A stretch of 64,000 nucleotides of DNA from Planctomycetota bacterium. Lineage in GTDB: Bacteria > Planctomycetota > UBA11346. The DNA lies in contig JANWWU010000078.1 of NCBI GenBank assembly GCA_025055595.1, positions 16,257 to 80,256 of the forward strand. The letters run 5' to 3'. Position numbers and translations under genes: made by a program. This document shows positions 1-64,000 of the stretch, piece after piece. The notes below the pieces were generated by a model. That model was given only the letters and a program-made list of their open reading frames with translations. It was not told where the DNA came from and made no database searches. Positions within the stretch are counted from its first letter, which is position 1, and each line of letters starts with the position of its first letter.

Positions 1-1215
1 AGCGCCGGGCGGACGGATCAGGCCGATCTCGCGGCGCGCCGGGATGCCGGCAATGCGCAGCGCCGCGCACAGCAGGTTGGCGTGCTCGGTGCAGTCGCCG
101 GTGCGGGTGCGGAAGGCGTCGAGGGCGCTGCCGTCGGCGACGCTGAGGTCGCGGGTCGTGATCCGGCCGCGGACGGCGGCGACCAGCGCCTCGAGGCGCT
201 CCTCGGCACTGCTGCGGCCGGTCAGCGCATCCTGCACCCAGGCGACGAGCTCGGGATCATCGATCTCGAGGAAGGCCGTCCGCGACAGCCAGGGCGCGGA
301 CTCGGCCAGGGGCTCCGCGCGCGCCTCGCTGCGCACTTCGACGATGTCGCCGACCTGGGTCTGGAAGGCGTCGTCGGGCACGCGCAGGCCTTCGGGCAGG
401 CGATAGCGTTCGCGCTCGGCCCCGCGCGGGGCCGGGCCAGCGCCGGCGACCATCGAGGCGGCATCGATCGCAGCGCCGAACAGCGCGACCGGGCCGCTCG
501 CCGGGCGCAGCTCGAAGCGCAGCCACCCGAGGCGCAGGTCCATCCGCATCAGCTCCCCGCGCCGCGAGACGACGAGCGCGGTCGGCGTCGGCACGAGGTC
601 GCTGGCGATGTCGTAGCCGAGACCGCCATCCTCGGCGATGCCGCGGAACGACGCGCGCTGCTCGGCGACGACCAGCTCGCCGCCGACGAGCTCGAGCAGC
701 GCGGTCCGCCACGGGGCTTCCGCGGTCGGCGGCGAACGCTCGGCGAGCGCCGCCAAACGCTGCTGGAAGGCGAGCGTGCCGAGCAGCGTCAGTCCGGAGG
801 GGACGACGAGCTCGCGCGCCGAACGGACGCCATGCCGCGCGACCTCGGCGAGGACCCGTTCGCCCTGCACGGCGGCGGTCGCCACCGTGCGCACCTGGTC
901 GACATCCTGCTCGATGCGCAGCGACTGCAGCCGGCCGGTGGCGTCCTCGCGCTCCTCCTGCCGCCGCCGCATCTCGATGCGCCACTCGCGACCCTGCAGA
1001 GGCCGACGCAGGGCGATCGTCCACTCCAGCACCGTGCTGCGCCCGCCCCCCTCCGGGATCGGCGAGCTGACGACATGCAGGGACAGCATCGGATGCATCG
1101 CCGCCTCGGTGCCGAGCCGGGCGACGAACCAGCGATCGCTCGCAGCGTTCGCTTCGTCGGCCGCCAGCAGCACGGCGCCGAGCAGCCAAGCGACCAGGGC
1201 GGGCAGCGGCAGCAT
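1..1215 (-). CDS. transglutaminase-like superfamily protein, probably secreted; partial, the 3' end runs off the left window edge
   Basis: Absent from the ORF track because there is no in-window stop. Manual minus-strand translation: N-terminus MLPLPALVAWLLGAVLLAADEANAAS is signal-peptide-like. Near the window edge, ...TRTGDCTEHANLLCAALRIAGIPARREIGLIRPPGA matches the transglutaminase-like Cys-core (C..HA.L...L.R..GIPAR). Codon-position GC periodicity (third position near 90% GC) fits this minus frame and not the listed ORFs 82..1287 (+) or 257..1936 (-). Confidence 0.6.
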   Translation of the reverse strand, partial: MLPLPALVAWLLGAVLLAADEANAASDRWFVARLGTEAAMHPMLSLHVVSSPIPEGGGRSTVLEWTIALRRPLQGREWRIEMRRRQEEREDATGRLQSLRIEQDVDQVRTVATAAVQGERVLAEVARHGVRSARELVVPSGLTLLGTLAFQQRLAALAERSPPTAEAPWRTALLELVGGELVVAEQRASFRGIAEDGGLGYDIASDLVPTPTALVVSRRGELMRMDLRLGWLRFELRPASGPVALFGAAIDAASMVAGAGPAPRGAERERYRLPEGLRVPDDAFQTQVGDIVEVRSEARAEPLAESAPWLSRTAFLEIDDPELVAWVQDALTGRSSAEERLEALVAAVRGRITTRDLSVADGSALDAFRTRTGDCTEHANLLCAALRIAGIPARREIGLIRPPGA

Positions 1216-1297
1216 GCCGCACAGTATGCGTTGCTGCCGACCGCGCCAACGCCGCGCCGGGGATGGCTGCGCCGCGCGTCTGCCTAGGATCGGCGTG

Positions 1298-1960
1298 ATG
1301 GATGCCCTGCTGCTCGTGCTCGTGCTCGCCGCCGGCGACGCCGCCTCCCAGGCCGCCGCCGCCGCCGTCGCCGCCGCCCTGCGCGCCGAGCCAGCACTGA
1401 CGGTCGTCGGCGCCCCGGCCTCCCACGCCGCCCTCGCCGAGCGCGGCCTCAGCGACCGCGATCTCGTGCAGCGCAGCGAGCGGGTACGCGACGTCACGCT
1501 CGCCGATCCCCGCTTGGCGATCGTCCGCGTCGAGCGGCGGGAGGCGGGAGCCGACGGCATCATCGACATCGAGATCTGGACGCGCGGCCAGCGCGTGCCA
1601 GTCATCGTCGCCGGCGGCGCCGCGCGCGACCCGCTGCTCAGCGCCCCCGCCGATGCCGTGCGCGCCCTGCGCCGCGCCGCGCCCTCGGCCGCCGAGGCCC
1701 AGGCGCGCCAGGAGGAGATCATCATCGACGACTGCCTGGCGCGACAAGATTGGGAGGGGCTGGTGCATGCCGCCAGCTCCGCCGCGGCCGGACCCCGCCT
1801 GCGCTATGCGGCGGTGGTCGCCCTTCTGCGCCTCGGCGATGCCGACGGCGCGCGTGCCGCCGCTGCCGCCCTGCAGGAGCGCTTTCCCGGGCACCCCCTG
1901 GCGCTCGCGGCGCAGGAGGTCCTCGCCGCGGCGCAACCGCCAGCGAACGGGGCTCCCTGA
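1298..1960 (+). CDS. hypothetical protein with an N-terminal hydrophobic segment (signal or TM) and an Ala/Leu-rich helical C-terminus
   Basis: In-frame internal ATG of track ORF 638..1960 (residue 221). High GC3 begins at this ATG. The upstream 220 codons of the track ORF lie inside the antisense transglutaminase-like gene and are Ser/Arg-rich junk. Confidence 0.5.
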   Translation: MDALLLVLVLAAGDAASQAAAAAVAAALRAEPALTVVGAPASHAALAERGLSDRDLVQRSERVRDVTLADPRLAIVRVERREAGADGIIDIEIWTRGQRVPVIVAGGAARDPLLSAPADAVRALRRAAPSAAEAQARQEEIIIDDCLARQDWEGLVHAASSAAAGPRLRYAAVVALLRLGDADGARAAAAALQERFPGHPLALAAQEVLAAAQPPANGAP

Positions 1961-1963
1961 GCC

Positions 1964-2284
1964 TCACTCCTCCAAGCCGTGGCGCTTGGTGCTCGGCGCA
2001 TCGATGATGTGCGCCTCGAGGACCTGCGCGACCTCCAGGCCGCGATAGCGGTGCTCGTCGGGAGCCTGCACGTAGAGATGGGCGAAGTACCCATCGGAGC
2101 TCTCCGACAGCTCGAGCTTCATCACGCATTCGCTGTCGGTGTAGCGGAAGGTGTAGGTCGAGACCTGCTCGAAGCCGAGGGGTGCGAGGCGGGCAGCGAA
2201 CCACTCGACGGGTTGGGGGAAATCGATCGGCTCCTCCGGATCGATCGAGATGGCGAACTTGCGGACCGTCCGATGTGTCAACAT
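1964..2284 (-). CDS. hypothetical small protein (106 aa)
   Basis: Track ORF MLTHRTVRKFAISIDPEEPIDFPQPVEWFAARLAPLGFEQV... has normal, non-shadow composition. It lies 53 nt downstream of secA on the same strand. Confidence 0.5.
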   Translation of the reverse strand: MLTHRTVRKFAISIDPEEPIDFPQPVEWFAARLAPLGFEQVSTYTFRYTDSECVMKLELSESSDGYFAHLYVQAPDEHRYRGLEVAQVLEAHIIDAPSTKRHGLEE

Positions 2285-2337
2285 CGCGTTGCCGGAATGC
2301 TAACGGGTTGGACGGCTCGCTGCAAGTGGTCCGGACA

Positions 2338-5268
<2,931 letters not shown>

Positions 5269-5336
5269 ACGGCACCTGCGGGGTTGTGTACGCTAGCGCA
5301 ACGACCAACATTGCCACCTGCATCGCCGAGCCGCGC

Positions 5337-5900
5337 ATGTCTGAGGAAGTTCCCGCCTGCGGCGCGCGCCGCACGCTCGCGAGCACGCGCTTCTTCGAGG
5401 TCGTCGAGGAGGAGATCGTCGACCGCGAAGGCCGTCCGTATCCGTACTTCACCATCGATGCGCGCTACGATGCGGTCATCGTCGTCCCGCAGCTGCCCGA
5501 CGGCCGCCTGCTCGTCGAGCGCATCTACCGCCATCCCTACCGCCGCTGGCTGTGGGAGTTCCCGGCCGGCGGCATCGAGCCGGACGAGGATCCGCTGGCC
5601 GCCGCCGCGCGCGAGCTCGCCGAGGAGACCGGCTACCGCGCCGGGCGGCTGCGCGAGCTGTGCCGCTGCGCGGCGATGCCCGGCCTGCTGCGCATGCAGC
5701 TGGTCATCGTCGCGGCGAGCGAGCTGGTCCCGGGAGCGCCGCCGCAGCATGACCGCGCGGAGTTCCTGCGCGTCGAGGCGCTCGCGCCCGCACAGGTGCG
5801 CGCCCTCGCCTTCGCCCGGCCGCCGGTCTCCTCCTTCCTGCTCTTCGGCTGGCTGGCGCTGCAGGGCGCCGCGCTTCAGGGATCCGAGCAGTCCTCGTAA
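5337..5900 (+). CDS. NUDIX hydrolase
   Basis: Perfect Nudix box GGIEPDEDPLAAAARELAEETGY (G-x5-E-x7-REUxEExGU). The start is taken at the internal Met (residue 18 of track ORF 5286..5900). Confidence 0.8.
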   Translation: MSEEVPACGARRTLASTRFFEVVEEEIVDREGRPYPYFTIDARYDAVIVVPQLPDGRLLVERIYRHPYRRWLWEFPAGGIEPDEDPLAAAARELAEETGYRAGRLRELCRCAAMPGLLRMQLVIVAASELVPGAPPQHDRAEFLRVEALAPAQVRALAFARPPVSSFLLFGWLALQGAALQGSEQSS

Positions 5901-6319
5901 ACGCGGATCGAGAAGCCGCCATCCGCGCCCCGCAGCCGGCACTCGGCGAGCAGCTCGAGGCGGCAGCGGCGCAAGCCATGCTCGCTGCCGGCGAGCACCG
6001 AGGGCAGCGCCAGCTGGCTCGGACCGGCGACCAGCGTCTTCACATGCCCGGCGACCATGTTGGCGAGCTCGCCGAGGGCATCGCGGGCGTCGGCTTCGCC
6101 GACCTCGTCGCGCGCGATCGCGAACATCCGCGCCGCCGCGCCGACCGCCACCGGCAGGGCGGCCGAGAGGACGACCGCGCCGCGGAAGGCGCCGGTGATC
6201 TGCACGCAGGCCGTCAGCGCGACGTCCTCGACCGCAGCCGCCGGCGCCAGCTCCTCGGCCAAGACATCGCGCCACACTTCGCTGGCGATGCGCTCGAGGT
6301 CTTCGGCGGTGACGCTCAT
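5876..6319 (-). CDS. cheX: chemotaxis phosphatase CheX (CheC/CheX/FliY family)
   Basis: 147 aa. MSVTAEDLERIASEVW... with the family motif GELANMVAG (E..N..AG). It is the last gene of the che operon. Its ATG overlaps the cheR stop (TGATG). The 3' end overlaps the NUDIX gene convergently by about 25 nt. Confidence 0.7.
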   Translation of the reverse strand: MSVTAEDLERIASEVWRDVLAEELAPAAAVEDVALTACVQITGAFRGAVVLSAALPVAVGAAARMFAIARDEVGEADARDALGELANMVAGHVKTLVAGPSQLALPSVLAGSEHGLRRCRLELLAECRLRGADGGFSIRVYEDCSDP

Positions 6320-7143
6320 CAGGCCCCCCTCAAGCGGTAGCAGCCGCCCTTGTCGTAGTCGACGCGGACGAAGTTGTCGTCGATGTTCAGCGTCGTCTCG
6401 GCGCCGCCAAGGAAGAGGTAGCCGTCCGGGCGCAGCAGCTTGCGACACTTGGCGAGGATCTCGCGCTTGGTCTCGATATCGAAGTAGATCAGCACATTGC
6501 GGATGAAGATGACATCGAGCTGGCCGCTGATCGGATAGGCATCGAGCAGGTTGAGCTCTTTGAACTCGATCATCCGTTTGAGGTCGTCCTTGATCACCCA
6601 GTCCAGGCCGTCCTTGGTGAAGTACTTGAGCAGCAGGGGCGCCGGCAGCCCGCGGTTGACCTCGAGCTGGCTGTAGCGACCGGCGCGCGCGCGCTTGAGC
6701 ACCTCGGTCGCGATGTCGGTGGCGAGGAAGCGGACCGTCCAGCCGCTGACCTGCGGGAAATGCTCGCGCAGGACGATCGCGACGCTGTACGGCTCCTGCC
6801 CGGTCGAGGCCGCGGCGCACCAGAAATCGAGCCGCCTGCTCGCCGCCCGCTTGGCGATCAGGTCGGGCAGCACGACCTTCTTCAAGCATTCGAAGGGATG
6901 GAGGTCGCGGAAGAAGAAGGTCTCATTGGTCGTCATCGCCTCGACGACCTGCCGCGCCAGCTGGCCGTTGGGCTCGCTGCGCAGCCGCGGCACGAGGTCC
7001 TCGACGCCTTTGAGCCCGATCGCCTTGGCCAGCGGCGTCAGGCGGCTCTCCAGCAGGTAGCCCTTGTCCTCGCCAAGCACGATCCCGCTCTTGGCGCGCA
7101 CGAGCTGACGGAGGAAATCGGCGTCGGCCTTGGCGAGCGGCAT
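6319..7143 (-). CDS. cheR: chemotaxis protein methyltransferase CheR
   Basis: 274 aa from the internal Met. MPLAKADADFLRQLV..., TNETFFFRD and a SAM-dependent methyltransferase fold. The first 75 residues of the track ORF are Arg/Gly junk overlapping cheB. Confidence 0.85.
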   Translation of the reverse strand: MPLAKADADFLRQLVRAKSGIVLGEDKGYLLESRLTPLAKAIGLKGVEDLVPRLRSEPNGQLARQVVEAMTTNETFFFRDLHPFECLKKVVLPDLIAKRAASRRLDFWCAAASTGQEPYSVAIVLREHFPQVSGWTVRFLATDIATEVLKRARAGRYSQLEVNRGLPAPLLLKYFTKDGLDWVIKDDLKRMIEFKELNLLDAYPISGQLDVIFIRNVLIYFDIETKREILAKCRKLLRPDGYLFLGGAETTLNIDDNFVRVDYDKGGCYRLRGA

Positions 7144-8486
7144 CAGCGCACCCTCGCGCGCAACGCGATGGTCTCCGCCAGCTGCGACAGCGGCACCAGC
7201 CGCTCGACGATGCCGGCCTTGTGCACCGCGCCGGGCATCCCCCAGACGACGCTCGTCGCCTCGTCCTGCGCGATCACCGGCGCGCCGAGCTCGTGCAGCT
7301 GCAGCGCGCCGAGCAAGCCGTCCTGGCCCATGCCGGTCATGATCACGACCAGCACATTCCCTCCCCACACGCTCGCCGCCGAGCGGAACAGGACATCGGC
7401 CGCCGGACGGACGGAGTTCTCCGGCGGATCGCGGTTGAGCCGGCAGCGCACGCTCGCCTGCTCGCGGCGCACCGTCAAGTGGTAGTCCCCGGGAGCGATG
7501 TAGACGCGTCCCGGCAGCACCTCGTCGCCCTCGGCCGCCTCGACGACGGGCAGCCGCGACTGCCCCTGCAGGCGCTCGGCGAGCAGGCGCGTGAACACCG
7601 GCGGCATGTGCTGGACGACGAGCACGGGCAGCGGCAGATCGGCGGGCAGCCGCGGGATGACTTCCGCCAGTGCGTTAGGGCCGCCAGTCGAAACCCCGAT
7701 CAGCACCGCCTCGCAGCGCGTCGTCCGCTGGAGCGCGCCGACGGGCGTGGCGGGCAGCGGCGTCGCCCGCAGCGCCGAAGGCGGTGTTGCGGGCGGCAGA
7801 CGCGGCAGTGACGGGGGAGCGGGAGTCGGCCGCGCAGTCGGGGCCGGCGAGGGTCGCAGCGCTGGAACCAGGCTGGACGGCGTGCACACTTCAGCCGCCG
7901 GCAGCGGAACCGCCGGCACGATCGTCGGCGGCGGCTTCGGTGGCGTGCGCGGTTCGCCGGCGGGCGCCGGAGGGGCGGCCGGCACCGCCTCGCCGGCTGG
8001 CTCGGCCGGCGCCGGCCTGGGCGGCGGCGCATAGCGGATCGCGGCCCGCGCCACGGCGCTGAGGTCGCCCGGACCCCGCGCCAGGATTTTGAGCTTGCCG
8101 CCGAGCTCCACGCGCAGCTGCTCGAGCACGGCGGTCATACTCGCCCCGGACGAGGCCGTCGGCTTGGTGACGAAGTCGTCGGCCCCGGCATGCAGGGCCT
8201 CGAGGGTCACCGCCGCGCTCTCGCGGGTCGGCGCGGCGAACATGATCACCGGCAGCTTCTGCCAGTGGCGCCGGATCTCGCGGACGGTGTCGATCCCGCT
8301 CAGCACCGGCATCTCGACATCGCAGACGACGGCGTCGGGCTGCAGCTCGCGGATGCCGGCCAGCCCCTGCTGGCCGTCGCCGGCTTCGCCGACCACCTCG
8401 ATCTCGGGATCGGCGGCGAGGGCGCTGCGGAGCAGGCGCCGCACGACCGCCGAGTCATCGATCAGCAGGACGCGGAGTCGCGCCAT
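7143..8486 (-). CDS. cheB: chemotaxis response regulator protein-glutamate methylesterase CheB
   Basis: N-terminal receiver MARLRVLLIDDSAVVRR...DAVVCDVEMP. C-terminal methylesterase AVLIGVSTGGPNAL...QHMPP...GMGQDG. The two are separated by an unusually long Pro/Ala-rich linker. The stop overlaps the cheR start by 1 nt. Confidence 0.9.
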   Translation of the reverse strand: MARLRVLLIDDSAVVRRLLRSALAADPEIEVVGEAGDGQQGLAGIRELQPDAVVCDVEMPVLSGIDTVREIRRHWQKLPVIMFAAPTRESAAVTLEALHAGADDFVTKPTASSGASMTAVLEQLRVELGGKLKILARGPGDLSAVARAAIRYAPPPRPAPAEPAGEAVPAAPPAPAGEPRTPPKPPPTIVPAVPLPAAEVCTPSSLVPALRPSPAPTARPTPAPPSLPRLPPATPPSALRATPLPATPVGALQRTTRCEAVLIGVSTGGPNALAEVIPRLPADLPLPVLVVQHMPPVFTRLLAERLQGQSRLPVVEAAEGDEVLPGRVYIAPGDYHLTVRREQASVRCRLNRDPPENSVRPAADVLFRSAASVWGGNVLVVIMTGMGQDGLLGALQLHELGAPVIAQDEATSVVWGMPGAVHKAGIVERLVPLSQLAETIALRARVR

Positions 8487-8861
8487 TCAGCCCCCGATCA
8501 GCCCCAGCATCTCCAGCTTGGACTGGATCGCTTCCTTGGTGAACGGTTTCATCACATACTCGTCGGCGCCGGCGGCCAGCGCCTTGCTGATCTGCTCGGC
8601 TTCGGTCTCCGTCGTGCACATGACGATCTTCATCTGCTCGCTGCTGATGCGCGTCCGGGCCGCGACGACGAAGTCGTAGCCGTTCATCACCGGCATGTTC
8701 CAGTCGACCATCGCCAGCTGGAAGGGCCCGCGCTCGGCGAGCGCGGCCAGCCCCTCCTGGCCGTTGCCGGCCTGCACGCACTCCGCAAAGCCGAGCTCGG
8801 CGAGCGTGCGGCAGATGACGGAACGCACGGCGCGGGAGTCGTCGATCACCAGGGCGCGCAT
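8487..8861 (-). CDS. cheY: chemotaxis response regulator CheY (single-domain receiver)
   Basis: 124 aa. MRALVIDDSRAVR...LAMVDWNMPVMNG...IVMCTTE...YVMKPF. It is the first gene of the minus-strand che operon. Confidence 0.85.
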   Translation of the reverse strand: MRALVIDDSRAVRSVICRTLAELGFAECVQAGNGQEGLAALAERGPFQLAMVDWNMPVMNGYDFVVAARTRISSEQMKIVMCTTETEAEQISKALAAGADEYVMKPFTKEAIQSKLEMLGLIGG

Positions 8862-9001
8862 ACGGACTCCGGAAGACGACGCAGGTCGCTGGGCGGCAGC
8901 CTACCGGCGAAGGGACTCTTGGCAATCTTGATCGCGCGCTGACGCGCGCAGCGGCGCGCGCTCGCGGCTTGTGCGCTCGCCGGCGGCTCGAGGGTAGCGC
9001 C

Positions 9002-9691
9002 ATGCGCTGGTTGGTGCTGCTGCTCGGCGCGCTGCTGGTCGCCGGCGATGCCGGCCAGCGCTTCGTGTTCGTCGAGAGCCTCGCCACCCGCGCCGCTTCA
9101 AGCGGCGATCGCGCGGTCACCGAGCGGCTGCGCGCCCAGCTCAGCGCGCGGCTGAGCGCGGCGCGCCGGGAGCTGACGACGGCGCCGCCGAGCTTGGCCG
9201 CGATCATCCGCGCCGACATCGCCGCCTTCGAGGCCGAGCTCGAGCGGCTGGCGCTGGCGACGGGCGGCGAGCTGGCGGTCGCTCGCCAGACCCTGCTGAT
9301 CGCCGCTGATCGCTTCACGCTCAGCGGCGACGACGGGGTGTCGCTCATCGTCGATCGTCAGACCGGCCAGGGCTACCGCATCGGCCCGGGAGCGGAGACG
9401 CTGCCGATCGCGCTCGCCGCCCCCGCCCAGCCGCTGCCGGCGCAGCAGGGGCGCGAGGGTCCGCTGCTGCTCGGGCGGCCGACGCGGCGCTTCGAGCTCT
9501 CGCTCGACGGCCGCGACTTCACCGCGTGCATCGATCCCGAGCTGCCGAACGCCTTCGCCTGGCTGCTGCCCGCCGGCGGCGACGCCTCGGCGCTGGCCCG
9601 CGCGCTCGCTCGCCTGCCCGGGCTGCCCCTGCAGATCACCTGCGAGCACGAGGGGCTGATCCGCCGCTTGCAGTGCATCGCCATCGAATGA
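9002..9691 (+). CDS. hypothetical secreted protein
   Basis: Internal Met MRWLVLLLGALLVAGDAG gives a signal-peptide-like N-terminus. The stop TGA overlaps the ATG of the following radical SAM gene (ATGA). Confidence 0.5.
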   Translation: MRWLVLLLGALLVAGDAGQRFVFVESLATRAASSGDRAVTERLRAQLSARLSAARRELTTAPPSLAAIIRADIAAFEAELERLALATGGELAVARQTLLIAADRFTLSGDDGVSLIVDRQTGQGYRIGPGAETLPIALAAPAQPLPAQQGREGPLLLGRPTRRFELSLDGRDFTACIDPELPNAFAWLLPAGGDASALARALARLPGLPLQITCEHEGLIRRLQCIAIE

Positions 9692-10542
9692 ACGACCTCG
9701 TCCGCCTCCATCCCCGCACCTGGCGCCAGTTCCGCTTCGCCTATCCGGTGATCAGCCGGCGCGCGCGCGGCCTGTCGCTCGGGCTCAACCTCAACCCCGA
9801 CACGGTGTGCAACTTCGACTGCGCCTACTGCGATGTCGATCGCCGTCAGCCGCCGCGGGAAACGGAGGTCGACGAGCAGGCCCTGCTCGCCGAGCTGGCG
9901 GCGCTGCTCGCGATGGCCCGCGACGGTGCGATCTGGCAGGAAGCGCCCTTCGACCGCACGCCCCCCGCCCTGCGCCGCCTCAACGACATCGCCTTCAGCG
10001 GCGACGGCGAGCCGACGAGCTACCCGCGCTTCCCCGAGGTCCTCGCCGCCGTCGACGCCCTGCGCCAGCGCCAGGCCCCGGAGCTGCCGCTCGTCGTCAT
10101 CACCAACGCCACGCTGTTCCACCGTCCGGCGGTGCGCGCCGCGCTGCTGTCGCTGGCGTTGCACGACGAGATCTGGGCCAAGCTCGACGCCGGCAGCGAA
10201 GACTGGTACCGGCGCATCGACCGCAGCCGCATCCCCTTCGCGCGGGTGCTCGGCAACCTGCGCGAGCTCGGCCGGGCGCGCGCGCTGGTCATCCAGTCGC
10301 TGTGGTGCCGCGTCGCCGGCCAGCCGCCGCCGCGCTACGAGGTCGCGTCCTGGGTCGAGCGCCTCGCCTGGCTGCAGGCCGAGCAGGCGCGGATCGCGCG
10401 CATTCAGGTCTATACGATCTCGCGGCCGACCGCCGAACCCTGGGTCGCGGCGCTGCGCGACGAGGAGCTCGCGGCGATCGCCGACGCCGCGCGCCCGCTC
10501 GGCATCCCGGTCGAGATCTTCACTTCGGGATCAGCGGATTGA
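9688..10542 (+). CDS. radical SAM domain protein
   Basis: CNFDCAYCDV (CxxxCxxC) near the N-terminus and a glycine-rich SAM motif FSGDGEPT. The start is taken at MNDLVRLHPRTW (residue 55 of the track ORF). About 284 aa with no SPASM extension visible. Confidence 0.75.
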   Translation: MNDLVRLHPRTWRQFRFAYPVISRRARGLSLGLNLNPDTVCNFDCAYCDVDRRQPPRETEVDEQALLAELAALLAMARDGAIWQEAPFDRTPPALRRLNDIAFSGDGEPTSYPRFPEVLAAVDALRQRQAPELPLVVITNATLFHRPAVRAALLSLALHDEIWAKLDAGSEDWYRRIDRSRIPFARVLGNLRELGRARALVIQSLWCRVAGQPPPRYEVASWVERLAWLQAEQARIARIQVYTISRPTAEPWVAALRDEELAAIADAARPLGIPVEIFTSGSAD

Positions 10543-11263
10543 CATCGCGCTCCCAATACGGGGTGCTCCAGAACACCTGCCCGGCCATCGACAGGTTGTG
10601 CACGCGCCGCTGGCGCTCGAGGTCGCCGAGTCGCGCCCACTCGGCGTGGTGGAAGCAGCGAACGATCGGCACGCGATCGAGCGGGAAGGGCGCCCCGAAG
10701 TCCTCGGGGCGGCCGCGCGGCGCGGCGACCTCCGGGCGCAGGTTCCCATGCTGCTGCTGGTGGCGCTTGGCGTCGGCCCAGCTGACGCTGCCGAGCGCCG
10801 GCCAGGCGTTGGCCGGACGATCGCGATAGAAGTAGGCGATGTCGTCCTCGGTCAGCATCTGCAGCCGGTTGTACCAGTTGCGCCCGGTGTTCGAGCTGAA
10901 CTCGTACATGTAGCTCGAGCCCGGCTCGTGCAGGCGGGTGTAGGGCCACTCGTCGTCGTGCGGCAGTCCGCGCCGCCCGAGGCGCTCGTCGCTGCCCGCG
11001 CTGCGATCGAAGGGACACAGCAGGCCGCGCGCCGGCAGATCCCACTGCGGATCATCAGCCAGCGCGCGCAGGTGCGCCGGGCTGCGGCCGCCGCGCTCCT
11101 GGCCGTAGGCGATGACCGCCACGCCGATCTGCCGCAGGTTGTCGGCGCACTGCGCGGTCCGCGCCTGGTTGCGGACCAGCTGGATCCCGGGCACAAGCAG
11201 CGCCGCGAGCACGACGATGACGCCGAGCGCCGCCAGCAGCTCGAGCAGCGTGAAGCCACGCAT
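10520..11263 (-). CDS. prepilin-type N-terminal cleavage/methylation domain protein (DUF1559-like, the Planctomycetes H-X9-DG family)
   Basis: Internal Met MRGFTLLELLAALGVIVVLAALLVPGIQLVRNQARTAQCADNLRQIGVAVIAYGQE is a class-III signal/pseudopilin N-terminus followed by the characteristic QC.NNL.QIG..., typical of DUF1559 proteins. The upstream 65 codons of the track ORF are junk. Confidence 0.75.
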   Translation of the reverse strand: MRGFTLLELLAALGVIVVLAALLVPGIQLVRNQARTAQCADNLRQIGVAVIAYGQERGGRSPAHLRALADDPQWDLPARGLLCPFDRSAGSDERLGRRGLPHDDEWPYTRLHEPGSSYMYEFSSNTGRNWYNRLQMLTEDDIAYFYRDRPANAWPALGSVSWADAKRHQQQHGNLRPEVAAPRGRPEDFGAPFPLDRVPIVRCFHHAEWARLGDLERQRRVHNLSMAGQVFWSTPYWERDVNPLIPK

Positions 11264-11345
11264 CGCGGAATCCCACGCCGTGCCGGAAGCGGTCAAGGCC
11301 CCGCCGTTGACCGGCTGTGACCCCCGCGAGGCTCGGGGCGGCACG

Positions 11346-11825
11346 ATGAGCGATCTTCCTCCCCTGATCCCGGCGCGCGGCGCCGTGATCCTCTGCGACC
11401 ACCTGGCGACGATGCAGGCCGGCAAGTGGCTGATCGTCGGCACCTTCACCACCGTCATCTGCCACGCGCCGGAGCAGCGCTTCGCCGCGCTGCCGGTCTA
11501 TGTGCGCGCCCAGGTCGAGGACACGCGCGAGCACCAGCTGACAGTCCGCCTGATCGTCCGCGACCTGCCGCCGCATGTGCCCAGCCCGCTGCCCGCCCTG
11601 ACGCGCCAGGTCGCGACCAGCGATCCGAATGTACCGATCGAGGTCGGCTTCAGCTGCCCGCCCTTCGCCGTGCAGTGCCCGGTGCCCTTCGCCAGCCTCG
11701 GCGGCGGCAAGCGCGCGACGGTGCACCTGACCGTCTGGGCGGAGATCGACGACTGCCCGCTGGCGTCCTCCCCGCTCAACATCGTCTTCGCCGCCCCGCG
11801 CGACAGCAAGCCGGGCCAGGTTTAG
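11346..11825 (+). CDS. hypothetical protein (159 aa)
   Basis: Internal Met MSDLPPLIPARGAVILCDHLATMQAGKWLIVGTF... of track ORF 11112..11825. The upstream part is Ser/Thr junk overlapping the divergent gene. Confidence 0.5.
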   Translation: MSDLPPLIPARGAVILCDHLATMQAGKWLIVGTFTTVICHAPEQRFAALPVYVRAQVEDTREHQLTVRLIVRDLPPHVPSPLPALTRQVATSDPNVPIEVGFSCPPFAVQCPVPFASLGGGKRATVHLTVWAEIDDCPLASSPLNIVFAAPRDSKPGQV

Positions 11826-13759
11826 CCGGAGATCCGCCGGAAGGGGATGATGCGCGCCGCGTCCTCGAGCAGGGCGCGGATGCGCGCGGCGATGCTCGCT
11901 GCATCGAGGCCCTGCGCCGCGAGCTGCTCCTCGCGCGTCGCGTGCGGCACCAGCTCGTCGCGCACGCCGAGCCGCTCCATGCGCAGGGCGAGTCCGAGAT
12001 CGACGACGGCCTCGGCGACGATCGAGCCGAAGCCGCCGGGCAGAGCGTGGTCTTCGACGCTCAGCAGCAGGCGGTGCTGGGCTGCGAGCTCGAGCAGCAG
12101 CTCGCTGTCGAAGGGCTTGGCGAAGCGGGCATCGACGAGGGTCACCTGCTGGCCGAGCTCGCCGAGGGCCTGCACGGCCAGCCACGCCTGGGCGACCGCC
12201 GCCCCGTAGGCCCAGACCATCAGCGGGCCATCCCCGCGCTGCAGGACCTCGGCCCGGCCGAGGACCAGCGGCGCCGGCTCGCCGCCCCAGGCGATCGTCG
12301 GAGCCTCGCCCTTCGGATAGCGGATTAGGTAGCCGGCGGCGCGCTGCGGACCCTGGCGGTGCTGGTGGCACCAGCGCAGCATCGCGGCCAGCCGCTCGCC
12401 GTCGCGCGGCGCCATCAGCACCAGGCCGGGCAGGCAGCGGCTCCAGGCGATGTCGTAGAGGCCCTGATGGGTCTCGCCGTCCTCGCCGACGAGCCCGGCG
12501 CGATCGAGGGTGACGATGATCCCGAGATCGCGCGCCAGGCAGATCTCCTGGAACAGCTGGTCGTAGCCGCGCTGAGCGAAGGTGCTGTAGTGGGCGAGGA
12601 ACGGCCGCAGGCCGGCGATCGCCAGCCCCTGGACGAAGGCGAAGCTGTGCTGCTCGCAGATGCCGACGTCGTACATCCGGTCGGGGAAGCGCTCGGCGAA
12701 CTGGCGCAGCGCGGTCCCGCTCGGCATCGCCGCCGTCACCGCCACCACCTTGTCGTCGGCGGCCGCGATCTCGCCCAGCGTCGCGGCGTAGATCTGCGCG
12801 TAGGTCGGCGCCGCGGGGCGCGCCGCCGCGAACTCCCCGCTGATGACATTGAAGCCCTTCGGTCCGTGGTATTTCAGCGGGTCGCGCAGCGCCGGCTCCC
12901 AGCCCCCGCCCTTCTTGGTCAGCACATGGAGCAGGACGGGGCCGGAGAGGCGCGAGACATTGCGCAGCGCCTCCTCGACCTGCTCGAGGTGGTGGCCATC
13001 GACCGGCCCGAAGTAGCGGAAGCCGAGGTCCTCGAAGATGTAGCCGGGGCTGATCGCCTTGTGCGCGGCGTGCTCGAGCTGCTCGGCGAGCTTCTCGATC
13101 TGCCGCCCGGCCGGCAGGCGCCGCAGGGCCTCGAGGAAGCGCTGGCGCAGGTGCTGATAGAGGGTGCCGGTGCGGATGCGGTCGAGGTGGCGATGCAGGG
13201 CCCCGGTCGGAGCATCGATGAACTGGCCGTTGTCGTTGAGGACGACGATCAGGTCGACGCCGAGCTGCCCGGCGTTGATCAGGCCCTCGTAGGCCATGCC
13301 GCCGGTCAGCGCGCCGTCGCCGATGACGACGACGGTGGCGCGGCGCAGGGCGCGGCGGCGGTAGCCCTCGGCGACGCCGACGCCGGTCGAGATCGCCGTG
13401 CTGCTGTGCCCGACCTTGGCGAGGTCGAAGGGGCTCTCGCGCGGATCGGGAAAGCCGCTGAGCCCGCCCTGGCGGCGGATGGTGTGGAAGCGCTCGGCGC
13501 GGCCGGTCAGCAGCTTGTGCGCATAGGCCTGATGCCCGACGTCCCACAGCAGGCGATCGCTCGTGAAGTCGAAGACGCGGTGCAGAGCGATCGTCAGCTC
13601 GACGGTGCCGAGGTTGCTCGCGAGGTGGCCGCCGTTGGCCGAGACGACCTCGCGGATGCGCAGGCGGATCTCTGCGGCGAGCTGCGCCAGCTGCTCGCCG
13701 CTCAGCTTGCGCAGGTCCGCGGGGCTGATCAGGGCGTCAAGCAGCGGCGCCGGCGTCAT
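11822..13759 (-). CDS. dxs: 1-deoxy-D-xylulose-5-phosphate synthase
   Basis: MTPAPLLDALISPADLRKL..., the TPP-binding motif GDGALTGGMAYEGLINAG, and transketolase-like C-terminal domains. The start is taken at residue 49 of the track ORF; an alternative Met lies 17 codons upstream. Confidence 0.9.
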   Translation of the reverse strand: MTPAPLLDALISPADLRKLSGEQLAQLAAEIRLRIREVVSANGGHLASNLGTVELTIALHRVFDFTSDRLLWDVGHQAYAHKLLTGRAERFHTIRRQGGLSGFPDPRESPFDLAKVGHSSTAISTGVGVAEGYRRRALRRATVVVIGDGALTGGMAYEGLINAGQLGVDLIVVLNDNGQFIDAPTGALHRHLDRIRTGTLYQHLRQRFLEALRRLPAGRQIEKLAEQLEHAAHKAISPGYIFEDLGFRYFGPVDGHHLEQVEEALRNVSRLSGPVLLHVLTKKGGGWEPALRDPLKYHGPKGFNVISGEFAAARPAAPTYAQIYAATLGEIAAADDKVVAVTAAMPSGTALRQFAERFPDRMYDVGICEQHSFAFVQGLAIAGLRPFLAHYSTFAQRGYDQLFQEICLARDLGIIVTLDRAGLVGEDGETHQGLYDIAWSRCLPGLVLMAPRDGERLAAMLRWCHQHRQGPQRAAGYLIRYPKGEAPTIAWGGEPAPLVLGRAEVLQRGDGPLMVWAYGAAVAQAWLAVQALGELGQQVTLVDARFAKPFDSELLLELAAQHRLLLSVEDHALPGGFGSIVAEAVVDLGLALRMERLGVRDELVPHATREEQLAAQGLDAASIAARIRALLEDAARIIPFRRISG

Positions 13760-13826
13760 GCCGGCAAGGCAGCGCCCGACCGCGCCGGTGCTCTCCGCGC
13801 CGCCCGCCATGCGCGGCGCCTCGCTC

Positions 13827-15182
13827 TCACTCGATGACGATGTCACCGATCTGCGCCAGGGTCTGGATGGTGAAGGCCTCGGCGGCGACGGCCTCGCCGA
13901 CATTGCCGGCGAGATCGGCGGCTGTCACCTTGATGCGCGCGCTCTTCGTCGCCGCGACATCGTTCGGGATCTGGAAGCGGAAGGCCTGGTCGTGCGGCAG
14001 GTTGCGCCCGAGCTCGACCCACGGCTTGCCGCTCTCCATCTGCCACAGGACGCTGATGCTGTTGGGCTGGAGATTGGCGTCCTTCACCGTGAACACGACC
14101 TGCACGCGGTCGCCGGGCTTGAAGTCGCGGCGTCCGGGCGCCGGGGCCGCGGCGTCGCTGATGCCGATGGCGCTGGCCAGCAGCACGGTCGGCGCGCTGG
14201 TATCGACGATGATCGTCTCGCCGACCTTGCCCTGCGGGGCCTGCGTGACATTGCCGGCGCCGTCGGTGGCGACGACATACAGGCGGAACACGCCGTCCTG
14301 CGGCGCGCGCCAGCTCACCTGCTTGAAGGGCGCGGCGATCGTCGGGCCCTCGACCCAGCTGACGCCGTCGTCCTGGCTGACCCACAGCCGCGCCGCGCTC
14401 AGGCCCGCCGGGCCCTGATCGTTGACCTCGAGGTCGAGCGCCGTCTCCTGACGGTTGCTGATCGCCGGACCGAGCACTCGCCCGCGCGGCCGGATCGAAT
14501 CGACGAGGATGCCGGCGACATCGGCGAAGCCGACATTCCCGGCCTTGTCGGCGGCCTCGATGCGCAGCACGCCGGTCGTCGTCATGTCGCGCGGCACCGT
14601 CCACTCGAAGCTGCCGGCGTTCGCCAGCTCGCTCGCCACCGTCGCCCAGCTCGCGCCGCCGTCGACCGACCAGCGGATCGCGATCGGCGCCGTGCGCAGG
14701 TAGGCGTCGCTCGCCGTCCAGCGCACCGTGTACTTGTCGCCGCCGCGCAGCTTGGCGCCGGCGCCGGGGAAGCCGATCGCCACCCGCGGGCTGCTGCGGT
14801 CGATGATGAACTCCTTGTGGGCCTTGATCTTGTCAGGCTCGCGCGCGGGGTCGGCGCTCGGCAGGCCGGAGGTCAGCACGACCTGGAGATGGACCTGCCA
14901 GTGGCCCTCCGGCGGCGCCCACACCACTGGCGTGCCCTTGGGGTAGGCCTGGCCGTGGCGCTGCCACGCGCCCCAGTTCCCGTTGTCGAAGCCGCGGTAC
15001 CACAGGACATAGCGATCGAGCCCCTCGGGATCGGCCTTCGGCGTCAGCGTCCGCTCCTTGACGTTGCTGACCTCGATCTCGCGGGTGCCGTCGCGGAACG
15101 GCTCGGGGTCCAAGGGTTTCGGACGCGCCTCGCCGGCGCTGAGCAGAGCGAGGGCGCACAGGGGAAGGAGGGGACGCAGCAT
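13827..15182 (-). CDS. secreted protein with BNR/Asp-box-like repeats
   Basis: Signal peptide MLRPLLPLCALALLSAGEA. Repeated S-x-D-x-G-x-x-W motifs (SVDGGASW, SQDDGVSW, ESGKPW) in tandem Ig/beta domains. The upstream 120 codons of the track ORF are Arg-rich junk. Confidence 0.65.
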   Translation of the reverse strand: MLRPLLPLCALALLSAGEARPKPLDPEPFRDGTREIEVSNVKERTLTPKADPEGLDRYVLWYRGFDNGNWGAWQRHGQAYPKGTPVVWAPPEGHWQVHLQVVLTSGLPSADPAREPDKIKAHKEFIIDRSSPRVAIGFPGAGAKLRGGDKYTVRWTASDAYLRTAPIAIRWSVDGGASWATVASELANAGSFEWTVPRDMTTTGVLRIEAADKAGNVGFADVAGILVDSIRPRGRVLGPAISNRQETALDLEVNDQGPAGLSAARLWVSQDDGVSWVEGPTIAAPFKQVSWRAPQDGVFRLYVVATDGAGNVTQAPQGKVGETIIVDTSAPTVLLASAIGISDAAAPAPGRRDFKPGDRVQVVFTVKDANLQPNSISVLWQMESGKPWVELGRNLPHDQAFRFQIPNDVAATKSARIKVTAADLAGNVGEAVAAEAFTIQTLAQIGDIVIE

Positions 15183-15190
15183 AAGCGGAC

Positions 15191-15934
15191 TCACTGCAGT
15201 GTGTGGATGGCGGCACGAAAGAAACGGACGCCGTCGCCCTCGGGGCGCGGCGCCTCGCGCGTCCAGCGCGGGTGGTTCTCCCAGCGCAGGAAGCGCTCGG
15301 GATGGGGCATGAGACCGAAGACGCGGCCGCTCGCATCGCAGATGCCGGCGACCGCGCGCGCGCTGCCGTTGTGGCAGGTGTCGGAGCTGTAGCGCAGGCA
15401 GAGCTGCCCCGCCTGCTCCAGGCGCTCGAGCACCGCCTCGCTGGCGACGAAACGGCCCTCGGCGTGGGCGACCGGCAGCTCGACCTCCTGATCGTCGGCG
15501 ATCCACACGCAGCGCCGCGGGTCGCCGCGGCAGCGCACCCAACGGTCTTCGTAGACCCCGCTGCGGTTGTCGGTCAGCGTCGCCTGCTGCTCGCAGCGCC
15601 CGTCGAGGCGCGGCAGCAGCCCGCTCTTGACGAGGACCTGGAAGCCGTTGCAGATGCCGATGACCAGCCCGCCGCGCTCGATGAACTCGAGCAGCGCCTC
15701 GCGCAGGCAGGTCCGCAGCTCGTTGGCCAGCACCCGCCCGCTGGCGATGTCATCGCCGTAGCTGAAGCCGCCGGGGATGGCGAGCACCTGGTAGGCGCGC
15801 AGCCGCTGCGGCTGCTCGCGCAGCCGCAGGATGTGCACGGTCTCCGCCTGCGCGCCGACCAGCGTGAAGGCGTAGGCGGTCTCGGCGTCGCAGTTGGTCC
15901 CGGCCGCGCGCAGGACGCACACCCTCGGTGGCAT
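15191..15934 (-). CDS. purQ: phosphoribosylformylglycinamidine synthase subunit PurQ (glutaminase)
   Basis: GGFSYGD, the catalytic Cys in GICNGFQ, and HAEGRF. The size of 247 aa is consistent with PurQ. Confidence 0.9.
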   Translation of the reverse strand: MPPRVCVLRAAGTNCDAETAYAFTLVGAQAETVHILRLREQPQRLRAYQVLAIPGGFSYGDDIASGRVLANELRTCLREALLEFIERGGLVIGICNGFQVLVKSGLLPRLDGRCEQQATLTDNRSGVYEDRWVRCRGDPRRCVWIADDQEVELPVAHAEGRFVASEAVLERLEQAGQLCLRYSSDTCHNGSARAVAGICDASGRVFGLMPHPERFLRWENHPRWTREAPRPEGDGVRFFRAAIHTLQ

Positions 15935-15967
15935 GGATCGTGCGATTAGACGGCAGCGGCCGGCTGG

Positions 15968-16561
15968 TCAACGCGGAGCGCAGGCGTCGTCGTCCCGCAG
16001 GCGCGCGCGCAGCAGGCGCAGGGCGTGAAACATCCGGCTGCGCAAAGTGCCGGGGCTGATCCCGCCGAGCACCGCGCTCGCCTCCTCGTAGCTCAGCTCC
16101 TGGTAGACGATCAGCTCGATGATCTCGCGATAGATCTGTGGCAGCTCGCTGACCGCCCGCGCCACCCGCGCCTTGGCCTCGGCGCCGAACAGCGCGGCCT
16201 CGACCGGCGGCAGGCGGGCATCGGCCGGCTCGGCGATCCCGCCCTCCTCATCGAGATCGGCGAAGGAGACCTGCACGCGCCGCTGGCGCGCGCGCAGCCG
16301 ATCGAGCGCGGCGTGCCGCGCCACCGCGTAGAGCCAGGTCGCGAAGCGGCGCCGGCTGTCGAAGCGCTCGGCGCGGGTGAACAGCTTGAGGAAGACATCG
16401 TGGGCGATGCAGCCGGCCTCGTCGTAGTCGCGGACGATCTGCCAGAGGTAGGCGAGAATCGGGCGACGATAGCGCTCGTAGAGCGCAGCGAAGGCCTCGA
16501 GATCGCCGTCGCGGCAGCGCTCCGCCAGCACCTCGTCGCGCTCCTCGCCCGGTCCCGGCAT
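15968..16561 (-). CDS. RNA polymerase sigma-70 factor, ECF subfamily
   Basis: Internal Met MPGPGEERDEVLAERCRDGDLEAFAALYERYRRPILAYL... (sigma region 2) and a region-4 HTH ELSYEEASAVLGGISPGTLRSRMFHAL. The ATG overlaps the stop of the upstream hotdog gene by 1 nt. Confidence 0.85.
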   Translation of the reverse strand: MPGPGEERDEVLAERCRDGDLEAFAALYERYRRPILAYLWQIVRDYDEAGCIAHDVFLKLFTRAERFDSRRRFATWLYAVARHAALDRLRARQRRVQVSFADLDEEGGIAEPADARLPPVEAALFGAEAKARVARAVSELPQIYREIIELIVYQELSYEEASAVLGGISPGTLRSRMFHALRLLRARLRDDDACAPR

Positions 16562-17457
16562 CAGGCGAGCGCAGCCTCGATCAGCAGCGCCTCGCCGGGG
16601 CGCACGGGGCTGCGGAAGGCGATGCGCTGGAGCGCCGCCAGGCGCGGGACGCCGCCGTCCTCGATGAGCTGCAGGCCGCGGACCTCGGCGACCTCGCGGC
16701 CGTCGGCGCGCTGCACCCGGCCGTCGGCGGCGCCGGCGCGCTGCCCGAGCCGCTCGAGGGCGACGAGCGCGGCGTCGGCGACCGCGGCCAGCTGGGTGAC
16801 GCCCATCATCAGCGGCGCTCCCGGGAAGTGGCCGGGGACGAAGGGGTGATCGGGGGGGTAGGTGTAGGCGCAGTGCACGCGGCGCGCTTCCGCGCGCCAC
16901 GCGACGACGCCGTCGACGAAGCGCAGGTGCCGCGGCTTCCACGGCCAGTCGGCGAGCGCCGCCGCCGCCGGCGGCGGCGCCGGGCAGGGCGGCTCGCCGG
17001 CGATCGCGGCGAGCTCGGCAGCGCCGCTCATCACCTCGGCTTCGAGGACGCAGCGCCCGGCGCACTGCGCGCTGGTCGCGAAGACGGTGAAGGGCGGCCG
17101 CTCGCGGACGATCCGCGCCTCGCCCAGGAGCTCCTCGGCCGACGGCGCGAGGCCGTGGATGGCGACGCGCGCGATCGCGCTGAACACCGCCGCCTGGCCG
17201 GGCGCCAGGCGCGCGGCGATCAGCGGGATGCCGGCCAGGGCCAGGAACTCGAGCACGAAGGGCTCGTACCAGCAGGGCGTGCCGTCGCCGGCACGGCGCA
17301 TGAACACCGTTCGCCCGCGCTCATCGCCGGCCGGCACGCGCACCCGCGCGGTCGACGAGCGGCCGTCGTCGGCGACGACGACCTCGTCGGGGATCAGGTT
17401 GCAGCCGCGATGCGGCAGGACGGCGGCGAGGGCAGCGGGATCGAGCAGGCGCGGCAT
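16561..17457 (-). CDS. tandem hotdog-fold FabA/FabZ-like beta-hydroxyacyl-ACP dehydratase family protein
   Basis: The N-terminal half begins LPHRGCNLIPDEVVV (FabZ-like LPHR..LLVDRV). The C-terminal half carries HPFVPGHFPGAPLMMGVTQLAAVADA (the FabZ catalytic GHFP..P.MPGV motif). The start is taken at MPRLLDPAAL (residue 195 of the track ORF); the upstream residues are junk. Confidence 0.6.
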   Translation of the reverse strand: MPRLLDPAALAAVLPHRGCNLIPDEVVVADDGRSSTARVRVPAGDERGRTVFMRRAGDGTPCWYEPFVLEFLALAGIPLIAARLAPGQAAVFSAIARVAIHGLAPSAEELLGEARIVRERPPFTVFATSAQCAGRCVLEAEVMSGAAELAAIAGEPPCPAPPPAAAALADWPWKPRHLRFVDGVVAWRAEARRVHCAYTYPPDHPFVPGHFPGAPLMMGVTQLAAVADAALVALERLGQRAGAADGRVQRADGREVAEVRGLQLIEDGGVPRLAALQRIAFRSPVRPGEALLIEAALA

Positions 17458-17533
17458 GGGGCGAGGCTCGGGAGGCGGCGCGCGGTGCAAGCTTGCGCGC
17501 CGCGCGGACTGGCGTCCCGCTCGCGGCGGCAGA

Positions 17534-18589
17534 ATGCTTGCCATGTCGCTCGCCGAGCTGACCGCCGCCCTCGACCGCGTCGAGGACCCCGACCTCCATC
17601 GCGGCCTGGTGTCGCTCGGCATGGTGCGCCAGGTGACGCTGATCGATGGCGTGGCGTCCTTCGACCTCGTCCTGACGACGAACGCCTGCCCGGCCAAGCA
17701 GCAGCTCGAGGAGGCCTGCCGCCAGGCGGCGCTCGCCGTGCCCGGGGTGCGCGCGGTGCAGATCCGGGTCTCGGCCGAGGTCCCGCCGGCGCGCGCGCGC
17801 GCCGAGCTGGCGCCCGGCGTCCGCCACCTCATCGCCATCGGCTCGGGCAAGGGCGGGGTCGGCAAGAGCACCGTCGCCGTCAACCTCGCCTGCGCGCTCG
17901 CCGCGCTCGGCAGCCGCGTCGGCCTGCTCGACGCCGACATCCATGGTCCGAGCGTGCCGATGATGCTCGGCCACGACCTGCAGCCGGAGGTCGAGCAGCG
18001 CAAGATCGTGCCGCCTGCGGCGCATGGCGTGCGCTTCATCTCGATGGGCCTGCTGATCCCCGAGGGCCAGGCGGTGATCTGGCGCGGGCCGATGCTGCAG
18101 GGCGCGCTGCGGCAGTTCTTCGCCGATGTCGCCTGGGGCGACCTCGACTATCTGCTGATCGACCTCCCGCCCGGCACCGGCGATGTGCAGATCTCGCTCT
18201 CCTCGCTGGTGCCGCTGGCTGGCGCCGTCGTCGTCAGCACCCCGCAGTCGGTCGCGCTGCTCGATGCCCGGCGCGCGGCCGCGATGTTCGAGAAAGTGCA
18301 GGTGCCGATCCTCGGCATCATCGAGAACATGGCGGAGTTCATCTGCCCGGAGTGCGGACACCGCGCGCGGATCTTCGGGCACGGCGGCGCGGAGGCCGAG
18401 GCGGCGCAGCTCGGCGTGCCCTTCCTCGGCCGCCTGCCGCTCGAGCCGGCGGTGCGCGCCTGCGGCGACGAGGGCGAGCCGATCGTCGTCCGCGCGCCGC
18501 ACTCGCCGGCCGGCAGCGCCTTCCGCGCCATCGCCCAGCGCCTGGCGGCGCAGCTGAGCACCCGCGCGCTGCGCGAGGAGCGGCGATGA
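17534..18589 (+). CDS. mrp: Fe-S cluster carrier ATPase Mrp/ApbC/NBP35 with an N-terminal DUF59 (MIP18-like) domain
   Basis: IAIGSGKGGVGKST (deviant Walker A), and the Cys pair in FICPECGHRARIF. The start is an internal Met (residue 150 of the track ORF); an alternative lies 3 codons downstream. Confidence 0.9.
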   Translation: MLAMSLAELTAALDRVEDPDLHRGLVSLGMVRQVTLIDGVASFDLVLTTNACPAKQQLEEACRQAALAVPGVRAVQIRVSAEVPPARARAELAPGVRHLIAIGSGKGGVGKSTVAVNLACALAALGSRVGLLDADIHGPSVPMMLGHDLQPEVEQRKIVPPAAHGVRFISMGLLIPEGQAVIWRGPMLQGALRQFFADVAWGDLDYLLIDLPPGTGDVQISLSSLVPLAGAVVVSTPQSVALLDARRAAAMFEKVQVPILGIIENMAEFICPECGHRARIFGHGGAEAEAAQLGVPFLGRLPLEPAVRACGDEGEPIVVRAPHSPAGSAFRAIAQRLAAQLSTRALREERR

Positions 18590-19023
18590 GCCGCTGGCCG
18601 CGCCGGATGGCGGCGCTGCGCTCGCTGCTCGCGGCCCTGCTGTCCTCCGCCCTCGCCGGCGAGGAGCCGGCGCCCGGTCCGGCGCCGCTTCTCCTCTACG
18701 CATTCTACGACCGCACGCGCCCCTGCTGCGCGACGGCGGCCCTCGCCGGCATTGCGCACCTGCGCGAGGCGCTCGGACAGCGGCAGGAAGTCGCGCTGCT
18801 GCTCGTCGATGTCACGCCCGGCGCGACGCCGGCGGAGGCGCGGGCCGCGGCCGCCGCCGCCGGCCTGGCCGATGCCGAGCTGCGCTGCGATCCGCAGCGC
18901 GCCCTCGCCGCCAGCCTCGGCATCGCGATCGAGGGCGCGATCGTCTACGGCCTGTGCCGCCCGGGCGAGCCGCCGCTCGTCCTGCGCTCGCCAGCGGAGG
19001 TGCAGCGCGCGCTCGCGCGCTGA
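18586..19023 (+). CDS. hypothetical secreted protein (145 aa)
   Basis: The ATG overlaps the mrp stop (ATGA). MSRWPRRMAALRSLLAALLSSALAGEEPA is signal-like. The gene is in frame with the tail of track ORF 16828..19023, whose upstream part is a shadow. Confidence 0.45.
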   Translation: MSRWPRRMAALRSLLAALLSSALAGEEPAPGPAPLLLYAFYDRTRPCCATAALAGIAHLREALGQRQEVALLLVDVTPGATPAEARAAAAAAGLADAELRCDPQRALAASLGIAIEGAIVYGLCRPGEPPLVLRSPAEVQRALAR

Positions 19024-19764
19024 TCAGGCGAGCAGGGCCTTCATCTCGCGGACCGCGCGTTCGATGCCGACGAGCACCGCCCGGCTGACGATGCTGTGCC
19101 CGATGTTGACCTCGCGCAGACCCGGCAGGACGAGCAGGCCGCGGACATTGTGGTAGTTCAGGCCATGCCCGGCGTGCAGGCGCAGGCCGCGGGCGCCGGC
19201 CTCGTGGGCGGCGGCGAGCAGGCGCTGCTGCTCGCGCGCCAGCCGCGGATCGTCGTCGCGGCCGCGGCAGGCCGCCCAGGCCTCGGCCCAGCTGCCGGTA
19301 TGCAGCTCGACGGCGTCGGCGCCGAGCGCCGCCGCCGCCGCGACCGCCGCCGGCTCGGGCTCGATGAACAGGCTGACCAGGCAGCCGCGGGCGCGCAGGC
19401 GCTCGATCACCGCGCGCAGCCGCTGGTCGTCGGCGGAGACCGCCAGCCCGCCTTCGGTCGTGATCTCCGCGCGGTGCTCCGGCACCAGGCACACCTGGTC
19501 GGGACCGACCTCGAGCGCGAGCTCGAGCACCCCGCCGCCCTCGCGCGGCGCCAGCTCGAGGTTGAGCACCCCGCGGACGGTCTGCCGCAGCAGGCGCAGG
19601 TCGCGGTCCTGGATGTGCCGGCGGTCCTCGCGCACATGCACCGTGATGCCGTCGGCGCCGCCGAGCTCGGCGAGCACCGCGGCGTGGACGGGATCGGGCT
19701 CGACGCTGCGTCGCGCCTGCCGCACCGTCGCGACATGGTCGATGTTCACCCCGAGGTGGATCAT
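19024..19764 (-). CDS. pdxJ: pyridoxine 5'-phosphate synthase
   Basis: [19 protein letters not shown]... is the PdxJ N-terminal signature. The start is taken at residue 12 of the track ORF (the track's M is a TTG). Confidence 0.9.
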
Positions 19765-19841
19765 GCTGCAAGCCTCGCCGCCGGCGGGCGGCGGCAAGGC
19801 GGGCGCCCTTGAGCCAGCGCTCGCACGGCAAGCATGCCGGC

Positions 19842-21071
19842 ATGGACGGCGAGCAGCGCTGGGCGGCGCAGCGACGAGAGCTGGCGGAGGCCCTGCAGGC
19901 CCTGCGCGCGCAGGGGCGCCTGCGCCAGCGTCCGCTGATCGACAGCCGCGGCGGCAGCTCGGTCATCGTCTGCCGCGACGGCGCGCGGCGGCGCGTGATC
20001 AACTGGGCGAGCAACGACTACCTCGGGCTGTCGCGCCAGCTCAAGGTGCGCAACGGCGCGGCGCGCGCCCTGCGCCGCTACGGTCCGGGAGCGACGGCAG
20101 CGCGCCTGCTCGCCGGCTCCCCGCGCTGCCATCGCCGCCTCGAGGAGCGCCTCGCGTCCTGGGTCGGCGCCGAGGACGCCCTGCTCGTCACCACCGGTTA
20201 CCAGGCCAACCTCGCAGCGCTGGTCGCCCTCGTCTACGGCACCCACGATGCGGCGGTGATCCTCGACCGGCTCTGCCACGCCTCGCTCTACGACGGCGCG
20301 CGGCTCGCTGGGGCGCAGCTGCTGCGCTTCGCCCACAACGACCTGGCCGACCTGGCGCGGCGCCTCGCGCAGTGCCGCGGCGCGCGCCGGCGCATCGTCG
20401 TCGTCGAGAGCGTCTACTCGATGGACGGCGACGAGGCGCCGCTGGTCGAGATCGCGGCGCTGTGCCGCGCCGAGGGCGCCCTGCTGGTCGTCGACGAGGC
20501 CCACGCGATCGGCGTCTTCGGCCCCGCCGGCCGCGGCCTGTGCGCCGCGCACGGCGTCAAGCCCGACCTGCTGACCTTCACCTGCTCCAAGGCCCTGGCC
20601 AGCCAGGGCGGGGTGATCGCCGGCGACGCGGAGCTGATCGCGCTCGTCGTCAACGCCGGACGCGCCTTCATCTACACGACGGCGCCGGTGCCGGCGGCCA
20701 GCGGCGCCGCGGTCGCCGCGCTCGACTGCCTGCGCGAGCGGCCCGGGCTGCCGGCCGAGGCCCTGGCCGCCGCCGCCGAGGTGCGCGCCGCACTTGTCGC
20801 CCAGGGCTGGCAGGTGCCGGCCGGGCGCTCGCCGATCATCCCGCTGCTCGTCGGCGACGAGGCGAGCGCCCTGCGCCTCGCCGAGGAGCTGTTCGCGGCC
20901 GGACACTGGGCCCCCGCCATCCGTCCGCCGACGGTGCCGCCGGGACAGTGCCGGCTGCGCCTGACGGTCACCGCCGGACACACGCCGCGCGATCGCCGGC
21001 GATTGATCGCCGCGCTGGCGGCGGCGCGTGCCCGCTTCGCGCCTGCGGCCGGGACGCCATCGCCATGCTGA
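19842..21071 (+). CDS. PLP-dependent alpha-oxoamine synthase family protein (8-amino-7-oxononanoate synthase-like, class II aminotransferase)
   Basis: [10 protein letters not shown], the PLP-Lys region [13 protein letters not shown], and a DEAHA motif. BioF, Kbl and SPT cannot be distinguished without a search. The start could instead be the track M at 19809. Confidence 0.75.
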
Positions 21072-21724
21072 TCGATCTCGTCACGATCTTCCCCGAAGCC
21101 TGCCAGGGCTACCTCGACAGCTCGATCGTCGGCCGCGCACGGCGACGCGGCCTGATCCAGGTCGAGCTCGTCGATCCGCGGCGCTGGGCCGGCGGCCGCC
21201 ACCGCACGGTCGACGATCGCCCCTACGGCGGGGGCCCGGGGATGGTGCTCGCGGCGCCGCCGCTCGCCGGCGCCATCGACTGGTGCTTGACGCGCTCGGC
21301 GCGGCCGCGCCTGCTGCTGACCGATGCCCGCGGCCGCCGCCTCGATCATCCGTGGGTGCGCGAGCTCGCGGCCTGCCCGCACCTGATCATCGTCTGCGGC
21401 CACTACGAGGGGATCGACGAGCGGATCGCCGAGCTCTACCATCCCGAGCGCGTGTCGCTGGGCGAGTTCGTCCTCTCCGGTGGCGAGCTGGTCGCGCTCG
21501 CGATCGTCGACGCCGTCGCCCGCCTGCAGCCGGGGGCCCTCGGCTGCGCCGAGAGCGCCCTGCAGGAGAGCTTCGCCGACGGCTTGACCTACGATCACCC
21601 CTGCTACACGCGGCCCGAGGAGTTCCGCGAGCTGCGCGTGCCGGAGCCGCTGCTCTCCGGCGACCATGCGGCGATCGCCGCCTGGCGCGCGGCGCAGCGT
21701 CGCCGCATCGGCGGCGAGCGCTAG
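21065..21724 (+). CDS. trmD: tRNA (guanine37-N1)-methyltransferase
   Basis: [25 protein letters not shown]..., [14 protein letters not shown] and [12 protein letters not shown]. The ATG overlaps the stop of the preceding gene (ATGCTGA). Confidence 0.9.
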
Positions 21725-21767
21725 CGCGGCGATTTGCACCGCTCCCCCCCCGGGTACGCTGCCCCCG

Positions 21768-24293
<2,526 letters not shown>

Positions 24294-25057
24294 GGCATCC
24301 ATGCAGCGCTGCACCAGCGCCTGGTGATCGGCATCGGGCGCGAGCGGGCGGCCGAGGACGACGACGCTCTCCCCCGCGCGCCGCCGCAAGCAGCAGCCGG
24401 GGATGATCGGCACGCCGGCCTTGCGTGCGAAGAAGGCGGGACCATCGAAGCATAGGGTCTCGAAGCCGAGAAAGCGCGCGCGCACCCCGTGATGCGGCCG
24501 CTGGTCAGCGAGCATGCCGAGGGCCGCGCCGCGGCGCAGAGCGCGCAGCGCCTCGATCGCGCCGACGCGCTCGCCGGCAGCGACGAAGACGAGGCGCAGG
24601 CCAGCGGCGGCGCGCCGCGCATTGAGTTCGGCGTCGAGCGCGGCGTCGTGCAGCGGTTTGGCGTAGACCAGTACCTCGCGCCACGCCCTGGTCAGCGCGT
24701 GCGCGCCGAGGTCCCAGTCGCCGAGGTGCGCGGTGATGACGACGGCCGATGGCCAGCGGCGGGCGAGCAGGGCCATCCAGCGCGGATTGAGCACGCGCAC
24801 CGCGCGCTCCGGCCCGCTCGCGCCGCCGATCGTCCAAACCTGCAGAAACTGGGCGCCGATGTGCGCGTAGGCGCGCCGCGCCAGCGCCGCGCGCTCCGGC
24901 CCGCGCACGCCGAGGCAGGCGCTGAGCTGGCGCTGCACGATGCGGCGGCGCAGGCCGCAGCGCCAGGCCAGCACGCCGAGCGCGGCGCCGACGCGGCAGG
25001 CGGTATCGGCGGCGAGCCGGCGCAGCAGGGCGCAGGCCCAGCGCGTCAGCCAGCGCC

Positions 25058-27613
25058 TCATGCCGGCCGATCCGCCGCCCCGAGCTGATCGGCGAAGCCG
25101 CGCCGCTGGTCTTGGGTCACGGCCTGGCGCAGGCGCTCCCAGTCGATCGGCTCGCCGGCGGCCAGGGCGCGCCGCGCGGCCTGAACCAGCAGCGCGTCGT
25201 CGCTGACCTCCGCCAGCTGCTGCAGCGCCTGCTCGGCCTCGGCGATCCGGCCTTCGCTTTGCAGCAGCTGCGCGGCATGACGGTAGCAGCGTGCCGCGGT
25301 GCGCCGGTCGCCGATGCCCGCTGTCGCCTCGGCGAGCGACAGTGCGTAGGCGGCGTCCTTGGAGTGCGCCGCAACCTGTGCGCTGAGCAGCGCGATCGCG
25401 TGCTCCATGTCGCCGGCGCCGAGCAGCTCGTCGAGCAGGGCCTGCACCGCCGCGCGCTCGCCGGCGGCATCGCCGGCCCGCCGCAGCAGCTCGATCAGCG
25501 CCATCGCTGCGTGGTAGCGCTCTTCCGGCGCCGCGAGGGCCAGGCGGCGCCGCGCCAGCTCGCTCGCCGTCCCGTAGTCCGCGCGCCGCGTCGCGAGGCG
25601 CAGCGCGTCCGCCACCGCCGCCGCCTCGCCCGGATCGTTGGCGTCGTGCAGCAGCTCGACCAGGCGCAGGCGCGTCGGCAGATCCTCGGGGCGCAGGGCG
25701 AGCAGCCGCGTCAGCGCCTCGGTCGCGGTCGCGAGATCGCCGCTGCCGCTGGCGAGGTCGGCGAGGTGCCGCAGCTCGCGCGCCGCGCGCCCGCGGTCGC
25801 CGGCGCGCAGCGCCAGCTCCGCGAGGCGTTGCCGCAGCGGGACGCTCGCCGGCGCGCGCTGCACCGCGGCCTGGGCGAGGCGCTCGGCGAACGCCTGCTG
25901 CCCGCTTTCGCGCGCCAGGTCGATCGCCCGGCACCAGGCGTCGATCGCCGCTTCGATCTGGCCGAGGCGTTCGTGCGCCGCCGCCAGCCGCGCCTGGATC
26001 TCGGCATCCTCGCCGCCGAGGACGACGATGCGCTCCAGGGTGCTGACCAGACCGATGTCGTCGCCCTCGCGCTCCTGGCGCTCGGCGACCAAGCGCAGCT
26101 GCTGCGTGGCGCGCTCGCTGTCGCGGCGGCGCGCGTAGGCCTTGGCGAGCCAGTCGTTGGCCTCGGAGTCCTCGGGGGCGGCCTTCGCCAGCAGCTCCCA
26201 GGCGGCGAGCCGCGCATCGTCCGCGACCTGCGTCGCCTGCGCCAGCGCGCGCCGCAGCAGCGCCGCGGCTTCACTGTGGCGGCCGGCAGCGAGCAGCAGC
26301 TCGGCGGCGGCACGCGCCGGCTCCAGCCGTTCGGGCTGCAGGGACGCCAGCGACAGCCAGGCCTGCAGGGCCTCCGCCTGGCGGCCGGCAGCCGCCGCCA
26401 GCCGCGCGCACTGCTCGTAGTGGATGGCGGCCTGCTCGTGGTCGCCGAGCGCCGCCGCGAGGCGACCGATCGCCATGCCGGTGACGACGGGATCGGCGCC
26501 GAGCTGCTGGCTCTCGCTGAGGACCTCCAGCGCGCGCGCGAGCATCCCGCGCTCCTCGTACCAGCGCACGAGGGCGAAGAGGGACTCCAGGGCGCGGCGG
26601 TCGTCGCCCTGCACGAGGTATAGCGATACGAGCTGGCCGAGGATCGGTTCGGGCGCCGCCCCGAGGCGCAGCGCGCGCTCAAGCGCCTGGATCTGGTCGC
26701 TGGCCGCCGTCGCCTGCTCGGCGGCGCTCAGGCAGTGCTGCGCAGCCTCCGCTGCGTTGCCAAGCTGCTCGGCGAGATCGGCGAGCTGCCAGCGCACGCG
26801 CAGCCCATCCTGCCCGAGGGCGACCGCGCGCTGCAGGATGCCGTAGGCGGTCGCCGGACGCGCGGCGCGCACCCGCTCGGCGAAGGCGACCAGCTCATTG
26901 GCCGCCGCCACCCGCAGGCAGTTGGCGCGTCGCAGCGCGACGACCGCGCGCTGCGCGCGAAACGGCGGCACCGCGGGATGATCGATCAGCTCGCGATAGA
27001 CCATCGCATGCCGGCAGCGCGCGAGGAGCTGCGCCGCGTCCTCGTCGCGACCGTCGTCATCGCCGATGCGGCACAGCACATCCCAGGGATCGGGGATCAG
27101 GTCGGCATTGCGCGCGCGCTCGTCCTGGCGGCGCAGGATCTCGAGCAGCAGCGCCGGTACCGCGATCAGCAGTCGAAAGCGGCGCTGGAAGTCGACGAAG
27201 GGATCGGCCGGCGCCTGCTCGACGATGTCAAACTCGGGCGCCGGCCAGCCGAGCACCTCATCGACTTCCTCGTAAGCGAGGATGGTCAGCGGCTCGAGCG
27301 CCGCCGATTCCGGCATGCCGGTCTCGGCGCAGACCCGCTGCCACACCGTCTCGGGGTCGGCCTCGGCGAGCTCGCGGCCGAGCCGCGCCAGCTCCTCGCT
27401 GGTGACGAAGCGCGCCCAGCCGATGGCACGCAGCCATCGCCCGCTTGGAACGCCGCCGATCGCCTGCAACCCGCCCTCGGCGAGGTACAGCCAACGGACG
27501 CCCTGCTCGCAGCGCACCTGCACGGTCGCCGCGCGCCGCGCCGCCGCCAGCGACTGCAGGACCGACGGCAGATCGACCCACGCCGAGACATTGACAGTCG
27601 CGCGCGATGGCAC
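25058..27613 (-). CDS. DUF4388 (N-terminal) plus multi-TPR repeat protein
   Basis: The N-terminus SAWVDLPSVLQSLAAARRAATVQVRCEQGVRWLYLAEGGL resembles the DUF4388 (PATAN-like) domain. The remaining roughly 750 aa are Ala/Leu/Glu-rich TPR-like helices. The track's M is a GTG. Confidence 0.7.
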   Translation of the reverse strand: MPSRATVNVSAWVDLPSVLQSLAAARRAATVQVRCEQGVRWLYLAEGGLQAIGGVPSGRWLRAIGWARFVTSEELARLGRELAEADPETVWQRVCAETGMPESAALEPLTILAYEEVDEVLGWPAPEFDIVEQAPADPFVDFQRRFRLLIAVPALLLEILRRQDERARNADLIPDPWDVLCRIGDDDGRDEDAAQLLARCRHAMVYRELIDHPAVPPFRAQRAVVALRRANCLRVAAANELVAFAERVRAARPATAYGILQRAVALGQDGLRVRWQLADLAEQLGNAAEAAQHCLSAAEQATAASDQIQALERALRLGAAPEPILGQLVSLYLVQGDDRRALESLFALVRWYEERGMLARALEVLSESQQLGADPVVTGMAIGRLAAALGDHEQAAIHYEQCARLAAAAGRQAEALQAWLSLASLQPERLEPARAAAELLLAAGRHSEAAALLRRALAQATQVADDARLAAWELLAKAAPEDSEANDWLAKAYARRRDSERATQQLRLVAERQEREGDDIGLVSTLERIVVLGGEDAEIQARLAAAHERLGQIEAAIDAWCRAIDLARESGQQAFAERLAQAAVQRAPASVPLRQRLAELALRAGDRGRAARELRHLADLASGSGDLATATEALTRLLALRPEDLPTRLRLVELLHDANDPGEAAAVADALRLATRRADYGTASELARRRLALAAPEERYHAAMALIELLRRAGDAAGERAAVQALLDELLGAGDMEHAIALLSAQVAAHSKDAAYALSLAEATAGIGDRRTAARCYRHAAQLLQSEGRIAEAEQALQQLAEVSDDALLVQAARRALAAGEPIDWERLRQAVTQDQRRGFADQLGAADRPA

Positions 27614-27656
27614 GCTTGCACTCTATCGACCGGACGCGCGCTGCCATCCGGCGCCG

Positions 27657-27998
27657 CTAGCGGCGGCCGCGGCGCCGGCGCCAGTAGCGCACGGCGAGCG
27701 GCTCACCGATCAGCTCGCGCACCAGCAGCGCATCGCGCACGCGCGCGCGGTCCATCAGCAGCTGGCGCAGCCGCGCCGCGACCGGCTCCGGCGGCGCGAC
27801 GATCGTCGCCGGAACCGCCGGACGGGCGGAGGCCGGCGCCAGCTCCGTCGCCGCCGGACGCGCGCGCGGCGCCTCGGCCGGCGGGCGCTCGGCGACATCC
27901 TCGGCGGACGGCAGCTCCGGCTCGCGCGACCGCTCCCGCGGCTCGGCCTCGCGCTGCAGCTCCTCGAGATCGCGCAGGATGTCGTCGAGCAGGGTCAC
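27657..27998 (-). CDS. small acidic hypothetical protein (113 aa) in the flotillin operon, at the position of yqfB in the B. subtilis yqeZ-floA-yqfB operon
   Basis: GTG start (verified by reverse-complementing the region) overlapping the floA stop. [22 protein letters not shown]... has normal composition with a Pro/Ala-rich middle. Confidence 0.45.
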
Positions 27999-29038
27999 GA
28001 CGGACCGGGCGTCTTCTCAGTCGGCTTGGGCTGTGGCGGATGTGCGATCGCCGTCCGCATCTCGGTGTCGGCCTGCAGGTTCTTCAGCATGTAGTAGTCC
28101 ATGATCCCGAGCTGGCCCTTGCGGAAGGCCTCGGCGATGGCGAGCGGGATCTCGGCCTCGGCGAGCACAACCTTGGCGCGGTTTTCCTGGACCAGGGCGA
28201 GCATCTCCTGCTCGCGCGCCACCGCCAGCGCGCGCTGCCGCTCGGCCTCGGCCTGCGCTACCCGCTTGTCAGCCTCGGCCTTGTCGGTGCGCAGGCGGGC
28301 GCCGACATTCTCGCCGACATCGACATCGGCGATATCGATCGACAGGATCGAGAAGGCGGTGCCGGCATCGAGCCCGCGCGCCAGCACCGTCTTCGAGATG
28401 CGGTCGGGATTCTCCAGCACCTCCATGTGGGTGCGCGCCGAGCCGATCGTCGTGACGATGCCCTCGCCGACGCGCGCGACGATCGTCTCCTCGGTCGCGC
28501 CGCCGACCAGGGTATCGATGTTGGTGCGCACGGTGACGCGGGCCTTGACCTTGAGCTGGATGCCGTCGCCGGCGATCGCATCGATCGTCGTGCGCCCGTC
28601 CTTCGGGCTCGGAACATCGATCACCTTCGGGTTGACCGAGGTCTGCACGGCATCGAGCACATCGCGGCCGGCGAGGTCGATGGCGCAGGCGCGATCGAAG
28701 GAGAGATTGATGTTCGCCTTGTTGGCGGCGATCAGGGCGTTGACCACGCGCATGACATGCCCGCCGGCGAGGTAGTGCGCCTCGAGGCGGTCGGTGCTGA
28801 TGTCGAGGCCGGCCTTCTTGGCGGTGATGCGCGCGGTGACGATCACCGTCGGATTGACCTTGCGGAAGCGCATCATGAACAGCTGCAGCAGGCTGACCGG
28901 GGCGTTGCTGGTCAGGGCCTGGAACCAGAGGCTGAACACCGAGGCGATCGCCATCACGATGGCGAGCACGATCGCGCCGATGACCAGCCAGACGATGGTG
29001 ACTAAATCGAACAAGGCGAGCGTCGTCAGGTACGGCAT
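27995..29038 (-). CDS. floA: flotillin-like protein FloA (SPFH domain, UPF0365/YqfA family)
   Basis: The internal Met [31 protein letters not shown] gives an N-terminal TM segment. This is followed by an SPFH core and a C-terminal coiled-coil [21 protein letters not shown]. The upstream 59 codons of the track ORF are junk. Confidence 0.85.
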
Positions 29039-29048
29039 GCAGTCCTCG

Positions 29049-29609
29049 TCAGGGATGGTGGTCGTCGTCAGGGAGCGCCATGACGTGTACCACCGGGCCA
29101 TCGAAGTCCAGGATGCGCACGCGCGCCCCGCGCCTGCCCCCGCCCTGCACCTGCACGTCGATGGCGACAGGGCCGCGGGGGCCAACGAAGCGCGCGCGTC
29201 CCGTCGGGTAGGCATCCGTCAGCAGCTCGCCCTCGGCTCCCGGACCGAGCCCTCCCTGGTCGGCGAGGCGGCGAGCCCCGGTCGCCTCCGTGATCTCCGC
29301 CGGCAGGACGAGCAGCGGGTGGCGCTGCATGCGTCGCAGGCCGAAGCGCAGGACGAGCGCAAGCAGCGCCGGCGCGACGACGACGAAGGCCCAGCCCGTC
29401 AGCGTCGAGACCTGAAAGGCCATGACGATGGCGACGACCGCGCTGATGGCCGCCGCGAGCGCCAGCATCCCCCAGCTGACGATGAAGCACTCGAGGACCG
29501 CGAGCACGCCAGCAAGCAGCAGCAGGGCCACCGCCCAGCCGAGGGCCGCCAGCGGCGGCAGACCGGGCGCCGCGCTGGTCGTCTCGGTCGCCAGCCAGGC
29601 CGGGATCAT
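29049..29609 (-). CDS. NfeD-like membrane protein, short form (YqeZ/YuaF-like flotillin partner)
   Basis: 186 aa. It has three TM helices, then an OB-fold-like C-terminus [47 protein letters not shown]. The ATG overlaps the stop of the long NfeD gene (ATGA). Confidence 0.75.
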
Positions 29610-31111
29610 GCGCGCGCTTCCGCCTCGACCGGGCGGACGACGAGCTCGCCGAGCTGGGCGCCGACGATCTCGACCTCGCTGTCGGCCGGCACCAGCACGC
29701 CGTGCTCGGCGACCGCCGGTACATCCCGGCCATCGATGATGACGAAGCCGCTTGGGCGCAGCATCGTCCGCGTGCGCACGCGCTTGCCGATCAAGGCTCG
29801 GGCCTGCTGTTCGAGGTCCCCGGCGGTCGTCGCATCGATCGCCGCCTCGCTCGCCAGCACGCGCATCGCGCGGGTTCGCGGCAGGGCGGCGATGGCGACG
29901 ATGGCGCCGATCGTCAAGACGGTCAGCGCCAGCAGGCTCTGGATCAGGGCATGGCCCATCGCGCCGCGCCAGCGCTCGTCGCCGATCTCGAACTGGAAGG
30001 AGTCGGGCATGAAGGCGAAGATCATGCCGCCGCCGATCGCGAGCAGGCCCGCGATCAGCAGCAGGCCGCCAGTGGGGAAGAGGAAGAACTCGGTGATCAG
30101 GGCCAGGATGCCAAACGCGATCAGGATGATCTCGGCGGCCCCGACGAGGTCGAGCCAGTACTGGCAGACGAGGAACAGCAGGCCGCAGACTGCGGCGCCG
30201 ATCAGGAAGAGGCCGCCGCTCGGCATCTTGAACTCGAGCAGCAGCAGCAGCAGCGCGAGGCCGGCCAGCAGCGGCGCCCAGCCGCCGAGGGTCTCGGCGA
30301 TCAGCTCGTGGCGACTGGGCAGAAAGCGCTGCACCGCGCTCGGCTCGACGCCGAGCAGGCGGTAGACCTCGTCGAGGTCCTTGACCAGCGCCGTCGCCAT
30401 CCCCTCGGCGACGGCTTCCTTGGCCGTGTAGGTCAGCAGGCGATCCTTGCCGAGGATCAGCACGCCGTCCTCCTTGCGCAGGCCGGGGCGGGCGGCGAGA
30501 AAGGCCGGCAGATCGTCCTCGATCACGAAGTGCTGCCGACCGTCGATGTCGAAGCGCCACAGCTCCTGATTGCGCGCGGTCATCTTCTGCAGCTTGGCCT
30601 GGTCCCAGCCATTGTGCTGGCCGGCCTGGCGCAGCAGGGCGCGGACGGGGCTCTCCAGCTTCTCCGGGGCGTACTTGATCGGCTCCGCCGGGTCCTGGCT
30701 GACAAAGATGACGCCGATGTCCCCGATGTAGGCCTGATCGGTCATGTAGATGCGGCGGTGCCCGTAGGCGAGCAGGGCGCCGGCGCTGTAGGCGCGCGTG
30801 TCGATGAAGGCGATCAGCTCGGTGTCTTCGTCGCCGACGGCGAGGATGCGTTCGAGCATGCGCATCGCCGCGTCGAGGGCGCCGCCGTCGGTGGCGATGC
30901 GGCAGACGATGTAGCGCGGGCTGAGCGCCAGCGCGCGATCGACGGCGCGCTCGAACTGCCCGGCGCGATGGTCATCGATCGCGCCGTCGATCGGGATGAA
31001 GGCGACGAGCGGCTTCCCGCCGGCGCCCTGGCCGCCAGCAGGCGTGGCTTCCCCGCCTTGCCCGAACGGCGCGACAGCAACCAGCAGCAGGCCTAGCAGC
31101 CAGTGCAGCAT
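29606..31111 (-). CDS. NfeD-like membrane-bound serine protease (ClpP-class), long form
   Basis: Signal peptide MLHWLLGLLLVAVAPFG. A ClpP/crotonase-like protease domain (IVCRIATDGGALDAAMRM, SAGALLAYG). A multi-TM region and a C-terminal OB-fold. Confidence 0.8.
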   Translation of the reverse strand: MLHWLLGLLLVAVAPFGQGGEATPAGGQGAGGKPLVAFIPIDGAIDDHRAGQFERAVDRALALSPRYIVCRIATDGGALDAAMRMLERILAVGDEDTELIAFIDTRAYSAGALLAYGHRRIYMTDQAYIGDIGVIFVSQDPAEPIKYAPEKLESPVRALLRQAGQHNGWDQAKLQKMTARNQELWRFDIDGRQHFVIEDDLPAFLAARPGLRKEDGVLILGKDRLLTYTAKEAVAEGMATALVKDLDEVYRLLGVEPSAVQRFLPSRHELIAETLGGWAPLLAGLALLLLLLEFKMPSGGLFLIGAAVCGLLFLVCQYWLDLVGAAEIILIAFGILALITEFFLFPTGGLLLIAGLLAIGGGMIFAFMPDSFQFEIGDERWRGAMGHALIQSLLALTVLTIGAIVAIAALPRTRAMRVLASEAAIDATTAGDLEQQARALIGKRVRTRTMLRPSGFVIIDGRDVPAVAEHGVLVPADSEVEIVGAQLGELVVRPVEAEARA

Positions 31112-31322
31112 GCACCTACCCTAAATCGCCAGCGGCCCGCACAAGGCAGCCGCCGCCTGACATCCGTCAGCAGCTCAGGAGGCGAAGAGGTTGCCGCTGG
31201 TCGCGGCGTTCGGAGCGCTGAGCTCGCTGAGCTCGACCACGCAGAAGATGCCGGCGACGATCAGCGCGATGCAGGAGATGATCACCATCCAGAGGTAGAT
31301 CTTGTCGCTCAGCATGGGGGTC

Positions 31323-32207
31323 TCACAGGCGGTTGGCGGCGAGATCGCCGGCCTCGATGGTCAGCCCGCTGGTGTTCCACGACGAGGGGATGACGCGCGC
31401 CGGCGCCATATCGTTGAGGACGCGCTCGACGCGCACCTTGCAGATGTACTGGTTGCCGCGGTAGACGATGAACTCCTGCCCGACCTGCACGCCTTCTTCG
31501 CGCCCGATCGACAGAATGACGAACTCCTGCTCGCCCTTGCTGTTGACCTGCACGGCCGCGACGCGCGCATGCAGGGCGGCCGTGCTCGGCTGCTCGTAGT
31601 GGATCGCCTCGTAGACCTTCGGGAAGCGTTCGCGCAGCACCGCCAGCCGGGCCTCGGCCTGCTTGCGTTCCGCGATGCTCTTGTCGAGCTGCTCGCGCAG
31701 CCGCGCGTACTCGGTCTGCAGGTTGTTGAGGTCGTCCTCGACTTCGGCGAGCTTGACATTGAGGTTGAAGGCGACGGCGCGCGCCACCTGCGCGATGTGG
31801 GTCAGCTCGCTGTTGCGCTGCCGCACCATATCGAGCGACTTGCTCTGCGCCTGGTAGTTCTCGTTCAGGGCGCTGTAGTCGGTGCGCATGCGGTCAAGGT
31901 CGCGCTCGAGCGCTTGGATGCGCGCCACGCGCTCGGTGATCTGCGCCTCGAGCTCGCGGATCTTCGCCTGGTCGCGATCGCGGTCGATCTGCAGCTGCGC
32001 GACCTGGTTCTCGGCCCGGACGCGGCCTGCGGACTCGGTGGCCAAAAGCTGCGTCGCCTGCTTGAGCTCGGCGGCCAGGCTCTTGGTATCCTGGTCCCAG
32101 CGCCGCTTCCAGTTCTCGCGCGTCGCGAACAGCATCATCTGGACGATCATGAAGGCGACGGTCAGGACGAGCAGGACGAGGATGAAGATGCGCAGGGCGA
32201 GGCTCAT
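31323..32207 (-). CDS. membrane-anchored coiled-coil protein with a C-terminal beta-rich domain; hypothetical
   Basis: MSLALRIFILVLLVLTVAFMIVQMM is a TM segment. It is followed by about 180 aa of heptad-rich sequence and then ...VQVNSKGEQEFVILSIGREEGVQVGQEFIVYRGNQYICKVRVERV. Confidence 0.6.
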   Translation of the reverse strand: MSLALRIFILVLLVLTVAFMIVQMMLFATRENWKRRWDQDTKSLAAELKQATQLLATESAGRVRAENQVAQLQIDRDRDQAKIRELEAQITERVARIQALERDLDRMRTDYSALNENYQAQSKSLDMVRQRNSELTHIAQVARAVAFNLNVKLAEVEDDLNNLQTEYARLREQLDKSIAERKQAEARLAVLRERFPKVYEAIHYEQPSTAALHARVAAVQVNSKGEQEFVILSIGREEGVQVGQEFIVYRGNQYICKVRVERVLNDMAPARVIPSSWNTSGLTIEAGDLAANRL

Positions 32208-32243
32208 GCGTGCAAGGCTCCCATGAATCGAAAGGCGTGGCGG

Positions 32244-34646
32244 TCACTCATCGACGGCACCCGCGGTGCGCGCCTCGATGCCGTAGCGCTGATGCTCCTG
32301 GAACTCGGCGTAGAGCTCCACCGGCACCCCGGCGGCGGCGCCGAAGCCGCCGCTGGCGGCAGCGCGCACCCCGGCATCGCTGTGCTGCATCGCCTTCTTC
32401 AGGATGTCGACGGCGGCGCGTGACGTCGGATCGATGCGGCCGATGGCGAAAACGAAGGCTGCGCGCAGCGCTGGATCGCTCTCCAGTTCGGCATCTTGGG
32501 CCTGATAGATCTCGGTGATGCGGGCGATGTGGGCGCGCGCCGCCTCGCCGGCCGGGCCGGCGGCGATCCGCGCCAGCGCGCGCAGCGCCGCGCTGCGGAT
32601 CGCGTTGGAGCGCGCCGGCAGGGTCTCGACCAGCGCCGCGACCGCGCCGCCGAGGTCGAGCGGCGTGCGCCGCGGGTCGGGCTGCTGCAGGGCGAGCGCC
32701 GCGCGCAGGGCGATGTCCTCGGCGACCGCCTGCTGAGCATGCGGCGGCGGCGCGTCCTTGAGCGCGGCGTCGATCGCATCGCGCAGCTCGACCGCGTCAT
32801 AGGGACGGCCGACGAACTTGCTCGCCGGCCGCCGCGCGACGAACTCCGCCCGCACCTTGTCGGCCTGCTCGGGCTGCTCGGGCAGGGCGACGAAGATCGG
32901 TACACCGGCGGCGCGCGGATCGGCGCCCAGCATGTCGATCAGCCCGGCAGCGTTCTGCTGCGGAACGTCGAGCTCGGCGCCGTTGTGGTCCTTGACGGCA
33001 GTCTTGAGGTCGCCGGCGACGATGATCGCATCCTTGAGCGGTCCCGAGGCCAGGCGGTTGAGCGCCTCGAAGCCATCGGCCGCTGTGATCGCGACGAAGC
33101 CCTTGCTGGTCAGCGCCGCGCGCGCGGCATTGCGCGAGCGGGGATCGGGATCGACGACGAGGACCACGCGCATGCCCCAGGCCCCGAGGGCTTCGGCGAG
33201 CAGGGGCACCACCTTCTCGGCGCCAGGGAAGGCATCGGGATCGAGGCTCGCCAGCGTGATCGCGGCCTGATAGCGGATCAGCTTGTCGGGGTGCTCGAGC
33301 GCGGTGATCAGCACGGTGCCTGGCTTGGCCGGGGACAACGGCTCGTTGGCTGCCGGGAACAAGGGCTTGCCGTGCACGAGCTCGCGCTCGGCGAGCACCC
33401 GCATCAGCACCAGCGCCGCATCGTGACGCTCGGAGGCCAGCGCCTGCTGCAAGGCGCGGCAGAGGTTCTCGGCCCCCGACATCCGCAAGCGCTGCTGCAG
33501 CTCGGCGAGCGCGGTGGCCCGCGCCGAGAGGCGCTCGAGGGCGTCCTCGCCGCTAGCCGGGGCCAGCGTGCGCTCCTGCGCTAGCAGCGAGCGCTCGACG
33601 ATGTCCGCCAGCTCGCCGGCATAGACCGCCGTCAGCACCGGCAGGAAGCCGGCCTCGCCCGGCTCGACCGCCATCCCCGCAAACAGCAGGTCTTCGGCCA
33701 TCAGCTCGTTCCAGGCGTAGGATGGCGCGCGCGTCCAGGCCAGGCGGGCCGCGCCCTCGGCTTGCGGATCCCAGCGCCACAGCAGGCGCTCGGCGGCGAT
33801 CATCTCGTCGCGGATCTCCGGACCGCCACGGAAGTAGCGGAGGGCCTCCGCGATGTGCGCTTCGGACAGCGTCGGCACTTCGGGCAGCTGGGCGCGCTGA
33901 ACGATCTTCTCGATCGCCCGATCGATCGCCTGCATCGTCACCGGCGCCAAGCCTTCGCGCAGCCGCACGCGCAGCAGGGCCGGCAAGGCCCGCGGGTCGC
34001 CGATATCGCCGAGGATCAGCGACACCGAGCCGATCTGCCGCTGGTCATCGCTGCTCAGCGCCGCGGTCAAGGGCAGCACGGCGCGCGCGCCCATCCGCGT
34101 CAGCACCAGGCGGCACTGGCTGCGGCGCCGCTCCTGGGGGTTGTCGGTCAGCGCCCAGACGAGCTCGGGCACCGCCCACGGGCCGACAGCAGTCAGCTCG
34201 CGCATCGCCGCGATCTGCTCTTCCTCGCTCTGCTCGAGCTTGCCGATCAGGATGCGGATGTACGCCGGATCGCGCCGCAGCTGCTTCTGGTAGATGCGCG
34301 CCCGACGCAGCAGCTCCTTGAGCGGCTCGGCCAATGGGTCCTGCTCCTGCATCTGCAGAATCAGCGCATCGCCGCAGGCGAGGTAGAACTCGTAGGCGTC
34401 TTTATTGTCGGGCTCGAGGGCGAGGGCGGTGCGGAAGGCCAGGGCGGCCTCACGATAGCGGCCGGCGCGATACTGCTTGACGCCCTCGGCGAGGTACGAG
34501 CGCACCTGATCGGCGACCGGGAAGTGCGGATCGGCCCGTCGCGGGCTCGCTTCGCCGGCCGCCAGCGGCGCCCCGAGCAGAGCCGCTAGCAAAGCCGGAA
34601 CCAGGGCGCGCGACAACGACCCAGGCGCTACACGCAACGAACGCAT
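32244..34646 (-). CDS. secreted/membrane-anchored HEAT-repeat (PBS lyase-like) protein with an embedded degenerate receiver-like domain
   Basis: 800 aa from the internal Met MRSLRVAPGSLSRALVPALLAALLGAPLAAGEA (signal-like). This Met is preceded 5 nt upstream by GGAGG. The upstream 707 codons of track ORF 32244..36767 have low GC3 and overlap real plus-strand genes. The REC-like segment is MRVVLVVDPDPRSRNAARAALTSKGFVAITAADGFEALNRL...AIIVAGDLK...IFVALP...KFVGRPYD. Confidence 0.7.
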   Translation of the reverse strand: MRSLRVAPGSLSRALVPALLAALLGAPLAAGEASPRRADPHFPVADQVRSYLAEGVKQYRAGRYREAALAFRTALALEPDNKDAYEFYLACGDALILQMQEQDPLAEPLKELLRRARIYQKQLRRDPAYIRILIGKLEQSEEEQIAAMRELTAVGPWAVPELVWALTDNPQERRRSQCRLVLTRMGARAVLPLTAALSSDDQRQIGSVSLILGDIGDPRALPALLRVRLREGLAPVTMQAIDRAIEKIVQRAQLPEVPTLSEAHIAEALRYFRGGPEIRDEMIAAERLLWRWDPQAEGAARLAWTRAPSYAWNELMAEDLLFAGMAVEPGEAGFLPVLTAVYAGELADIVERSLLAQERTLAPASGEDALERLSARATALAELQQRLRMSGAENLCRALQQALASERHDAALVLMRVLAERELVHGKPLFPAANEPLSPAKPGTVLITALEHPDKLIRYQAAITLASLDPDAFPGAEKVVPLLAEALGAWGMRVVLVVDPDPRSRNAARAALTSKGFVAITAADGFEALNRLASGPLKDAIIVAGDLKTAVKDHNGAELDVPQQNAAGLIDMLGADPRAAGVPIFVALPEQPEQADKVRAEFVARRPASKFVGRPYDAVELRDAIDAALKDAPPPHAQQAVAEDIALRAALALQQPDPRRTPLDLGGAVAALVETLPARSNAIRSAALRALARIAAGPAGEAARAHIARITEIYQAQDAELESDPALRAAFVFAIGRIDPTSRAAVDILKKAMQHSDAGVRAAASGGFGAAAGVPVELYAEFQEHQRYGIEARTAGAVDE

Positions 34647-34650
34647 CGGG

Positions 34651-34655
34651 CCTCC
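34651..34655 (-). promoter_or_regulatory. Shine-Dalgarno-like GGAGG, 5 nt upstream of the ATG of the HEAT-repeat gene
   Basis: The minus-strand sequence reads tacGGAGGcccgATG. Upstream of it the frame loses GC3 bias. Confidence 0.4.
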
Positions 34656-34808
34656 GTACTGCAGATCCAGGCGTATGGTTCGAAGTGGCATCGTGCGTGT
34701 CCCTTCCGGCGGCATCAACCCCTGCGCGCGCCAGCGTGCGCGAAGTGTATGACGAGCCCGCGACGCCGCCGCGTCTTGCACCCCCGCTGCCCGGTCAAGA
34801 TACGCGCC

Positions 34809-35705
34809 ATGCCGCGTCGAGAAGGGCAGTCGACGGGGTGGCGGTGGACGCTGGCCCTCTGCGCGCTGCTGGCCGGCGTCGGCCTCAGCCTCTTCGCGCT
34901 GGCCCTCCGCCCGTGCCGCTTCGTCATCGAGCCTGGGGAGTCCGTGGCCTGGGAGCTGACGGTTCGCTCCGCCGCCAGCGGCGAGGCGACGGCCGCGGCA
35001 CGCGCCACCCGCATGGTGATCCGACTGCTCGGGCTGGGCCCGGAGCCCGAAGCGGTCGCCTGGTTCGCTGGGCCGAGCGCGGAGCGGGCCAGCGCCTTCC
35101 ACCTCGCGATGCTGCCCGTCGACGGGGCGCTGCGCCTGCGCACGCCCGAGGGGCGCATCGCGTTGAGCGGGCCCCACTGCCTGGGCTTCGACTTCAACCT
35201 GCTGCCGCTGCCGCCGGGGGCGGAGCAGAGCTGGCGCGCGAGCGTCGTCTGGGCGCCCTTGCCGCCAGACAAGCAGCTGGTGCCGGTCGAGGTCCGCCGC
35301 CTGCGCGCCAACGCTTGGCCCGAGTTCCGCTGCCTGTTTCCGCCGAGCATCGAGTGGGTGGATCCGCACAGCGGACGCTATCGGCAAGTGCGGGGTCTCG
35401 CCGCCACCTACCGCTTCGATACGCTGCGCGGGCTGCCGGTGTGGGCGCTCGTGCGCTGGACGTTGCGCGAGGAGCTGCCGCCGCCGCAGGGCTTCGCGTC
35501 CCGCGACTACGAGTGCGAGCTGCGCTTCCTCGAGCGGCGGAGGCATGGGGAGCCGGCGGCGCTGCGGCAGGCCGCGGCCCTCGCCCAGCGCGTGCACGAG
35601 GCGCGAGCCGCCGGCCAGCGCCCGGCGCTCGCCTGGCTCGCCGCCCTGCAGGCCGCCGGCGAGCCGTTCGCCTCCCTCGCCGGCGCGAGCCCGGAGCGCC
35701 TCTGA
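34809..35705 (+). CDS. hypothetical secreted protein (298 aa)
   Basis: Internal Met MPRREGQSTGWRWTLALCALLAGVGLSLFALAL (signal-like). It is divergent from the HEAT-REC gene. The stop abuts the ATG of the next gene. Confidence 0.55.
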   Translation: MPRREGQSTGWRWTLALCALLAGVGLSLFALALRPCRFVIEPGESVAWELTVRSAASGEATAAARATRMVIRLLGLGPEPEAVAWFAGPSAERASAFHLAMLPVDGALRLRTPEGRIALSGPHCLGFDFNLLPLPPGAEQSWRASVVWAPLPPDKQLVPVEVRRLRANAWPEFRCLFPPSIEWVDPHSGRYRQVRGLAATYRFDTLRGLPVWALVRWTLREELPPPQGFASRDYECELRFLERRRHGEPAALRQAAALAQRVHEARAAGQRPALAWLAALQAAGEPFASLAGASPERL

Positions 35706-36776
35706 ATGCGCTGGGCAGTGGCGCTGCTGATGCTGGCGGCGCTCTCCGCCATGGAACGCGCGATCATCGACGATCCGCGACTGGCGCTCGACTGGCTGCC
35801 GGATCGCCCGTCCCAGCAGGCCTGGCGCGCGCTGTTCGATCCGCATGCGGTGTGGCCCGAGCGCGATGTCGACCTGCTGGCGAGCGCTCACGGCGAGCGG
35901 TTGACGACCTTGTGGGCCGCTCGCCTGTGGTACCGCGGCGAGCCGTGGACGCGGCGCGAGCACGAGCCGATCAACCTGCGGCGCTGGCGCGTCGTCGACC
36001 GCGCCGTGCGCCTGGCGATCATCCGCGACCTGCGCTGGCGGCGCGATCCGCGCCTCGTCGCGGTGCTGCTCGGCTTCCTGCAGCGCGAATCCGAGGACGT
36101 CGGCCTGGTGGTCAACGCCCTGGCCGCGCTGTCGCTGATCGACCCGCCCGCCGGACGCCAGGCGGCGCTGCGCCTCGCCGATCCGCGTCGCCCCGATCGC
36201 CTGCCAGCCGCCGGCCTGCCGGGGGCCCGCAGCGCGGCCCTCGCCCTCGCCCTGGAGAGCGGGCCGCTCGACGAGCCGCTGCAGGCCGCGCTCTCCTGGG
36301 CCCTGCTGACCGCCGACGGCGGCGAGCGCATCGCCGCCCTCGGCCGGCTGCCGCGCGGCGCGGTCCCCGAGCTGTGCGGTGCGGCGCTGCAGCGCCTGCT
36401 CGAGCCCGCGCAGCGGGGCGCGCTGCGCGACGAGGATCTCGCGGCCGGGGTGCTGATCTGCGCGCGCCTCGAGGGCCCGCTCGGCGAACGCGTGCTGCAG
36501 GCGCTGGGCACGCTGGCGGTGGCGGCGCCGCGCGAGCTCGCCTGCGCCGCCGCCACCGCCTTGGCGCGCGTCGTCAGCTGGCGCCACGCGATCGATCCCC
36601 AGCCCCTGCTCGAGCGCTTCCAGCGCGACCCCGATCCCTCGGTGCGGCACGCGTTGGCCGCGGCCCTGGTGCGCATCGCTCCCGATCGCCTGGCGTCGCG
36701 CCGCGAGGCCGCGGCCTGGGCGGTGCTCGCAGCCCACCGCCTGGCCCTGCAGGACTGGGACTGGCATCGCCCATGA
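35706..36776 (+). CDS. secreted HEAT-repeat protein
   Basis: MRWAVALLMLAALSAMERA is signal-like. It is followed by repeated Ala/Leu-rich HEAT-like helical pairs. The stop overlaps the rsmB-like ATG. Confidence 0.6.
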   Translation: MRWAVALLMLAALSAMERAIIDDPRLALDWLPDRPSQQAWRALFDPHAVWPERDVDLLASAHGERLTTLWAARLWYRGEPWTRREHEPINLRRWRVVDRAVRLAIIRDLRWRRDPRLVAVLLGFLQRESEDVGLVVNALAALSLIDPPAGRQAALRLADPRRPDRLPAAGLPGARSAALALALESGPLDEPLQAALSWALLTADGGERIAALGRLPRGAVPELCGAALQRLLEPAQRGALRDEDLAAGVLICARLEGPLGERVLQALGTLAVAAPRELACAAATALARVVSWRHAIDPQPLLERFQRDPDPSVRHALAAALVRIAPDRLASRREAAAWAVLAAHRLALQDWDWHRP

Positions 36777-37744
36777 ACAACGAGGAGGCGCTGCCCGCCG
36801 CCTTCGTCGCCCTGCTGCGCGAGATCGCTGGCGACGCCGCCGAGCAGGTGCTCGCCGGCTGCACCGGCGACCGCTGCCCGGCCTTCCGCGCCAACACGCT
36901 GAAGGCCGGACGGCGCGCGCTGTGCCGGGAGCTCGCGCAGGCCGGCATCGTCTACCGCCCCCATCCGCTCTCGGACTGGTCGTTCACCACCACCGCGGAG
37001 GGCGAGGCGCGGCTCAAGGCCAGCGCGCCCTACGCTGCGGGCTGGGTGTACAGCCAAGGCCTGGCCAGCCAACTGCCGGCCATCCTGCTGCCGCTGTCGT
37101 CTGGCGTGCGCGTACTCGATGCCTGCGCCGCTCCCGGCGGCAAGACCACCCTGCTGGCGATGCGTCTCGGCAACGGCGGCGCCGGGATCACGGCCTGCGA
37201 TCGCGCGCCCGGCCGCTTCGCGCAGCTGCTGCATACCCTGCGGCTGCTCGGCGCGCACCGCGTGCAGGCACTGCGCTGCGACATGCGGCGGCCGCCGCCG
37301 GCGATCGCCGCCGAGCGCTGGGACCGCGTGCTCGTCGACGCGCCCTGCTCGGGCAGCGGCACCGTCCGCCTCGATCGGCCGGCGACCTGGCAGCGCCTCA
37401 GCTTCGACTACGAGGGCTATGTCGCGTCGCGCGTGCGCATCCAGACCGCGCTCGTCGAGCGCGCGGCGGCCCTGCTCGCCCCCGGCGGCCTGCTGCTCTA
37501 CAGCACCTGCTCGCTCGATCCGCGCGAGAACGAGGGCGTCGTGCGCCACCTGCTGCACCTGCGCGCGCCGCTCGAGCCGCTCGACCTGTCGCGCTGGGCC
37601 AAGCCCTTCGGAGCCAGCGCCGGACCGGGCCTGCGCCGCTTCCGCGATCAGGAGTACGGCGAGTTCGCGGCGGCCTGCCTGCGCCTGTGGCCGTGCCGCG
37701 AGCACGAGGGCTTCTTCGTCGCCCTGCTGCGCCGTCGGCGCTAG
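36773..37744 (+). CDS. rRNA/tRNA cytosine-C5 methyltransferase, NOL1/NOP2/Sun (RsmB/RsmF) family
   Basis: SAM motif DACAAPGGKTT, the catalytic PC in DAPCSGSGT, and the TC in LYSTCS. It has 323 aa and no NusB-like N-terminal domain, so it is more RsmF-like than RsmB. Confidence 0.8.
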   Translation: MNNEEALPAAFVALLREIAGDAAEQVLAGCTGDRCPAFRANTLKAGRRALCRELAQAGIVYRPHPLSDWSFTTTAEGEARLKASAPYAAGWVYSQGLASQLPAILLPLSSGVRVLDACAAPGGKTTLLAMRLGNGGAGITACDRAPGRFAQLLHTLRLLGAHRVQALRCDMRRPPPAIAAERWDRVLVDAPCSGSGTVRLDRPATWQRLSFDYEGYVASRVRIQTALVERAAALLAPGGLLLYSTCSLDPRENEGVVRHLLHLRAPLEPLDLSRWAKPFGASAGPGLRRFRDQEYGEFAAACLRLWPCREHEGFFVALLRRRR

Positions 37745-38829
37745 CGCTCTTCCCAGGGCAGGCCGAGGACCTCGGCGACCGCGCGCGCCTTGTCGCGCGC
37801 TTCCTGCCACTCCTGCGCGGGGTCGCTGTCGGCGACGATGCCGCCGCCTGCGCGCAGCCACAGCGTCGCGCCGGCGATCTCGACGGTGCGAATCGCGACC
37901 GCCAGCTCGCAGCCACCGCCGGCCAGCCGCCCATAGGCCCCGCACCAGTGGCCGCGCGACGCGCCCTCGAGGGCGGCGATGTGCCGCATCGCCGCGCGCT
38001 TGGGCGCCCCGGTGATCGAGCCGGCGGGGAAGCAGGCCGCGATCACCGCCGACAGCGGGGTCCCCGGTCGCAGGCGGGCCGAGACCTGCGCCAAGCGGTG
38101 GTGCAGGTGCGGCAGATCGACGACGGAGCCGGGATCATCGACGCGCACGCCGCCCGGCACCGCGACGCGCCCGAGGTCGTGGCGGCAGAGATCGACGATC
38201 ATCGCCAGCTCCGCGCGCTCCTTCTCGCTGGCCGCCAGCTCGGCGCGCACCGCCGCCTCCTCGCCGCGCCGGCGGCGGCGCGTGCCCTTGATCGGACGCA
38301 TCGTCGCGACCCCGTCGCGCACCGCCAAGAAGAGCTCCGGGCTGTTGCCGACGATCGCCGGCCCCGCGCCGCCGCGCAGCAGGCAGGCATAGGGCGCGGG
38401 ATCGCGCGCGCGCAGCGCCAGATGCAGGGCGACATCGGGGCAGGGATGCGGGGCCAGCGCGATGCGCCAGGTGCAGCCGAGGTTGAGCTGGTAGACCTCG
38501 CCGGCGGCGATCGCCGCCTGCGCCGCCCGCACCCGCGCGCGATGGCCCTCGCCGTCCCACGCCGCGCTGCAGGACAGCGCGCGCGGCGGCTCGAGCATGC
38601 TCGCTCCCGCCAACGGATAGGAGGAGGCGGCGCTCAGATCCCAGGCCCGGCCCGGCTCCTGCGGGAAGCCGTAGGGCAGCGCGATGAACCAGGCTCCGTC
38701 CCGGTCGAGATCGCTCCACGCCCGCAGCGGCCGCGGCTCGCCGAAGGCCACCCATCCCTGCTCGCCCTGCACCCAGGCCGCGCCGGCTTCGTCCGCCGCC
38801 GCCAGCAGGGCCTCCTCGTAGCTGCTCAC
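37741..38829 (-). CDS. chorismate-binding enzyme (aminodeoxychorismate synthase component I PabB-like / TrpE family, short form)
   Basis: PIKGT and SITGAPKRAAMRHIAALEG...RG.YGG are chorismate-utilising enzyme signatures. There is a 4-nt convergent overlap with the rsmB-like gene. Confidence 0.7.
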   Translation of the reverse strand: MSSYEEALLAAADEAGAAWVQGEQGWVAFGEPRPLRAWSDLDRDGAWFIALPYGFPQEPGRAWDLSAASSYPLAGASMLEPPRALSCSAAWDGEGHRARVRAAQAAIAAGEVYQLNLGCTWRIALAPHPCPDVALHLALRARDPAPYACLLRGGAGPAIVGNSPELFLAVRDGVATMRPIKGTRRRRRGEEAAVRAELAASEKERAELAMIVDLCRHDLGRVAVPGGVRVDDPGSVVDLPHLHHRLAQVSARLRPGTPLSAVIAACFPAGSITGAPKRAAMRHIAALEGASRGHWCGAYGRLAGGGCELAVAIRTVEIAGATLWLRAGGGIVADSDPAQEWQEARDKARAVAEVLGLPWEER

Positions 38830-39692
38830 AGCGCGGCGCAGCGCATGCTGAGGTCGAGGGCGGGCGCGCTGTGGGTCAGCGCGCCGACGGAGATCCGATC
38901 GACGCCGGTCTCGGCGATCGCGCGCACCGTCGCCAGGGTCACGCCGCCGCTCGCTTCGAGCTCGACGGCGGCGCCGCTGCCGTCGCGCCAGGCCACCGCC
39001 GCGCGCAGCTCATCGAGCGCCATGTTGTCGAGCAGGACGATCTCGGCGCCGGCCGCGACCACCGCCGGCAGGTCGGCGACGCGCTCGATCTCCACCGCGA
39101 TCCGCACGGCGCGCCCGAGCACCTGTCGCGCCCGCTCCACGGCGCGCGCCGGCGTGCCGAGGCCGCCGAGCGCGATGTGGTTCTCCTTGATCAACACCGC
39201 GTCATGCAGCCCCAGGCGATGGTTGCAGCCGCCCGCGCAGGCCACGGCGTGCTTCTCGAGGGCCCGCCAGCCGGGCGTCGTCTTGCGCGTGTCGTAGATG
39301 CGGGCCCGCGTGCCGGCGACGGCGGCGACGAAGCGCGCGGTCAGCGTCGCGATGCCGGAGAGGCGCTGCGCGATGTTGAGCGCCGTCCGCTCGCCAGCCA
39401 ACAGGGTGCGCGCGCGGCCCGCACCGCGCAGGACGACGCTGCCGGCAGCGACCGCGGTGCCGTCGGCAGCCAGCGCTTCGAGCGCGACATCGCCGCCGCA
39501 GGCGGCGAAGACCCGCTCAAAGATCGGCAGGCCGCAGATCACGCCCGCGCTCTTGGCGGTGACGGCGAAGCGCAGGCGCGCGTCCTCGGGAACGAGGGCC
39601 TGCGTCGTCAGGTCCGCCCCGCCGCGCAGGTCCTCGGCGAGCGCCAGCGCGATCGCCTGCGTGACCTCCGGCAGCTCGTAGGGATCGGGCAT
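38826..39692 (-). CDS. nadC: nicotinate-nucleotide pyrophosphorylase [carboxylating] (quinolinate phosphoribosyltransferase)
   Basis: ERTALNIAQRLSGIAT, DTRKTTPG and LIKENHI. The stop overlaps the start of the downstream gene (ATGA). Confidence 0.9.
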   Translation of the reverse strand: MPDPYELPEVTQAIALALAEDLRGGADLTTQALVPEDARLRFAVTAKSAGVICGLPIFERVFAACGGDVALEALAADGTAVAAGSVVLRGAGRARTLLAGERTALNIAQRLSGIATLTARFVAAVAGTRARIYDTRKTTPGWRALEKHAVACAGGCNHRLGLHDAVLIKENHIALGGLGTPARAVERARQVLGRAVRIAVEIERVADLPAVVAAGAEIVLLDNMALDELRAAVAWRDGSGAAVELEASGGVTLATVRAIAETGVDRISVGALTHSAPALDLSMRCAAL

Positions 39693-39737
39693 AGCGCTAC
39701 CCTATTCCCTGCGCGGCAGGCGCCACAGCATCCGTCC

Positions 39738-40382
39738 ATGCCGTCGGGGATCGTCGTCGCCCTCGCCGCCTGGCTGAGCGCCGGCGCGCTGATGCTGCTC
39801 AGCGCGCGCCTCCTCGGCCCCCACCCCGACCCGCTGTGGCAGGTGCTCGGCGCGATGGGCGCGGCGGCCGCGGCCTGCGTGCTGACGCTGTGGGGCGCGC
39901 GCCTGCCCGCCGCCGCCAACGGCTTCGCGCTGCCGCGGGCCGCGGCCTGGATCCTGGCCGTGGCGGTCGGCATCGCCGGCCTGCTCAGCTCGCTGCTGGC
40001 GGCGACGCTCGTGTTCGCGCTGTTCGGCCGGCCGGAGGGCGTGCAGCCGGTCGAGCGCGTGGTCGGCGAGCTCTTCGCCCGCTACGGGTTCTGGGGCACG
40101 GTGCTGCTGGCCGCGGTGCTGCCCGGCATCGTCGAGGAGGCGCTGTTCCGCGGCGTCGTGCTCTCGGCCCTGCGCCGCCACTGGCCGGACGGTCTGGCGA
40201 TCGCGGTCAGCAGCCTGGCCTTCGCCCTCCTGCACCTCGATCCCTGGCGCTTCCTGCCGCAGGCCGTCCTCGCCCTGCTGCTCGGCTGGCTGACGGTGCG
40301 CAGCGCCTCCTGCCTCCCGGCGATGCTCGCGCACGCCGTGCACAACGCGCTGGTGCTCGGCCTCGTGCACGCCGGGCTCTAG
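39738..40382 (+). CDS. CPBP family intramembrane glutamic endopeptidase (CAAX protease-like)
   Basis: Motifs EEALFRG, FALLH and HAVHN in a protein with about six TM helices. The start is taken at an internal Met (residue 290 of track ORF 38871..40382). Confidence 0.7.
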   Translation: MPSGIVVALAAWLSAGALMLLSARLLGPHPDPLWQVLGAMGAAAAACVLTLWGARLPAAANGFALPRAAAWILAVAVGIAGLLSSLLAATLVFALFGRPEGVQPVERVVGELFARYGFWGTVLLAAVLPGIVEEALFRGVVLSALRRHWPDGLAIAVSSLAFALLHLDPWRFLPQAVLALLLGWLTVRSASCLPAMLAHAVHNALVLGLVHAGL

Positions 40383-40384
40383 GC

Positions 40385-41215
40385 TCAGGGCGCCAGCCAG
40401 TCGGGGCCCCAAACCAGCGCTCCGCCGCTGTGGCCGGCGAGCGCGACCGCGAGCGCCGTCGCGAGCAGCACTCCCAACAGCGCCCAGCGCCGTCCGGGCA
40501 GCGCCAGCGCCCAGAGGCTGGCGAGCAGGGCGCCACCGACCGCGATCCAGCCCGCCAGCTGATGGCGCGCCAGCAGGGTCGGGTCCTGATCGCTGGCCAG
40601 GAGCTGGCCGCTGAGCGCCGCGAGGAGGGCGCTGCCGGCTCCGAGCGCGCTGGCCAGCATCACCGCCGGCTGCCAGCGCGCGCCGCCGCCGATGACCAGC
40701 GCCTGCAGCAGGCAGGCCAGCGCAAGGAAGGCGATCGGGAAATGGACGAGCGCGGGATGCAGGCGTCCCAGCCACGGGGGCCGCGGCGGCGGGGAGGCGG
40801 GAGCGACGATGTCCGCCGCCTCGTCCGGCCAGGGCGCGCCGATCTCGACCCAGCGCTCGAAGTCGCGGATCACCGCCTCCGGCAGGCGATAGTTCGGCGG
40901 CATGTTGAGATCGCTGTCGCCCTCCCAGCGCATCGCCCGCAGCAGGGCGCTGTTGACGGGGTCGCCCGGAATCACCGCCGGTCCTTCGTCCCAGCCGCCG
41001 GCGAGCAGGCTCTCGTAACGATCGACGGCCAGGCCGCCATAGCGCCGCTCCCCGCCATGGCACTGGTAGCAGTGCTCAACGAGCACCGGCCGGATCCGCT
41101 CCTCGAAGAAGGCGACAGCACGCGGGTTCGGCCCGACGCGCACGCGGCCGAGCGTCGCCTCGCCGGCCGGCGCGGCGCCCAACAGCGCCAGCAGCGCGGC
41201 GAGCGCGCGCAGCAT
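40385..41215 (-). CDS. membrane protein with a PSCyt1 (planctomycete cytochrome c) domain and a DUF2231-like membrane domain
   Basis: Signal peptide MLRALAALLALLGAAPAGEA. HCYQCHGG...GGLAVD...GPAVIPGDPVNSALL is the PSCyt1 signature. HPALVHFPIAFLALA plus further TM helices is DUF2231-like. It begins 4 nt after the nspC stop. Confidence 0.7.
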   Translation of the reverse strand: MLRALAALLALLGAAPAGEATLGRVRVGPNPRAVAFFEERIRPVLVEHCYQCHGGERRYGGLAVDRYESLLAGGWDEGPAVIPGDPVNSALLRAMRWEGDSDLNMPPNYRLPEAVIRDFERWVEIGAPWPDEAADIVAPASPPPRPPWLGRLHPALVHFPIAFLALACLLQALVIGGGARWQPAVMLASALGAGSALLAALSGQLLASDQDPTLLARHQLAGWIAVGGALLASLWALALPGRRWALLGVLLATALAVALAGHSGGALVWGPDWLAP

Positions 41216-41219
41216 GCGC

Positions 41220-42383
41220 TCAACCCAGGCGCCGCTTGTAGTCGTCATAGGAGAACTGGCGCAGGATCCGCAGCTCACGGCCGTCCCAGGTGGCGAGCGC
41301 CGGATGCTTGACGCCATTGAACATCGTCGTCTTGACCATCGTGTAGTGCGCCATGTCGGCGAAGACCAGGCGCTGGCCGACGCGCAGCGGCTCGGCGAAC
41401 GACCAGTCGCCGATGACATCGCCAGCGAGGCAGGTCGGGCCGCCGAGACGATAGGTGTAGGGCAGCACGCCGGGCGCGGCCGCGCCGTGGATGGTCGGCC
41501 GATAGGGCATCTCCAGGACATCCGGCATGTGCGCGGTCGCCGAGACATCGAGCACCGCGATCGCCATGCCGTTGCGCAGGACATCGAGCACGCTGGCGAC
41601 CAGCACCCCGGTGCCGAGCGCGATCGCCTCCCCGGGCTCGAGGTACACGGTGAGCTGCGGGTAGCGCGCGCGCAGAGCGCGGATGCTGGCGATCAGGGCC
41701 TCGACATCGTAGTCGGCGCGCGTGATGTGATGGCCGCCGCCGCAGTTCAGCCAGCGCACGCGCGGCAGCCAGTCGCCGAAGCGGCGCTCGACGGCGGCGA
41801 GCACGCGCGCGAAGACATCGGCTCCCTGCTCGCACATCACATGGAAATGCAGGCCGTCGACGCCCGGCGGCAGCTCGTCGCCGAACTCAGCACGGATCGT
41901 GCCGAGCCGGCTGCCGGGGACGCAGGGGTTGTAGAGCGCGACCTCGATCTCGGCGTACTCGGGATTGATGCGGATGCCGACCTCGCGGCGCTCGGGATAG
42001 GCGCGCACCGCCGGCAGGTGCCGCGCCAGCTGGCTCGGCGAGTTGAAGATCAGGTGATCGGAGACGGCCAGCGATTCCGCCAGGTCGCGATCGCTGAAGG
42101 CCGGCGCATAGGTGTGGACTTCCTTGCCGAACTCCTCGCGCGCCAGCCGCGCTTCGTAGGGGCCCGAGGCGGCGCAGCCGTCGAGCCAGGGCCGCAGGAC
42201 GGGGAAGACCGGCCACATCGCGAAGCCCTTGAGCGCGGCGAGGATCCGGCAGCCGGCAGCGCGGCGCACCCGATCGAGCAGGCGGGCATTGCGCTCGAGC
42301 AGCCGCAGGTCGACGACGAAGCAGGGGCTCGGCAGCGCCTCCCAATCGAGGTCGTGGATCGGCGTCTCGGGGATCGGATGCAT
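41220..42383 (-). CDS. nspC: carboxynorspermidine/carboxyspermidine decarboxylase
   Basis: 387 aa. The N-terminus ...SPCFVVDLRLLERNARLL matches the NspC TPxYVxDE..L pattern, and the fold is a PLP-dependent decarboxylase-like fold II. Confidence 0.85.
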   Translation of the reverse strand: MHPIPETPIHDLDWEALPSPCFVVDLRLLERNARLLDRVRRAAGCRILAALKGFAMWPVFPVLRPWLDGCAASGPYEARLAREEFGKEVHTYAPAFSDRDLAESLAVSDHLIFNSPSQLARHLPAVRAYPERREVGIRINPEYAEIEVALYNPCVPGSRLGTIRAEFGDELPPGVDGLHFHVMCEQGADVFARVLAAVERRFGDWLPRVRWLNCGGGHHITRADYDVEALIASIRALRARYPQLTVYLEPGEAIALGTGVLVASVLDVLRNGMAIAVLDVSATAHMPDVLEMPYRPTIHGAAAPGVLPYTYRLGGPTCLAGDVIGDWSFAEPLRVGQRLVFADMAHYTMVKTTMFNGVKHPALATWDGRELRILRQFSYDDYKRRLG

Positions 42384-42423
42384 CGGTTGATGCAGTTGAC
42401 CGGCCGAGGGCAGCGCACAAGCC

Positions 42424-43068
42424 TCAGGCCGAGGGCGGCACCGTGCCCGGCACGAACGGCACGAAGCGCACGCCGCCGAGGCAAGAGCGCCGTCCGCCCT
42501 CGTAGAGCCAGAGCTCCTGCTCCTCCGGCGGCCCGAGCGGCATCACCAGCCGGCCCTGCGGCGCCAGCTGCGCCAGCAGCGCCGGCGGCACGGTAGCGGC
42601 GGCGGCGGCGACATGGATCGCGTCGTACGGCGCCGCCGCCGGCCAGCCGCCGTGGGCATCGGCGTGGATGACGACGACCGGCAGGCCCTGCAGGCGCTGG
42701 CGGGCGCGCTCGGCGAGATCGGCGATGCGCTCGAGCGCGTAAACCGCGCCGCCCGGCGACACCAGCTCGGCGAGCAAGGCGGCGGTGTAGCCGGAACCGC
42801 AACCGACATCGAGCACCCGCATGCCGGGAGCGAGGCGCAGGGCGGCAAGCATGCAGGCGACGACGCGCGGCTGGCTGATCGTCTGGCCGCAGCCGATCGG
42901 CAGCGCGCCGTCGGAGTAGGCGAGCGCGCGCGCGTCATCGGGGACGAAGCGCTCGCGCGGCACCGCCGCCATCGCCGCCAGCACCCGCGGGTCGCGGCAC
43001 TCGCTGAGCTGCTCGCGCACCATGCGCTGGCGCAGGCGGGCGTAGATCGGATCGTCGTCCGCCGTCAT
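42424..43068 (-). CDS. pcm: protein-L-isoaspartate O-methyltransferase
   Basis: GQTISQP signature and the SAM motif VLDVGCGSGY. Confidence 0.9.
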   Translation of the reverse strand: MTADDDPIYARLRQRMVREQLSECRDPRVLAAMAAVPRERFVPDDARALAYSDGALPIGCGQTISQPRVVACMLAALRLAPGMRVLDVGCGSGYTAALLAELVSPGGAVYALERIADLAERARQRLQGLPVVVIHADAHGGWPAAAPYDAIHVAAAAATVPPALLAQLAPQGRLVMPLGPPEEQELWLYEGGRRSCLGGVRFVPFVPGTVPPSA

Positions 43069-43083
43069 GCGCCCGTGCGCGTT

Positions 43084-43392
43084 TCACGGTGCGGCGCCAG
43101 ATCCGCTCGGCGCGCTGAGCCCCAGCTTGGCGATGATGAAGGCGATCACCTGTCCGATCGTCTCCATCCCGGGGCCGCCCGGCAGCGTCTCCTCGAAGTT
43201 GATGCCGAAAGCGTCCTCGAGGTCCATCGCGACCTCGGCGATGTCGAGGTGGTTGTCGGTGATGTCCGGCACCAGGCGCTGGCCCTCGTAGTCGAAGCCG
43301 TTGGCCAGGCCGTCGGCGAGCGGCGGCAGCTTGTGCAGCTTGTGCGTGAGGATCTCGAGGACCTCACTGCGAACGCGGTCGACATCCATCAT
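43084..43392 (-). CDS. acyl carrier protein-like protein lacking the phosphopantetheinyl-Ser (DSL replaced by NHL)
   Basis: ACP four-helix pattern: RVRSEVLEILTHKL ... DITDNHLDIAEVAMDLEDAFGI ... METIGQVIAFI. In the neighbouring canonical ACP the corresponding segment is DLGADSLDQAEITMDLEDAFAV. The start overlaps the fabF stop (ATGA). Confidence 0.6.
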   Translation of the reverse strand: MMDVDRVRSEVLEILTHKLHKLPPLADGLANGFDYEGQRLVPDITDNHLDIAEVAMDLEDAFGINFEETLPGGPGMETIGQVIAFIIAKLGLSAPSGSGAAP

Positions 43393-44654
43393 GGGCGGTA
43401 GCGACGGAAGATCAGCGACGCATTATGGCCGCCGAAGCCGAGGTTGTTGGAGAGCGCATACTCGATCGCTGCCGGGCGCGCCTGCTGCGGCACATAGTCG
43501 AGATCGCATTCGGGGTCGGGATGCTGCAGGTTGATCGTCGGCGGCAGCACGCCGTGCTGCAGGGCGAGGATGGTAGCGATCGCCTCGACCGCCCCGGCGG
43601 CGCCCAGGGTGTGGCCCGTCATGCTCTTCGTCGAACTGACGGCGAGCTTGTAGGCATGGGGTCCGAAGACCTGCTTGATCACCGCCGTCTCGGTCTTGTC
43701 GTTGAACTCCGTGCTCGTGCCGTGCGCATTGATGTAGCCGATCGCCTCGGGCGGCAGCCCGGCGTCGGCGAGCGCCATCCGCATGCAGGCGATGCCGCCG
43801 GCCCCGCTCGGGTCGGGCGCCGTCTCGTGATAGGCATCGCCCGTGCAGCCGTAGCCGACGATCTCGGCGATGATCCGCGCGCCCCGCGCCTGGGCATGCT
43901 CCAGGCTCTCGAGGACTAGGATGCCGGCGCCCTCGGCCATCACGAAGCCGTCGCGGTCCTTGTCGAAGGGGCGGCTGGCCGCGCCCGGGTCGTCGTTGCG
44001 CTTCGACAGCGCGCCGATCGCGTTGAAGCCGGCGACCCCAAGGTGGGTGATCGGCGCCTCGCTGCCGCCGCACAGGGCAGCGTCGCAGAGCCCGTGCCGG
44101 ATGTGGTGGAAGGCCGCCCCGATGCAGTGGCTGGCGGTCGCACAGGCGGTGACGATCGCGTAGTTCGGGCCCTTGGCACCGTAGACGATCGAGATGTCGC
44201 CGGCCAGGCTGTCGACGATCATCTTCGGTACGAGCAGCGGGCTGACGCGCGAGGGGCCGCGCTCGAGCATCGTCCGATGTTCCTCTTCGATCGTCGCCAG
44301 ACCGCCGATGCCGGCGCCGACGATGACCGCGACGCGGAAGGGGTCGCGCCACGCCACCTTGCCATCGGCCGTGCGCGGCAAGCCGGACATCGCCATCGCC
44401 TCGGCCGCCGCCTTGAGCGCCAGCAGGACGAAGCGATCCTTGCGGCGCAGCATCTTGCGATCGCCGTTGGCCAGCGTCAGGTTGTCGATCGGCACCTCGC
44501 CGGCGAAACGCGTCGCGTGCTGGCTAGCGTCGAACTGGGTGATCATGCGGATGCCGTGGCGGCCCTGGCGCAAGGCATCCCAGAACGAGGGGACATCGGT
44601 GCCATTGCACGCGACCACCCCCATGCCGGTGATCACGACCCGACGCTGGCTCAT
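43389..44654 (-). CDS. fabF: 3-oxoacyl-[acyl-carrier-protein] synthase II
   Basis: RRVVITGMGVV, the Cys in AIVTACATASHCI, and the His-His pair (HGTSTEFND ... GHTLGAAGA). The start is taken at MSQRRVVITG; the track start at 44690 adds 12 aa. Confidence 0.9.
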   Translation of the reverse strand: MSQRRVVITGMGVVACNGTDVPSFWDALRQGRHGIRMITQFDASQHATRFAGEVPIDNLTLANGDRKMLRRKDRFVLLALKAAAEAMAMSGLPRTADGKVAWRDPFRVAVIVGAGIGGLATIEEEHRTMLERGPSRVSPLLVPKMIVDSLAGDISIVYGAKGPNYAIVTACATASHCIGAAFHHIRHGLCDAALCGGSEAPITHLGVAGFNAIGALSKRNDDPGAASRPFDKDRDGFVMAEGAGILVLESLEHAQARGARIIAEIVGYGCTGDAYHETAPDPSGAGGIACMRMALADAGLPPEAIGYINAHGTSTEFNDKTETAVIKQVFGPHAYKLAVSSTKSMTGHTLGAAGAVEAIATILALQHGVLPPTINLQHPDPECDLDYVPQQARPAAIEYALSNNLGFGGHNASLIFRRYRP

Positions 44655-44686
44655 CCCCCCGCGATCCGCTCCCGCCGTCACCTCGC

Positions 44687-45070
44687 TCACGATCCCGCCG
44701 GCGACGCACCGCCCTGGCGCTTCTTCGCTTCCTCCTCCTGCAGGACGCGATCGATCGCCTGCACGATGTCGCCGATCGTCTTCAGCTGTTGAGCCTTCTC
44801 CTCCTCGATGCGCACGGCGAAGGCGTCCTCGAGATCCATCGTGATCTCGGCCTGGTCGAGGCTGTCAGCGCCGAGGTCGTTGACCAGGTCACTGGCATCG
44901 GTGATGGTGTTGACATCCTTCGACAGTCGGTCAGCGATGATCTGCTTCACCTTGGAGCGGATCTCGTCGATGCTCGGGCGGCTGGAGGGGGTGCTGTTGG
45001 CGGAAGCGCTCACGGTCTGGTCTCCGACATGCGAGTTGCAGGCATTGTTGGTCGCGGACGACAGCGTCAA
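44687..45070 (-). CDS. acpP: acyl carrier protein (canonical DSL motif) with N- and C-terminal extensions
   Basis: IDEIRSKVKQIIADRL...DLGADSLDQAEITMDLEDAFAV...IGDIVQAI. The true start is probably the internal GTG near 45013 (VSASANS...). The track start is a TTG and adds a Ser/Thr/Asn-rich leader. Confidence 0.8.
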   Translation of the reverse strand: MTLSSATNNACNSHVGDQTVSASANSTPSSRPSIDEIRSKVKQIIADRLSKDVNTITDASDLVNDLGADSLDQAEITMDLEDAFAVRIEEEKAQQLKTIGDIVQAIDRVLQEEEAKKRQGGASPAGS

Positions 45071-45116
45071 GGCGAGCGCCCGGCTGACGGCGGCAGCGCC
45101 GCGCTAGGCTGCGTAC

Positions 45117-45716
45117 ATGCGCGCCTGGACCCCGCTGCTCGCGCTGCTGGCCGCCTGCACTCCTTCGCCTGCGCTGCCGCCGCCGGGCACCAGTCAGCCG
45201 GTGGTCATCCACCTCTGGAGCGCGGAAGACCAGCCGCCTTCTCGCTTCGTCGTCCAGCGGATGGTGCAGGAAGGCGTGCGCCTCGACCGCCTGCTGCTCG
45301 AGGGGGTCAGCGCGCGCCTCGTCGACCGCGATCTCGACTGGGCGCTCAGCGCGCCGCGCGGTTCCTGGCGCACCAGCGAGGACCGTCTGCTGCTCGACGG
45401 TCCCGTGCGCCTCGCTGGCACCTGGCAGGGCTCGCCGCTGCTCGGCCGGGCCGCGCGCGCGAGCTGGCAGCGGCGCGGGCAAGCCGTCGAACTGCATGAC
45501 CTCGAGCTGTGGAGCCGCGGGCAGCGGCTCTACGCGCCCCTGCTCGTCATCCATCGCCAGCGGCAGATCGAGGCCCCGCGCGGCATCCGCAGCGAGCCGC
45601 TGCCGGCGCACGCCGAACTGCTGCTGGCGACCCTGCCCGTGCCGCTGCCAACCTTCATTCCGCCGGTCGACGACGCAGGGCCTCGGCGCGCGCCAGCGAG
45701 CGGCGCTCGCCGGTGA
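45117..45716 (+). CDS. hypothetical lipoprotein
   Basis: MRAWTPLLALLAACTPSPA contains the lipobox LAAC. The gene is divergent from acpP. Confidence 0.5.
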   Translation: MRAWTPLLALLAACTPSPALPPPGTSQPVVIHLWSAEDQPPSRFVVQRMVQEGVRLDRLLLEGVSARLVDRDLDWALSAPRGSWRTSEDRLLLDGPVRLAGTWQGSPLLGRAARASWQRRGQAVELHDLELWSRGQRLYAPLLVIHRQRQIEAPRGIRSEPLPAHAELLLATLPVPLPTFIPPVDDAGPRRAPASGARR

Positions 45717-46080
45717 TCAGGGCATGGAGCTGCCAGGCCTGCGGCTCATCGGGGGCGGCGCGCACGAGCTCGCGCGCGCGCGTCGCGGCCACGGCCTCGC
45801 CGCGCAGCCAGGCGGCGCTCGCCGCGCGCGCCAGCGCGCGCAGCCGCGCTGGATCCGGCGTACGACGCGCCGCGCGCCAGCGCAAGATCAACGCCGCGCC
45901 CGCCAGCAGCAGATGCACGGTGGCGCAGCGCGGCCAGGCCCAGGCGGCGAGGAAGCCGCCGCCGAGGACCGCGGCGAGCAGCAGCGCGGCGAGCAGCAGG
46001 GCGGCATTGAGCACCGCGAGCACCAGCAGCGGCAGGCCCCAGCCGAGGCGGCCAGCGACCGTCAGGCTGGCGCCTGGCAT
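45655..46080 (-). CDS. small membrane protein (141 aa), hypothetical
   Basis: Internal Met MPGASLTVAGRLGWGLPLLVLAVLNAALLLAALLLAAVLGGGFLAAWAW (residue 190 of track ORF 45655..46647). The upstream part of that ORF overlaps the metallophosphoesterase gene in another frame and is junk. Confidence 0.5.
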   Translation of the reverse strand: MPGASLTVAGRLGWGLPLLVLAVLNAALLLAALLLAAVLGGGFLAAWAWPRCATVHLLLAGAALILRWRAARRTPDPARLRALARAASAAWLRGEAVAATRARELVRAAPDEPQAWQLHALITGERRSLARAEALRRRPAE

Positions 46081-46106
46081 GACGAGGTCGACCCAGGAGA
46101 AGCGCT

Positions 46107-46838
46107 TCACTTGCCTTGATACAGCCGCAACGCCAGAATCTCCGGCAAGCCGGCGGCGCGGATCTGGCGCGCGGCCTCGTCGATGTCGTACGCCACGCGG
46201 TGGATCTCGACCACTTCCAGATTGCTGTCGTACATCACCCAGCAGGCGCGGTTGTTCTCGTCGCGCGGCTGGCCGACCGAGCCGGCGTTGACGATCGTCG
46301 TCGTCGCCGCATCCACCGGCACCACGCTCTCCAGCGTGTAGGTGATCGGGTCGCTGTCGAAGAAGGTGACCGGCACGTGGCTGTGGCCGAGGAAGCCGAG
46401 ATTGACGCCGCGCGCGCGCAGGGCGGCGAAGCTCTGCTCGGCGTCGAACACGGTCTGGATGTAGTTGAAGGCCTCCGGCTGATGGAAGGTGCCGTGCGCG
46501 ACCGCGCAATGCTCGTACATCAGCGTCAACGGCAGCGCCGCGAGCCAGGCCTTGTGGTCGTCGCTGAGCTGCTCGCGCGTCCACAGCGCCGCCACCTTGG
46601 CGTAGGCATTGAACGCATCGATCGAGATCCGACCGATCGCCGCCCAATCGTGATTGCCGGCGATGCAGTCGCAGCCGAGCTCGCGGATCGCTTCGAGGCA
46701 GCGGACGGGCTCGGCCCCGTAGCCGACGATGTCGCCGAGGCAGACGATGCGATCGATGCGGCTGTCTTTGATCGCTTCCAGCACCTTCATCAGGGCCGGG
46801 TAGTTGCCGTGGATATCGCCAAGGAAGGCGTAGCGCAC
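46107..46838 (-). CDS. calcineurin-like metallophosphoesterase (YfcE/MJ0936-like)
   Basis: GDIHGN, GDIVGYG, GNHD and GHSH metallophosphatase motifs. Confidence 0.8.
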   Translation of the reverse strand: MRYAFLGDIHGNYPALMKVLEAIKDSRIDRIVCLGDIVGYGAEPVRCLEAIRELGCDCIAGNHDWAAIGRISIDAFNAYAKVAALWTREQLSDDHKAWLAALPLTLMYEHCAVAHGTFHQPEAFNYIQTVFDAEQSFAALRARGVNLGFLGHSHVPVTFFDSDPITYTLESVVPVDAATTTIVNAGSVGQPRDENNRACWVMYDSNLEVVEIHRVAYDIDEAARQIRAAGLPEILALRLYQGK

Positions 46839-46851
46839 GGAAGCTCCTTCT

Positions 46852-47640
46852 TCAGGGAATGTCCTGCTGTTGGAAGAGGGCGAGGCCGATCGCCATGGCC
46901 CCCGCGCACCACGCCAAGGCGTGGGCGAGTCCGGCGAGCACCGCTGTCAGCGGCAGCCCGCCCGCGACATGCGCGGCATCGTCGGCGACGAGCAGATCGA
47001 GAGCCGGGATCACGAATGCGCCATGCCAGCCCAGCTGCGGCAGCAGATGCGCGATCACCCAGGCGGCGAAGCAGGCGATGATGTTGCCGACCAGCGCGAA
47101 GCGCAGCGCCAGGACCACCGCCAATGCCGTCATGCACAGCGCCTGCGCCGCCGCCAGCGCATGGCCGCCGAGCAGGGAGCCCCAAGGGACGGCGATCGGT
47201 TCCCGCTCGCCGTGGTGGTGGTGCGGGTCATGGTCGAACTCGAAGGCGGTCACCGCGCCCACCTCGACGACGCCGGCATGGGCGAGCGCCAGCAAGAGCC
47301 CGCACAGCGCGACGGCGCCCAGCAGCCCAAGGCCCTTGCCGGCGAGGAAGGCGACGCGCGACAGCGGCTTGGCCAGCAGCGTCAGGGCGGTGCGCTCCGC
47401 CAGCTCGCGGTGCACCGCCGTGCTCGCGCCGAGCACCCCGATGAACAGCGCGACGACCGCATGCACCGCGATGCCCGAGGAGCAGAGCATGCGCATGCGG
47501 TCGGCCTCGGCGAAGTTGAACATCCCGAAGACCAGCGACAGGCCAAGCAGGATGCCGCCGACCGCCAGGGCGAGCCAGGTGGCAGGTTGCCGCAGGACAT
47601 CGGCCGCCGTCAGGCGCGCCAAGGCCAACAGCGCACGCAT
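46852..47640 (-). CDS. ABC-2-type transporter permease-like membrane protein with a His-rich loop
   Basis: The N-terminus LTAADVLRQPATWLALAVGGILLGLSLVFG resembles ABC-2 permeases. About six TM helices. Contains a DHDPHHHHGE loop. No ATPase gene is adjacent. Confidence 0.5.
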   Translation of the reverse strand: MRALLALARLTAADVLRQPATWLALAVGGILLGLSLVFGMFNFAEADRMRMLCSSGIAVHAVVALFIGVLGASTAVHRELAERTALTLLAKPLSRVAFLAGKGLGLLGAVALCGLLLALAHAGVVEVGAVTAFEFDHDPHHHHGEREPIAVPWGSLLGGHALAAAQALCMTALAVVLALRFALVGNIIACFAAWVIAHLLPQLGWHGAFVIPALDLLVADDAAHVAGGLPLTAVLAGLAHALAWCAGAMAIGLALFQQQDIP

Positions 47641-47729
47641 TCAAAGGATGTTGCGCCGTCGGCTGGCGTGGCAAGTCCAGCGCGGCAGCGGTTGCGTGCC
47701 GTCACCGCCCGCGAGAAGCGGCGGCCATC

Positions 47730-48707
47730 ATGGACTTCCACCTGCTCAGCCATAACCTGCTCGCGCCCGCCTTCCTCGCCTTCACCGTCGGACTGCTCGC
47801 GCGGCTGCTGCGCAGCGATCTCGCCTTCCCGGAGCAGCTGTCGCAGGCCCTCGGTATCTACCTGCTCTTCGCCATCGGGATCAAGGGCGGAGCGACGCTG
47901 AGCGGCGTCTCCTGGGGGGCGATCGCCTGGCCGGCGCTCGCCACGCTCGGCCTCGGCAGCGCCATCCCCCTCCTCGCCTATCCGATCGCGCGGCGCTGGC
48001 TGCGCCTCTCGCGCATCGATGCCGCGGCCCTGGCCGCGCACTATGGATCGACCTCGGCAGTCACCTTCCTCGCCGCCGCGGCCTACATCACGCACCTCGG
48101 CGACACCTATGAGGGCGTGATGCCGGGGCTGCTGGCGCTGATGGAAGTGCCGGGCATCGCCGTCGCGCTGTGGCTGGCGCGGCGCGCCGCCGGCGACGGT
48201 GACGAGGATCGGCCGGCGCTGCTGCCGGCCCTCGCCAAGGTGATGACCGGCAAGTCGATCGTCCTGCTGATCGGCGGCATGGGGGTGGGCTGGATCGCCG
48301 ATCCCGCGGCCCTCGCCAAGATCGACGCCTTCTTCGTGCATCCCTTTGTCGGCATCCTCTGCCTGTTCCTGCTCGACCTCGGCACGGTGGCCGCGGAGCG
48401 CCTGCGCGGCCTCGATGCGCGTTGGTGGCGGGTCGCGCTGTTCGCCATCGCCATGCCGCTGATCAACGGCGGCATCGGCATCCTCGTCGGCACGTGGACC
48501 GGGCTGTCGGTCGGCGGCACCACTTTGTTCGCCGTCCTCGCCGCGAGCGCGAGCTACATCGCTGCGCCGGCGGCCGTGCGCAGCACCCTGCCGCACGCCG
48601 ACCTCGGCCTGTGCCTGGCGGCAGCGATCGGCATCACCTTCCCCTTCAACCTGTCGCTCGGCATCCCGCTGTATTACGCGATGGCTCAGGCGCTGGTCGG
48701 CCGCTAG
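47730..48707 (+). CDS. polytopic permease, possibly SbtA/DUF897-like (sodium-dependent bicarbonate transporter family)
   Basis: 325 aa with about 10 TM helices and an internal two-fold repeat. The family call is made from memory of the overall pattern and is weak. Confidence 0.45.
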   Translation: MDFHLLSHNLLAPAFLAFTVGLLARLLRSDLAFPEQLSQALGIYLLFAIGIKGGATLSGVSWGAIAWPALATLGLGSAIPLLAYPIARRWLRLSRIDAAALAAHYGSTSAVTFLAAAAYITHLGDTYEGVMPGLLALMEVPGIAVALWLARRAAGDGDEDRPALLPALAKVMTGKSIVLLIGGMGVGWIADPAALAKIDAFFVHPFVGILCLFLLDLGTVAAERLRGLDARWWRVALFAIAMPLINGGIGILVGTWTGLSVGGTTLFAVLAASASYIAAPAAVRSTLPHADLGLCLAAAIGITFPFNLSLGIPLYYAMAQALVGR

Positions 48708-49603
48708 CGGACGGCGCTGTCGCCGGCCTGCTGCCACACCGCTTCGGCGAAGTACGAAGATCGCACATAGGGTCCGGCGGCGACGGCGCGGAAGCCGAGC
48801 TCCCGCCCCCACTGCTCGTAGCGCGCGAAGACCTCGGGCGGAACGAAGCGGATCACATCGTGGTGCTGCAGGCTGGGCCGCAGGTACTGCCCGATCGTGA
48901 CGATGTCGCAGCCGGCGGCGCGCAGATCGGCGAGGACCTCGTGCACCTCGTCATCGGTCTCGCCGAGCCCGACCATGATCCCGCTCTTGGTCGGCGTTCC
49001 GGGGGCCAACCGCTTGGTCTCGGCGAGCAGCTGCAGGGAGCGGCGGTAGCGCGCCTGGGGGCGGACCGTCGGATAGAGCCGCGGCACGGTCTCGAGGTTG
49101 TGGTTCAGGACATCGGGCGCCGCTGCCAGCACCGTCGCCAGCGCCGCGCGATCGCCGTTGAAGTCTGGAATCAGCACCTCGATGCGCGTCTGCGGGCAGC
49201 GCTCGCGGATGGCGCGGATGGCGGCCGCGAAGTGGCCGGCACCGCCGTCCGGCAGATCGTCGCGGTTGACGCTGGTCAAGACCGCGAAGCGCAGCCCGAG
49301 CTCGGCGACCGCTGCCGCGACGCGCAGCGGCTCGTCGGCCGCCGGCGGCGGCGGCGCGCGGTCGTAGGCGACATCGCAGAAGGTGCAGGTGCGCGTGCAG
49401 GCCTCGCCGAGCAGCATGAAGGTCGCAGCGCGCCGGCTCCAGCACTCGGCGCGGTTCGGACAGCTCGCCTCCTCGCACACCGTCGTCAGCTGCAGGCGGC
49501 GCACGATCGCCTCGGTGCGCGCCGCCTCCCCGCCGGCCGGCAGGCGGCGCTTCAGCCACGGTGGCAGGCGCTGGCGCACCGGCGAGATCGGGATGACGGG
49601 CAT
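48704..49603 (-). CDS. lipA: lipoyl synthase
   Basis: The auxiliary cluster motif CEEASCPNRAECW and the radical SAM motif CTRTCTFCDV. Confidence 0.9.
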   Translation of the reverse strand: MPVIPISPVRQRLPPWLKRRLPAGGEAARTEAIVRRLQLTTVCEEASCPNRAECWSRRAATFMLLGEACTRTCTFCDVAYDRAPPPPAADEPLRVAAAVAELGLRFAVLTSVNRDDLPDGGAGHFAAAIRAIRERCPQTRIEVLIPDFNGDRAALATVLAAAPDVLNHNLETVPRLYPTVRPQARYRRSLQLLAETKRLAPGTPTKSGIMVGLGETDDEVHEVLADLRAAGCDIVTIGQYLRPSLQHHDVIRFVPPEVFARYEQWGRELGFRAVAAGPYVRSSYFAEAVWQQAGDSAVR

Positions 49604-49660
49604 GGCGGAACCCTAGGCTCTTATGGCGCGCGCCAAGGAGGCGCCGGCGCGGCTTGCGCG

Positions 49661-52300
<2,640 letters not shown>

Positions 52301-52343
52301 CATGCGCGCAAGCATGGGCGGCCGGGGCTCGTGCAACGCGCGC

Positions 52344-53282
52344 TCAGCGGCGCGTGGGCGGTTCGCCAGCCAGCTCGCGCACGGTCAGGCCGTAGGCCCG
52401 CGCCAGGGCCTCCTCGGCCGCGCAGCCGGCACGCAGCGCGGCAAGCAAGACCGGAAAGGCGCGGCGCCTGCTTGGATGCAGCAGGGCGCCGACCACCGCC
52501 GTCGCCAGCTGGGCATCGAGGGGCTCCTCGTCGGCCAGCAGGCGGGCGAGGGCGACGCTGCCGGCGCAGGCGCGGATCTCGCCGAGGCGGCGCTCGGCCA
52601 ACCCCGTGCCGTCGGCGCGCGCGCGCGCCGCGCCGGCGACGCCGAGGCGCAGCCAGGCCGGCCAGCCAGCGCGCGGCTCGCCGGCGAGCGCGAGCGCGAG
52701 CTCGGCGATCGCCACCGCGAGGCTCGCCCGCGTCTCCCGCTCGGCGATGCGCAGGATGGGCAGCGCCGGGCGCACGACCCGCGCGCGTCCGGGAGCGAGC
52801 GCCGGATGCGCCAGACCCCACGGCGCCAGCAGCAGCGGTCCATGCCAGCGCGGCCAGCGCAGCGGCGCCAGCAGCTCCTGGACATCGCTCAGCGCCCCGC
52901 GCTCCTCGACCGTCGTCGGCCGCGGCCGGCCTTCGCTGGTCAGCGCGGCGAGCGCGGCGCGCGCATCGACGCCCCAGCGCTGCGCCTCGCGCGCCACCCA
53001 GGCGCGCAGAACCGTCGCCAGCGCGCTGTCCTCGGGCAAGGGCTCCGGCAGCGTAAGCAGCATCCGCCACGCGCTCTCGTCTTCGCCCCAGGCGAGCGCG
53101 GCGCCGACGCGCTCGGCCAGCGGCAGCCGCGTCTCGCTGAGGAGGCGCTGGGCGCGCAGCGCGGACGGCAGCATCGCCGCCGGCACGACCACGGGCAGGA
53201 GCTGGCCGGCATAGGACGCAGCGCGCGCATCGAGGCGCGCCGGTGGAAGGGCCAGGGCCAGCGCCAGCGACGCGAGATCCAC
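52344..53282 (-). CDS. hypothetical protein (312 aa, Ala/Leu/Trp-rich)
   Basis: Normal composition. The overlapping ORFs 52300..53070 (-) and 52212..53321 (+) are Arg/Gly shadows. Confidence 0.5.
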   Translation of the reverse strand: MDLASLALALALPPARLDARAASYAGQLLPVVVPAAMLPSALRAQRLLSETRLPLAERVGAALAWGEDESAWRMLLTLPEPLPEDSALATVLRAWVAREAQRWGVDARAALAALTSEGRPRPTTVEERGALSDVQELLAPLRWPRWHGPLLLAPWGLAHPALAPGRARVVRPALPILRIAERETRASLAVAIAELALALAGEPRAGWPAWLRLGVAGAARARADGTGLAERRLGEIRACAGSVALARLLADEEPLDAQLATAVVGALLHPSRRRAFPVLLAALRAGCAAEEALARAYGLTVRELAGEPPTRR

Positions 53283-53283
53283 G

Positions 53284-53379
53284 CTACGGACCGCGGCGGC
53301 GTCCGAGGATCACCACCGTGATGATGGCGGTCACCGCCGCGACTATGACGATCAACGCCACAGGCAGGAGGATGCGCAT
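53284..53379 (-). CDS. possible 31-aa hydrophobic micro-protein (MRILLPVALIVIVAAVTAIITVVILGRRRGP)
   Basis: Found by manual translation; it is below the track length cutoff. It starts 3 nt after the SPFH gene stop and ends 1 nt before the next gene. Coordinates are accurate to about 1 nt. Confidence 0.25.
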   Translation of the reverse strand: MRILLPVALIVIVAAVTAIITVVILGRRRGP

Positions 53380-53382
53380 GCT

Positions 53383-54993
53383 TCACCGCTTGGGTGGCGT
53401 CTCCACCGCTTGCCGCAGCAGGGTGCCCGCCAAGGCATCGAGGGCGCCGCCGGGAGCGCTGACCATCACCTGGGGCGTGATCTGCACCCGACCCTCGGCG
53501 ACCAGCTTGAGCAGTTCGAGCTGGGTCACGGCCTCCTTGCCCAGGGCCTCGACCATCGCGCGGTAGGCGGCAGCGCGGCCCTCGCCGGTGATGCGCTGGT
53601 AGTCGGCCTCGCCCCGCGCTTCGGCAGCGCGCGCCTGCGCCTGCTGCTCCTTGACTTTCACGGCATAGGTCGCCTGCGCCAGGTTGCGCTGCTGCTCGGC
53701 TTCTTCCTGGGCCTTGACGAAGGCGGCGCGCGCCTCTTCAGCCTTGCGCTGCTCGGCATAGAGCGTCTGCTGGTTCTTGGCGACCTCGGTATCGGTCTGC
53801 GTCGCGAGCAGCTTGCGCCCGGCATCGGTGGCGTCGAGATGGATGTTGCCGACATAGACTCCGTCGCAGGTGACGAAATAGCGCGCGAGCTCCGCCTTGA
53901 CCCGCTCGGTGGCGACGCGCTCGACCTGGCTGCGCGCATTGACGAACTCCAGCGCATTCATGCCCTCGGCGACATTGCGGAAGATCGCGCGCACTGTCGG
54001 CAGGATGATCCGCGCTTCCAGCACTTCCAGCTCCTCGTCTTCCTGCTCGTCGCGCATGTGGCGATCGGGATCGCCGAGCAGGGCGACGAGCTGCGGGGCA
54101 TGCGCGGCCTCGACCGCGCAGACGACGCGCACATCGACGGGGAAGGAGAAGCCGTCGCGAGAGCGTACCGTCACCGACCAGTCCTCCTGCTGCGCCGCCG
54201 CGGCAGCGACGCCCTTGCCCGCGCTGCGCGGGCCCTGCTGCTGGTAGGTGTAGACGCGCTGCGTGGTCTTGACGATGGTCGGAGCATAGGCGTGGGTGTT
54301 GATGTAGTAGGCGCCCGGCGGCAGCGGCTCGCGCCAGATCCCGCGGCAGGTGCGGGGCACCAGCGGCACGCCGTTCACCAGCGGGCTTTCGGACGGAGCC
54401 GGAGCGCCCGTGCGTGCAGTGATCACCGCTACCGTACCGGGAGCGACGATCAAGGCGTCGATCGTCTGGATGTCATGCAGCGCCGGGTTGTAGCGATAGG
54501 TGCCGGGCGTCAGTACGGTGGCCTGCGGCCCGCGCTGGCCGCCACCCGCAAAGAAACGCTCGGGATCGAGCATCTCCGTCGCCGAATCCCAGGGCTTGGC
54601 GTAGATCTCGCCCGACGGCAGCGGCTCACCGTCGTGCGCGGTGACGAAACCGAGCTTACCGTGCTCGATGACCATCACCGGCACCTCCTGGACTTCATAG
54701 AGCAGCGGGAAGTAGCCGAAATGCCAGCCTGGACCGAGGATGCGCGCCTGCGGTCCTTGCTCTCCGTGACGCGCGACGATGGCCCCGGGAGGTAAGGGAT
54801 CGCCGAAATACTTGATGACGACGCCAGTGCGATCGGCGGCGATCACCACCGAGGAAGCGAGCGCCAGCCCGGCGAGGAATACCAGCGCGGCGACGGCGTA
54901 GAGCGCGCCACTCAACCACACCGACAAGCGCGCGACGGCGGCATACGCCGCGATCACCGTCGCGAGGATGGTGAACAAAACCAAAAAGAGCAT
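53383..54993 (-). CDS. SPFH/band 7 domain protein, long flotillin-like (FloT/YqiK-like)
   Basis: Two N-terminal TM helices, an SPFH core, and a long EA-rich coiled-coil (AEQRKAEEARAAFVKAQEEAEQQRNLAQATYAVKVKEQQAQARAAEARGEADYQ). Confidence 0.8.
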   Translation of the reverse strand: MLFLVLFTILATVIAAYAAVARLSVWLSGALYAVAALVFLAGLALASSVVIAADRTGVVIKYFGDPLPPGAIVARHGEQGPQARILGPGWHFGYFPLLYEVQEVPVMVIEHGKLGFVTAHDGEPLPSGEIYAKPWDSATEMLDPERFFAGGGQRGPQATVLTPGTYRYNPALHDIQTIDALIVAPGTVAVITARTGAPAPSESPLVNGVPLVPRTCRGIWREPLPPGAYYINTHAYAPTIVKTTQRVYTYQQQGPRSAGKGVAAAAAQQEDWSVTVRSRDGFSFPVDVRVVCAVEAAHAPQLVALLGDPDRHMRDEQEDEELEVLEARIILPTVRAIFRNVAEGMNALEFVNARSQVERVATERVKAELARYFVTCDGVYVGNIHLDATDAGRKLLATQTDTEVAKNQQTLYAEQRKAEEARAAFVKAQEEAEQQRNLAQATYAVKVKEQQAQARAAEARGEADYQRITGEGRAAAYRAMVEALGKEAVTQLELLKLVAEGRVQITPQVMVSAPGGALDALAGTLLRQAVETPPKR

Positions 54994-55096
54994 GAAGTTG
55001 ATGCTAGACAGGAAACCGAGAGCACAAGGCCGCCGACCGCTGCAAGCGGCGGAGAACAGCCCTAGGCAAGCTGGCGAGGCGCGGCATCATAGCCGC

Positions 55097-55756
55097 ATGT
55101 TTGCGCGGCGACGCACCGATCAGGTGTTCGCGACCCTGCAGCAAGTGCAACGGCGGATCACCGAGCAGGGTGGCGGCCATGTCGCGGCGGCGGTCACCCC
55201 CGCCGGCGTGCCGCTGCCGCAGCGCCCGCAGACCGCCATGCGGCAGACCGCCGTGCCGTCCCGCAGCGAGGCGGAGCAGGCGGCCATCGCGCCGCCGGTG
55301 CTGCCGCCGGGAGTCGGCGCGCATCAGCGCTATCGCGTCGAGCTCTCCGGGGCGATGGTCAGCCTGCTCGTCGTCTGCTGGCTGCTGTCGCTGGCCCTCG
55401 CCGTCATCATCACCGTCTGGGTGATGCGGACGCCGGCGACGCCCGCCTCATCTCCGGCTTCCGTCGCCGCTTCCGGGCCCGCAGGCGGTGCCGCATCGAG
55501 CCCGCGGTGGAAGCTGGTCGTCGCCAGCGAGCGCGCCAGCGCCGAGGCACGGCAGCGCTTCCTCGCCGAGCGGGCCTTCCTCAATCAGGTCGCAGAGCGC
55601 AACGGCTGGCCCCCCTTGTTCGACATCGAAGAGGGCGCCAACGGCCATCTGCTCCTGGTCTTCGGCCGTCAAGGGCTCGACAAAGCGGAATGGGTCGATT
55701 TCACTGCCAAGTTGAGCCGGCGGCATCCGGGAGCCACCTGGGTCGAGCTGCGCTAG
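55097..55756 (+). CDS. hypothetical single-pass membrane protein
   Basis: Internal Met MFARRRTDQVF... and a TM segment MVSLLVVCWLLSLALAVIITVWV. The track start at 54968 would overlap the divergent SPFH gene start. Confidence 0.45.
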   Translation: MFARRRTDQVFATLQQVQRRITEQGGGHVAAAVTPAGVPLPQRPQTAMRQTAVPSRSEAEQAAIAPPVLPPGVGAHQRYRVELSGAMVSLLVVCWLLSLALAVIITVWVMRTPATPASSPASVAASGPAGGAASSPRWKLVVASERASAEARQRFLAERAFLNQVAERNGWPPLFDIEEGANGHLLLVFGRQGLDKAEWVDFTAKLSRRHPGATWVELR

Positions 55757-55798
55757 CCGCGCTCGGCGCTGGCCGCCTTCGTCCCTGCCAGAGCGTGC

Positions 55799-57058
55799 TC
55801 AAGTCCCCGGGCGCTTCCACACCGGGCCCTGCCCACCGAGCACCGTGGACCCGGGCGGCGGCTTGGGCGCTTCGGGCTTGGGTGCGGCTCCGGCGCTGCC
55901 GGCACCGCCGCCGGCCGGCGGCAGCTCCGGCTGGGTCGCCGCTTTCGCGGCCTTCTCCTCGCGGCTGCGCTGCTCGAGCATCGCCTCGACATCGATGCCG
56001 AGCGCCTTCAAGCGCTTGGCGATGTCGTCCTTGTCGATCGCCTTCTCCCAGACCTCGAGCGGCTCGACCTCCCCGGACTTGACGCGGGCCTCCAGGGCAT
56101 CGTTGAGCAGCTGCATCCCGTACTTGGCGCCGGTCTGCATCGCCGAAGGAATCTGGAAGGTCTTGCCCTCGCGGATCAGCGAGGCGATGCCGCTCGTCAC
56201 GAAGAGGATCTCCAGCGCTGCACAGCGGCCGCCGCCCTTCTTCTTGAGCAAAGTCTGCGAGACGACGCCGCGCAGGCTGCCGGCGAGCATCAGGCGGATC
56301 TGCTCCTGCTCCTCGGCGGGGAACTGATTGATGATGCGATCGACCGTGCTCGCCGCCGTCGAGGTGTGCAGGGTGCCGAAGACGAGGTGTCCGGTCTCCG
56401 CCGTCTCGATGGCGATCCGCGTCGTCTCGAGATCGCGCATCTCGCCGACCAGCACGATATCGGGGTCCTCGCGCAGCGCCGCGCGCAGCGCCGCCGCGAA
56501 GCTTTTCGTGTGGTTATGCACTTCGCGCTGGTTGACCAGGCACTGCTTCATCGGGTGCACGAACTCGATCGGGTCCTCGATGGTGATGATGTGCTCCTTG
56601 CGCGTCGCATTGATATGATCGATCATCGCCGCCAGCGTCGTCGACTTGCCGGAGCCCGTCGGTCCGGTGACGAGCACGAGGCCCTTCTTGAAGTCGCAGA
56701 GACGCATCACGCCCGGCGGCAGGCCGAGCTGCTCGGCGCTGAGGATCTTGTCGGGAATGCGGCGGAACACCGCGCCGATGCCGTAGCGATCGCGGAAATA
56801 GTTGGCGCGGAAGCGCCCGATGCCCTCCAGCGCGTAGGCGAAATCGGTATCGCCGGTCTCTTCCCACTGCTTGCGGTTGCGCTCCGGACAGATCTCGAAG
56901 AGCACCTGCTGCAGCTGTTCACGGCTCAACTTGGGAGCGCCGGCGATCGGCACGATGTCGCCGGAGACACGTACCATCGGCACATGTTCCGAGGTCAGGT
57001 GCAGGTCCGAGCCCTTCTGCTCGGTCATGATCTTGAACAGGTTATCGATCCACGCCAT
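55799..57058 (-). CDS. pilT: type IV pilus retraction ATPase PilT with an extra C-terminal tail
   Basis: Walker A GPTGSGKSTT. AALREDPDIVLVGEMRD. The His box GHLVFGTLHT. The PilT-specific AIRLM-like region (IRLMLAGSL). The tail beyond the PilT core (Lys/Ala/Pro/Gly-rich) is not a PilT domain. Confidence 0.9.
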   Translation of the reverse strand: MAWIDNLFKIMTEQKGSDLHLTSEHVPMVRVSGDIVPIAGAPKLSREQLQQVLFEICPERNRKQWEETGDTDFAYALEGIGRFRANYFRDRYGIGAVFRRIPDKILSAEQLGLPPGVMRLCDFKKGLVLVTGPTGSGKSTTLAAMIDHINATRKEHIITIEDPIEFVHPMKQCLVNQREVHNHTKSFAAALRAALREDPDIVLVGEMRDLETTRIAIETAETGHLVFGTLHTSTAASTVDRIINQFPAEEQEQIRLMLAGSLRGVVSQTLLKKKGGGRCAALEILFVTSGIASLIREGKTFQIPSAMQTGAKYGMQLLNDALEARVKSGEVEPLEVWEKAIDKDDIAKRLKALGIDVEAMLEQRSREEKAAKAATQPELPPAGGGAGSAGAAPKPEAPKPPPGSTVLGGQGPVWKRPGT

Positions 57059-57122
57059 GCTTCGACCCCTTGGCCAGTACTATCGCCTGGCTTGCGGCTT
57101 GGCAATCGCCGGTATTCCCGGG

Positions 57123-60100
57123 CTATTTGACGACGCGCGCCCAGCCGCCGACACCCGTGGTGCTGACGCCGAAGGGCGCGAAAGGCGGTGTCCCTTCTTC
57201 CGTCAGCAAGTCGTAGTTGAATTCATAGATGCGTTGCGGCTCCGAATACACCGCTGGACTCTGCCCATTCCAATGTGCTGCCGGCACGGAGTACCCATAC
57301 ATCCCTACTTTGAACACCTGCAGGTTACCGTTGCGATCCGGACGACGATAGACGAAATTGTTGATGATCGACCGCCACTGGCCGCTGTTGTCGACGAAGC
57401 CGAAGGGCGTCGTGCCGTAAGTCTTGAAGCTGTCGAGCAGGAAGGCCTGCGTGTAACGGCGCGTATCCATGACCACGAGGCTGCCAAGGTACATCAAGGC
57501 GCAGCCATTCCAGTTCTCGAGCAAGAGGAAACTGTCGACGAAAGCCGCGGTCTGCCCCTCGGCGAGACGGTCGCGGGTCGTCGGCAGATTGTGCGTCGCG
57601 ATCGCGGCATTGTATTCGGTATTCGCGGCCCGAGGGCCGAAGGAGCTCATCGTCGCCAGCGTTCCGCTGCCGGTGACGCTCGGCGGGCCGCTGACATTGC
57701 TCACTGTCAACCCCGGAATCTGCGCATTCCCATCCAGCCAGGCATTTGATAAGAAGGTGATCGTATCCCCCATCAGGGCAACGGGCGTGAAGCGGTAGGC
57801 CACCGCGCCCTTGAGCGTGGTGCGGAAGCGATCGACATTGCAGTTGCCTTGCACATAGAGGGCATGCGGGGTGACGATCGTCGTCTTCCCCAGGCCGAAC
57901 TCGGGGATCGGAGTCACTTGCCAATCGTAGGCCGTCGTCGGGCCGATCGGGCGGCTGGCCGCGACACTGCGGGTGCCATCGTAGCCCCAGTCGAAGCGGT
58001 GGGCGTTGACGATGCGAACTCCGTGATGGAACTGCTGTGGCTTGAGCGGCAGGTCTTCCTTGAGATCGGCCGCCGCATAGGGCTGCAGGCGGTGGCCACG
58101 CGCGCTGTTCAGCCAAGCATAGGAGCCCTGCGGTGGCGGCGGGGGACTGCGCAGGCTCGCGTCATTGCCGATCTCCGGCGGGGCATCGCCCATATCTGCG
58201 CGGGAGTTCGGCAAGGGACTCAACCAGTGCGGGCTCCAGGGATTGATGCCCGTCGTGTCGGCACCGGCAGGCAGGCGCTCCGACTTGAGCCAGGGATTGA
58301 GATTCGGATTCCACGGATAACGATTGGTGCGCGCAGCATAGATCAGGCCAGAGAAGCGCTCTCGCAGCACATAATCCTGCGCCGGTGGCGAAGGATCGAC
58401 ATCCATGTGCCCCGGCAAGCGATCCGCCATCGCCTGGCTGATCGTCCGCGAACGCAGGTAGTTCTGGAGGGCCTCGATATCGAGCGTCAGCAGCGTGGTC
58501 TTGGCGAAGGCTTCGCGGATCGTCGTCTTTGTGAAGTTCTCGGCGGCGCTGGTCACCGGGTCCTTCTCGACGAGGTCGCGCTCGACCGTCGGCAAGTGCG
58601 GACTGGCATTCGGGCGCCGGACATCCCACCAGCGCGACTGGCTCCAGAACTCGCGGGCATTCCAGATCCAATCTTCGCTGGCGATGCGCCGCCCGGTCGC
58701 GGGATCGGTCCAGGTGAAGAAGTCTTCGGTGATCTCGCGCGTACCGAACCACACCTGATATTGGCTGGCCAGGTAGCGCCCCATCAGATCTTGACCGCTG
58801 CTGTCCGTATCCCAGTCCGTCGCATCGATGACATCGTCGGGGAACGGCAGGCTGGTCTGAATCCGCAAGTTGGTGAAGGTCGCCGTCACGACCTGGTTGA
58901 CATCCCCCGACTGAATGGCTGGACCGATCAGCAGGTGGCTGCCCCAGTTGCTGATGTCGAGCGTTCCCGGAACGCTCGTCCAGGTCGTGCCATTGGTCGA
59001 ATACGCGAAGGAGAGCGTCGATCCGCTCTGGCTGATCCGCAACCACAGACCGGTGATCGTGCTCGGTACGGAGATGTCGTCGGTCAGCCGGAAGTTGCCG
59101 GTCTGCAGACCGGCATTGCCCGTCGGATTGACGGTGCTGCTGGTCCAGGTAGTGCTGCCGGGATGCACATCGGGACGCCAACTGCGGGTCAACGGCCAGG
59201 TCGTCGGGCTGTTGCCTGCCCAGCTCGCCGGCCACAGCGCGCCTTGCGTCGGCACATACTGCGGCACCGCCGCGCTCAACCAGCTCTGGCTGTTGCTGAT
59301 CCAGCCGTTCAAGTCGAAGGTGATCGGCCGGCTGCTGCGCTCGATGCTGAATGTTAGACCGCCGTTAGAGACGAAGTCAGGCACGGTCGGATTGGCAGGA
59401 GTCGCCGGATCCGGGCAAGCGCTGTCGGCCGGCGCTGAGGGGGTGGGGCCAGTCCACGGCGATGAGGGGGTGGCGGTGTTGATCTCCGTGATCGAGAGGC
59501 CGGTGATCGCGGTGAGATCGGCGGCGGTGGCGTTCACGACCGTCCCATTCTTGTTGATGCGCAGCTGCCCGGCCGTGATCCAAGCCGTCGTCGGGCCGCC
59601 GACGCTCAAGGTTTGGGTCTCCGAGCTTCCCGACACCCAGGCGCCGTAGCTCGCGTTGTACAGCGTGTAGCGCAGCTGCGTGCGGTTGCCGCTGCTGCCG
59701 CCGAACAGGTACCAGCGATTGTCTGCAGGCGGCGTTCCACCCGTTAGGTAGCTGGTATTGATCTGGATCTGCCGGTTGTCGATGCTCGCCACGGTATACT
59801 TAGTTGTGCCGGTCGCCGCGCTGTAGATGCGCAGGTAACGATTGTGGTCGGTGCCATCGGCATCATTGATGTCATCGAACGGCGCGACATGATTCTGTAG
59901 CTGCACGGTCAGCACTTGCGTCGCCATGCGATACTTGCGCTTGTTGTACCAGGCGGTGCGCGTGCCTTGGAAGGTGCCGATGCTGAAGGGATCGAGGATC
60001 GTCCAGATCTTGCCGCCACCGACATCCTTGCTCATCGGCCCGCTGTAGGGCGTCGGCTGCTGGTTCCAAGTCACTGCCGAGGTCTGCAAGCCGCTGACTT

Positions 60101-63100
60101 CGGTCTGAATCGAACCGATGGTAACGGGAGTCAAGTCGGTCTGCAACAAGCGCGCAGTGCGCGTCACGCCCGCCACCGTATTCGGATTCTCGGCGATTTC
60201 ACCGCGGCTATTGACAGGGGTGCCGCTGGTCTCTGTGCCGTTGCCGATGTAGTACACACCGAGGGTGCGCAGTTCCTGCAGGTGGCGCTCGCCGCGCCGT
60301 TCGGTGAAGACGCCGCGCGTCGGTGAGAAGCCGATGAAGGCATACTGGGCCGCGCCGTTGAGCAGCGGCGAGAGGCCGCTCGAGCCATCGCGGATCATCA
60401 GCCCCACTTTCATCTGCTGCGGCCCCTGGATCTGGAACGGTCGATCGATGCGGACGATCGCCTGCTGGAAGTTGCTGCGCGGGATCCCCACTGCGCTGCG
60501 CGGCGGATTGAAGGCCGATGACGGGATCAAGGTTTCGCTGCCGAGCACCGGCTCGACAGTCTGCCAGCCGATGAACAGGCTTGGAGACGCGTTGCTGCCG
60601 TCGACCGCATAATCGATCTGGATCGGCACTGCCCTGTTCGCATGCAGGCGGATGGGGTTCTCGACCAGCGACGACACCCCCCAGTTGGTGAAGACCAGCC
60701 GCCCATCGACCCAGATGCGTACCCACTGGTGGCTGGCACTGCTGTTGTTGATCGTATAGCGGCTGCCGCTCGACGGAGAATTGCTGGTATAGGCGCGAAT
60801 GTAGTAGAGGTTGGTCGCCGTCGGGGTCAGGAAGCCCTCGAAACGCACGGAGCGCCGCTGATTGGCCAGGGAGGGCTGGATGCCGCTCGCTGCATTCGCG
60901 ACATTCGGCGTGGCGATGATGCCGGAACTCGGGGCAGTCAGCGAAACGATCGCGCTTCCGACAGGGCCGCCGACGAAGGACTGGCTGCCAACGCCGCTCG
61001 GGCGGTCAACGCACACCGTCACGCGCAAGCCATTGCGCGTCGTATCGATCGCGTGCCGGCCGAGGTGCACGAAACGCCAGTTCTGAGCATAGAAATATGG
61101 TTTGCGGCGGTAATAATCATCATAGCCAAGGTAGTTGTTGAGCGGGGTCACGGTATTCATCATCGCGGCGTTCTGGGCGCCGCTCATGATCAGCCGCCCC
61201 CCTGGGTAATAGGCGGCGTATTTCGCGATCTCGCTGTCGTTGATGCGCGCCGGATGCAAGGGGTCGTCCTGCCAAGTAATGCTGGTGCCATTGAAATTCC
61301 CCGAATAGCCCCAGGGATCCGCCGTCGGCGGTGCGCATACTTCGGCGATATGCGCGGCAAAAAAGGGAAAGTTGCTCGGATACCAATGCTTGCCGTAGGC
61401 ATAGGGCATCCAACGCGTGTCATGCGGAGGCACGATCCCAGCATTTTCCGTCCCCGGCCAGTGATCGACGCTCGGTGCCGGTCGTTCGCGAATGATCAGT
61501 CCGTTGATCGGTGCTTCTGTCGGGCGCTGCCCACTGAGCGTACGGATGTACCACCCCGTGCCATCCGGATAGCGGACCATGTAGTTTCCCGCGCCCATCG
61601 CATAACGCAGGTACTGCCCCGGCTCTTCGACCACCGGGGCGTTACCGCCAGCGCCATCAGGAAAGGCGGGGAAGCCCGGCAGAGTGGCTCTGGGGTAATC
61701 CGTCGTCGTCGTCCCATCGGCGCGGACGAAGAGCGGCCGGGCGAACTCATGCTCATCCGTCGCTTCGTCGCCATCCTGATCATGGTACTCCAAGCGCTGC
61801 GGTTCGAAGCCGCGATTGCGCATCCGTTCCGGCAGTTGCTTGACCTGCTGGCCGGTCACGCGCGTGCGCGCTTTGCCGTTGAAGCCCGGCGCCGACTGCT
61901 GGACGCTGATGACCGCCCAGCGTTGATCTGCGGGGCGCTGCAGATCGCGGGCATCATTCGCGATCTGCGGTCCGCTGAGCGCGCCCATGTAGGGCACCCC
62001 GCGAATCGCTACCCCATTGATTGTGACGCGATTGTCCTGAGCCCCCAGGCTATTCTCCGTGATCGCCGCACAGCCATCCTTGATCCGGTAGGGGTTGATG
62101 CGCCGCCCGTGGTCGGTCGCTTCGGCGAGGCTCGCGAGGGAAGCGCCTGGCGGATCGAGCGGCAACGGCATGCTGGCGATCGGCGTCGTCAGGTCGTAGG
62201 AGGCGAGCGCCGACCAAGTGATCGGCGTCAGACCGGTCGTCGCGTTCGGATTGCCATGGAGACCCGGCGAGCTGTTGTCGGTGAGCGGGAAACCATTGAT
62301 GATGCTGTACATCAGTGGCTTCGACAGGCGGAAGATGCCATCGACGCCATTGACTCGCACCGCTTGATTGTAGATATCCGGTCCGATCTGAGTCACTGCT
62401 GGCGCCAGCGTTCCAGTCAGGGGGCCGACGCGGGCGACGCGATCGTTGGCCTTCAGCCCGGAGCCGAGGTAGAGGGCGCCGTTGGTGTGCACGGAGCCCC
62501 GAATCGTCACCTGGTCGGCGTGCGAGAGCTCGAGGTCGCCCTTGGCGCCGCGTGCGGCGTAGAAGATCACATAGCGGAACAAGGGCTCGCGAATGACCGC
62601 CGCATAGCGCACGCCCTGCACCGCGACCGCCGGCCGCAGCACCTGCTGCCCGCTCGCGGTGAGTCCTGGCGGTGCCTGTGGATCGACGCCGATGCGCGCT
62701 TCGCCGGCGATGCGGAACATGTAGTTGACATCATTGGTCTGGAACGCTTGCTCGCCGCCAAGCGTCGTCTGCGTCGGCGGCGTCCAGTTCGGATCCGGAC
62801 TGGGGTTGGTGATGTGGAACACCGGATTGCCGCTGGCGTCGGTCGGCGGGGTGCGCACCGGCTCGATCTTCCAGCGCACTTCCGCGTCGCCGATGATGTC
62901 CACCCCGTAGTTGTTCTGCCAGCGCGCGATCTCGACCGGATCGCCCTGGCCGGCAAGCCGGACGACCTCGGCTTCGCGCCGCGAGAGGACGGAATCGAGC
63001 GCCGCAAACGCACGCTGATGCAGCGTCTGTTCCTGCGACGCGCGGGCGGACTGCGCCGCGCTCTCCATCGAAGCGAGCACGAGGACGGCGGCCAAAGTGA

Positions 63101-63188
63101 AAGCTCCCATCGCCACCGCGATCGCATTGCCGGAGCGAGCGTGCCTACGATGACGCATAGTGCCTCCCCGCGCACGGATGGTGCGCAT
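57123..63188 (-). CDS. giant (2021 aa) secreted or pilus-associated megaprotein with a PilX_N-like pseudopilin N-terminus and lectin-like (PA14-like, ConA/LamG-like) beta domains
   Basis: The N-terminus MRHRRHARSGNAIAVAMGAFTLAAVLVLASMESAAQSARASQEQTLHQRAFAALDSVL resembles the PilX N-terminal domain (hydrophobic helix then ...Q.AFQAAEAGL). HQWVRIWVDGRLVFTNWG is PA14-like. WLRISQSGSTLSFAYSTNGTTWTSV...SNWGSHLLIGPAIQSG is ConA-like/LamG. The overall composition is Thr/Gly/Ser/Asn/Pro/Trp-rich. It is a single uninterrupted ORF with no competing real ORF. The start is the track M or M11 (63158). Confidence 0.7.
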   Translation of the reverse strand: MRTIRARGGTMRHRRHARSGNAIAVAMGAFTLAAVLVLASMESAAQSARASQEQTLHQRAFAALDSVLSRREAEVVRLAGQGDPVEIARWQNNYGVDIIGDAEVRWKIEPVRTPPTDASGNPVFHITNPSPDPNWTPPTQTTLGGEQAFQTNDVNYMFRIAGEARIGVDPQAPPGLTASGQQVLRPAVAVQGVRYAAVIREPLFRYVIFYAARGAKGDLELSHADQVTIRGSVHTNGALYLGSGLKANDRVARVGPLTGTLAPAVTQIGPDIYNQAVRVNGVDGIFRLSKPLMYSIINGFPLTDNSSPGLHGNPNATTGLTPITWSALASYDLTTPIASMPLPLDPPGASLASLAEATDHGRRINPYRIKDGCAAITENSLGAQDNRVTINGVAIRGVPYMGALSGPQIANDARDLQRPADQRWAVISVQQSAPGFNGKARTRVTGQQVKQLPERMRNRGFEPQRLEYHDQDGDEATDEHEFARPLFVRADGTTTTDYPRATLPGFPAFPDGAGGNAPVVEEPGQYLRYAMGAGNYMVRYPDGTGWYIRTLSGQRPTEAPINGLIIRERPAPSVDHWPGTENAGIVPPHDTRWMPYAYGKHWYPSNFPFFAAHIAEVCAPPTADPWGYSGNFNGTSITWQDDPLHPARINDSEIAKYAAYYPGGRLIMSGAQNAAMMNTVTPLNNYLGYDDYYRRKPYFYAQNWRFVHLGRHAIDTTRNGLRVTVCVDRPSGVGSQSFVGGPVGSAIVSLTAPSSGIIATPNVANAASGIQPSLANQRRSVRFEGFLTPTATNLYYIRAYTSNSPSSGSRYTINNSSASHQWVRIWVDGRLVFTNWGVSSLVENPIRLHANRAVPIQIDYAVDGSNASPSLFIGWQTVEPVLGSETLIPSSAFNPPRSAVGIPRSNFQQAIVRIDRPFQIQGPQQMKVGLMIRDGSSGLSPLLNGAAQYAFIGFSPTRGVFTERRGERHLQELRTLGVYYIGNGTETSGTPVNSRGEIAENPNTVAGVTRTARLLQTDLTPVTIGSIQTEVSGLQTSAVTWNQQPTPYSGPMSKDVGGGKIWTILDPFSIGTFQGTRTAWYNKRKYRMATQVLTVQLQNHVAPFDDINDADGTDHNRYLRIYSAATGTTKYTVASIDNRQIQINTSYLTGGTPPADNRWYLFGGSSGNRTQLRYTLYNASYGAWVSGSSETQTLSVGGPTTAWITAGQLRINKNGTVVNATAADLTAITGLSITEINTATPSSPWTGPTPSAPADSACPDPATPANPTVPDFVSNGGLTFSIERSSRPITFDLNGWISNSQSWLSAAVPQYVPTQGALWPASWAGNSPTTWPLTRSWRPDVHPGSTTWTSSTVNPTGNAGLQTGNFRLTDDISVPSTITGLWLRISQSGSTLSFAYSTNGTTWTSVPGTLDISNWGSHLLIGPAIQSGDVNQVVTATFTNLRIQTSLPFPDDVIDATDWDTDSSGQDLMGRYLASQYQVWFGTREITEDFFTWTDPATGRRIASEDWIWNAREFWSQSRWWDVRRPNASPHLPTVERDLVEKDPVTSAAENFTKTTIREAFAKTTLLTLDIEALQNYLRSRTISQAMADRLPGHMDVDPSPPAQDYVLRERFSGLIYAARTNRYPWNPNLNPWLKSERLPAGADTTGINPWSPHWLSPLPNSRADMGDAPPEIGNDASLRSPPPPPQGSYAWLNSARGHRLQPYAAADLKEDLPLKPQQFHHGVRIVNAHRFDWGYDGTRSVAASRPIGPTTAYDWQVTPIPEFGLGKTTIVTPHALYVQGNCNVDRFRTTLKGAVAYRFTPVALMGDTITFLSNAWLDGNAQIPGLTVSNVSGPPSVTGSGTLATMSSFGPRAANTEYNAAIATHNLPTTRDRLAEGQTAAFVDSFLLLENWNGCALMYLGSLVVMDTRRYTQAFLLDSFKTYGTTPFGFVDNSGQWRSIINNFVYRRPDRNGNLQVFKVGMYGYSVPAAHWNGQSPAVYSEPQRIYEFNYDLLTEEGTPPFAPFGVSTTGVGGWARVVK

Positions 63189-64000
63189 TCAACGAGAAAT
63201 GCCGATGGGTTGTGAACCCAAGGTGTTGAAGATCTGATCGATATCGTAGCCCGATGAACGAGCGCGCATCGCCAGCGTCGTTTCGACGACGCGCGAGATG
63301 AGAACCCGCGGATCCGTCGCCAGCGGTCGAGCGAAGTACAAGCGCACCCGTACTTGGTTGACGCTCAGCGTCGTCACCGTGTTCGCGCCGGCATCGACAG
63401 TGCGATAGGTATCGAAGACGACGCGGACGACATGATCGGAGAGCACGCGATCGACCACCATCCCCACTTCTTCGCTGGCGATCGCGCCGCTGTCGGTGGC
63501 GACCTGCGAGATTCGCTGTCCGACTTCGACCCCCAAGGGAATGCTGGAAGCTTGCGGACGGCGATAGGCCCGCACCAGCCGTCCGGTGCCGAACGCGACG
63601 GGACTGCGGACGACCGCATACATGTATTCGCGCAGGCGTTCCGGGGCCTCCATATACGCGCGATAGCGTGCAGCGACGGTCGGCGCTCCCGGGATCGTCG
63701 CCGGTATCTGGGTGATATCCGGCTTGCGCATGCTCTCCCAGCTCAGTTTGATCGGGGCGCTCTCGGCGTCCGAGGGGTCGTACCACCCGCCATCGAGCGT
63801 CACCCCGTAGGGAATGCCGGGCGTACGTTCCACCCAGCCGGTCGACGTCTCGCGAAAACCGCTCGCGAAAAAGACACCCAAGCGGTCGTGCTGCCCCGGC
63901 AGGCGCCAGTCTTCAGCTGTCGTTTCGTACCCCATGTTGTCGAGCGTGAAGTTCAACAGCGGCAGCGAACGCCGCGATGGCAACTGTGCCAAGTAGGCTG
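63189..64000 (-). CDS. hypothetical protein, partial (the 5' end lies beyond the right window edge); directly upstream of the giant PilX_N gene
   Basis: The track ORF 63189..63992 starts at a TTG, but the frame stays open through to position 64000 (...QPYLAQLPSRRSLPLLNFTLDNMGYETT...). The composition is normal. The C-terminus is ...VNQVRVRLYFARPLATD...GISR. Confidence 0.5.
   Translation of the reverse strand, partial: AYLAQLPSRRSLPLLNFTLDNMGYETTAEDWRLPGQHDRLGVFFASGFRETSTGWVERTPGIPYGVTLDGGWYDPSDAESAPIKLSWESMRKPDITQIPATIPGAPTVAARYRAYMEAPERLREYMYAVVRSPVAFGTGRLVRAYRRPQASSIPLGVEVGQRISQVATDSGAIASEEVGMVVDRVLSDHVVRVVFDTYRTVDAGANTVTTLSVNQVRVRLYFARPLATDPRVLISRVVETTLAMRARSSGYDIDQIFNTLGSQPIGISR

What the first reader, a model, noticed from the sequence alone, without database searches (positions are those of the whole stretch)
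15968..17457. Tandem-hotdog FabZ-like dehydratase translationally coupled to an ECF sigma factor
The 298-aa protein has an N-terminal hotdog half beginning with the FabZ-like LPHR motif. Its C-terminal half carries the catalytic GHFP..P.MPGV motif. Its stop overlaps by 1 nt the ATG of an ECF sigma-70 gene. No recognisable anti-sigma (zinc-finger, DUF or TM type) follows the sigma; purQ does. A lipid-dehydratase-like protein placed as the upstream partner of an ECF sigma is atypical. It may be a lipid-sensing regulator, or an anti-sigma of a new type.
Basis: partly seen in the sequence, partly recalled or inferred. Interest (0 to 1): 0.5.

Follow-up and report, generated by a model that had tools for sequence, protein, structure and literature searches.

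The report
Tandem FabZ-like protein partnered with sigma factors
A two-domain relative of the fatty-acid dehydratase FabZ sits directly beside a sigma-factor gene in two distant bacterial phyla, so it is probably an unrecognised lipid-linked regulator of those sigma factors, though no binding has been shown.

Summary
Window 16561-17457(-) encodes a 298-aa double-hotdog protein. Its TGA shares one base with the ATG of a 197-aa ECF sigma (15968-16561, -). purQ follows and there is no recognisable anti-sigma.

New findings:
- Each half of the protein is FabZ-like. The FabZ catalytic His survives only in the C half (H210) and the catalytic Glu only in the N half (E70). Both are invariant in 248/248 family members, so one composite active site is kept.
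- The pair is conserved. A sigma gene lies immediately downstream in 33 of 34 testable Planctomycetota loci: 28 carry the orthologous ECF and 5 a BLAST-unrelated ECF.
- In Candidatus Margulisiibacteriota, 6 of 6 loci have a SigB/F/G-type sigma immediately upstream of the homologue.
- None of about 48 loci places the gene inside a fatty-acid operon.
- Four intermediate family members have no adjacent sigma.

Best reading (confidence about 0.45): a conserved two-gene module in which a ligand-binding or catalytic FabZ-derived protein controls its sigma, as a new kind of anti-sigma or trigger enzyme. Main rival (about 0.3): a lipid enzyme that is merely co-expressed with the sigma. Physical interaction could not be tested here.

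The parts
16561..17457 (-). Tandem (double) hotdog, FabZ-derived protein: 298 aa plus TGA stop
16993..17457 (-). N-terminal hotdog half (about aa 1-155). It has LPHRG.N at 14-20 and the GD.RGR loop at 44-49 where FabZ has its His loop. Its central helix carries E70, the FabZ catalytic-Glu equivalent.
   Evidence: A family profile aligns residues 5-153 over whole FabZ chains, with E70 on the FabZ Glu and no His. E70 is conserved in 248/248, D45 in 236/248 and R49 in 242/248 members.
16564..16941 (-). C-terminal hotdog half (about aa 173-298). It has DHPFVPGHFPGAPLMMGVTQ, with H210 as the FabZ catalytic-His equivalent. The position of the FabZ Glu is Ala225. It also carries the FabZ-like RIAFR.PVRPG motif.
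   Evidence: Pfam FabA on residues 176-247. PDB profile alignment. H210 is conserved in 248/248 members. Position 225 was Ala, Met, Ser, Gly or Thr in 236 of 248, with no Glu or Asp among the residues listed. Q222 and D228 are each conserved in 244/248.
16559..16563 (-). TGATG: the hotdog stop and the sigma start share one base (translational coupling)
   Evidence: Read directly from the sequence; frame confirmed. The nearest relatives have gaps of -1 to +1 nt, and other Planctomycetota loci up to +123 nt.
15968..16561 (-). ECF (group 4) sigma-70 factor, 197 aa plus stop. It has regions 2 and 4 only, with no extension.
   Evidence: Pfam Sigma70_r2 and r4_2. TIGR02937 above cut-off. The closest solved relatives are chain 6in7_B (deposited as RNA polymerase sigma-H factor), SigW and RpoE. 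Orthologues are 55-71% identical and 202-206 aa long.
17486..17491 (-). -35-like CTTGCA, 34 nt upstream of the hotdog ATG
   Evidence: CTTG[CTA][GAC] starts 34-39 nt upstream of the ATG in 21 of 30 loci, against 0.6 expected from shuffles. Promoter function is inferred.
17464..17469 (-). Weak -10-like GAGCCT ending 6 nt before the ATG, which would give a leaderless or near-leaderless mRNA
   Evidence: Inferred from position only. Other loci have GGTGTC or GGTATC at this place. The standard sigma-70 scan finds nothing here.
15191..15934 (-). purQ-type glutamine amidotransferase. It is a neighbour only and not part of the conserved module, though it may be co-transcribed in this genome.
   Evidence: GATase_5 at E 2e-68. 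Absent from all 36 related loci. No terminator-like site lies between the sigma and purQ.

Best explanation
The hotdog and sigma genes form a conserved two-gene regulatory module.

The 298-aa protein is a single-chain FabZ pseudo-dimer. It keeps exactly one FabZ-type active site, made of His210 from the C half and Glu70 from the N half. The second, symmetry-related site has been remodelled into a different but equally conserved pocket (D45, R49, Q222, D228).

I propose that this protein is the cognate post-translational regulator of the adjacent sigma factor. Most likely it is a cytoplasmic anti-sigma that holds the sigma in a 1:1 complex. Co-translation from one, probably leaderless, mRNA would support that stoichiometry. 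Binding or turnover of a 3-hydroxyacyl or enoyl thioester (acyl-ACP or acyl-CoA) in the retained site would then release the sigma. This would couple fatty-acid and envelope-lipid status to transcription.

Shown here:
- the fold
- the conserved dyad
- the gene overlap
- adjacency to sigma genes in two phyla
- the absence of any canonical anti-sigma next to these sigmas

Inferred:
- binding to the sigma
- the direction of control (inhibition versus activation)
- the identity of the ligand
For: Conserved adjacency in Planctomycetota:
- In 36 Planctomycetota MAG loci, the orthologous ECF sigma lies directly downstream in 28.
- A BLAST-unrelated ECF-type sigma lies directly downstream in 5 more. 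Locus L030 carries both.
- Two loci are cut by contig ends, and one (L022) lacks a sigma.
- A reciprocal look-up from a sigma orthologue returns purN-hotdog-sigma-cysH.
- The window has lost purN and cysH as neighbours but keeps the pair, with a 1-nt overlap.

Independent recurrence in a second phylum:
- In Candidatus Margulisiibacteriota, homologues about 30-40% identical lie immediately downstream of a SigB/F/G-type sigma in 6 of 6 loci.
- That sigma scores 221 bits on TIGR02980. The gap to the hotdog gene ranges from +14 nt to a 20-nt overlap.

Background and missing partners:
- None of about 94 other genes called in these look-up loci has a sigma-70 domain.
- The nearest solved relatives of the ECF include SigW and RpoE. 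From my own knowledge, not tested here, these and the SigB/F/G family are controlled by anti-sigma factors encoded in the same operon.
- No other conserved partner gene exists in either clade.

Other points:
- The gene is not in a fab or lpx operon in any locus.
- It falls far below the FabZ equivalog cut-offs: 42.6 bits against 113 and 34.5 against 155.
- It evolves faster than the sigma and purN, with mean distances of 0.69, 0.53 and 0.47.
- There is precedent for a hot-dog fold used as a lipid-metabolite sensor in transcription control: FapR with malonyl-CoA (PMC3536700).
Against: - No interaction evidence of any kind was obtained.
- The strictly invariant His/Glu dyad (248/248) is what a real enzyme would show. 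A purely sequestering anti-sigma would not need it.
- The protein has no anti-sigma domain and no helical bundle; it is all hotdog.
- Distance-matrix correlation between hotdog and sigma is 0.60 to 0.77. That is no higher than for housekeeping neighbours, at 0.54 to 0.71.
- Local synteny is generally conserved within each clade (purN in 28 loci, mur genes in 6 of 6). The real count is therefore only two or three independent associations.
- Four intermediate family members have no adjacent sigma.
- One regulator binding three unrelated sigma families is unusual for anti-sigmas.
Confidence: 0.45

Rival explanations
1. Co-expressed lipid enzyme. The tandem hotdog would be a working dehydratase, hydratase or isomerase, for example a FabA- or FabN-like step that changes acyl-chain unsaturation, or a lipid A or specialised-lipid step. 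It would simply be transcribed together with the sigma that responds to envelope stress. It would then be an output of the regulon, not a regulator of the sigma.
For: - The FabZ catalytic dyad and the surrounding motifs are invariant in 248/248 members. These motifs are PHR, HPF.PGHFP, MMG and RF+.PV.PG.
- The fold is that of FabZ and of DH double hotdogs.
- There is precedent for ECF sigmas controlling fatty-acid synthesis, and for a FAS-type gene heading an ECF operon: P. aeruginosa SigX and fabH3-PA14_21550-PA14_21560 (PMC3875570).
- Some family members exist without a neighbouring sigma.
Against: - In the P. aeruginosa precedent a separate anti-sigma gene is still present; here none is.
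- An enzyme-only role does not explain why three unrelated sigma families, in both gene orders and often with overlapping stop and start codons, were recruited next to this family.
- No other lipid genes are ever linked to it.
- The protein evolves faster than housekeeping neighbours.
Confidence: 0.3
2. No functional link. The adjacency would be inherited synteny within two clades that happen to keep local gene order. The sigma would be regulated by an anti-sigma encoded elsewhere, or only transcriptionally.
For: - purN and cysH, which are unrelated housekeeping genes, are also conserved around the pair in many Planctomycetota loci, and the mur genes in Margulisiibacteriota.
- The mirror-tree signal is no better than for these controls.
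- Gaps of up to 123 nt exist between the two genes.
Against: - The adjacency recurs in two phyla with different sigma classes. Within Planctomycetota a second, unrelated ECF was inserted at exactly this junction.
- It survives in the window, where both flanks were rearranged.
- The background frequency of sigma genes in the sampled neighbourhoods is 0 of about 94.
- By rough inference, the chance of an immediate sigma neighbour arising independently in two lineages is of the order of 1e-4.
Confidence: 0.13
3. Positive partner rather than inhibitor. The hotdog protein would act as a co-factor or activator of the sigma. It might stabilise the sigma, or make a small-molecule or acyl modification the sigma needs.
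For: - The context evidence is the same as for the best explanation.
- The retained catalytic site could make a product rather than sense a ligand.
- The hotdog gene precedes the sigma in Planctomycetota but follows it in Margulisiibacteriota, so gene order gives no hint of direction.
Against: - From my own knowledge, I know of no precedent for hotdog-dependent sigma activation.
- Nothing in the sigma (a minimal 197 aa) suggests a need for a co-factor.
Confidence: 0.08

Closest known systems
FabZ, 3-hydroxyacyl-ACP dehydratase (TIGR01750 / PF07977; e.g. PDB 1u1z, 5bux, 6n3p)
   Same: - Both halves have the FabZ hotdog fold (TM 0.83-0.85).
- FabZ sequence motifs are present: LPHR, the HPF.PGHFP His loop, the central-helix Glu and RF+.PV.PGD.
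- As in a FabZ dimer, the active site would be built from His of one hotdog and Glu of the other.
   Different: - FabZ is one 140-170-aa domain that homodimerises and has two identical sites. Here two diverged copies are fused in one chain, and only one His/Glu site survives.
- It scores far below the FabZ equivalog cut-offs.
- It is never found in lpxD-fabZ-lpxA or fab clusters; instead it is paired with sigma genes.
Double-hotdog dehydratase and product-template domains of PKS/FAS (PS-DH; e.g. PDB 5kbz, 4ooc, 5bp2, 2cf2)
   Different: - Sequence identity is only 6-12%.
- From my own knowledge, those domains carry the His in the N-terminal hotdog and an Asp in the C-terminal one. Here the order is reversed (Glu in the N half, His in the C half), and the motifs are FabZ-type.
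- This protein is free-standing, not part of a megasynthase.
Cognate anti-sigma factors: RseA/MucA/RsiW-type class I ASD proteins for ECFs, and RsbW/SpoIIAB kinases for SigB/F/G
   Same: - It occupies the operon position of an anti-sigma: immediately adjacent, on the same strand, and often translationally coupled.
- It sits next to sigma types that normally have such partners.
   Different: - It has no anti-sigma domain, no zinc-binding motif, no transmembrane helix and no HATPase domain.
- The fold is entirely hotdog.
- Binding to the sigma is untested.
FapR, the malonyl-CoA-sensing repressor with a hot-dog effector domain
   Same: A hot-dog fold used to read a fatty-acid-pathway thioester and control transcription. 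PMC3536700 calls FapR the only well-characterised non-enzymatic use of the fold.
   Different: - FapR has a DNA-binding HTH domain and a thioesterase-like single hotdog that dimerises, and it acts as a repressor on DNA.
- This protein has no HTH, is FabZ-like, keeps a catalytic dyad, and would act on a sigma factor.
P. aeruginosa fabH3-PA14_21550(ECF)-PA14_21560(anti-sigma) operon
   Same: A fatty-acid-synthesis-type gene is the first gene of an ECF sigma operon (PMC3875570).
   Different: - The enzyme there is a KAS III, not a hotdog.
- A separate anti-sigma gene follows the sigma there; none does here.

Membership tests
FabZ (3-hydroxyacyl-ACP dehydratase) | Reaches the curated equivalog score (TIGR01750 155 bits; NF000582 113 bits) | tested here: not met
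   34.5 and 42.6 bits. Only the generic Pfam FabA domain passes, at 30.1 bits against a cut-off of 23, and only on the C half.
FabZ (3-hydroxyacyl-ACP dehydratase) | Single hotdog domain of about 140-170 aa that forms homodimers with two identical His/Glu sites | tested here: not met
   The chain is 298 aa with two diverged hotdogs. The His is only in the C half and the Glu only in the N half.
FabZ (3-hydroxyacyl-ACP dehydratase) | Catalytic His and Glu present | tested here: met
   H210 aligns to the FabZ His and E70 to the FabZ Glu. Both are conserved in 248/248 members. Their spatial proximity is inferred from FabZ dimer geometry and was not measured, because no coordinates were available.
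FabZ (3-hydroxyacyl-ACP dehydratase) | Dehydratase activity on 3-hydroxyacyl-ACP | not testable with these tools
   Needs an enzyme assay.
FabZ (3-hydroxyacyl-ACP dehydratase) | Typical context in fab or lpx gene clusters | tested here: not met
   No locus places it in such a cluster. The only lipid genes seen nearby are a lipid A acyltransferase 3.4 kb away on the other strand in L046, and accD/accA 2.7 kb away in L044.
ECF (group 4) sigma-70 factors (the downstream gene) | Regions 2 and 4 only, no region 3 or 1.1; passes TIGR02937 | tested here: met
   Sigma70_r2 and r4_2 with no r3 hit. TIGR02937 at 87.6 bits against 42.9. Length 197 aa.
Anti-sigma factors (class I-III ASD, ZAS, RsbW-type, FlgM) | A recognisable anti-sigma domain: helical ASD or zf-HC2, HATPase, or FlgM | tested here: not met
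   No such Pfam or NCBIfam hit at E up to 1. In the model, both hotdogs account for the whole chain.
Anti-sigma factors (class I-III ASD, ZAS, RsbW-type, FlgM) | Encoded next to and co-transcribed with its sigma | tested here: met
   1-nt overlap in the window. Adjacent on the same strand in 33 of 34 testable Planctomycetota loci and 6 of 6 Margulisiibacteriota loci. Co-transcription itself is inferred.
Anti-sigma factors (class I-III ASD, ZAS, RsbW-type, FlgM) | Binds its sigma and blocks association with core RNA polymerase | not testable with these tools
Mirror-tree analysis was inconclusive.
PKS/FAS double-hotdog dehydratase (PS-DH) | Double-hotdog fold | tested here: met
PKS/FAS double-hotdog dehydratase (PS-DH) | His in the N-terminal hotdog (H...G....P) and Asp in the C-terminal hotdog; Pfam PS-DH match | tested here: not met
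   The His is in the C half and the acid in the N half. PS-DH was hit by 1 of 22 members, at E 0.1 only. The residue order in PS-DH domains is from my own knowledge.

The most novel reading that the evidence does not exclude
The tandem FabZ-like family would be a new structural class of cytoplasmic sigma-factor regulator, acting as a 'trigger enzyme' anti-sigma. It would use a retained FabZ active site to read acyl-ACP or acyl-CoA intermediates. It would have been recruited at least three times, to ECF and SigB/F/G-type sigmas in Planctomycetota and Margulisiibacteriota. That would link membrane-lipid synthesis directly to promoter selection.
Probability: 0.35. Interest if true: 0.85.

Novelty: new variant of a known kind. 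Interest (0 to 1): 0.66.

Why it matters
Many ECF sigma factors, and some SigB/F/G-type sigmas, have no known regulator. A hotdog-fold partner would add a new class of anti-sigma. Only one other non-enzymatic use of the hot-dog fold is well characterised: FapR, according to PMC3536700.

It would also give a direct, testable route by which fatty-acid or lipid A precursor status controls an envelope-type sigma in uncultured Planctomycetota and Margulisiibacteriota.

Even if the protein is only an enzyme, it is still of interest. A single-chain FabZ pseudo-dimer with one canonical and one remodelled site is an undescribed dehydratase architecture. Both proteins are small and soluble, so the hypothesis can be tested with synthetic genes without cultivating the organisms.

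Tried and rejected
- **Complex prediction.** I built 18 paired hotdog-(GGGGS)6-sigma chains (A4). No complex model was obtained.
- **afdb50 fold search.** The library was not available.
- **Mirror-tree test.** Hotdog-sigma distance correlation is 0.60 (0.77 on 13 shared loci). Controls with purN and cysH give 0.54-0.71. The partial r given purN is 0.43. The result is not discriminating.
- **ECF group assignment and known neighbourhoods.** The main text of Casas-Pastor et al. 2021 has no mention of FabZ or dehydratase, and no supplements are held.
- **Literature.** No paper combines anti-sigma with hotdog.
- **Canonical fabZ in the window or flanks.** None was found. This says nothing about the rest of the genome.
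- **Regulon search.** The pattern CTTGYR-N16-20-GGTRTB has 0 further matches in the window. The standard sigma-70 scan finds no promoter.
- **Rfam on the whole window.** No hits.
- **Considered and rejected:**
  - Anammox-specific FabZ (PDB 8ayd). It is a single domain, only 12% identical, and the loci are high-GC despite some 'Kuenenia' labels.
  - ApeI/ApeP aryl-polyene dehydratase. The Pfam ApeI-like match is only faint or weak, and no Ape genes are nearby.
  - MaoC or thioesterase. Hits are only marginal.
Full report
**1. What is in the window**

The window is about 72% G+C. On the minus strand, an ORF starting at ATG 17457 encodes a 298-aa protein, with its stop codon TGA at 16563-16561. 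The A of that stop is the A of the ATG (16561-16559) of a 197-aa protein ending at 15968. The genes therefore read TGATG and overlap by one base.
- Pfam places a FabA-like domain on residues 176-247 of the first protein (E 4.3e-7).
- Pfam places Sigma70_r2 and Sigma70_r4_2 on the second protein. NCBIfam puts it in the ECF superfamily model TIGR02937, above cut-off.
- Thirty-three bases further on lies a purQ-type amidotransferase (GATase_5, E 2e-68).
- Upstream, transcribed divergently from about 17534, lies an mrp/apbC-type ATPase.
- No small ORF that could be a conventional anti-sigma lies between or beside these genes.

Two details need amending. The motif is GHFPGAPLMMGV, not MPGV. The C half carries the FabZ His but not the FabZ Glu.

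**2. What the hotdog protein is**

AlphaFold2 with a 22-sequence alignment gives a confident model (pLDDT 92.9, pTM 0.92). It shows two beta-sheets, each wrapped around a long central helix (residues 65-79 and 219-236), joined by a Pro/Ala-rich linker.
- Foldseek superposes each half on bacterial FabZ at TM 0.83-0.85.

A profile of the family searched against PDB sequences aligns both halves to FabZ.
- The N half (5-153) covers a whole FabZ chain. E70 falls on the catalytic Glu of the central helix, but the His loop is replaced by a GD.RGR loop.
- The C half has the canonical HPF.PGHFP..P.M.G His loop (H210) and the RF+.PV.PGD motif. It has Ala where FabZ has Glu.

In a FabZ homodimer each active site is built from His of one subunit and Glu of the other. 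That is established FabZ structural knowledge; I did not measure it here, because model coordinates are not exposed. The fused protein should therefore keep exactly one canonical site (H210 with E70) and one remodelled site.

In an alignment of 248 full-length family members:
- H210 and E70 are each conserved in 248/248.
- The C-half position of the FabZ Glu was Ala, Met, Ser, Gly or Thr in 236 of 248 members; no Glu or Asp appeared among the residues listed.
- The residues lining the second site are nearly invariant: D45 236/248, R49 242/248, Q222 244/248, D228 244/248.

The protein fails the FabZ equivalog cut-offs by a wide margin (34.5 against 155 bits; 42.6 against 113 bits). It is thus a FabZ-derived pseudo-dimer and not a FabZ.

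**3. Is the pairing with a sigma factor conserved?**

Yes, and more widely than the finding suggested. Close homologues (37-73% identity, about 300 aa) are all from Planctomycetota MAGs. A scan of one genome per species returned 36 loci.
- tblastn finds the orthologue of the window's sigma directly downstream in 28 of them.
- Five more (L027, L030, L031, L032, L035) have a different ORF of about 240 aa directly downstream. It also has sigma regions 2 and 4 but shows no BLAST similarity to the first sigma. L030 has both, in the order hotdog, second sigma, first sigma.
- Two loci end at the contig edge.
- One (L022) has a convergent methyltransferase-like gene instead.
- Starting from a sigma orthologue on another contig returns purN-hotdog-sigma-cysH.

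The gap between the two genes runs from -7 to +123 nt. The window's nearest relatives have -1 to +1.

One caveat applies. purN (28 loci) and a PAPS reductase (17 loci) are also conserved on either side. Synteny within this clade is therefore only moderately informative. In the window both flanks have changed, to mrp and purQ, while the pair stayed together.

**4. The same association in another phylum**

An exhaustive profile search of 1.84 billion representatives finds about 120-170 clusters with the full tandem architecture. A low-GC branch, 28-40% identical to the window protein, belongs to Candidatus Margulisiibacteriota/Marinamargulisbacteria.

In all six loci examined there, the order is murE-murF-mraY on one strand, then, divergently, a 247-280-aa sigma with regions 2, 3 and 4, followed by the tandem hotdog. 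The spacing runs from +14 nt to a 20-nt overlap. That sigma is SigB/SigF/SigG-like (TIGR02980 at 202-221 bits, cut-off 234). It has no BLAST similarity to either Planctomycetota sigma.

Among about 94 other genes called in the twelve look-up loci, none carries a sigma-70 domain. The family thus sits next to three unrelated sigma families, in both gene orders, in two phyla.

Four members of intermediate branches (L041, L043, L046, L047) have no adjacent sigma. The link is therefore clade-specific rather than universal. In none of about 48 loci is the gene embedded in a fatty-acid or lipid A operon.

**5. The sigma factors lack their usual partners**

Among solved structures, the closest relatives of the window's ECF are chain 6in7_B (deposited as RNA polymerase sigma-H factor), SigW and RpoE. 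From my own knowledge, SigW and RpoE are held by membrane-spanning class I anti-sigmas encoded next to them. Also from my own knowledge, SigB/F/G sigmas are held by RsbW/SpoIIAB kinases encoded just upstream. Neither kind of gene is found beside these sigmas. The only conserved same-strand neighbour is the tandem hotdog.

**6. Promoter**

A CTTG[CTA][GAC] element starts 34-39 nt upstream of the hotdog ATG in 21 of 30 loci, against 0.6 expected. In the window it is CTTGCA at 17491-17486. In many loci a GGTGTC or GGTATC element ends 5-7 nt before the ATG. That would place the transcription start at or next to the ATG, giving a leaderless mRNA. This is an inference. I cannot say whether the housekeeping sigma or the ECF itself reads this promoter. 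No second copy of the motif occurs in the window. No terminator-like site separates the sigma from purQ.

**7. Interpretation**

The best-supported reading is a conserved two-gene module in which the FabZ-derived protein is the sigma's cognate regulator. It would most likely be a cytoplasmic anti-sigma or 'trigger enzyme' whose hold on the sigma depends on an acyl-thioester bound or turned over in the retained site.

The arguments for this reading:
- the recurrent, tightly coupled adjacency to sigma genes of three families
- the missing conventional anti-sigmas
- the absence of any lipid-operon context
- the protein's faster evolution relative to its neighbours
- the FapR precedent for a hot-dog lipid sensor in transcription control (PMC3536700)

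The arguments against:
- no interaction evidence was obtained
- the catalytic dyad is strictly conserved, as in a real enzyme
- the mirror-tree result is uninformative
- family members without an adjacent sigma exist

The main rival is that the protein is simply a lipid-modifying enzyme co-expressed with an envelope-stress sigma. P. aeruginosa SigX and the fabH3-ECF-anti-sigma operon are precedents for that (PMC3875570). A null model of inherited synteny is hard to reconcile with three independent sigma partners.

My confidences are 0.45 for the regulator reading, 0.30 for a co-expressed enzyme, 0.13 for no functional link and 0.08 for an activator.

**8. Novelty**

No Pfam, NCBIfam or PDB entry describes this family beyond generic FabA/FabZ similarity. 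Databases call it 'hypothetical protein' or COG-style '3-hydroxymyristoyl/3-hydroxydecanoyl-ACP dehydratase'. Full-text searches find no paper linking anti-sigma factors with the hotdog fold.

I rate it a new variant of a known kind. As an enzyme architecture it is a single-chain FabZ with one canonical site. If the regulatory role holds, it is a new structural class of sigma regulator. The decisive tests are multimer structure prediction, pull-down assays, in-vitro transcription with and without acyl-ACP, and dehydratase assays. All are feasible with synthetic genes.

Noticed in passing
window 17464-17491 (-); loci L001-L036, 34-39 nt upstream of the hotdog ATG: A conserved CTTG[CTA][GAC] -35-like element occurs in 21 of 30 loci, against 0.6 expected. 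A GGTGTC or GGTATC element ends 5-7 nt before the ATG, suggesting a leaderless hotdog-sigma mRNA. Which sigma reads it is unknown.
   Followed up: partly
L027:3953-4666, L030:5875-6624, L031:2022-2738, L032:5916-6635, and L035 (about 1643-2392): A second, BLAST-unrelated ECF-type sigma of about 240 aa (Sigma70_r2 plus weak r4_2) sits directly after the hotdog gene in one Planctomycetota sub-branch. In L030 it is inserted between the hotdog gene and the usual sigma.
   Followed up: partly
L044:5567-7273 (-): A dCache_1-SpoIIE (PP2C phosphatase) gene lies 0.6 kb from the Margulisiibacteriota SigB/F/G-like sigma and hotdog pair. PP2C phosphatases belong to partner-switching sigma control. This was seen in one locus only.
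   Followed up: no
window 57123-63188 (-): A 2021-aa ORF lies in the lower-GC tail of the window (63-65% against about 72%). It has only a weak PA14 domain hit. A PilT/T2SSE-type ATPase gene (55799-57058, -) lies next to it.
   Followed up: partly
window 13827-15542 (-): A 571-aa ORF with Ig-like domains (Kre9_KNH, Big_13, Big_6) lies directly downstream of purQ. It may be a secreted or surface protein.
   Followed up: partly
L005, L008, L009, L021, L022 (record titles): These MAG records are titled 'Candidatus Kuenenia' or 'Brocadiaceae'. Their tandem hotdog genes are 47-57% identical to the window's, and where present (L005, L008, L009, L021) their sigma genes match too, as in the other Planctomycetota MAGs. 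The taxonomic labels look unreliable.
   Followed up: no
L041:1739-2026 (+): In one intermediate family member with no adjacent sigma, a 95-aa ORF with no Pfam hit overlaps the hotdog stop by 4 nt. An HtrA-like protease gene follows. This could be a different partner.
   Followed up: no
window 1-64000: No Rfam family reaches its gathering score anywhere in the window.
   Followed up: yes

Follow-up and report, generated by a model that had tools for sequence, protein, structure and literature searches.

A degenerate receiver fold between the HEAT repeats of a predicted exported protein family of Planctomycetota

Introduction

Two-component signalling in bacteria is defined by a cytoplasmic phospho-switch, the receiver (REC) domain. 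Such domains bind Mg2+ in an acidic pocket, normally serve phosphorylation signalling and are otherwise cytoplasmic. Some have left this chemistry behind, such as the receiver domain of FrzS from Myxococcus xanthus (PDB 2gkg), which we take to be a pseudo-receiver; FrzS is itself cytoplasmic, and its receiver is fused to a coiled coil. What, then, is a receiver-like segment doing in the middle of a HEAT-repeat protein that begins like an exported one? To our knowledge, no ATP-driven phosphorelay is to be expected in the periplasm, and a literature search for receiver domains that are exported or located in the periplasm, or for HEAT repeats combined with a receiver in Planctomycetes, returned nothing relevant. 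The question is raised by an 800-aa protein encoded within a 64,000-nucleotide stretch of a Planctomycetota contig, hereafter the window. This article describes the limits of its gene, its architecture, the state of its receiver pocket and its conserved genomic company, and weighs what such a protein might do.

An 800-aa protein within an over-long reading frame

The gene occupies positions 32244..34646 of the minus strand, stop codon included, at the end of an open reading frame that would encode 1507 aa. The gene is supported by GC3 frame analysis, by homologues and by an AlphaFold2 model. Codon-position GC indicates that the minus strand is coding between 32244 and about 34650 (GC1/2/3 = 0.77/0.49/0.895), while the upstream extension (34647..36767, minus strand) gives 0.92/0.57/0.795, the pattern left on the antisense strand by two plus-strand genes at 34749..35705 and 35706..36776 whose own GC3 values are 0.93 and 0.92. 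The homologues stop short of this extension, and the N-termini of 58 of them line up at the start methionine of the 800-aa protein (ATG at 34646..34644). The initial annotation was thus right to treat the upstream 707 codons as non-coding, although its statement that GC3 “collapses” there overstates a shift from 0.895 to 0.795. It also placed a GGAGG ribosome-binding site 5 nt before the ATG; the motif is there (34651..34655, minus strand), as read from the sequence, but the spacer is 4 nt. The locus illustrates how far a track of open reading frames can overextend when the genome has about 72% GC.

Public data contain an identical protein (P0001) and some 90 full-length homologues; the family considered below has 58 members. 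The wider superfamily comprises 485 clusters at E<=1e-30, and every named source is a Planctomycetota metagenome-assembled genome (MAG). No specific Pfam or NCBIfam model covering the 800-aa protein was found.

A solenoid of TPR-like and HEAT repeats

Two repeat regions make up most of the protein. The N-terminal alpha-solenoid, TPR-like at first and then made of HEAT repeats, spans residues 44-488 (33183..34517, minus strand) and is supported by Pfam, the predicted model and PDB matches; it contains a Trp-rich beta-hairpin at residues 288-306. The C-terminal HEAT repeats cover residues 637-794 (32265..32738, minus strand), are helical in the model and include the best HEAT_2 stretch, at residues 722-764. 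Pfam HEAT_2 (PF13646) scores 44.7 bits (cut-off 27.7) and matches all 58 family members, and Pfam HEAT is also matched in the N-terminal solenoid. TPR_2, at residues 50-81, scores 20.7 bits, under its cut-off of 27; 33 of the 58 members have it at E<=0.01. The AlphaFold2 model of the protein (pLDDT 88.9) shows an all-helical solenoid, and among AlphaRep/HEAT hits in the PDB alphaRep designs are matched with E-values down to 6e-14. The HEAT-repeat build proposed from the sequence is therefore upheld by a profile match above cut-off together with a helical solenoid model.

The repeat units resemble those of PBS-lyase/HEAT-like proteins (PF13646; alphaRep), whereas the likeness to CAND1 or karyopherin solenoids is only generic: a Foldseek search of the PDB with the full-length model returned generic alpha-solenoids alone (CAND1, karyopherins, SF3b) at uninformative TM-scores of 0.21 or less. 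The co-linear TPR-HEAT-REC-HEAT layout is that of no known HEAT family.

A predicted signal peptide

The protein starts MRSLRVAPGSLSR / ALVPALLAALLGAPLAAG / EASPRR. Its first 31 residues (34554..34646, minus strand) are predicted to be a Sec-type signal peptide, with an n-region carrying three arginines, the h-region ALVPALLAALLGA and the c-region PLAAG, followed by E; residues 1-33 are unstructured in the AlphaFold2 model (pLDDT <50). The same n-h-c layout is common to the 58 family members. The export call combines this conservation with a heuristic of our own, which asks for a positively charged n-region, an h-region of about 10–15 residues, a c-region whose residues -3 and -1 are small, and a mature part that opens with a net negative charge. 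It was applied to the 58 homologues and to 104 superfamily representatives; 89 of the 104 passed, and the eight cytoplasmic proteins of the window that served as controls failed. Neither a lipobox nor a twin-arginine motif was seen in the N-termini of the homologues, and export as a lipoprotein or by the Tat route was rejected for that reason. The signal-like start noted from the sequence thus proves to be a family trait, and the 800-aa protein is probably exported.

A receiver fold with an altered pocket

Between the two repeat regions lies a degenerate receiver fold (residues 493-631, 32754..33170, minus strand), recognised in predicted models and by profile matches. The fold is the doubly wound (beta-alpha)5 arrangement, and DSSP on both predicted models places a beta-hairpin insertion at residues 548-559 (32970..33005, minus strand), between strand 3 and helix 3. 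Canonical CheY-like receivers (PF00072) lack this 12-residue insert, and HMMER alignments to CheY-type profiles open a gap of about 12 residues there. Taken alone, the query scores 14.3 bits against PF00072 (E=0.047), below the cut-off of 30.2; 42 of the 58 family members match at E<=0.01, the best at 1.6e-7, and the family profile matches PDB receivers at E=4e-8. The CheY-like alpha/beta segment suspected from the sequence is thus a REC fold, homologous to receivers and embedded between HEAT repeats.

Its signature residues, as they read in the alignment, are degenerate. The key positions in the query are D499, P500, D501, A544, G545, D546, A587 and R614, and the altered residues that had been pointed out earlier are borne out: Pro stands at the equivalent of CheY D13, Ala at that of T87 and Arg at that of K109. 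Where CheY ends strand 1 with an acidic pair (D12, D13), the query has D499, then P500 and D501. Position 500 is Q in 31, P in 21, E in three, A in two and G in one of the 58 members, and never Asp as in canonical receivers. D499, in turn, is D or E in all 58, and D501 is kept in 57. The initial annotation had suggested a check for the phospho-acceptor Asp, and the outcome is mixed. Strand 3 (residues 540-544) ends in Ala544 in both models, and by this reading the acceptor position would be Ala or Ser in the family; an Asp stands two residues on, at 546, and is kept in 48 of the 58 members (83%), with Glu in five more, while two of the sequences without D546 have D544 instead. Family consensus has Ser at 587 (48/58, 83%) and Lys at 614 (51/58, 88%); the query is a more degenerate member of a family that keeps S and K at the T87 and K109 positions. 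Next to the pocket is a conserved motif of basic and polar residues, DxDYRxRN.

Among 67 representatives of the wider superfamily, positions 544, 546, 587 and 614 are all variable, with mostly Leu at 587 and a mixture at 614; the conserved residues are D539 (67/67), N506 (57) and D501 (46). It is because the phosphorylation positions are not conserved at this breadth that the domain is called a pseudo-receiver. No histidine kinase gene adjoins the HEAT-REC gene in the window or in the three close-family loci for which called genes are listed (L001-L003). On these residues, phosphorylation of the embedded domain seems unlikely.

A conserved three-gene operon

The initial annotation had drawn attention to the divergent upstream neighbours and had proposed a comparison of neighbourhoods across Planctomycetes. 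This comparison moved the focus to the other side of the gene: the upstream genes turned out to be incidental, and the conserved context lies downstream.

Thirty-six nucleotides past the HEAT-REC stop begins a gene for a 294-aa coiled-coil protein (31323..32207, minus strand). It has an N-terminal TM helix with an invariant juxtamembrane motif, RENWKRRW, then a long coiled coil, and ends in a domain of about 90 residues. Of 44 loci, 42 have its gene 3' of the HEAT-REC gene, at a distance of 19-93 nt, and in the other two the contig ends first. The 248 homologues are almost all 294 aa long. Searches with Pfam, NCBIfam and PDB profiles assigned the protein to no known family, yielding only coiled-coil noise and a sub-threshold FlgT_C. 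Four to five K/R directly follow its TM helix, which by the positive-inside rule would make the bulk of the protein cytoplasmic and so separate it by the membrane from HEAT-REC, and this weakens the picture of a simple binary complex. Seven nucleotides past the coiled-coil stop comes a gene for a 46-aa single-TM miniprotein (31175..31315, minus strand; GC3 0.957, GC1 0.47, GC2 0.43), and a homologous TM reading frame of 39-52 aa occupies the same place in 36 of the 39 loci that have a full-length partner gene. The HEAT-REC gene is thus the first of a conserved three-gene operon, whose products bear generic automatic names without specific annotation. A promoter and terminator scan of 30900-34900 found nothing. 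NfeD was considered as a further member and dropped; it pairs with the downstream FloA flotillin gene and is not syntenic elsewhere.

The divergent neighbours are present much as first described. One encodes a 318-aa protein that has a hydrophobic segment close to its N-terminus (34749..35705, plus strand) and no Pfam match; the other, which abuts it at TGAATG, encodes a 356-aa HEAT-like protein with a signal-like N-terminus (35706..36776, plus strand) whose HEAT_2 match, at 25.6 bits, stays below threshold. BLASTP between the 356-aa and 800-aa proteins was not significant, so they are not paralogues. Neither gene is conserved beyond the closest subclade: the pair lies beside the HEAT-REC gene in L004, L006 and L038 only, and was rejected as a functional partner on this ground. 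Other loci have a GHMP kinase gene upstream of the HEAT-REC gene. Four distant superfamily members (P0097, P0099, P0236 and P0263) have neither the coiled-coil partner nor a common neighbourhood, and two of them have an Orn/DAP/Arg decarboxylase gene upstream. Most neighbours of the HEAT-REC gene are housekeeping genes and give no functional clue.

Discussion

The reading that we prefer is that of a Sec-exported periplasmic alpha-solenoid of TPR-like and HEAT repeats, in which a receiver domain inserted between two HEAT repeats would have lost the conserved phosphotransfer chemistry; it would no longer be a phosphorylation switch but a rigid module with an interaction or conformational role. 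Together with its operon partners, the membrane-anchored 294-aa coiled-coil protein and the 46-aa membrane miniprotein, it may build a complex with a structural or scaffolding part to play, located at the cytoplasmic membrane and in the periplasm of these Planctomycetota. On this view the three products would interact physically, in a scaffold role. As a whole, we hold this account to be somewhat better than an even bet. FrzS is built differently: here the pseudo-receiver would be enclosed by an exported solenoid, and the coiled coil belongs to a distinct membrane protein whose gene lies downstream.

Could the pocket still work, as a site for a small ligand? D499, D501 and D546 might bind a divalent cation or another periplasmic ligand, the occupancy of which would switch the solenoid and make the protein a periplasmic sensor. 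The narrow family keeps four of the five canonical positions fairly well (at 499, 546, 587 and 614), more than one would expect if the module were purely structural, and this would allow for the binding of a metal or a ligand. D501 is nearly always kept too; the sequences with D544 in place of D546 suggest that an acidic residue is selected for where strand 3 ends, and the DxDYRxRN motif lies beside the pocket. In the query itself, however, three of the five positions hold Pro, Ala and Arg, and the pocket is not conserved across the superfamily, so that we regard a working ligand site as rather unlikely. The protein might instead be an ordinary response-regulator-like protein tethered in the cytoplasm by an uncleaved anchor, its receiver phosphorylated by an unlinked histidine kinase. 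Receivers are cytoplasmic by general rule, the uncharged N-terminal stretch (median 18 residues) is borderline for a TM helix, and the genome encodes canonical Che proteins, so that phosphodonors exist. Yet an N-out/C-in anchor needs the reverse of the charges seen here, K/R before the segment and D/E after it; an AxA-type site with a helix-breaking P or G in the c-region is present in most sequences, and the pocket and the lack of an adjacent kinase, described above, speak against phosphorylation; such a tethered regulator is improbable. Finally, the likeness to receivers could be convergence on a generic flavodoxin-like alpha/beta fold, or the gene call an artefact of GC-rich DNA, given that the query alone stays under the PF00072 threshold and that long spurious reading frames arise in GC-rich genomes, as at this very locus. 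The family matches to PF00072 and the profile match to PDB receivers refute this, and we give it practically no weight.

What does the family mean for these bacteria? Hundreds of clusters in which a receiver lies behind an export signal, its acceptor chemistry lost, would amount to reuse of the fold in the periplasm, and the solenoid-REC protein, the TM coiled-coil protein and the miniprotein are together a three-gene module conserved within an uncultured clade of Planctomycetota. The boldest version of the idea, which we think unlikely, is a large and hitherto undescribed family of receiver domains working outside the cytoplasm, where the pocket would be a cation- or ligand-controlled switch in a Planctomycetota-specific envelope machine with the coiled-coil protein and the miniprotein; if true, this could bear, for example, on envelope architecture or on FtsZ-independent division. 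Since the envelope and division machinery of Planctomycetota is still poorly understood, the module gives studies of localisation and structure something concrete to aim at.

Gene Limits and Predicted Fold

The HEAT-REC gene (32244..34646, minus strand) encodes an 800-aa HEAT-repeat protein with an embedded receiver-like (REC) domain. With a GC content of ~72-75%, the window carries many long spurious ORFs, and real genes were told from these by codon-position GC. On the minus strand, coding extends from 32244 to ~34650 (GC1/2/3 of 0.77/0.49/0.895 for 32247..34646), while the upstream 707 codons of the 1507-aa ORF (34647..36767; 0.92/0.57/0.795) mirror the pattern of two plus-strand genes, 34749..35705 (GC3 0.93) and 35706..36776 (GC3 0.92). 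The start codon is the ATG at 34646-34644, with a GGAGG at 34655-34651, and the N-termini of 58 homologues line up on it. Because codon-position GC, start site and N-terminal alignment all agree, the gene model of the initial annotation, an 800-aa product behind 707 non-coding codons, is correct, although its wording that GC3 “collapses” is somewhat too strong for a fall of this size. A second over-extended ORF (34685-37744, plus strand, 1019 aa) is coding only in its last ~350 codons (from ~36700), which encode an RsmB/F-type 16S rRNA cytosine-C5 methyltransferase; it converges with a PabB-like gene (37741-38829, minus strand), their ends overlapping by 4 nt.

In an AlphaFold2 model of the full-length chain, built from a 58-sequence alignment (pLDDT 88.9, pTM 0.77), a disordered N-terminus (residues 1-33) precedes a helical solenoid (44-488), a (beta-alpha)5 domain (493-631) and further HEAT repeats (637-794). 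Inserted in the N-terminal solenoid is a small Trp-rich beta-hairpin (residues 288-306, window 33729-33785, minus strand; LLWRWDP...LAWTRAP, then YAWNELMAE). Across the 58 homologues W290, W312 and E318 are invariant in this region and W292 nearly so. The hairpin is a candidate binding site.

A Family of Planctomycetota Proteins

The product has an identical counterpart, annotated as hypothetical, in a Planctomycetota metagenome-assembled genome (MAG). It has ~90 full-length homologues (39-78% identity), several of which carry the automatic names “CheY-like chemotaxis protein” or “HEAT repeat protein”; all those with a source name come from Planctomycetota MAGs. Several family MAGs (loci L007, L026, L028, L030, L034, and L037) have as their record title “Candidatus Kuenenia stuttgartiensis” or “Brocadiaceae,” though they derive from lake or mixed metagenomes, so that either the family reaches into Brocadiia or these titles are unreliable. 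A family-profile HMMER search of the whole database yielded a superfamily of 485 cluster representatives at E<=1e-30. The top 150 listed are mostly co-linear proteins of ~700-900 aa, and the 10 looked up are from Planctomycetota MAGs or metagenome assemblies. Neither Pfam nor NCBIfam holds a specific model covering the family, and neither exported or periplasmic receiver domains nor the HEAT-REC architecture came up in a full-text search of open-access papers.

A Receiver Fold with a Degenerate Phosphorylation Site

In the window protein itself, Pfam reports HEAT_2 above threshold, a sub-threshold TPR (residues 50-81), and Response_reg at only E=0.047 (residues 495-536). PF00072 nevertheless matches 42 of the 58 family members at E<=0.01 (best 1.6e-7), and a profile built on the REC segment only (alignment A2) matches 91 PDB sequences at E<=0.01, led by CheY (4e-8); among the 60 matches listed, all are receivers except one de novo protein. 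Conversely, a three-sequence HMM (CheY/Spo0F/PhoB) recovers family members at E ~1e-9. As judged from these profiles, receiver homology at the family level is solid, and together with the modelled (beta-alpha)5 domain it bears out the embedded receiver fold first proposed.

The altered acidic pocket and substituted signature residues noted initially are also seen. Strand 1 ends in V-V-D499-P500-D501, with Pro at the CheY D13 position. Ala544 closes strand 3 (540-544); G545 and D546 come next, and a 12-residue beta-hairpin (548-559) is inserted ahead of helix 3. Strand 4 ends at Ala587 (T87 position), and Arg614-Pro615 follows strand 5 (K109 position). Within the 58-member family, position 499 is D in 48 and E in 10; position 500 is Q (31) or P (21) and never D; 501 is D in 57; 544 is A (41), S (14) or D (2); 546 is D (48) or E (5), with five others; 587 is S (48) or A (9); and 614 is K (51) or R (6). 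The two sequences with D544 are without D546. Compared with its subfamily, which retains Ser at the T87 position, Lys at the K109 position and a displaced Asp, the window protein is more degenerate; this partial retention in the subfamily leaves room for metal or ligand binding. Among the 67 superfamily representatives whose REC segments align well, positions 544, 546, 587, and 614 are variable while D539 (67/67), N506 (57), D501 (46), and R505 (45) are kept, which marks the domain as a pseudo-receiver. What selection maintains is the fold together with a motif specific to the family (DxxxRN plus D539), not the canonical phosphotransfer quintet. The contrast with ordinary receivers is visible within the window, where a chemotaxis receiver scores 78.5 bits to PF00072 and the HEAT-embedded domain 14.3 bits. 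The window has a canonical chemotaxis run (6322-8870, minus strand) of CheR (6322-7164), CheB with a bona fide receiver (7146-8486), and stand-alone CheY (8490-8870).

Predicted Export

Export was judged at the level of prediction, by explicit heuristics on charge, uncharged stretch and end motif. Ahead of the hydrophobic segment, the 58 homologues carry a mean of 2.0 K/R and 0.1 D/E. The uncharged stretch spans 13-28 residues (median 18), commonly has P or G close to its end, and closes in most sequences with a small-x-small motif (AHA, AFA, AAA, LAA); the next 15 residues hold 3.8 D/E vs. 1.4 K/R. The character of the segment is conserved and its sequence poorly so, as is typical of signal peptides. 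The signal layout recurs in 89 of 104 superfamily representatives, whereas none of the eight cytoplasmic window proteins taken as controls passes. Neither a lipobox nor a twin-arginine motif was seen. At this heuristic level, the signal-like start originally described holds. A cytoplasmic domain behind a transmembrane (TM) anchor, named earlier as the reading that would overturn export, finds no support: the charge asymmetry runs the opposite way and predicts a protein body located outside the cytoplasmic membrane, irrespective of cleavage of the segment.

Genomic Context

The divergent plus-strand neighbors, described initially as a secreted protein and a second HEAT protein, are present (318 aa, 34749..35705, no Pfam match; 356 aa, 35706..36776), but HEAT_2 is only sub-threshold in the latter, which is ruled out as a paralogue of the 800-aa protein, and the pair adjoins the HEAT-REC gene in L004, L006, and L038 alone, the three closest loci. 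In loci L001-L003 the upstream position is taken by a GHMP kinase gene. The two genes abut in the same frame as TGA ATG (35700-35710), which suggests that their translation is coupled; the pair resembles one 675-codon frame broken by a single stop.

What is conserved lies downstream, on the strand of the HEAT-REC gene itself. A partner gene for a 294-aa protein (31323..32207, minus strand) follows in 42 of 44 loci, after gaps of 19-93 nt, and the remaining two contigs end first. Its product has an N-terminal TM helix and an invariant RENWKRRW motif, along with ~170 residues of coiled coil and a C-terminal domain of ~90 residues; nearly all of its 248 homologues are exactly 294 aa long, and Pfam, NCBIfam and profile searches matched it to no known family. 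A single-TM ORF of 39-52 aa comes next in 36 of the 39 loci where the partner gene is full-length, here a 46-aa miniprotein gene (31175..31315, minus strand, GC3 0.957). In the window the two gaps measure 36 and 7 nt. The module looks like a three-gene operon. NfeD (29606..31111) was rejected as a further member: its pairing is with a FloA flotillin gene that comes after it, and its synteny with the module does not extend to other genomes. This classic pair (27995-31111, minus strand; NfeD1b_N, membrane and C-terminal domains, then FloA) lies directly downstream of the module, and beyond it an 844-aa protein (25058-27592, minus strand) combines an N-terminal DUF4388 domain with TPR repeats. 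Distant superfamily members have no coiled-coil partner gene at their loci. An Orn/DAP/Arg decarboxylase gene lies upstream on the same strand of two of them, P0097 and P0236 (L045 5540-6832 and L048 1179-2462), and another is found in the window (41223-42392, minus strand), ~6.5 kb from the HEAT-REC gene, which may be a synteny remnant or chance.

Proposed Role

In the best-supported reading, the HEAT-REC protein would be a periplasmic solenoid scaffold working with the membrane-anchored coiled-coil protein and the miniprotein, with its pseudo-receiver as an unphosphorylated interaction or conformational module. Confidence in this scaffold is limited because export is a prediction, pocket residues are partly kept, and the K/R-rich stretch after the partner's TM helix suggests, by the positive-inside rule, a cytoplasmic coiled coil, which would lie across the membrane from the predicted position of the HEAT-REC body. 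Pseudo-receivers are already known as a kind; what would be new is the context, solenoid-embedded, predicted to be exported and apparently extracytoplasmic.

Follow-up and report, generated by a model that had tools for sequence, protein, structure and literature searches.

In type II fatty-acid synthesis one small carrier protein docks transiently on a dozen enzymes, and how this docking traffic is tuned in cells is poorly understood. The locus described here raises the question of what a protein that resembles such a carrier, but lacks the site for its prosthetic group, could be doing beside one of these enzymes. The locus lies on the minus strand of the window, namely, the whole stretch of 64,000 nucleotides that we analysed from contig JANWWU010000078.1 of a Planctomycetota bacterium. 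It comprises three co-directional genes, in the order acpP (ACP1), fabF and a Ser-less paralogue of the acyl carrier protein (ACP), which we refer to as ACPx.

The first two genes are conventional. ACP1 (44687..45070, minus strand) encodes a canonical acyl carrier protein, AcpP, as had been recognised from its DLGADSLD site: it carries the motif NDLGADSLD, matches PF00550 at E 1.6e-12 and scores 78.4 bits against NF002148, whose cut-off is 71. The serine of its DSL motif is Ser70 of the maximal open reading frame, with the codon AGC at 44861-44863. The start of this gene is uncertain, as the frame has no ATG; the candidates are TTG 45070, which opens the maximal frame, and GTG 45013, adopted in the public gene call of 108 aa, and its relatives measure 77-82 aa. 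The second gene (43389..44654, minus strand) encodes beta-ketoacyl-ACP synthase II, FabF, with 421 aa from ATG 44654, a TIGR03150 score of 595.8 bits against a cut-off of 493.75 bits, and 50% identity to E. coli FabF. Across 43 loci the Cys/His/His triad of FabF is invariant, and a Lys or Arg is found at each of K65, R68, K69 and K128 (E. coli numbering), whereas R127 and R206 are not conserved. By its score and these residues, FabF is a working KAS II whose basic docking patch is conserved.

The frame of FabF can be extended upstream to GTG 44690, and it would then overlap the ACP1 stop codon (as GTGA). However, FabF homologues align only from residue 13 on, and the public call is also of 421 aa; ATG 44654 is therefore favoured, and the junction between acpP and fabF is most likely a 32-nt gap. 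Thus, of the two overlapping ATGA couplings that the sequence-only reading had claimed, only the one between fabF and ACPx stands, where the ATG of ACPx overlaps the TGA of fabF at 43389-43392. These two genes are read in different frames. A scan for sigma-70-like promoters and intrinsic terminators around the operon gave none, which is uninformative for a high-GC planctomycete.

The third gene, ACPx (43084..43392, minus strand), encodes 102 aa, and its positional GC (gc1/gc2/gc3 of 0.69/0.39/0.91) is typical of real genes in the window. That its product is homologous to ACPs, as had been proposed, is borne out at three levels. First, ACPx and ACP1 share 34% identity in BLASTP (E 3e-12). Second, HHalign aligned the ACPx family with the AcpP family of the clade over 77 columns, with a probability of 99.0% and E 3e-18. 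Third, the AF2 model of ACPx (mean pLDDT 85.7; pTM 0.77) is predicted to adopt the four-helix-bundle ACP fold, except that helix III is not predicted to be helical, and the best 50 matches of a Foldseek search of the PDB were all ACPs, with probabilities of 0.99-1.00 and target-normalised TM of 0.7-0.82. Although homology to ACP is clear by profile methods, ACPx falls below all curated ACP thresholds: no Pfam family matches it, PF00550 included, PF00550 gave no significant match in 31 of 31 members (best E 0.11), and the NCBIfam ACP models reach residues 39-89 alone, with scores of at most 27 bits, the best of them being 26.6 bits against a 66-bit cut-off.

Compared with AcpP (PF00550, TIGR00517), ACPx has in common the predicted four-helix fold, the acidity (pI 4.3; 17 Asp+Glu against 6 Lys+Arg), the helix II motif and the location in an acpP-fabF operon. 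Unlike AcpP, it has no attachment Ser, its loop between helices I and II is longer, with a conserved FDY motif, and where AcpP has its helix III region it carries a conserved loop that contains LPG and two inserted residues, the LPGxxG loop being predicted with high confidence in the model. KLHxLP, FDY, the LPG loop and Thr45 are all conserved in ACPx and absent from AcpP. The ancestor of ACPx was the housekeeping acyl carrier protein of this lineage of planctomycetes.

The residue of ACPx at the position of the phosphopantetheinylated Ser is His48 (codon CAC, 43249..43251, minus strand). The earlier observation of His at this position, with no neighbouring Ser, holds in every alignment made: BLASTP, HHalign and a profile search against solved ACP structures all pair His48 with the DSL serine, the register is consistent over four independent alignments, and in none of them does a Ser or Thr of this gene fall at the site. 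Among 105 family members, column 48 is His in 48, Pro in 45, Glu in five, Gln in two, Asp in two, and Arg, Thr or Gly in one each, and it is Ser in none; it is the most variable column of ACPx helix II. The attachment position is thus shown, for the sequences sampled, to tolerate almost any residue but Ser. The Ser residues that ACPx does have (S9, S93, S96 and S98) are neither conserved nor near the site. Across the 105 members the protein has no conserved Ser or Cys at any position; of its hydroxyl residues, Thr45, which lies three positions before His48, and Thr78 alone are conserved. From this we infer that ACPx is an obligately apo, non-carrying ACP.

What ACPx has kept is helix II, the recognition helix (residues 48-62, HLDIAEVAMDLEDAF; 43207..43251, minus strand), which DSSP assigns as helical over these residues in the model. 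Its columns show 90-100% conservation and differ little from those of ACP1 helix II across the clade, with D50, E53, D57, E59 and D60 at 99-100%, and its motif LDxxExxMxLEDxFG almost matches that of the co-resident AcpP; in the same genomes, the consensus helix II is [H/P]LDIAEVAMDLEDAFGVNFEE for ACPx and SLDIAEIMMDLEDAFGVKLEE for ACP1. The helix II variants of ACP1 and ACPx are not mirrored within genomes, which rules out gene conversion as the source of the shared helix and argues for parallel selection. The residues of E. coli AcpP that contact FabF are Asp35, Leu37, Asp38, Val40, Met44, Glu47, Glu48, Glu53 and Asp56 (PMC7138838), and their counterparts in ACPx are, in the same order, N/D47, L49, D50, A52, M56, E59, D60, N65 and E68, which are identical or conservative with respect to ACP1 except for N65. 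Helix II of ACPx therefore appears to be an acidic recognition helix, and the conservation of these contact residues makes plausible the regulatory, decoy or scaffold partnership with FabF that had been suggested for this gene.

All 111 homologues of ACPx, at 45-100% identity, have intact reading frames, and 21 columns are invariant in a 31-sequence alignment. The order acpP-fabF-ACPx recurs in every related locus examined (>40), including loci reached via ACP1 and not via ACPx, and that of the most divergent member whose full context was checked; because this sample is a single, fairly narrow lineage, with FabF 65-81% identical, the synteny is of limited weight. The median dN/dS of ACPx is 0.355, similar to those of FabF (0.268) and of the gene for protein-L-isoaspartate O-methyltransferase (PCMT; 0.313) that lies 15 nt downstream of ACPx (42424..43068, minus strand; NF001453 score 199.4 bits, cut-off 188), omega being only rough because dS is near saturation and the genome is high in GC. 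These values suggest that ACPx is under purifying selection, and its dN of 0.31, against 0.11 for ACP1, shows that it evolves faster. The gap between fabF and ACPx is 23 nt or less in most loci of what we term the 'DNH' subtype, and it is 100-400 nt in some relatives, where translation of the two is then not tightly coupled. That all three genes are co-translated had been overstated, the overlap here being confined to fabF and ACPx. The genome scan also brought in, through the pattern EDAFGINF, the Nitrosospira/Nitrosovibrio loci L041-L052, which we rejected as members of the family, as they hold ordinary Ser-containing ACPs (LGLDSMD) after a different ketosynthase.

What role, then, could an ACP that cannot be loaded have? 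Our leading proposal, to which the sequence data lend something just short of an even chance, is that helix II lets ACPx dock on FabF, or on other enzymes that are clients of ACP, where it would be a non-productive modulator, brake or subunit. Helix II of ACPx would dock on the ACP-binding surface of such enzymes and, since without a phosphopantetheine arm substrate delivery is impossible, ACPx would occupy the dock non-productively. The most probable target would be FabF, which is predicted to be co-transcribed with ACPx and, in this genome, translationally coupled to it. Once on the dock, ACPx would modulate or slow condensation, or else stabilise the enzyme as a subunit, but would not carry substrate. 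If ACPx does regulate FabF, it would represent a protein-mimicry layer in the control of bacterial lipid synthesis, and it would provide a ready scaffold for the design of ACP-site inhibitors. More generally, a paralogue that keeps the docking helix and cannot be loaded would offer a natural, competitive way to probe the ACP interactome from within a core acpP-fabF operon.

Three considerations temper this proposal. First, helix II serves every ACP client, and the target could instead be AcpS, FabD, FabH, PlsX, Lpx or a non-FAS partner. Second, contacts between ACP and ketosynthase are weak and short-lived even when the prosthetic arm is present (PMC7138838), and a mimic with no arm may bind too poorly to matter, unless further contacts come from the loops particular to ACPx. 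Third, an inhibitor that is co-expressed constitutively looks wasteful. A more ambitious version, which we regard as doubtful, takes ACPx for the first bacterial ACP that is genetically fixed as obligately apo, with Ser avoided against loading by AcpS; such a protein would dock on FabF, on another FAS II enzyme or on AcpS, and would set fatty-acid elongation flux or chain length in this lineage of uncultured Planctomycetota. Bolder still, in the 'DNH' subtype the deamidation-prone Asn47-His48 at the helix II cap and the adjacent PCMT could form a damage- or age-sensitive switch on this docking surface.

Our search of the literature for bacterial Ser-less, pseudo- or phosphopantetheine-independent ACPs returned nothing relevant, and the only precedent found was the mitochondrial ACP (mACP) of apicomplexans. 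In Plasmodium falciparum mACP the Ser is replaced by Phe, and in the Toxoplasma homologues by Cys or Gly (Falekun et al. 2021, PMC8547962). The Ser-less Plasmodium protein works purely by protein binding, with the LYR protein Isd11 as its partner, and the replacing residue, Phe113, matters for this binding (PMC8547962). Both mACP and ACPx have a non-modifiable residue in place of Ser, and both keep the helix II Glu residues at +5 and +11, which are E53 and E59 in ACPx. However, mACP is eukaryotic, organellar and the sole ACP of its compartment, having arisen after FASII and PPTase were lost from it, whereas ACPx is bacterial and lies beside a canonical AcpP and FabF in one operon. Moreover, the replacing residue matters in Plasmodium, whereas in ACPx its column is the one that varies most, and no LYR-type partner was identified within the window. 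We therefore treat mACP as a functional analogy for ACPx, and not as a sign of family membership.

Other known systems resemble ACPx in part. In E. coli, apo-ACP still binds enzymes that depend on ACP, and it inhibits one of lipid synthesis (PMC3896788). The likeness is one of function: in E. coli the apo form arises transiently or abnormally from the ordinary ACP, whereas ACPx has a gene of its own. The AcpB of Enterococcus faecalis keeps its Ser, is acylated and constitutes the acyl-ACP ligand of the repressor FabT. As a second ACP whose task is to regulate fatty-acid synthesis and not to serve bulk synthesis (PMC6509188), AcpB parallels the role proposed for ACPx, but for ACPx acylation through phosphopantetheine would be impossible. 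Nor does the locus correspond to a minimal type II PKS cassette (KS-alpha, KS-beta/CLF and ACP), since it holds a single ketosynthase, a FabF equivalog with its triad, and no cyclase, KR or other PKS genes were found among its neighbours, which are housekeeping genes.

The alternative that fares best, and that we nonetheless judge unlikely, is that ACPx is an adaptor or stabilising subunit for a non-FAS partner, in which case its adjacency to fabF would be a relic of duplication and a link to PCMT would be possible. This would be a moonlighting role of ACP of the kind in which mitochondrial ACP serves Isd11-Nfs1 and E. coli ACP binds SpoT, IscS and MukB. The Ser-less Plasmodium mACP works in this manner while keeping the two Glu residues shared with ACPx, the KLHxLP, FDY, LPG loop and Thr45 features of ACPx could form a new interface, and about 20 of 22 'DNH'-type loci have PCMT after ACPx. 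However, the only candidate partners conserved across the whole family are AcpP and FabF, and ACPx tracks helix II of AcpP closely, as is expected if their partners are shared. The adjacency of PCMT, for its part, is limited to one subclade, and about 21 loci of other types all lack it. Bootstrap support at the deep nodes of the FabF tree is 5-32%; the members of the 'DNH' group share a loop insertion and ILA/ILC characters, which suggests a single clade. The adjacency of PCMT is then probably one event with a few losses, and for this reason it was not counted as independent evidence.

An improbable alternative is that ACPx binds lipid or acyl chains non-covalently, or helps FabF to fold or stay soluble, without competitive docking. 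The ACP fold is capable of sequestering acyl chains, the helix III and pocket-entrance region is where ACPx has been remodelled into its conserved LPGxxG loop, and ACPx is tightly coupled to fabF; yet conservation peaks on the solvent-facing acidic helix II, not in the core or the pocket, and we found no precedent for such a role. Far less probable is that ACPx is still a carrier, modified elsewhere or by an unusual transferase. Thr45, present in 104 of 105 members, would be the candidate residue, and one member (P0057) has Thr at position 48 itself; but the partner of Thr45 in the alignments is Gly33, within the DLGADS loop, instead of the N-terminus of the helix. Moreover, 45 members have Pro at position 48, the protein has no conserved Ser or Cys, and no PPTase is known to use Thr. 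That ACPx is a degenerating, functionless duplicate of acpP, recent or pseudogenised, is scarcely credible despite its lost catalytic Ser, its scores below curated ACP thresholds and its raised dN, and is effectively refuted by more than 100 intact homologues reaching down to about 45% identity, the invariant columns, a dN/dS of about 0.35, a fixed position in all loci examined and coding-type positional GC.

Docking of ACPx on FabF or another ACP client remains our preferred reading. Within the window no other fab gene and no PPTase gene was found, the surrounding genes being housekeeping. An Rfam scan of the window gave no match. Divergent from acpP lies a gene for a putative lipoprotein of 199 aa and unknown function (45117..45716, plus strand), which has no Pfam or NCBIfam match and which, by tblastn, neighbours the acpP promoter region in most related loci, in the same position and orientation. 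Finally, ACPx proteins are labelled "acyl carrier protein" at NCBI (e.g. MCS6970830.1), and such labels inflate ACP counts and could mislead pathway reconstruction in these uncultured Planctomycetota.

The acpP, fabF and ACPx genes lie consecutively and in the same direction on the minus strand of the window, ACPx being the Ser-less paralogue of acyl carrier protein (ACP) encoded directly 3' of fabF. The product of the upstream gene (ACP1; maximal ORF 44687..45070) matches PF00550 (E 1.6e-12), scores above the cut-off of NF002148, an NCBIfam ACP subfamily model, and has the canonical site expected from the sequence-only reading, NDLGADSLD, with its Ser codon at 44861-44863. ACP1 has no in-frame ATG, its candidate starts being GTG 45013 and TTG 45070, and it has N-terminal (~20-40 aa) and C-terminal (QEEEAKKRQGGASPAGS) extensions, neither of which is found in the 77-82-aa AcpPs of its relatives. 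Judged by its sequence, the middle gene encodes a bona fide FabF: it scores 596 bits with TIGR03150, against a cut-off of 494 bits, it shares 50% identity with E. coli FabF, and its Cys/His/His triad is invariant across 43 related loci. ACPx itself occupies 43084..43392 (102 aa), and its ATG falls within the ATGA overlap with the fabF stop (43389-43392). Of the two ATGA couplings initially claimed, therefore, this one stands and the acpP/fabF one does not: an overlap, in this case GTGA, depends on FabF starting at GTG 44690, and the start at ATG 44654, 32 nt past the ACP1 stop, is favoured because alignments with homologues begin at residue 13 and the public annotation gives a protein of 421 aa.

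ACPx has no match in Pfam, and NCBIfam ACP models give only sub-threshold scores (up to 26.6 bits, spanning residues 39-89). Homology to ACPs, as had been proposed, was borne out by pairwise BLASTP against ACP1 (34% identity over 83 residues, E 3e-12) and by HHalign of two profiles, one built on 31 ACPx homologues and the other on 29 AcpPs of this lineage (probability 99.0%, E 3e-18, 77 columns, essentially full length). Both alignments, and a profile search through ACPs of solved structure, pair His48 (CAC, 43249-43251) with the serine of the DSL motif, such that PDITDNHLDIAEV corresponds to xDLGADSLDxxEL of ACPs. The substitution of the modifiable Ser by His, and the lack of a Ser next to it, thus hold; of the four Ser residues of ACPx, three belong to the variable C-terminal tail, the fourth being S9, and none is conserved. 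Cys is absent. A confident AlphaFold2 model obtained with 108 sequences (mean pLDDT 85.7, pTM 0.77) retrieved only acyl carrier proteins among its best 50 Foldseek matches in the PDB (probability 0.99-1.00, target-normalised TM up to 0.82). The sole clear structural departure in this model is the helix III segment, predicted as an ordered loop with a two-residue insertion (LPG).

The window comes from a metagenome-assembled genome (MAG) of an uncultured member of the Planctomycetota. A search of 5.8 billion proteins returned 111 ACPx homologues with identities of 52-100%, every one of them from Planctomycetota or an unclassified metagenome. Proteins identical to ACPx, from GCA_033583855.1 and GCA_026415635.1 (MCS6970830.1, MCX8039311.1, MDW8372076.1), are annotated as "acyl carrier protein" and nothing more. 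Exhaustive phmmer over 1.84 billion cluster representatives gave only 13 matches, namely, nine members of the ACPx family, three that turned out to be AcpPs of the same lineage, and a repetitive protein of 595 aa, probably a spurious match. The 31-sequence alignment has 21 invariant columns. At the attachment column, Ser is found in none of 105 members (H 48, P 45, E 5, Q 2, D 2, R 1, T 1, G 1); L49 and D50 are invariant, and E53, M56, D57, E59, D60, A61 and F62 are 98-100% conserved. That position 48 takes any residue but Ser, in a helix that is frozen elsewhere, suggests active avoidance of Ser there: the recognition helix being intact, AcpS would probably load it. Median dN/dS (pairwise Nei-Gojobori, 38 loci) is 0.355 for ACPx, 0.313 for the protein-L-isoaspartate O-methyltransferase (PCMT) encoded downstream, 0.268 for FabF and 0.124 for ACP1, values that are rough since dS is near saturation but that clearly depart from neutrality. 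Together with a positional GC (0.69/0.39/0.91) like that of real genes in this genome, these data dispose of a pseudogenised duplicate, a fate contemplated in the sequence-only reading. One distant member, P0116 (192 aa), has a C-terminal extension of ~100 aa with hydrophobic, transmembrane-like segments; this protein may truly be anchored in the membrane, or the extension may stem from read-through in gene calling.

The co-occurrence in relatives that the sequence-only reading proposed to look for was found in 37/37 planctomycete loci of a genome-collection scan, all with the order acpP-fabF-ACPx. The same order is present on metagenome contigs with divergent members, at the locus of a highly divergent member with Gly at position 48, on a marine contig whose AcpP is a weak match of the ACPx search, and in three loci found via ACP1 similarity, independently of ACPx. 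Thus, all sampled genomes of this AcpP lineage carry ACPx; the confirmed loci exclude P0119, the most divergent member, whose contigs contain only a partial upstream ORF. The fabF-ACPx spacing goes from the 4-nt overlap of the window up to ~400 nt, being at most 23 nt in most loci of the 'DNH' subtype (H-type, with Asn47-His48) and 100-400 nt in KDP-subtype loci L032 (5604-6001), L014, L016, L021, L029, L030 and L034. A pattern scan also matched L041-L052 (Nitrosospira, Nitrosovibrio; ~4770-6250), where a ketosynthase ~45% identical to the FabF of the window directly precedes an ACP whose helix II-III motif, EDAFGINF, resembles ACPx; this ACP contains Ser, and these loci represent a separate ketosynthase-ACP pair of ammonia oxidisers. 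The remaining genes of the window are housekeeping (SecA, Dxs, GyrA, MutS, LipA, NadC and others), with no further fab, PPTase or polyketide genes in it, so that ACP1 and FabF have the appearance of the primary FAS II pair rather than of part of a secondary-metabolite cluster.

Within the same genomes, the helix II consensus is DSLDIAEIMMDLEDAFGVKLEED for ACP1 and [H/P]LDIAEVAMDLEDAFGVNFEEA for ACPx. Variants of ACP1 (e.g. LDQAEIT, in the window) have no counterpart in ACPx, nor the reverse, which rules out gene conversion and points to parallel selection as what keeps the two helices alike. In the crosslinked E. coli AcpP-FabF structure, AcpP contributes Glu13, Gln14, Asp35, Asp38, Glu47, Glu48, Glu53 and Asp56, plus a hydrophobic patch of Leu37, Val40 and Met44 (PMC7138838). 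The aligned ACPx counterparts are N/D47, D50, E59, D60, N65, E68, L49, A52 and M56; compared with the AcpP of the clade itself, each of these, N65 excepted, is identical or conservatively replaced. In FabF, positions equivalent to K65, R68, K69 and K128 are K/R in 43/43 loci, and those equivalent to R127 and R206 are not conserved.

ACPx is, then, a paralogue under selection, with the ACP fold but no Ser at the site; it retains the helix by which the resident AcpP recognises its partners, and its gene is linked to fabF. As a tentative mechanism, and the one we lean towards, ACPx would dock on ACP-client enzymes, most probably FabF, where it could neither give nor receive acyl groups; it would occupy the dock unproductively, braking or tuning condensation, or else serve as a stabilising subunit. 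However, recognition of helix II is common to all ACP clients, such that the target could be AcpS, FabD, PlsX or a non-lipid protein; ACPs devoid of the arm bind weakly; and co-expressing an inhibitor seems costly. An adaptor role outside FAS, to which we give perhaps a quarter of our confidence, would draw on features conserved specifically in ACPx (KLHxLP, FDY, LPG and Thr45), which could build a new interface. It seems rather improbable that ACPx is a non-covalent lipid binder or a FabF helper. Besides Thr45 and Thr78, ACPx has no conserved residue with a hydroxyl group. Carriage via another residue, such as Thr45, is very hard to credit: Thr45 pairs with the Gly of DLGADS in the alignment, and no PPTase is known to use Thr. 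A decaying duplicate, contradicted by all conservation data, is the least believable of these readings.

The two main ACPx subtypes are DITDNHLD and DITKDPLD. In the window, the PCMT gene (42424-43068, minus strand) starts 15 nt downstream of ACPx, and it is directly 3' of ACPx in ~20/22 H-type loci, the window included (L001, L003-L009, L011-L013, L015, L024, L026-L028, L031, L033, L035, L061), and in none of the ~21 loci of other types (KDP, DNE, DDP, DND, DNQ). Asn-His dipeptides are prone to deamidation, hence the appeal of the pairing. However, support is lacking for the deep nodes of the FabF tree (5-32% bootstrap), and a shared loop insertion, among other characters, suggests that H-type ACPx forms a single clade; thus, the correlation may reflect a single event, PCMT adjacency being probably confined to one subclade. 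We take the pairing as a lead rather than as evidence.

ACPx is like canonical ACPs in fold and docking surface but lacks the phosphopantetheinylated Ser that defines the family, falling below all curated thresholds. Its nearest functional analogue is the Ppant-independent mitochondrial ACP of apicomplexans: that of Plasmodium has Phe for Ser, keeps Glu at +5/+11, and acts solely via Isd11-Nfs1 binding (PMC8547962). ACPx shares both Glu residues (E53, E59). The apicomplexan protein, however, is eukaryotic, binds a LYR protein and replaced the only ACP of a FASII-less compartment, whereas ACPx shares one operon with a canonical AcpP and FabF. Besides the Plasmodium protein, E. coli apo-ACP is a precedent for the proposed mechanism, as it is reported to inhibit glycerol-3-phosphate acyltransferase more strongly than holo-ACP does (reviewed in PMC3896788). 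We did not find a bacterial Ser-less ACP paralogue described in the literature, the coverage of which was incomplete, making this absence of evidence only. The significance of ACPx is bounded by an uncultured lineage, a narrow family and a mechanism that we infer; still, a conserved, obligate-apo ACP inside a core acpP-fabF operon should mildly surprise specialists, and the proposal is directly testable.

Some other genes of the window deserve mention. Divergent from acpP and directly upstream of it in most related loci (27-54% identity) is an ORF for a putative lipoprotein of 199 aa (45117-45716, plus strand); it has a signal peptide, its N-terminus is lipobox-like (MRAWTPLLALLAAC), and neither Pfam nor NCBIfam matches it. 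On the minus strand, a giant ORF of 2021 aa (57123-63188) has a GC3 of the coding type (0.80) and matches nothing in Pfam at E <= 1e-5, and a 1507-aa protein (32244-36767), without other annotation, has a weak C-terminal HEAT_2 repeat as its lone Pfam match. Adjoining genes for FloA (flotillin-like) and NfeD (27995-31111, minus strand) and a further Band_7/SPFH protein (53383-54993) place membrane-microdomain scaffold genes in the same region as this lipid-synthesis operon.

What the first reader, a model, noticed from the sequence alone, without database searches (positions are those of the whole stretch)
55799..64000. A 2021-aa PilX_N-headed lectin-like megaprotein encoded directly upstream of pilT
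The 6.1-kb ORF at 57123..63188 begins with a pseudopilin/PilX_N-like hydrophobic helix. The remaining roughly 1950 residues are beta-rich and Thr/Asn/Gly/Trp-rich, with PA14-like and concanavalin-A/LamG-like segments. The gene lies on the same strand as, and 64 nt upstream of, the pilus retraction ATPase pilT. A further co-directional gene begins off-window upstream. pilT itself carries an extra low-complexity tail beyond its core domain. A PilX_N head fused to a megadalton lectin array is not a canonical minor pilin or a PilY1. It looks like a pilus-tip or pilus-displayed giant adhesin coupled to the retraction motor. That would be a distinctive carbohydrate- or cell-contact system in a PVC-type genome. 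If real, it is the most novel locus in the window.
Basis: partly seen in the sequence, partly recalled or inferred. Interest (0 to 1): 0.8.

Follow-up and report, generated by a model that had tools for sequence, protein, structure and literature searches.

The report
Giant pilus-tip adhesin next to pilT
A 2,021-residue protein of an uncultured planctomycete most likely is the capping subunit of a retractable type IV pilus with a very large adhesin scaffold, including a sugar-binding-type domain, inserted into it; it is an oversized version of tip pilins already known elsewhere.

The parts
63189..64000 (-). C-terminal 269 residues of a 462-aa prepilin-like gene in the 'PilJ' position. Its N-terminus MKTACG|YTLLEV lies off-window (L001 7414-8802). 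A 247-aa prepilin in the 'PilI' position (MAGRDG|FSLIEV) precedes it at L001 6663-7406.
   Evidence: The 247-aa protein passes TIGR02532 (18.6 bits against a cut-off of 16.3). A homologue of the 462-aa gene sits directly upstream of the giant gene in all loci that have upstream flank.
63129..63188 (-). Basic leader, residues 1-20, ending in R18-x-G20. This is a putative class III (prepilin peptidase) cleavage site, G|NAIAV.
   Evidence: R18 and G20 are conserved in at least 90% of 53 aligned homologues. The N-termini are listed. Cleavage itself is not shown.
62949..63128 (-). Alpha-1 helix, residues 21-80: about 22 hydrophobic residues without Glu5, then the conserved 'ALAAVEAVLARRE' motif.
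   Evidence: AF2 predicts a helix at 22-80. The consensus matches PilX_N at 16.5 bits and GspK at 18.7 bits, E 0.001. hhalign against the five E. coli pseudopilins is best to GspK, P 8e-4 against 0.018 or worse for the others.
62592..62909 (-). Small beta-sheet after alpha-1, residues 94-199 (strands 94-99, 102-111, 155-166, 188-199). Putative pilin globular sheet.
   Evidence: AF2 model 1, pLDDT mostly 60-87. No PDB match was obtained for this part.
61044..62591 (-). Conserved N-module, residues 200-715 (motifs EPLFRYVIFYA..GDLELSH..VHSNGAIYLG, GVDGIFRLSK, NDSRD, GLIIRERP).
   Evidence: Aligned in 67-68 of 69 homologues up to about residue 600 and in 50-58 over residues 600-750. It is also present in the 900-1500-aa relatives. 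No Pfam or PDB match.
60489..60881 (-). PA14 domain, about residues 770-900. The usual 'DDG' (DcisD calcium/sugar site) is replaced by 'HQW'.
   Evidence: Motif read; compare 'SDDGVRL' in the relative P0126.
59322..60164 (-). Confidently modelled beta-rich domain of unknown fold, residues 1009-1289, Thr-rich (15%).
   Evidence: AF2 model 2, pLDDT about 85-93. No significant Foldseek match. Present in only 31-33 of 69 homologues.
58857..59063 (-). Possible ConA-like/LamG-type beta-sandwich, residues 1376-1444, Trp/Ser/Thr-rich.
57168..58946 (-). Conserved C-module, residues 1415-2007 (RYLASQYQV, FNGLIYAARTNRYPWNP, TPNxLYVQG, LENW, GSLVVMDxRRY, GTPPFAPFG). It contains a beta-solenoid.
57126..57167 (-). 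Fixed-length C-terminal tail, residues 2008-2021 (VSTTGVGGWARVVK). Proposed in-cis donor beta-strand for the N-terminal pilin sheet.
   Evidence: The tail is 14 aa in 83 of 109 relatives and 15-16 aa in 20 more, while total lengths range from 904 to 2623 aa. It is near-invariant yet pLDDT is about 28 in the C-terminal half-model. The role is inferred from PMC13533445.
55799..57058 (-). pilT, the type IVa pilus retraction ATPase, 419 aa, with a 75-aa low-complexity C-terminal tail.
   Evidence: Orthologues at 73-87% identity are adjacent to the triad in 13 of 28 loci.

Best explanation
The 2021-aa protein is the apical (PilK/GspK/PilX-class) minor pilin of a type IVa pilus. It is encoded as the third gene of a PilI-PilJ-PilK-type tip-complex operon.

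Proposed mechanism (inferred):
1. Prepilin peptidase removes the basic leader after Gly20.
2. The hydrophobic alpha-1 helix, which lacks Glu5 as expected for the first subunit of a fibre, bundles with the alpha-1 helices of the two upstream pilins. Together they form the complex that primes assembly and ends up at the pilus tip.
3. The rest of the protein is one enormous insertion (about 1,800 residues) between the small pilin sheet and the last 14 residues. It consists of a conserved scaffold (the N-module plus a ComZ-like beta-solenoid C-module) interrupted by a cassette bearing PA14 and other beta domains.
4. The fixed-length, near-invariant C-terminal tail folds back as the last strand of the pilin sheet (in-cis beta-strand addition). 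This locks the adhesin to the tip so that it can bear load.
5. The cassette binds a surface or a glycan, and PilT-driven retraction then pulls on it.

The protein would thus combine in one chain the roles that PilX and PilY1 play separately in Pseudomonas or Myxococcus.

Shown: the ORF, its conservation, the synteny, the leader and helix motifs, the PA14 fold, the solenoid resemblance and the pilT linkage. Inferred: processing, tip location, the cis strand, ligand binding and coupling to retraction.
For: - Two canonical prepilins with Glu5 lie directly upstream. The stop of the second abuts the giant gene's ATG.
- The J-like pilin precedes the giant gene in every related locus that has upstream flank. 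The I-like pilin is next to it in most and also in the shorter relatives.
- The family-wide leader is R-x-G followed by about 20 hydrophobic residues and no Glu5.
- PilX_N is the commonest Pfam hit among the N-termini. The family consensus matches the PilX_N profile over positions 1-50 of 51. Its top NCBIfam hit is GspK, in register. hhalign prefers GspK over GspG, H, I and J.
- AF2 predicts a 59-residue alpha-1 helix followed by four strands.
- The tail length is fixed at 14-16 residues in 103 of 109 relatives. The tail is conserved but left unplaced when the N-terminal half is absent.
- Core-only relatives of 904-953 aa lack the cassette. Others carry PA14, Laminin_G_3, CBM_6/35, CBM_5_12 or GH115_C in the middle region.
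- pilT is adjacent in 13 of 28 loci, on either side of the triad. No terminator separates it from the giant gene here.
- No PilY1/PilC beta-propeller appears in any locus annotation.
- Framework: PilI-J-K synteny and cis or trans strand addition (PMC13533445).
Against: - No HMM for a pilin family reaches its cut-off on this protein.
- The globular pilin domain has no detectable homologue by sequence or Foldseek.
- The two halves were modelled separately, so the helix/sheet/tail contact was never tested.
- Residue +1 after the Gly is usually Asn, which is unusual for prepilins.
- pilT is absent from about half of the loci.
- This PA14 lacks the DcisD sugar site.
- No major pilin, PilB/C/M-Q set or prepilin peptidase was identified next to the locus. 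Only a secretin fragment lies about 8 kb upstream, at the contig end.
- A 220-kDa tip protein must pass the secretin, and nothing here addresses that.
Confidence: 0.62

Rival explanations
1. It is the GspK-like cap of a type II secretion-type pseudopilus, or of a non-retractile type IV filament. It acts in the periplasm or at the secretin, for example as a piston tip or a dock for substrates. The pilT neighbour would then be unrelated gene-order conservation.
For: The consensus N-terminus hits the T2SS GspK model best, and hhalign agrees. A secretin gene is on the same contig. pilT is missing from about half of the loci. The first pilin gives weak hits to GspI/XpsI.
Against: pilT (TIGR01420, a type IVa family) is adjacent in 13 of 28 loci, on either side of the triad and at 73-87% identity. 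That is far beyond chance for one gene in a genome. No GspK alpha-domain (T2SSK) hit was found. No gspC/L/M or gspE/F genes appear in any locus. Carbohydrate-binding cassettes make more sense outside the cell.
Confidence: 0.13
2. It is not a pilin. The N-terminal helix is an uncleaved signal-anchor, and the protein is a membrane-tethered surface or periplasmic beta-helix enzyme or adhesin, for example a polysaccharide lyase or hydrolase with PA14. It merely sits next to pilin genes.
For: No pilin HMM passes threshold. Beta-helix hits include lyases, glycosidases and tailspike depolymerases. PA14 is common in glycosidases. NCBI annotates the protein only as 'PA14 domain-containing protein'.
Against: The conserved R-x-G motif sits exactly before the hydrophobic stretch. 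There is strict synteny with two Glu5 prepilins. The N-terminus is GspK/PilX-type rather than generic transmembrane. No catalytic family hit was found. The fixed-length C-terminal tail is unexplained by this model.
Confidence: 0.1
3. It is a ComZ-like DNA receptor at the tip of a competence pilus. The solenoid would bind DNA and PilT retraction would import it.
For: ComZ is the top structural match. ComZ binds DNA and is essential for natural transformation (PMC6561018). PilT-class retraction motors are implicated in type IV pilus-mediated DNA uptake (established knowledge).
Against: The inserted cassettes are carbohydrate-binding-type modules: PA14, CBM_6/35, CBM_5_12, Laminin_G_3. There is no sequence similarity to ComZ. 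Each genome holds 2-3 paralogous sets, which resembles adhesin diversification. No competence genes appear in the loci.
Confidence: 0.07

Closest known systems
ComZ of Thermus thermophilus (PDB 6QVI; PMC6561018)
   Different: ComZ is about 550 aa with a roughly 380-aa solenoid, and it binds DNA. Here the insertion is about 1,800 aa, with an extra conserved N-module and a PA14/beta-domain cassette. There is no sequence similarity. The phylum and the partner pilins differ.
PilK-family apical minor pilins (GspK, PilX/PilK) within PilI-PilJ-PilK tip initiation complexes (PMC13533445)
   Same: The third gene of an I-J-K operon. The N-terminus lacks Glu5 while I and J have it. The best (sub-threshold) HMM and hhalign matches are to PilX_N and GspK. 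A conserved extreme C-terminus could be the last strand of the sheet.
   Different: GspK is about 330 aa, with an alpha-domain inserted mid-sheet. PilX/PilK are small and receive the strand in trans from PilY1/PilC. Here there is no alpha-domain hit, no PilY1 gene, and a roughly six-fold larger protein.
CpaL/TadG of Tad pili and MshQ of MSHA pili (PMC13533445)
   Same: Large tip proteins whose extreme C-terminus is predicted to complete a pilin-like sheet. In CpaL this happens in cis, with about 470 residues in between that were partly dispensable for piliation.
   Different: The filament classes differ (Tad T4c, MSHA) and so do the inserted domains. CpaL is about 600 aa and MshQ about 1,200 aa, and MshQ is a separate non-pilin protein.
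PilY1/PilC tip adhesins
   Same: Large (over 1,000 aa) tip-located adhesins that work with minor pilins and with PilT-driven retraction. Some bacteria, such as Myxococcus, have several paralogous sets per genome.
   Different: PilY1/PilC lack a pilin N-terminus and have a C-terminal beta-propeller. No propeller was found here by Pfam or fold search.
Modular pilins of Streptococcus sanguinis (PilB with a vWA module; a lectin-module pilin) (PMC8179133)
   Same: A pilin moiety fused to an adhesive module that is displayed on the filament.
   Different: In those proteins the module is grafted onto the C-terminus of a canonical Glu5 pilin of modest size. Here the module is an internal insertion in a K-type pilin, with the C-terminus apparently returning to the pilin domain.
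Verru_Chthon cassette proteins A-D (TIGR02596, TIGR02598 to TIGR02600; content recalled from memory)
   Same: A PVC-superphylum gene cassette that combines a large protein with several prepilin-like proteins. The upstream pilins give weak hits to cassette proteins B, C and D.
   Different: The giant protein gives no hit to any NCBIfam model of that cassette. The relationship is untested beyond that.

Membership tests
Type IV pilin-like proteins (class III signal peptide) | A short basic leader ending in Gly (or Ala) at position -1, directly followed by about 20 hydrophobic residues | tested here: met
   MRHRRHARSG|NAIAVAMGAFTLAAVLVLA. R18 and G20 are at least 90% conserved in 53 homologues.
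Type IV pilin-like proteins (class III signal peptide) | Glu at position +5 and a match to the N_methyl / TIGR02532 motif | tested here: not met
   The giant protein has no Glu5 and no N_methyl or TIGR02532 hit. To my knowledge the absence of Glu5 is typical of GspK-type apical pilins. The two upstream pilins do have Glu5, and the first passes TIGR02532.
Type IV pilin-like proteins (class III signal peptide) | Cleavage and N-methylation by a prepilin peptidase | not testable with these tools
   No experiment was possible. No peptidase A24 gene was looked for outside the locus.
Pfam PilX_N (PF14341) | Score at or above the gathering threshold (25.5 bits) | tested here: not met
   There is no hit on the protein itself. 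Seven of 53 homologue N-termini hit, best E 0.005. The consensus scores 16.5 bits over profile positions 1-50 of 51.
GspK (NF037980 / Pfam T2SSK) | Full-length match including the alpha-domain | tested here: not met
   Only the first about 50 residues match, at 18.7 bits against a cut-off of 130. hhalign gives probability 25% and P 8e-4 for the N-terminal 43 columns, which is better than for GspG/H/I/J. There is no T2SSK hit.
PilK-class apical pilin of a PilI-J-K tip complex (PMC13533445) | Position as the third gene after two Glu5 minor pilins | tested here: met
   The J-like pilin precedes the giant gene in all loci with upstream flank. The I-like pilin is upstream in most and downstream in the L006 type.
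PilK-class apical pilin of a PilI-J-K tip complex (PMC13533445) | The last beta-strand of the pilin sheet is supplied by an extreme C-terminus (in cis or in trans) | tested here: inconclusive
   There is a fixed-length (14-16 aa), near-invariant tail. It is unplaced (pLDDT about 28) when the N-terminal half is absent. No full-length or complex model could be run.
ComZ-like solenoid tip pilins | A beta-solenoid domain inserted before the last strand of the pilin fold | tested here: inconclusive
PilY1/PilC | C-terminal beta-propeller (Neisseria_PilC domain) and no pilin N-terminus | tested here: not met
PA14 domain (PF07691) | HMM score at or above 24 bits, and the PA14 beta-barrel fold | tested here: met
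   24.4 to 27.6 bits. Foldseek E is 1.4e-6 to 1e-3 against RsgI, Flo5, anthrax PA, MpIBP and Epa PA14 domains. Homologues score 32-54 bits.
PA14 lectins (flocculin/Epa/MpIBP type) | DcisD calcium- and sugar-binding motif | tested here: not met
   The sequence reads ...SASHQWVRIWVDG... where PA14 lectins have DDG. The relative P0126 has SDDGVRL. Motif knowledge is from memory.
Concanavalin A-like / LamG superfamily | HMM or fold match above threshold | tested here: inconclusive
PilT/PilU type IVa pilus ATPase (TIGR01420) | Score at or above 319 bits | tested here: met
   447.5 bits over residues 4-344.

The most novel reading that the evidence does not exclude
These planctomycetes use a retractile type IV pilus as a 'fishing line' for polysaccharides. 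A single giant tip subunit would replace both PilX and PilY1. Its swappable carbohydrate-binding cassette would capture a glycan, and PilT retraction would reel it to the cell. This would be a molecular basis for the dextran-binding pili-like fibres and the macromolecule uptake reported for Planctomycetes (PMC5394234). The 2-3 paralogous tip sets per genome would give different specificities.
Probability: 0.15. Interest if true: 0.8.

Novelty: new variant of a known kind. Interest (0 to 1): 0.5.

Why it matters
If correct, this is the most extreme known case of an apical minor pilin that carries its adhesin as an internal insertion: about 1,800 residues, against about 380 in ComZ and about 470 in CpaL. 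It would be a natural PilX-PilY1 'fusion' in a type IVa-like system.

It gives a clean natural test of the recently proposed cis/trans beta-strand-addition rule for tip-complex licensing. The fixed 14-residue tail is a precise target for deletion.

It shows an insertion point where PA14, CBM6/35, CBM5/12 and LamG modules are exchanged, which is useful for engineering tip display.

It also offers a concrete candidate for glycan capture by pili in Planctomycetota, a phylum whose surface fibres are poorly understood at the molecular level.

Current annotation hides all of this. The NCBI call starts inside the hydrophobic helix and names the protein only 'PA14 domain-containing protein'.

Tried and rejected
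- Exact-sequence lookup of the 2021-aa product found nothing, because NCBI's call starts at residue 32. Lookup of P0001 worked.
- Alignments of 68 full-length sequences failed. I used 32.
- A local MAFFT run on all 70 sequences timed out.
- PDB sequence searches found nothing significant for either upstream pilin or for the N-terminal profile. The best hit was a type IV pilin, PilE1, at E 0.37.
- Foldseek against PDB found only PA14 for the N-terminal half. For the C-terminal half it found nothing (best E 0.049, spurious long hairpins of MACPF pores).
- I considered PilY1 and rejected it: there is no propeller.
- I rejected the T2SS GspK alpha-domain: there is no hit.
- I rejected a frameshift or assembly artefact: intact orthologues exist in independent assemblies.
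- I tested the idea that paralogues within one genome differ in Pfam-detectable cassettes. It did not hold: all seven paralogues checked carry PA14.
- A profile search with the 900-1,000-aa subfamily, meant to find cultured hosts, returned only six metagenomic proteins.
- The promoter/terminator scan and an RNA fold of the giant-gene/pilT spacer showed nothing.
That key contact therefore remains untested.

Full report
OBSERVATION. The ORF at 57123..63188 on the minus strand is real: 2021 codons, GC3 of 0.805, and a predicted mass of 220 kDa (so not a megadalton). A word-indexed search of 5.8 billion proteins found 70 relatives of 1,200-2,600 aa. One of them is the 100%-identical NCBI product 'PA14 domain-containing protein [Planctomycetota bacterium]' from GCA_026415635.1, contig JAOAGS010000016.1. 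Orthologues at 73%, 62% and 54% identity, and others down to about 30%, most of them aligning over nearly the whole length, come from independent assemblies. This excludes a chance ORF and a frameshift artefact. pilT (55799..57058, minus strand) scores 447.5 bits on TIGR01420 against a cut-off of 319. It starts 64 nt after the big ORF's stop and carries a 75-residue Ala/Pro/Gly/Lys-rich tail beyond the family match. No terminator-like or promoter-like site separates the two genes.

WHAT LIES UPSTREAM. The window stops inside the preceding gene. The contig extension (L001; L001 position x corresponds to window position 71991-x) shows that gene to be 462 aa. It begins MKTACG|YTLLEVAIASVLFFAAIAIVL. 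Before it lies a 247-aa gene that begins MAGRDG|FSLIEVIITLSILVAALLLIV. Both are textbook class III (prepilin) N-termini with Glu at +5. The first passes TIGR02532 at 18.6 bits against a cut-off of 16.3. The second gene's stop codon abuts the giant gene's ATG.

The giant protein's own N-terminus is MRTIRARGGTMRHRRHARSG|NAIAVAMGAFTLAAVLVLASME. That is a basic leader, a Gly, about 22 hydrophobic residues and no Glu5. Across 53 aligned homologues, R18 and G20 are at least 90% conserved. The consensus reads R-x-G-N-A-L-V-L-A-L-G..., followed by a conserved 'ALAAVEAVLARRE'. To my knowledge, two Glu5 pilins followed by a larger pilin without Glu5 is the GspI-GspJ-GspK / PilV-PilW-PilX pattern. The I-J-K gene order is reported to be almost invariant across type IV filaments (PMC13533445).

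HOW STRONG IS THE PILIN CALL? No pilin HMM reaches threshold on the giant protein. The weak signals all point the same way:
- PilX_N is the commonest Pfam hit among homologue N-termini (7 of 53, best E 0.005).
- The family consensus matches PilX_N over profile positions 1-50 of 51, at 16.5 bits against a cut-off of 25.5.
- The consensus's top NCBIfam hit is T2SS GspK, in register, at E 0.001.
- hhalign of the family's first 215 residues against the five E. coli pseudopilins prefers GspK (P 8e-4) over GspG, H, I and J (P 0.018-0.086).
- AlphaFold2 on residues 1-1050 (32-sequence alignment, mean pLDDT 67) gives a 59-residue helix (22-80) followed by strands at 94-99, 102-111, 155-166 and 188-199. 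That is a pilin-like start.

I therefore treat 'K-type pilin head' as likely but not proven.

ARCHITECTURE. BLAST coverage over 69 homologues shows two conserved modules: an N-module (residues 1 to about 610-715) and a C-module (about 1415-2021). A less conserved middle lies between them.

An exhaustive phmmer search with the C-module against 1.84 billion representative proteins found only 133 proteins at E of 1e-3 or better. Among them is a second tier of 900-1,560-aa proteins with the same leader, N-module, C-module and tail. Two of these (904 and 953 aa) have the N- and C-modules joined directly. Others carry, in the intervening region, PA14 (79 bits), Laminin_G_3 (59 bits), CBM_6/CBM_35 (52 and 36 bits) or GH115_C (79 bits). 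Precomputed annotations add CBM_5_12 and GLEYA. The family is thus a conserved scaffold with an insertion region for carbohydrate-binding-type modules.

All family members end at a fixed distance after a G-x-P-P-x-x-P-x-G motif. The distance is 14 residues in 83 of 109 sequences, 15 in 16 and 16 in 4, while total lengths range from 904 to 2,623 aa. In this protein the tail is VSTTGVGGWARVVK. It is among the most conserved segments, yet it is the least confident part of the half-model (pLDDT about 28). That is what one expects if its partner lies in the absent N-terminal half or in another subunit.

Ellison et al. (PMC13533445) show that the last strand of the PilK sheet is supplied in one of two ways. 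It comes in trans from the last ~10 residues of PilY1/PilC, or in cis by the PilK homologue itself. The cis cases are GspK, CpaL, and by modelling Thermus ComZ and the V. cholerae competence pilin. In several of them a large insertion separates the sheet from the donor strand. The planctomycete protein fits that description with an insertion of about 1,800 residues.

CONTEXT ACROSS GENOMES. A scan of 185,579 species-representative genomes returned 25 loci, all in Planctomycetota MAGs and many from lake metagenomes. Seven MAGs carry two or three loci each. tblastn over all 34 fetched loci shows the J-like pilin directly upstream of the giant gene wherever upstream flank exists. It shows the I-like pilin beside it in most. 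Shorter-family loci also keep Glu5 pilin neighbours.

pilT orthologues at 73-87% identity are adjacent in 13 of 28 distinct loci. Seven lie immediately downstream of the giant gene. Six lie upstream of the pilin genes, one of them on the opposite strand. In four of the seven MAGs with several sets, exactly one set lies next to pilT; in the other three, none does within the fetched flanks. So the linkage to the retraction motor is recurrent and non-random, but not obligatory. No PilY1/PilC-like propeller gene, and no T2SS-specific gene, appears in any annotated locus. Apart from a secretin fragment about 8 kb upstream at the contig end, the neighbours are housekeeping genes: Maf, a metallophosphatase and an aminotransferase upstream; Band_7 and MutS downstream.

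MECHANISM (best explanation, confidence about 0.6). The three genes encode a PilI-PilJ-PilK-type tip/initiation complex of a type IVa pilus. After leader cleavage, the Glu5-less alpha-1 helix of the giant subunit caps the helix bundle. Its scaffold (the N-module plus the ComZ-like solenoid) projects along the fibre axis and carries the PA14/beta-domain cassette. The C-terminal 14 residues return to complete the pilin sheet and lock the adhesin on under load. PilT retraction then pulls the cell towards, or the ligand into, the cell. The gene content and motifs are shown. Everything about processing, location, the cis strand and ligand binding is inferred.

RIVALS. I considered three: a T2SS-type pseudopilus cap (0.13), a non-pilin membrane-anchored beta-helix enzyme or adhesin (0.10), and a ComZ-like DNA receptor (0.07). 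Their evidence and refutation tests are given in the Rival explanations section.

NOVELTY AND SCORE. The kind is known: an apical minor pilin with an inserted functional domain and a returning C-terminal strand (ComZ, CpaL/TadG). Pilins with lectin or vWA modules are known too (PMC8179133). Four things are new here:
- the scale of the insertion;
- the two-module conserved scaffold;
- the exchange of carbohydrate-binding modules in the region between the two conserved modules;
- the apparent replacement of PilY1 in a pilT-linked system, and the restriction (as far as seen) to uncultured Planctomycetota.

I found no paper describing this family; three of the four literature searches were aimed at it. 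I rate it a new variant of a known kind, with interest 0.5. The most novel reading not excluded is a glycan-'fishing' pilus that would explain the dextran-binding fibres of Planctomycetes (PMC5394234). I give that a probability of about 0.15.

Noticed in passing
window 63095..63188 (-); P0001: The NCBI/PGAP gene call (P0001, 1990 aa) starts at residue 32 of the ORF, in the middle of the hydrophobic helix. It removes the basic leader, the R-x-G site and half of alpha-1. Homologues show that the longer N-terminus is the conserved one. This mis-start hides the pilin-like nature of the protein and caused the exact-sequence lookup to fail.
   Followed up: yes
window 56500..64000 versus 50000..56000: The pilin/giant-gene/pilT block has lower G+C (0.61-0.66) than the flanking housekeeping region (0.69-0.78). 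This could reflect the Thr/Asn/Ser-rich composition or a different evolutionary history. I did not resolve it.
   Followed up: no
L001 14933..16192 (= window 55799..57058): The intact 419-aa pilT ORF is missing from the list of called genes for this contig in the collection's index, although orthologous loci list it as T2SSE.
   Followed up: partly
window 1..1592: Mapping through L001 gives window position = contig position + 1593. The window therefore seems to start 1,592 bases before the first base of record JAOAGS010000016.1 as held in the collection. No N run or composition break is visible there. The window may come from concatenated contigs or from another version of the assembly.
   Followed up: partly
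window 10520..11266 (-): There is another prepilin-type gene (MRGFTLLELLAALGVIVV...) with sub-threshold N_methyl and DUF1559 (SBP_bac_10) hits. To my knowledge DUF1559 pseudopilin-like proteins are expanded in Planctomycetes. It is unlinked to the locus studied.
   Followed up: partly
L001 1..873 (contig end, about 8 kb upstream of the triad, outside the window): A secretin (PF00263, 85 bits) fragment lies at the contig end. It is separated from the pilin genes by radical-SAM, FxsA, peptidase M50, metallophosphatase, Maf and aminotransferase genes. The Maf-metallophosphatase-aminotransferase block upstream of the triad is itself conserved in relatives at about 32-62% identity in the giant protein.
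   Followed up: partly
L011/L028/L029; L012/L015; L020/L030; L013/L032; L014/L031; L023/L024; L022/L025: Seven MAGs carry two or three paralogous pilin-pilin-giant sets. In four of them exactly one set lies next to pilT. All seven paralogues checked carry PA14, so any difference in specificity is not visible at Pfam level.
   Followed up: partly
pilT tails: window 55799..56026 (-); L005 14062..15303; L008 14598..15797: The low-complexity C-terminal extension of PilT (…PEAPKPPPGSTVLGGQGPVWKRPGT) recurs in the triad-linked pilT genes of two other MAGs whose giant proteins are only about 62% and 34-36% identical. It may be a lineage-specific functional appendage. Its function is unknown.
   Followed up: no
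L006 13894..14556; L036 12400..14348: Gene order is not fixed. In some loci the small Glu5 pilin follows the giant gene instead of preceding it (L006/L013/L014). In one shorter-family locus both pilins follow it (L036).
   Followed up: partly
window 2338..5268 (-), 21666..24293 (+), 49661..52336 (-), 32244..36767 (-): The rest of the window is ordinary chromosome: SecA, GyrA and MutS, plus a 1,507-aa HEAT/TPR-repeat ORF of unknown role.
   Followed up: no
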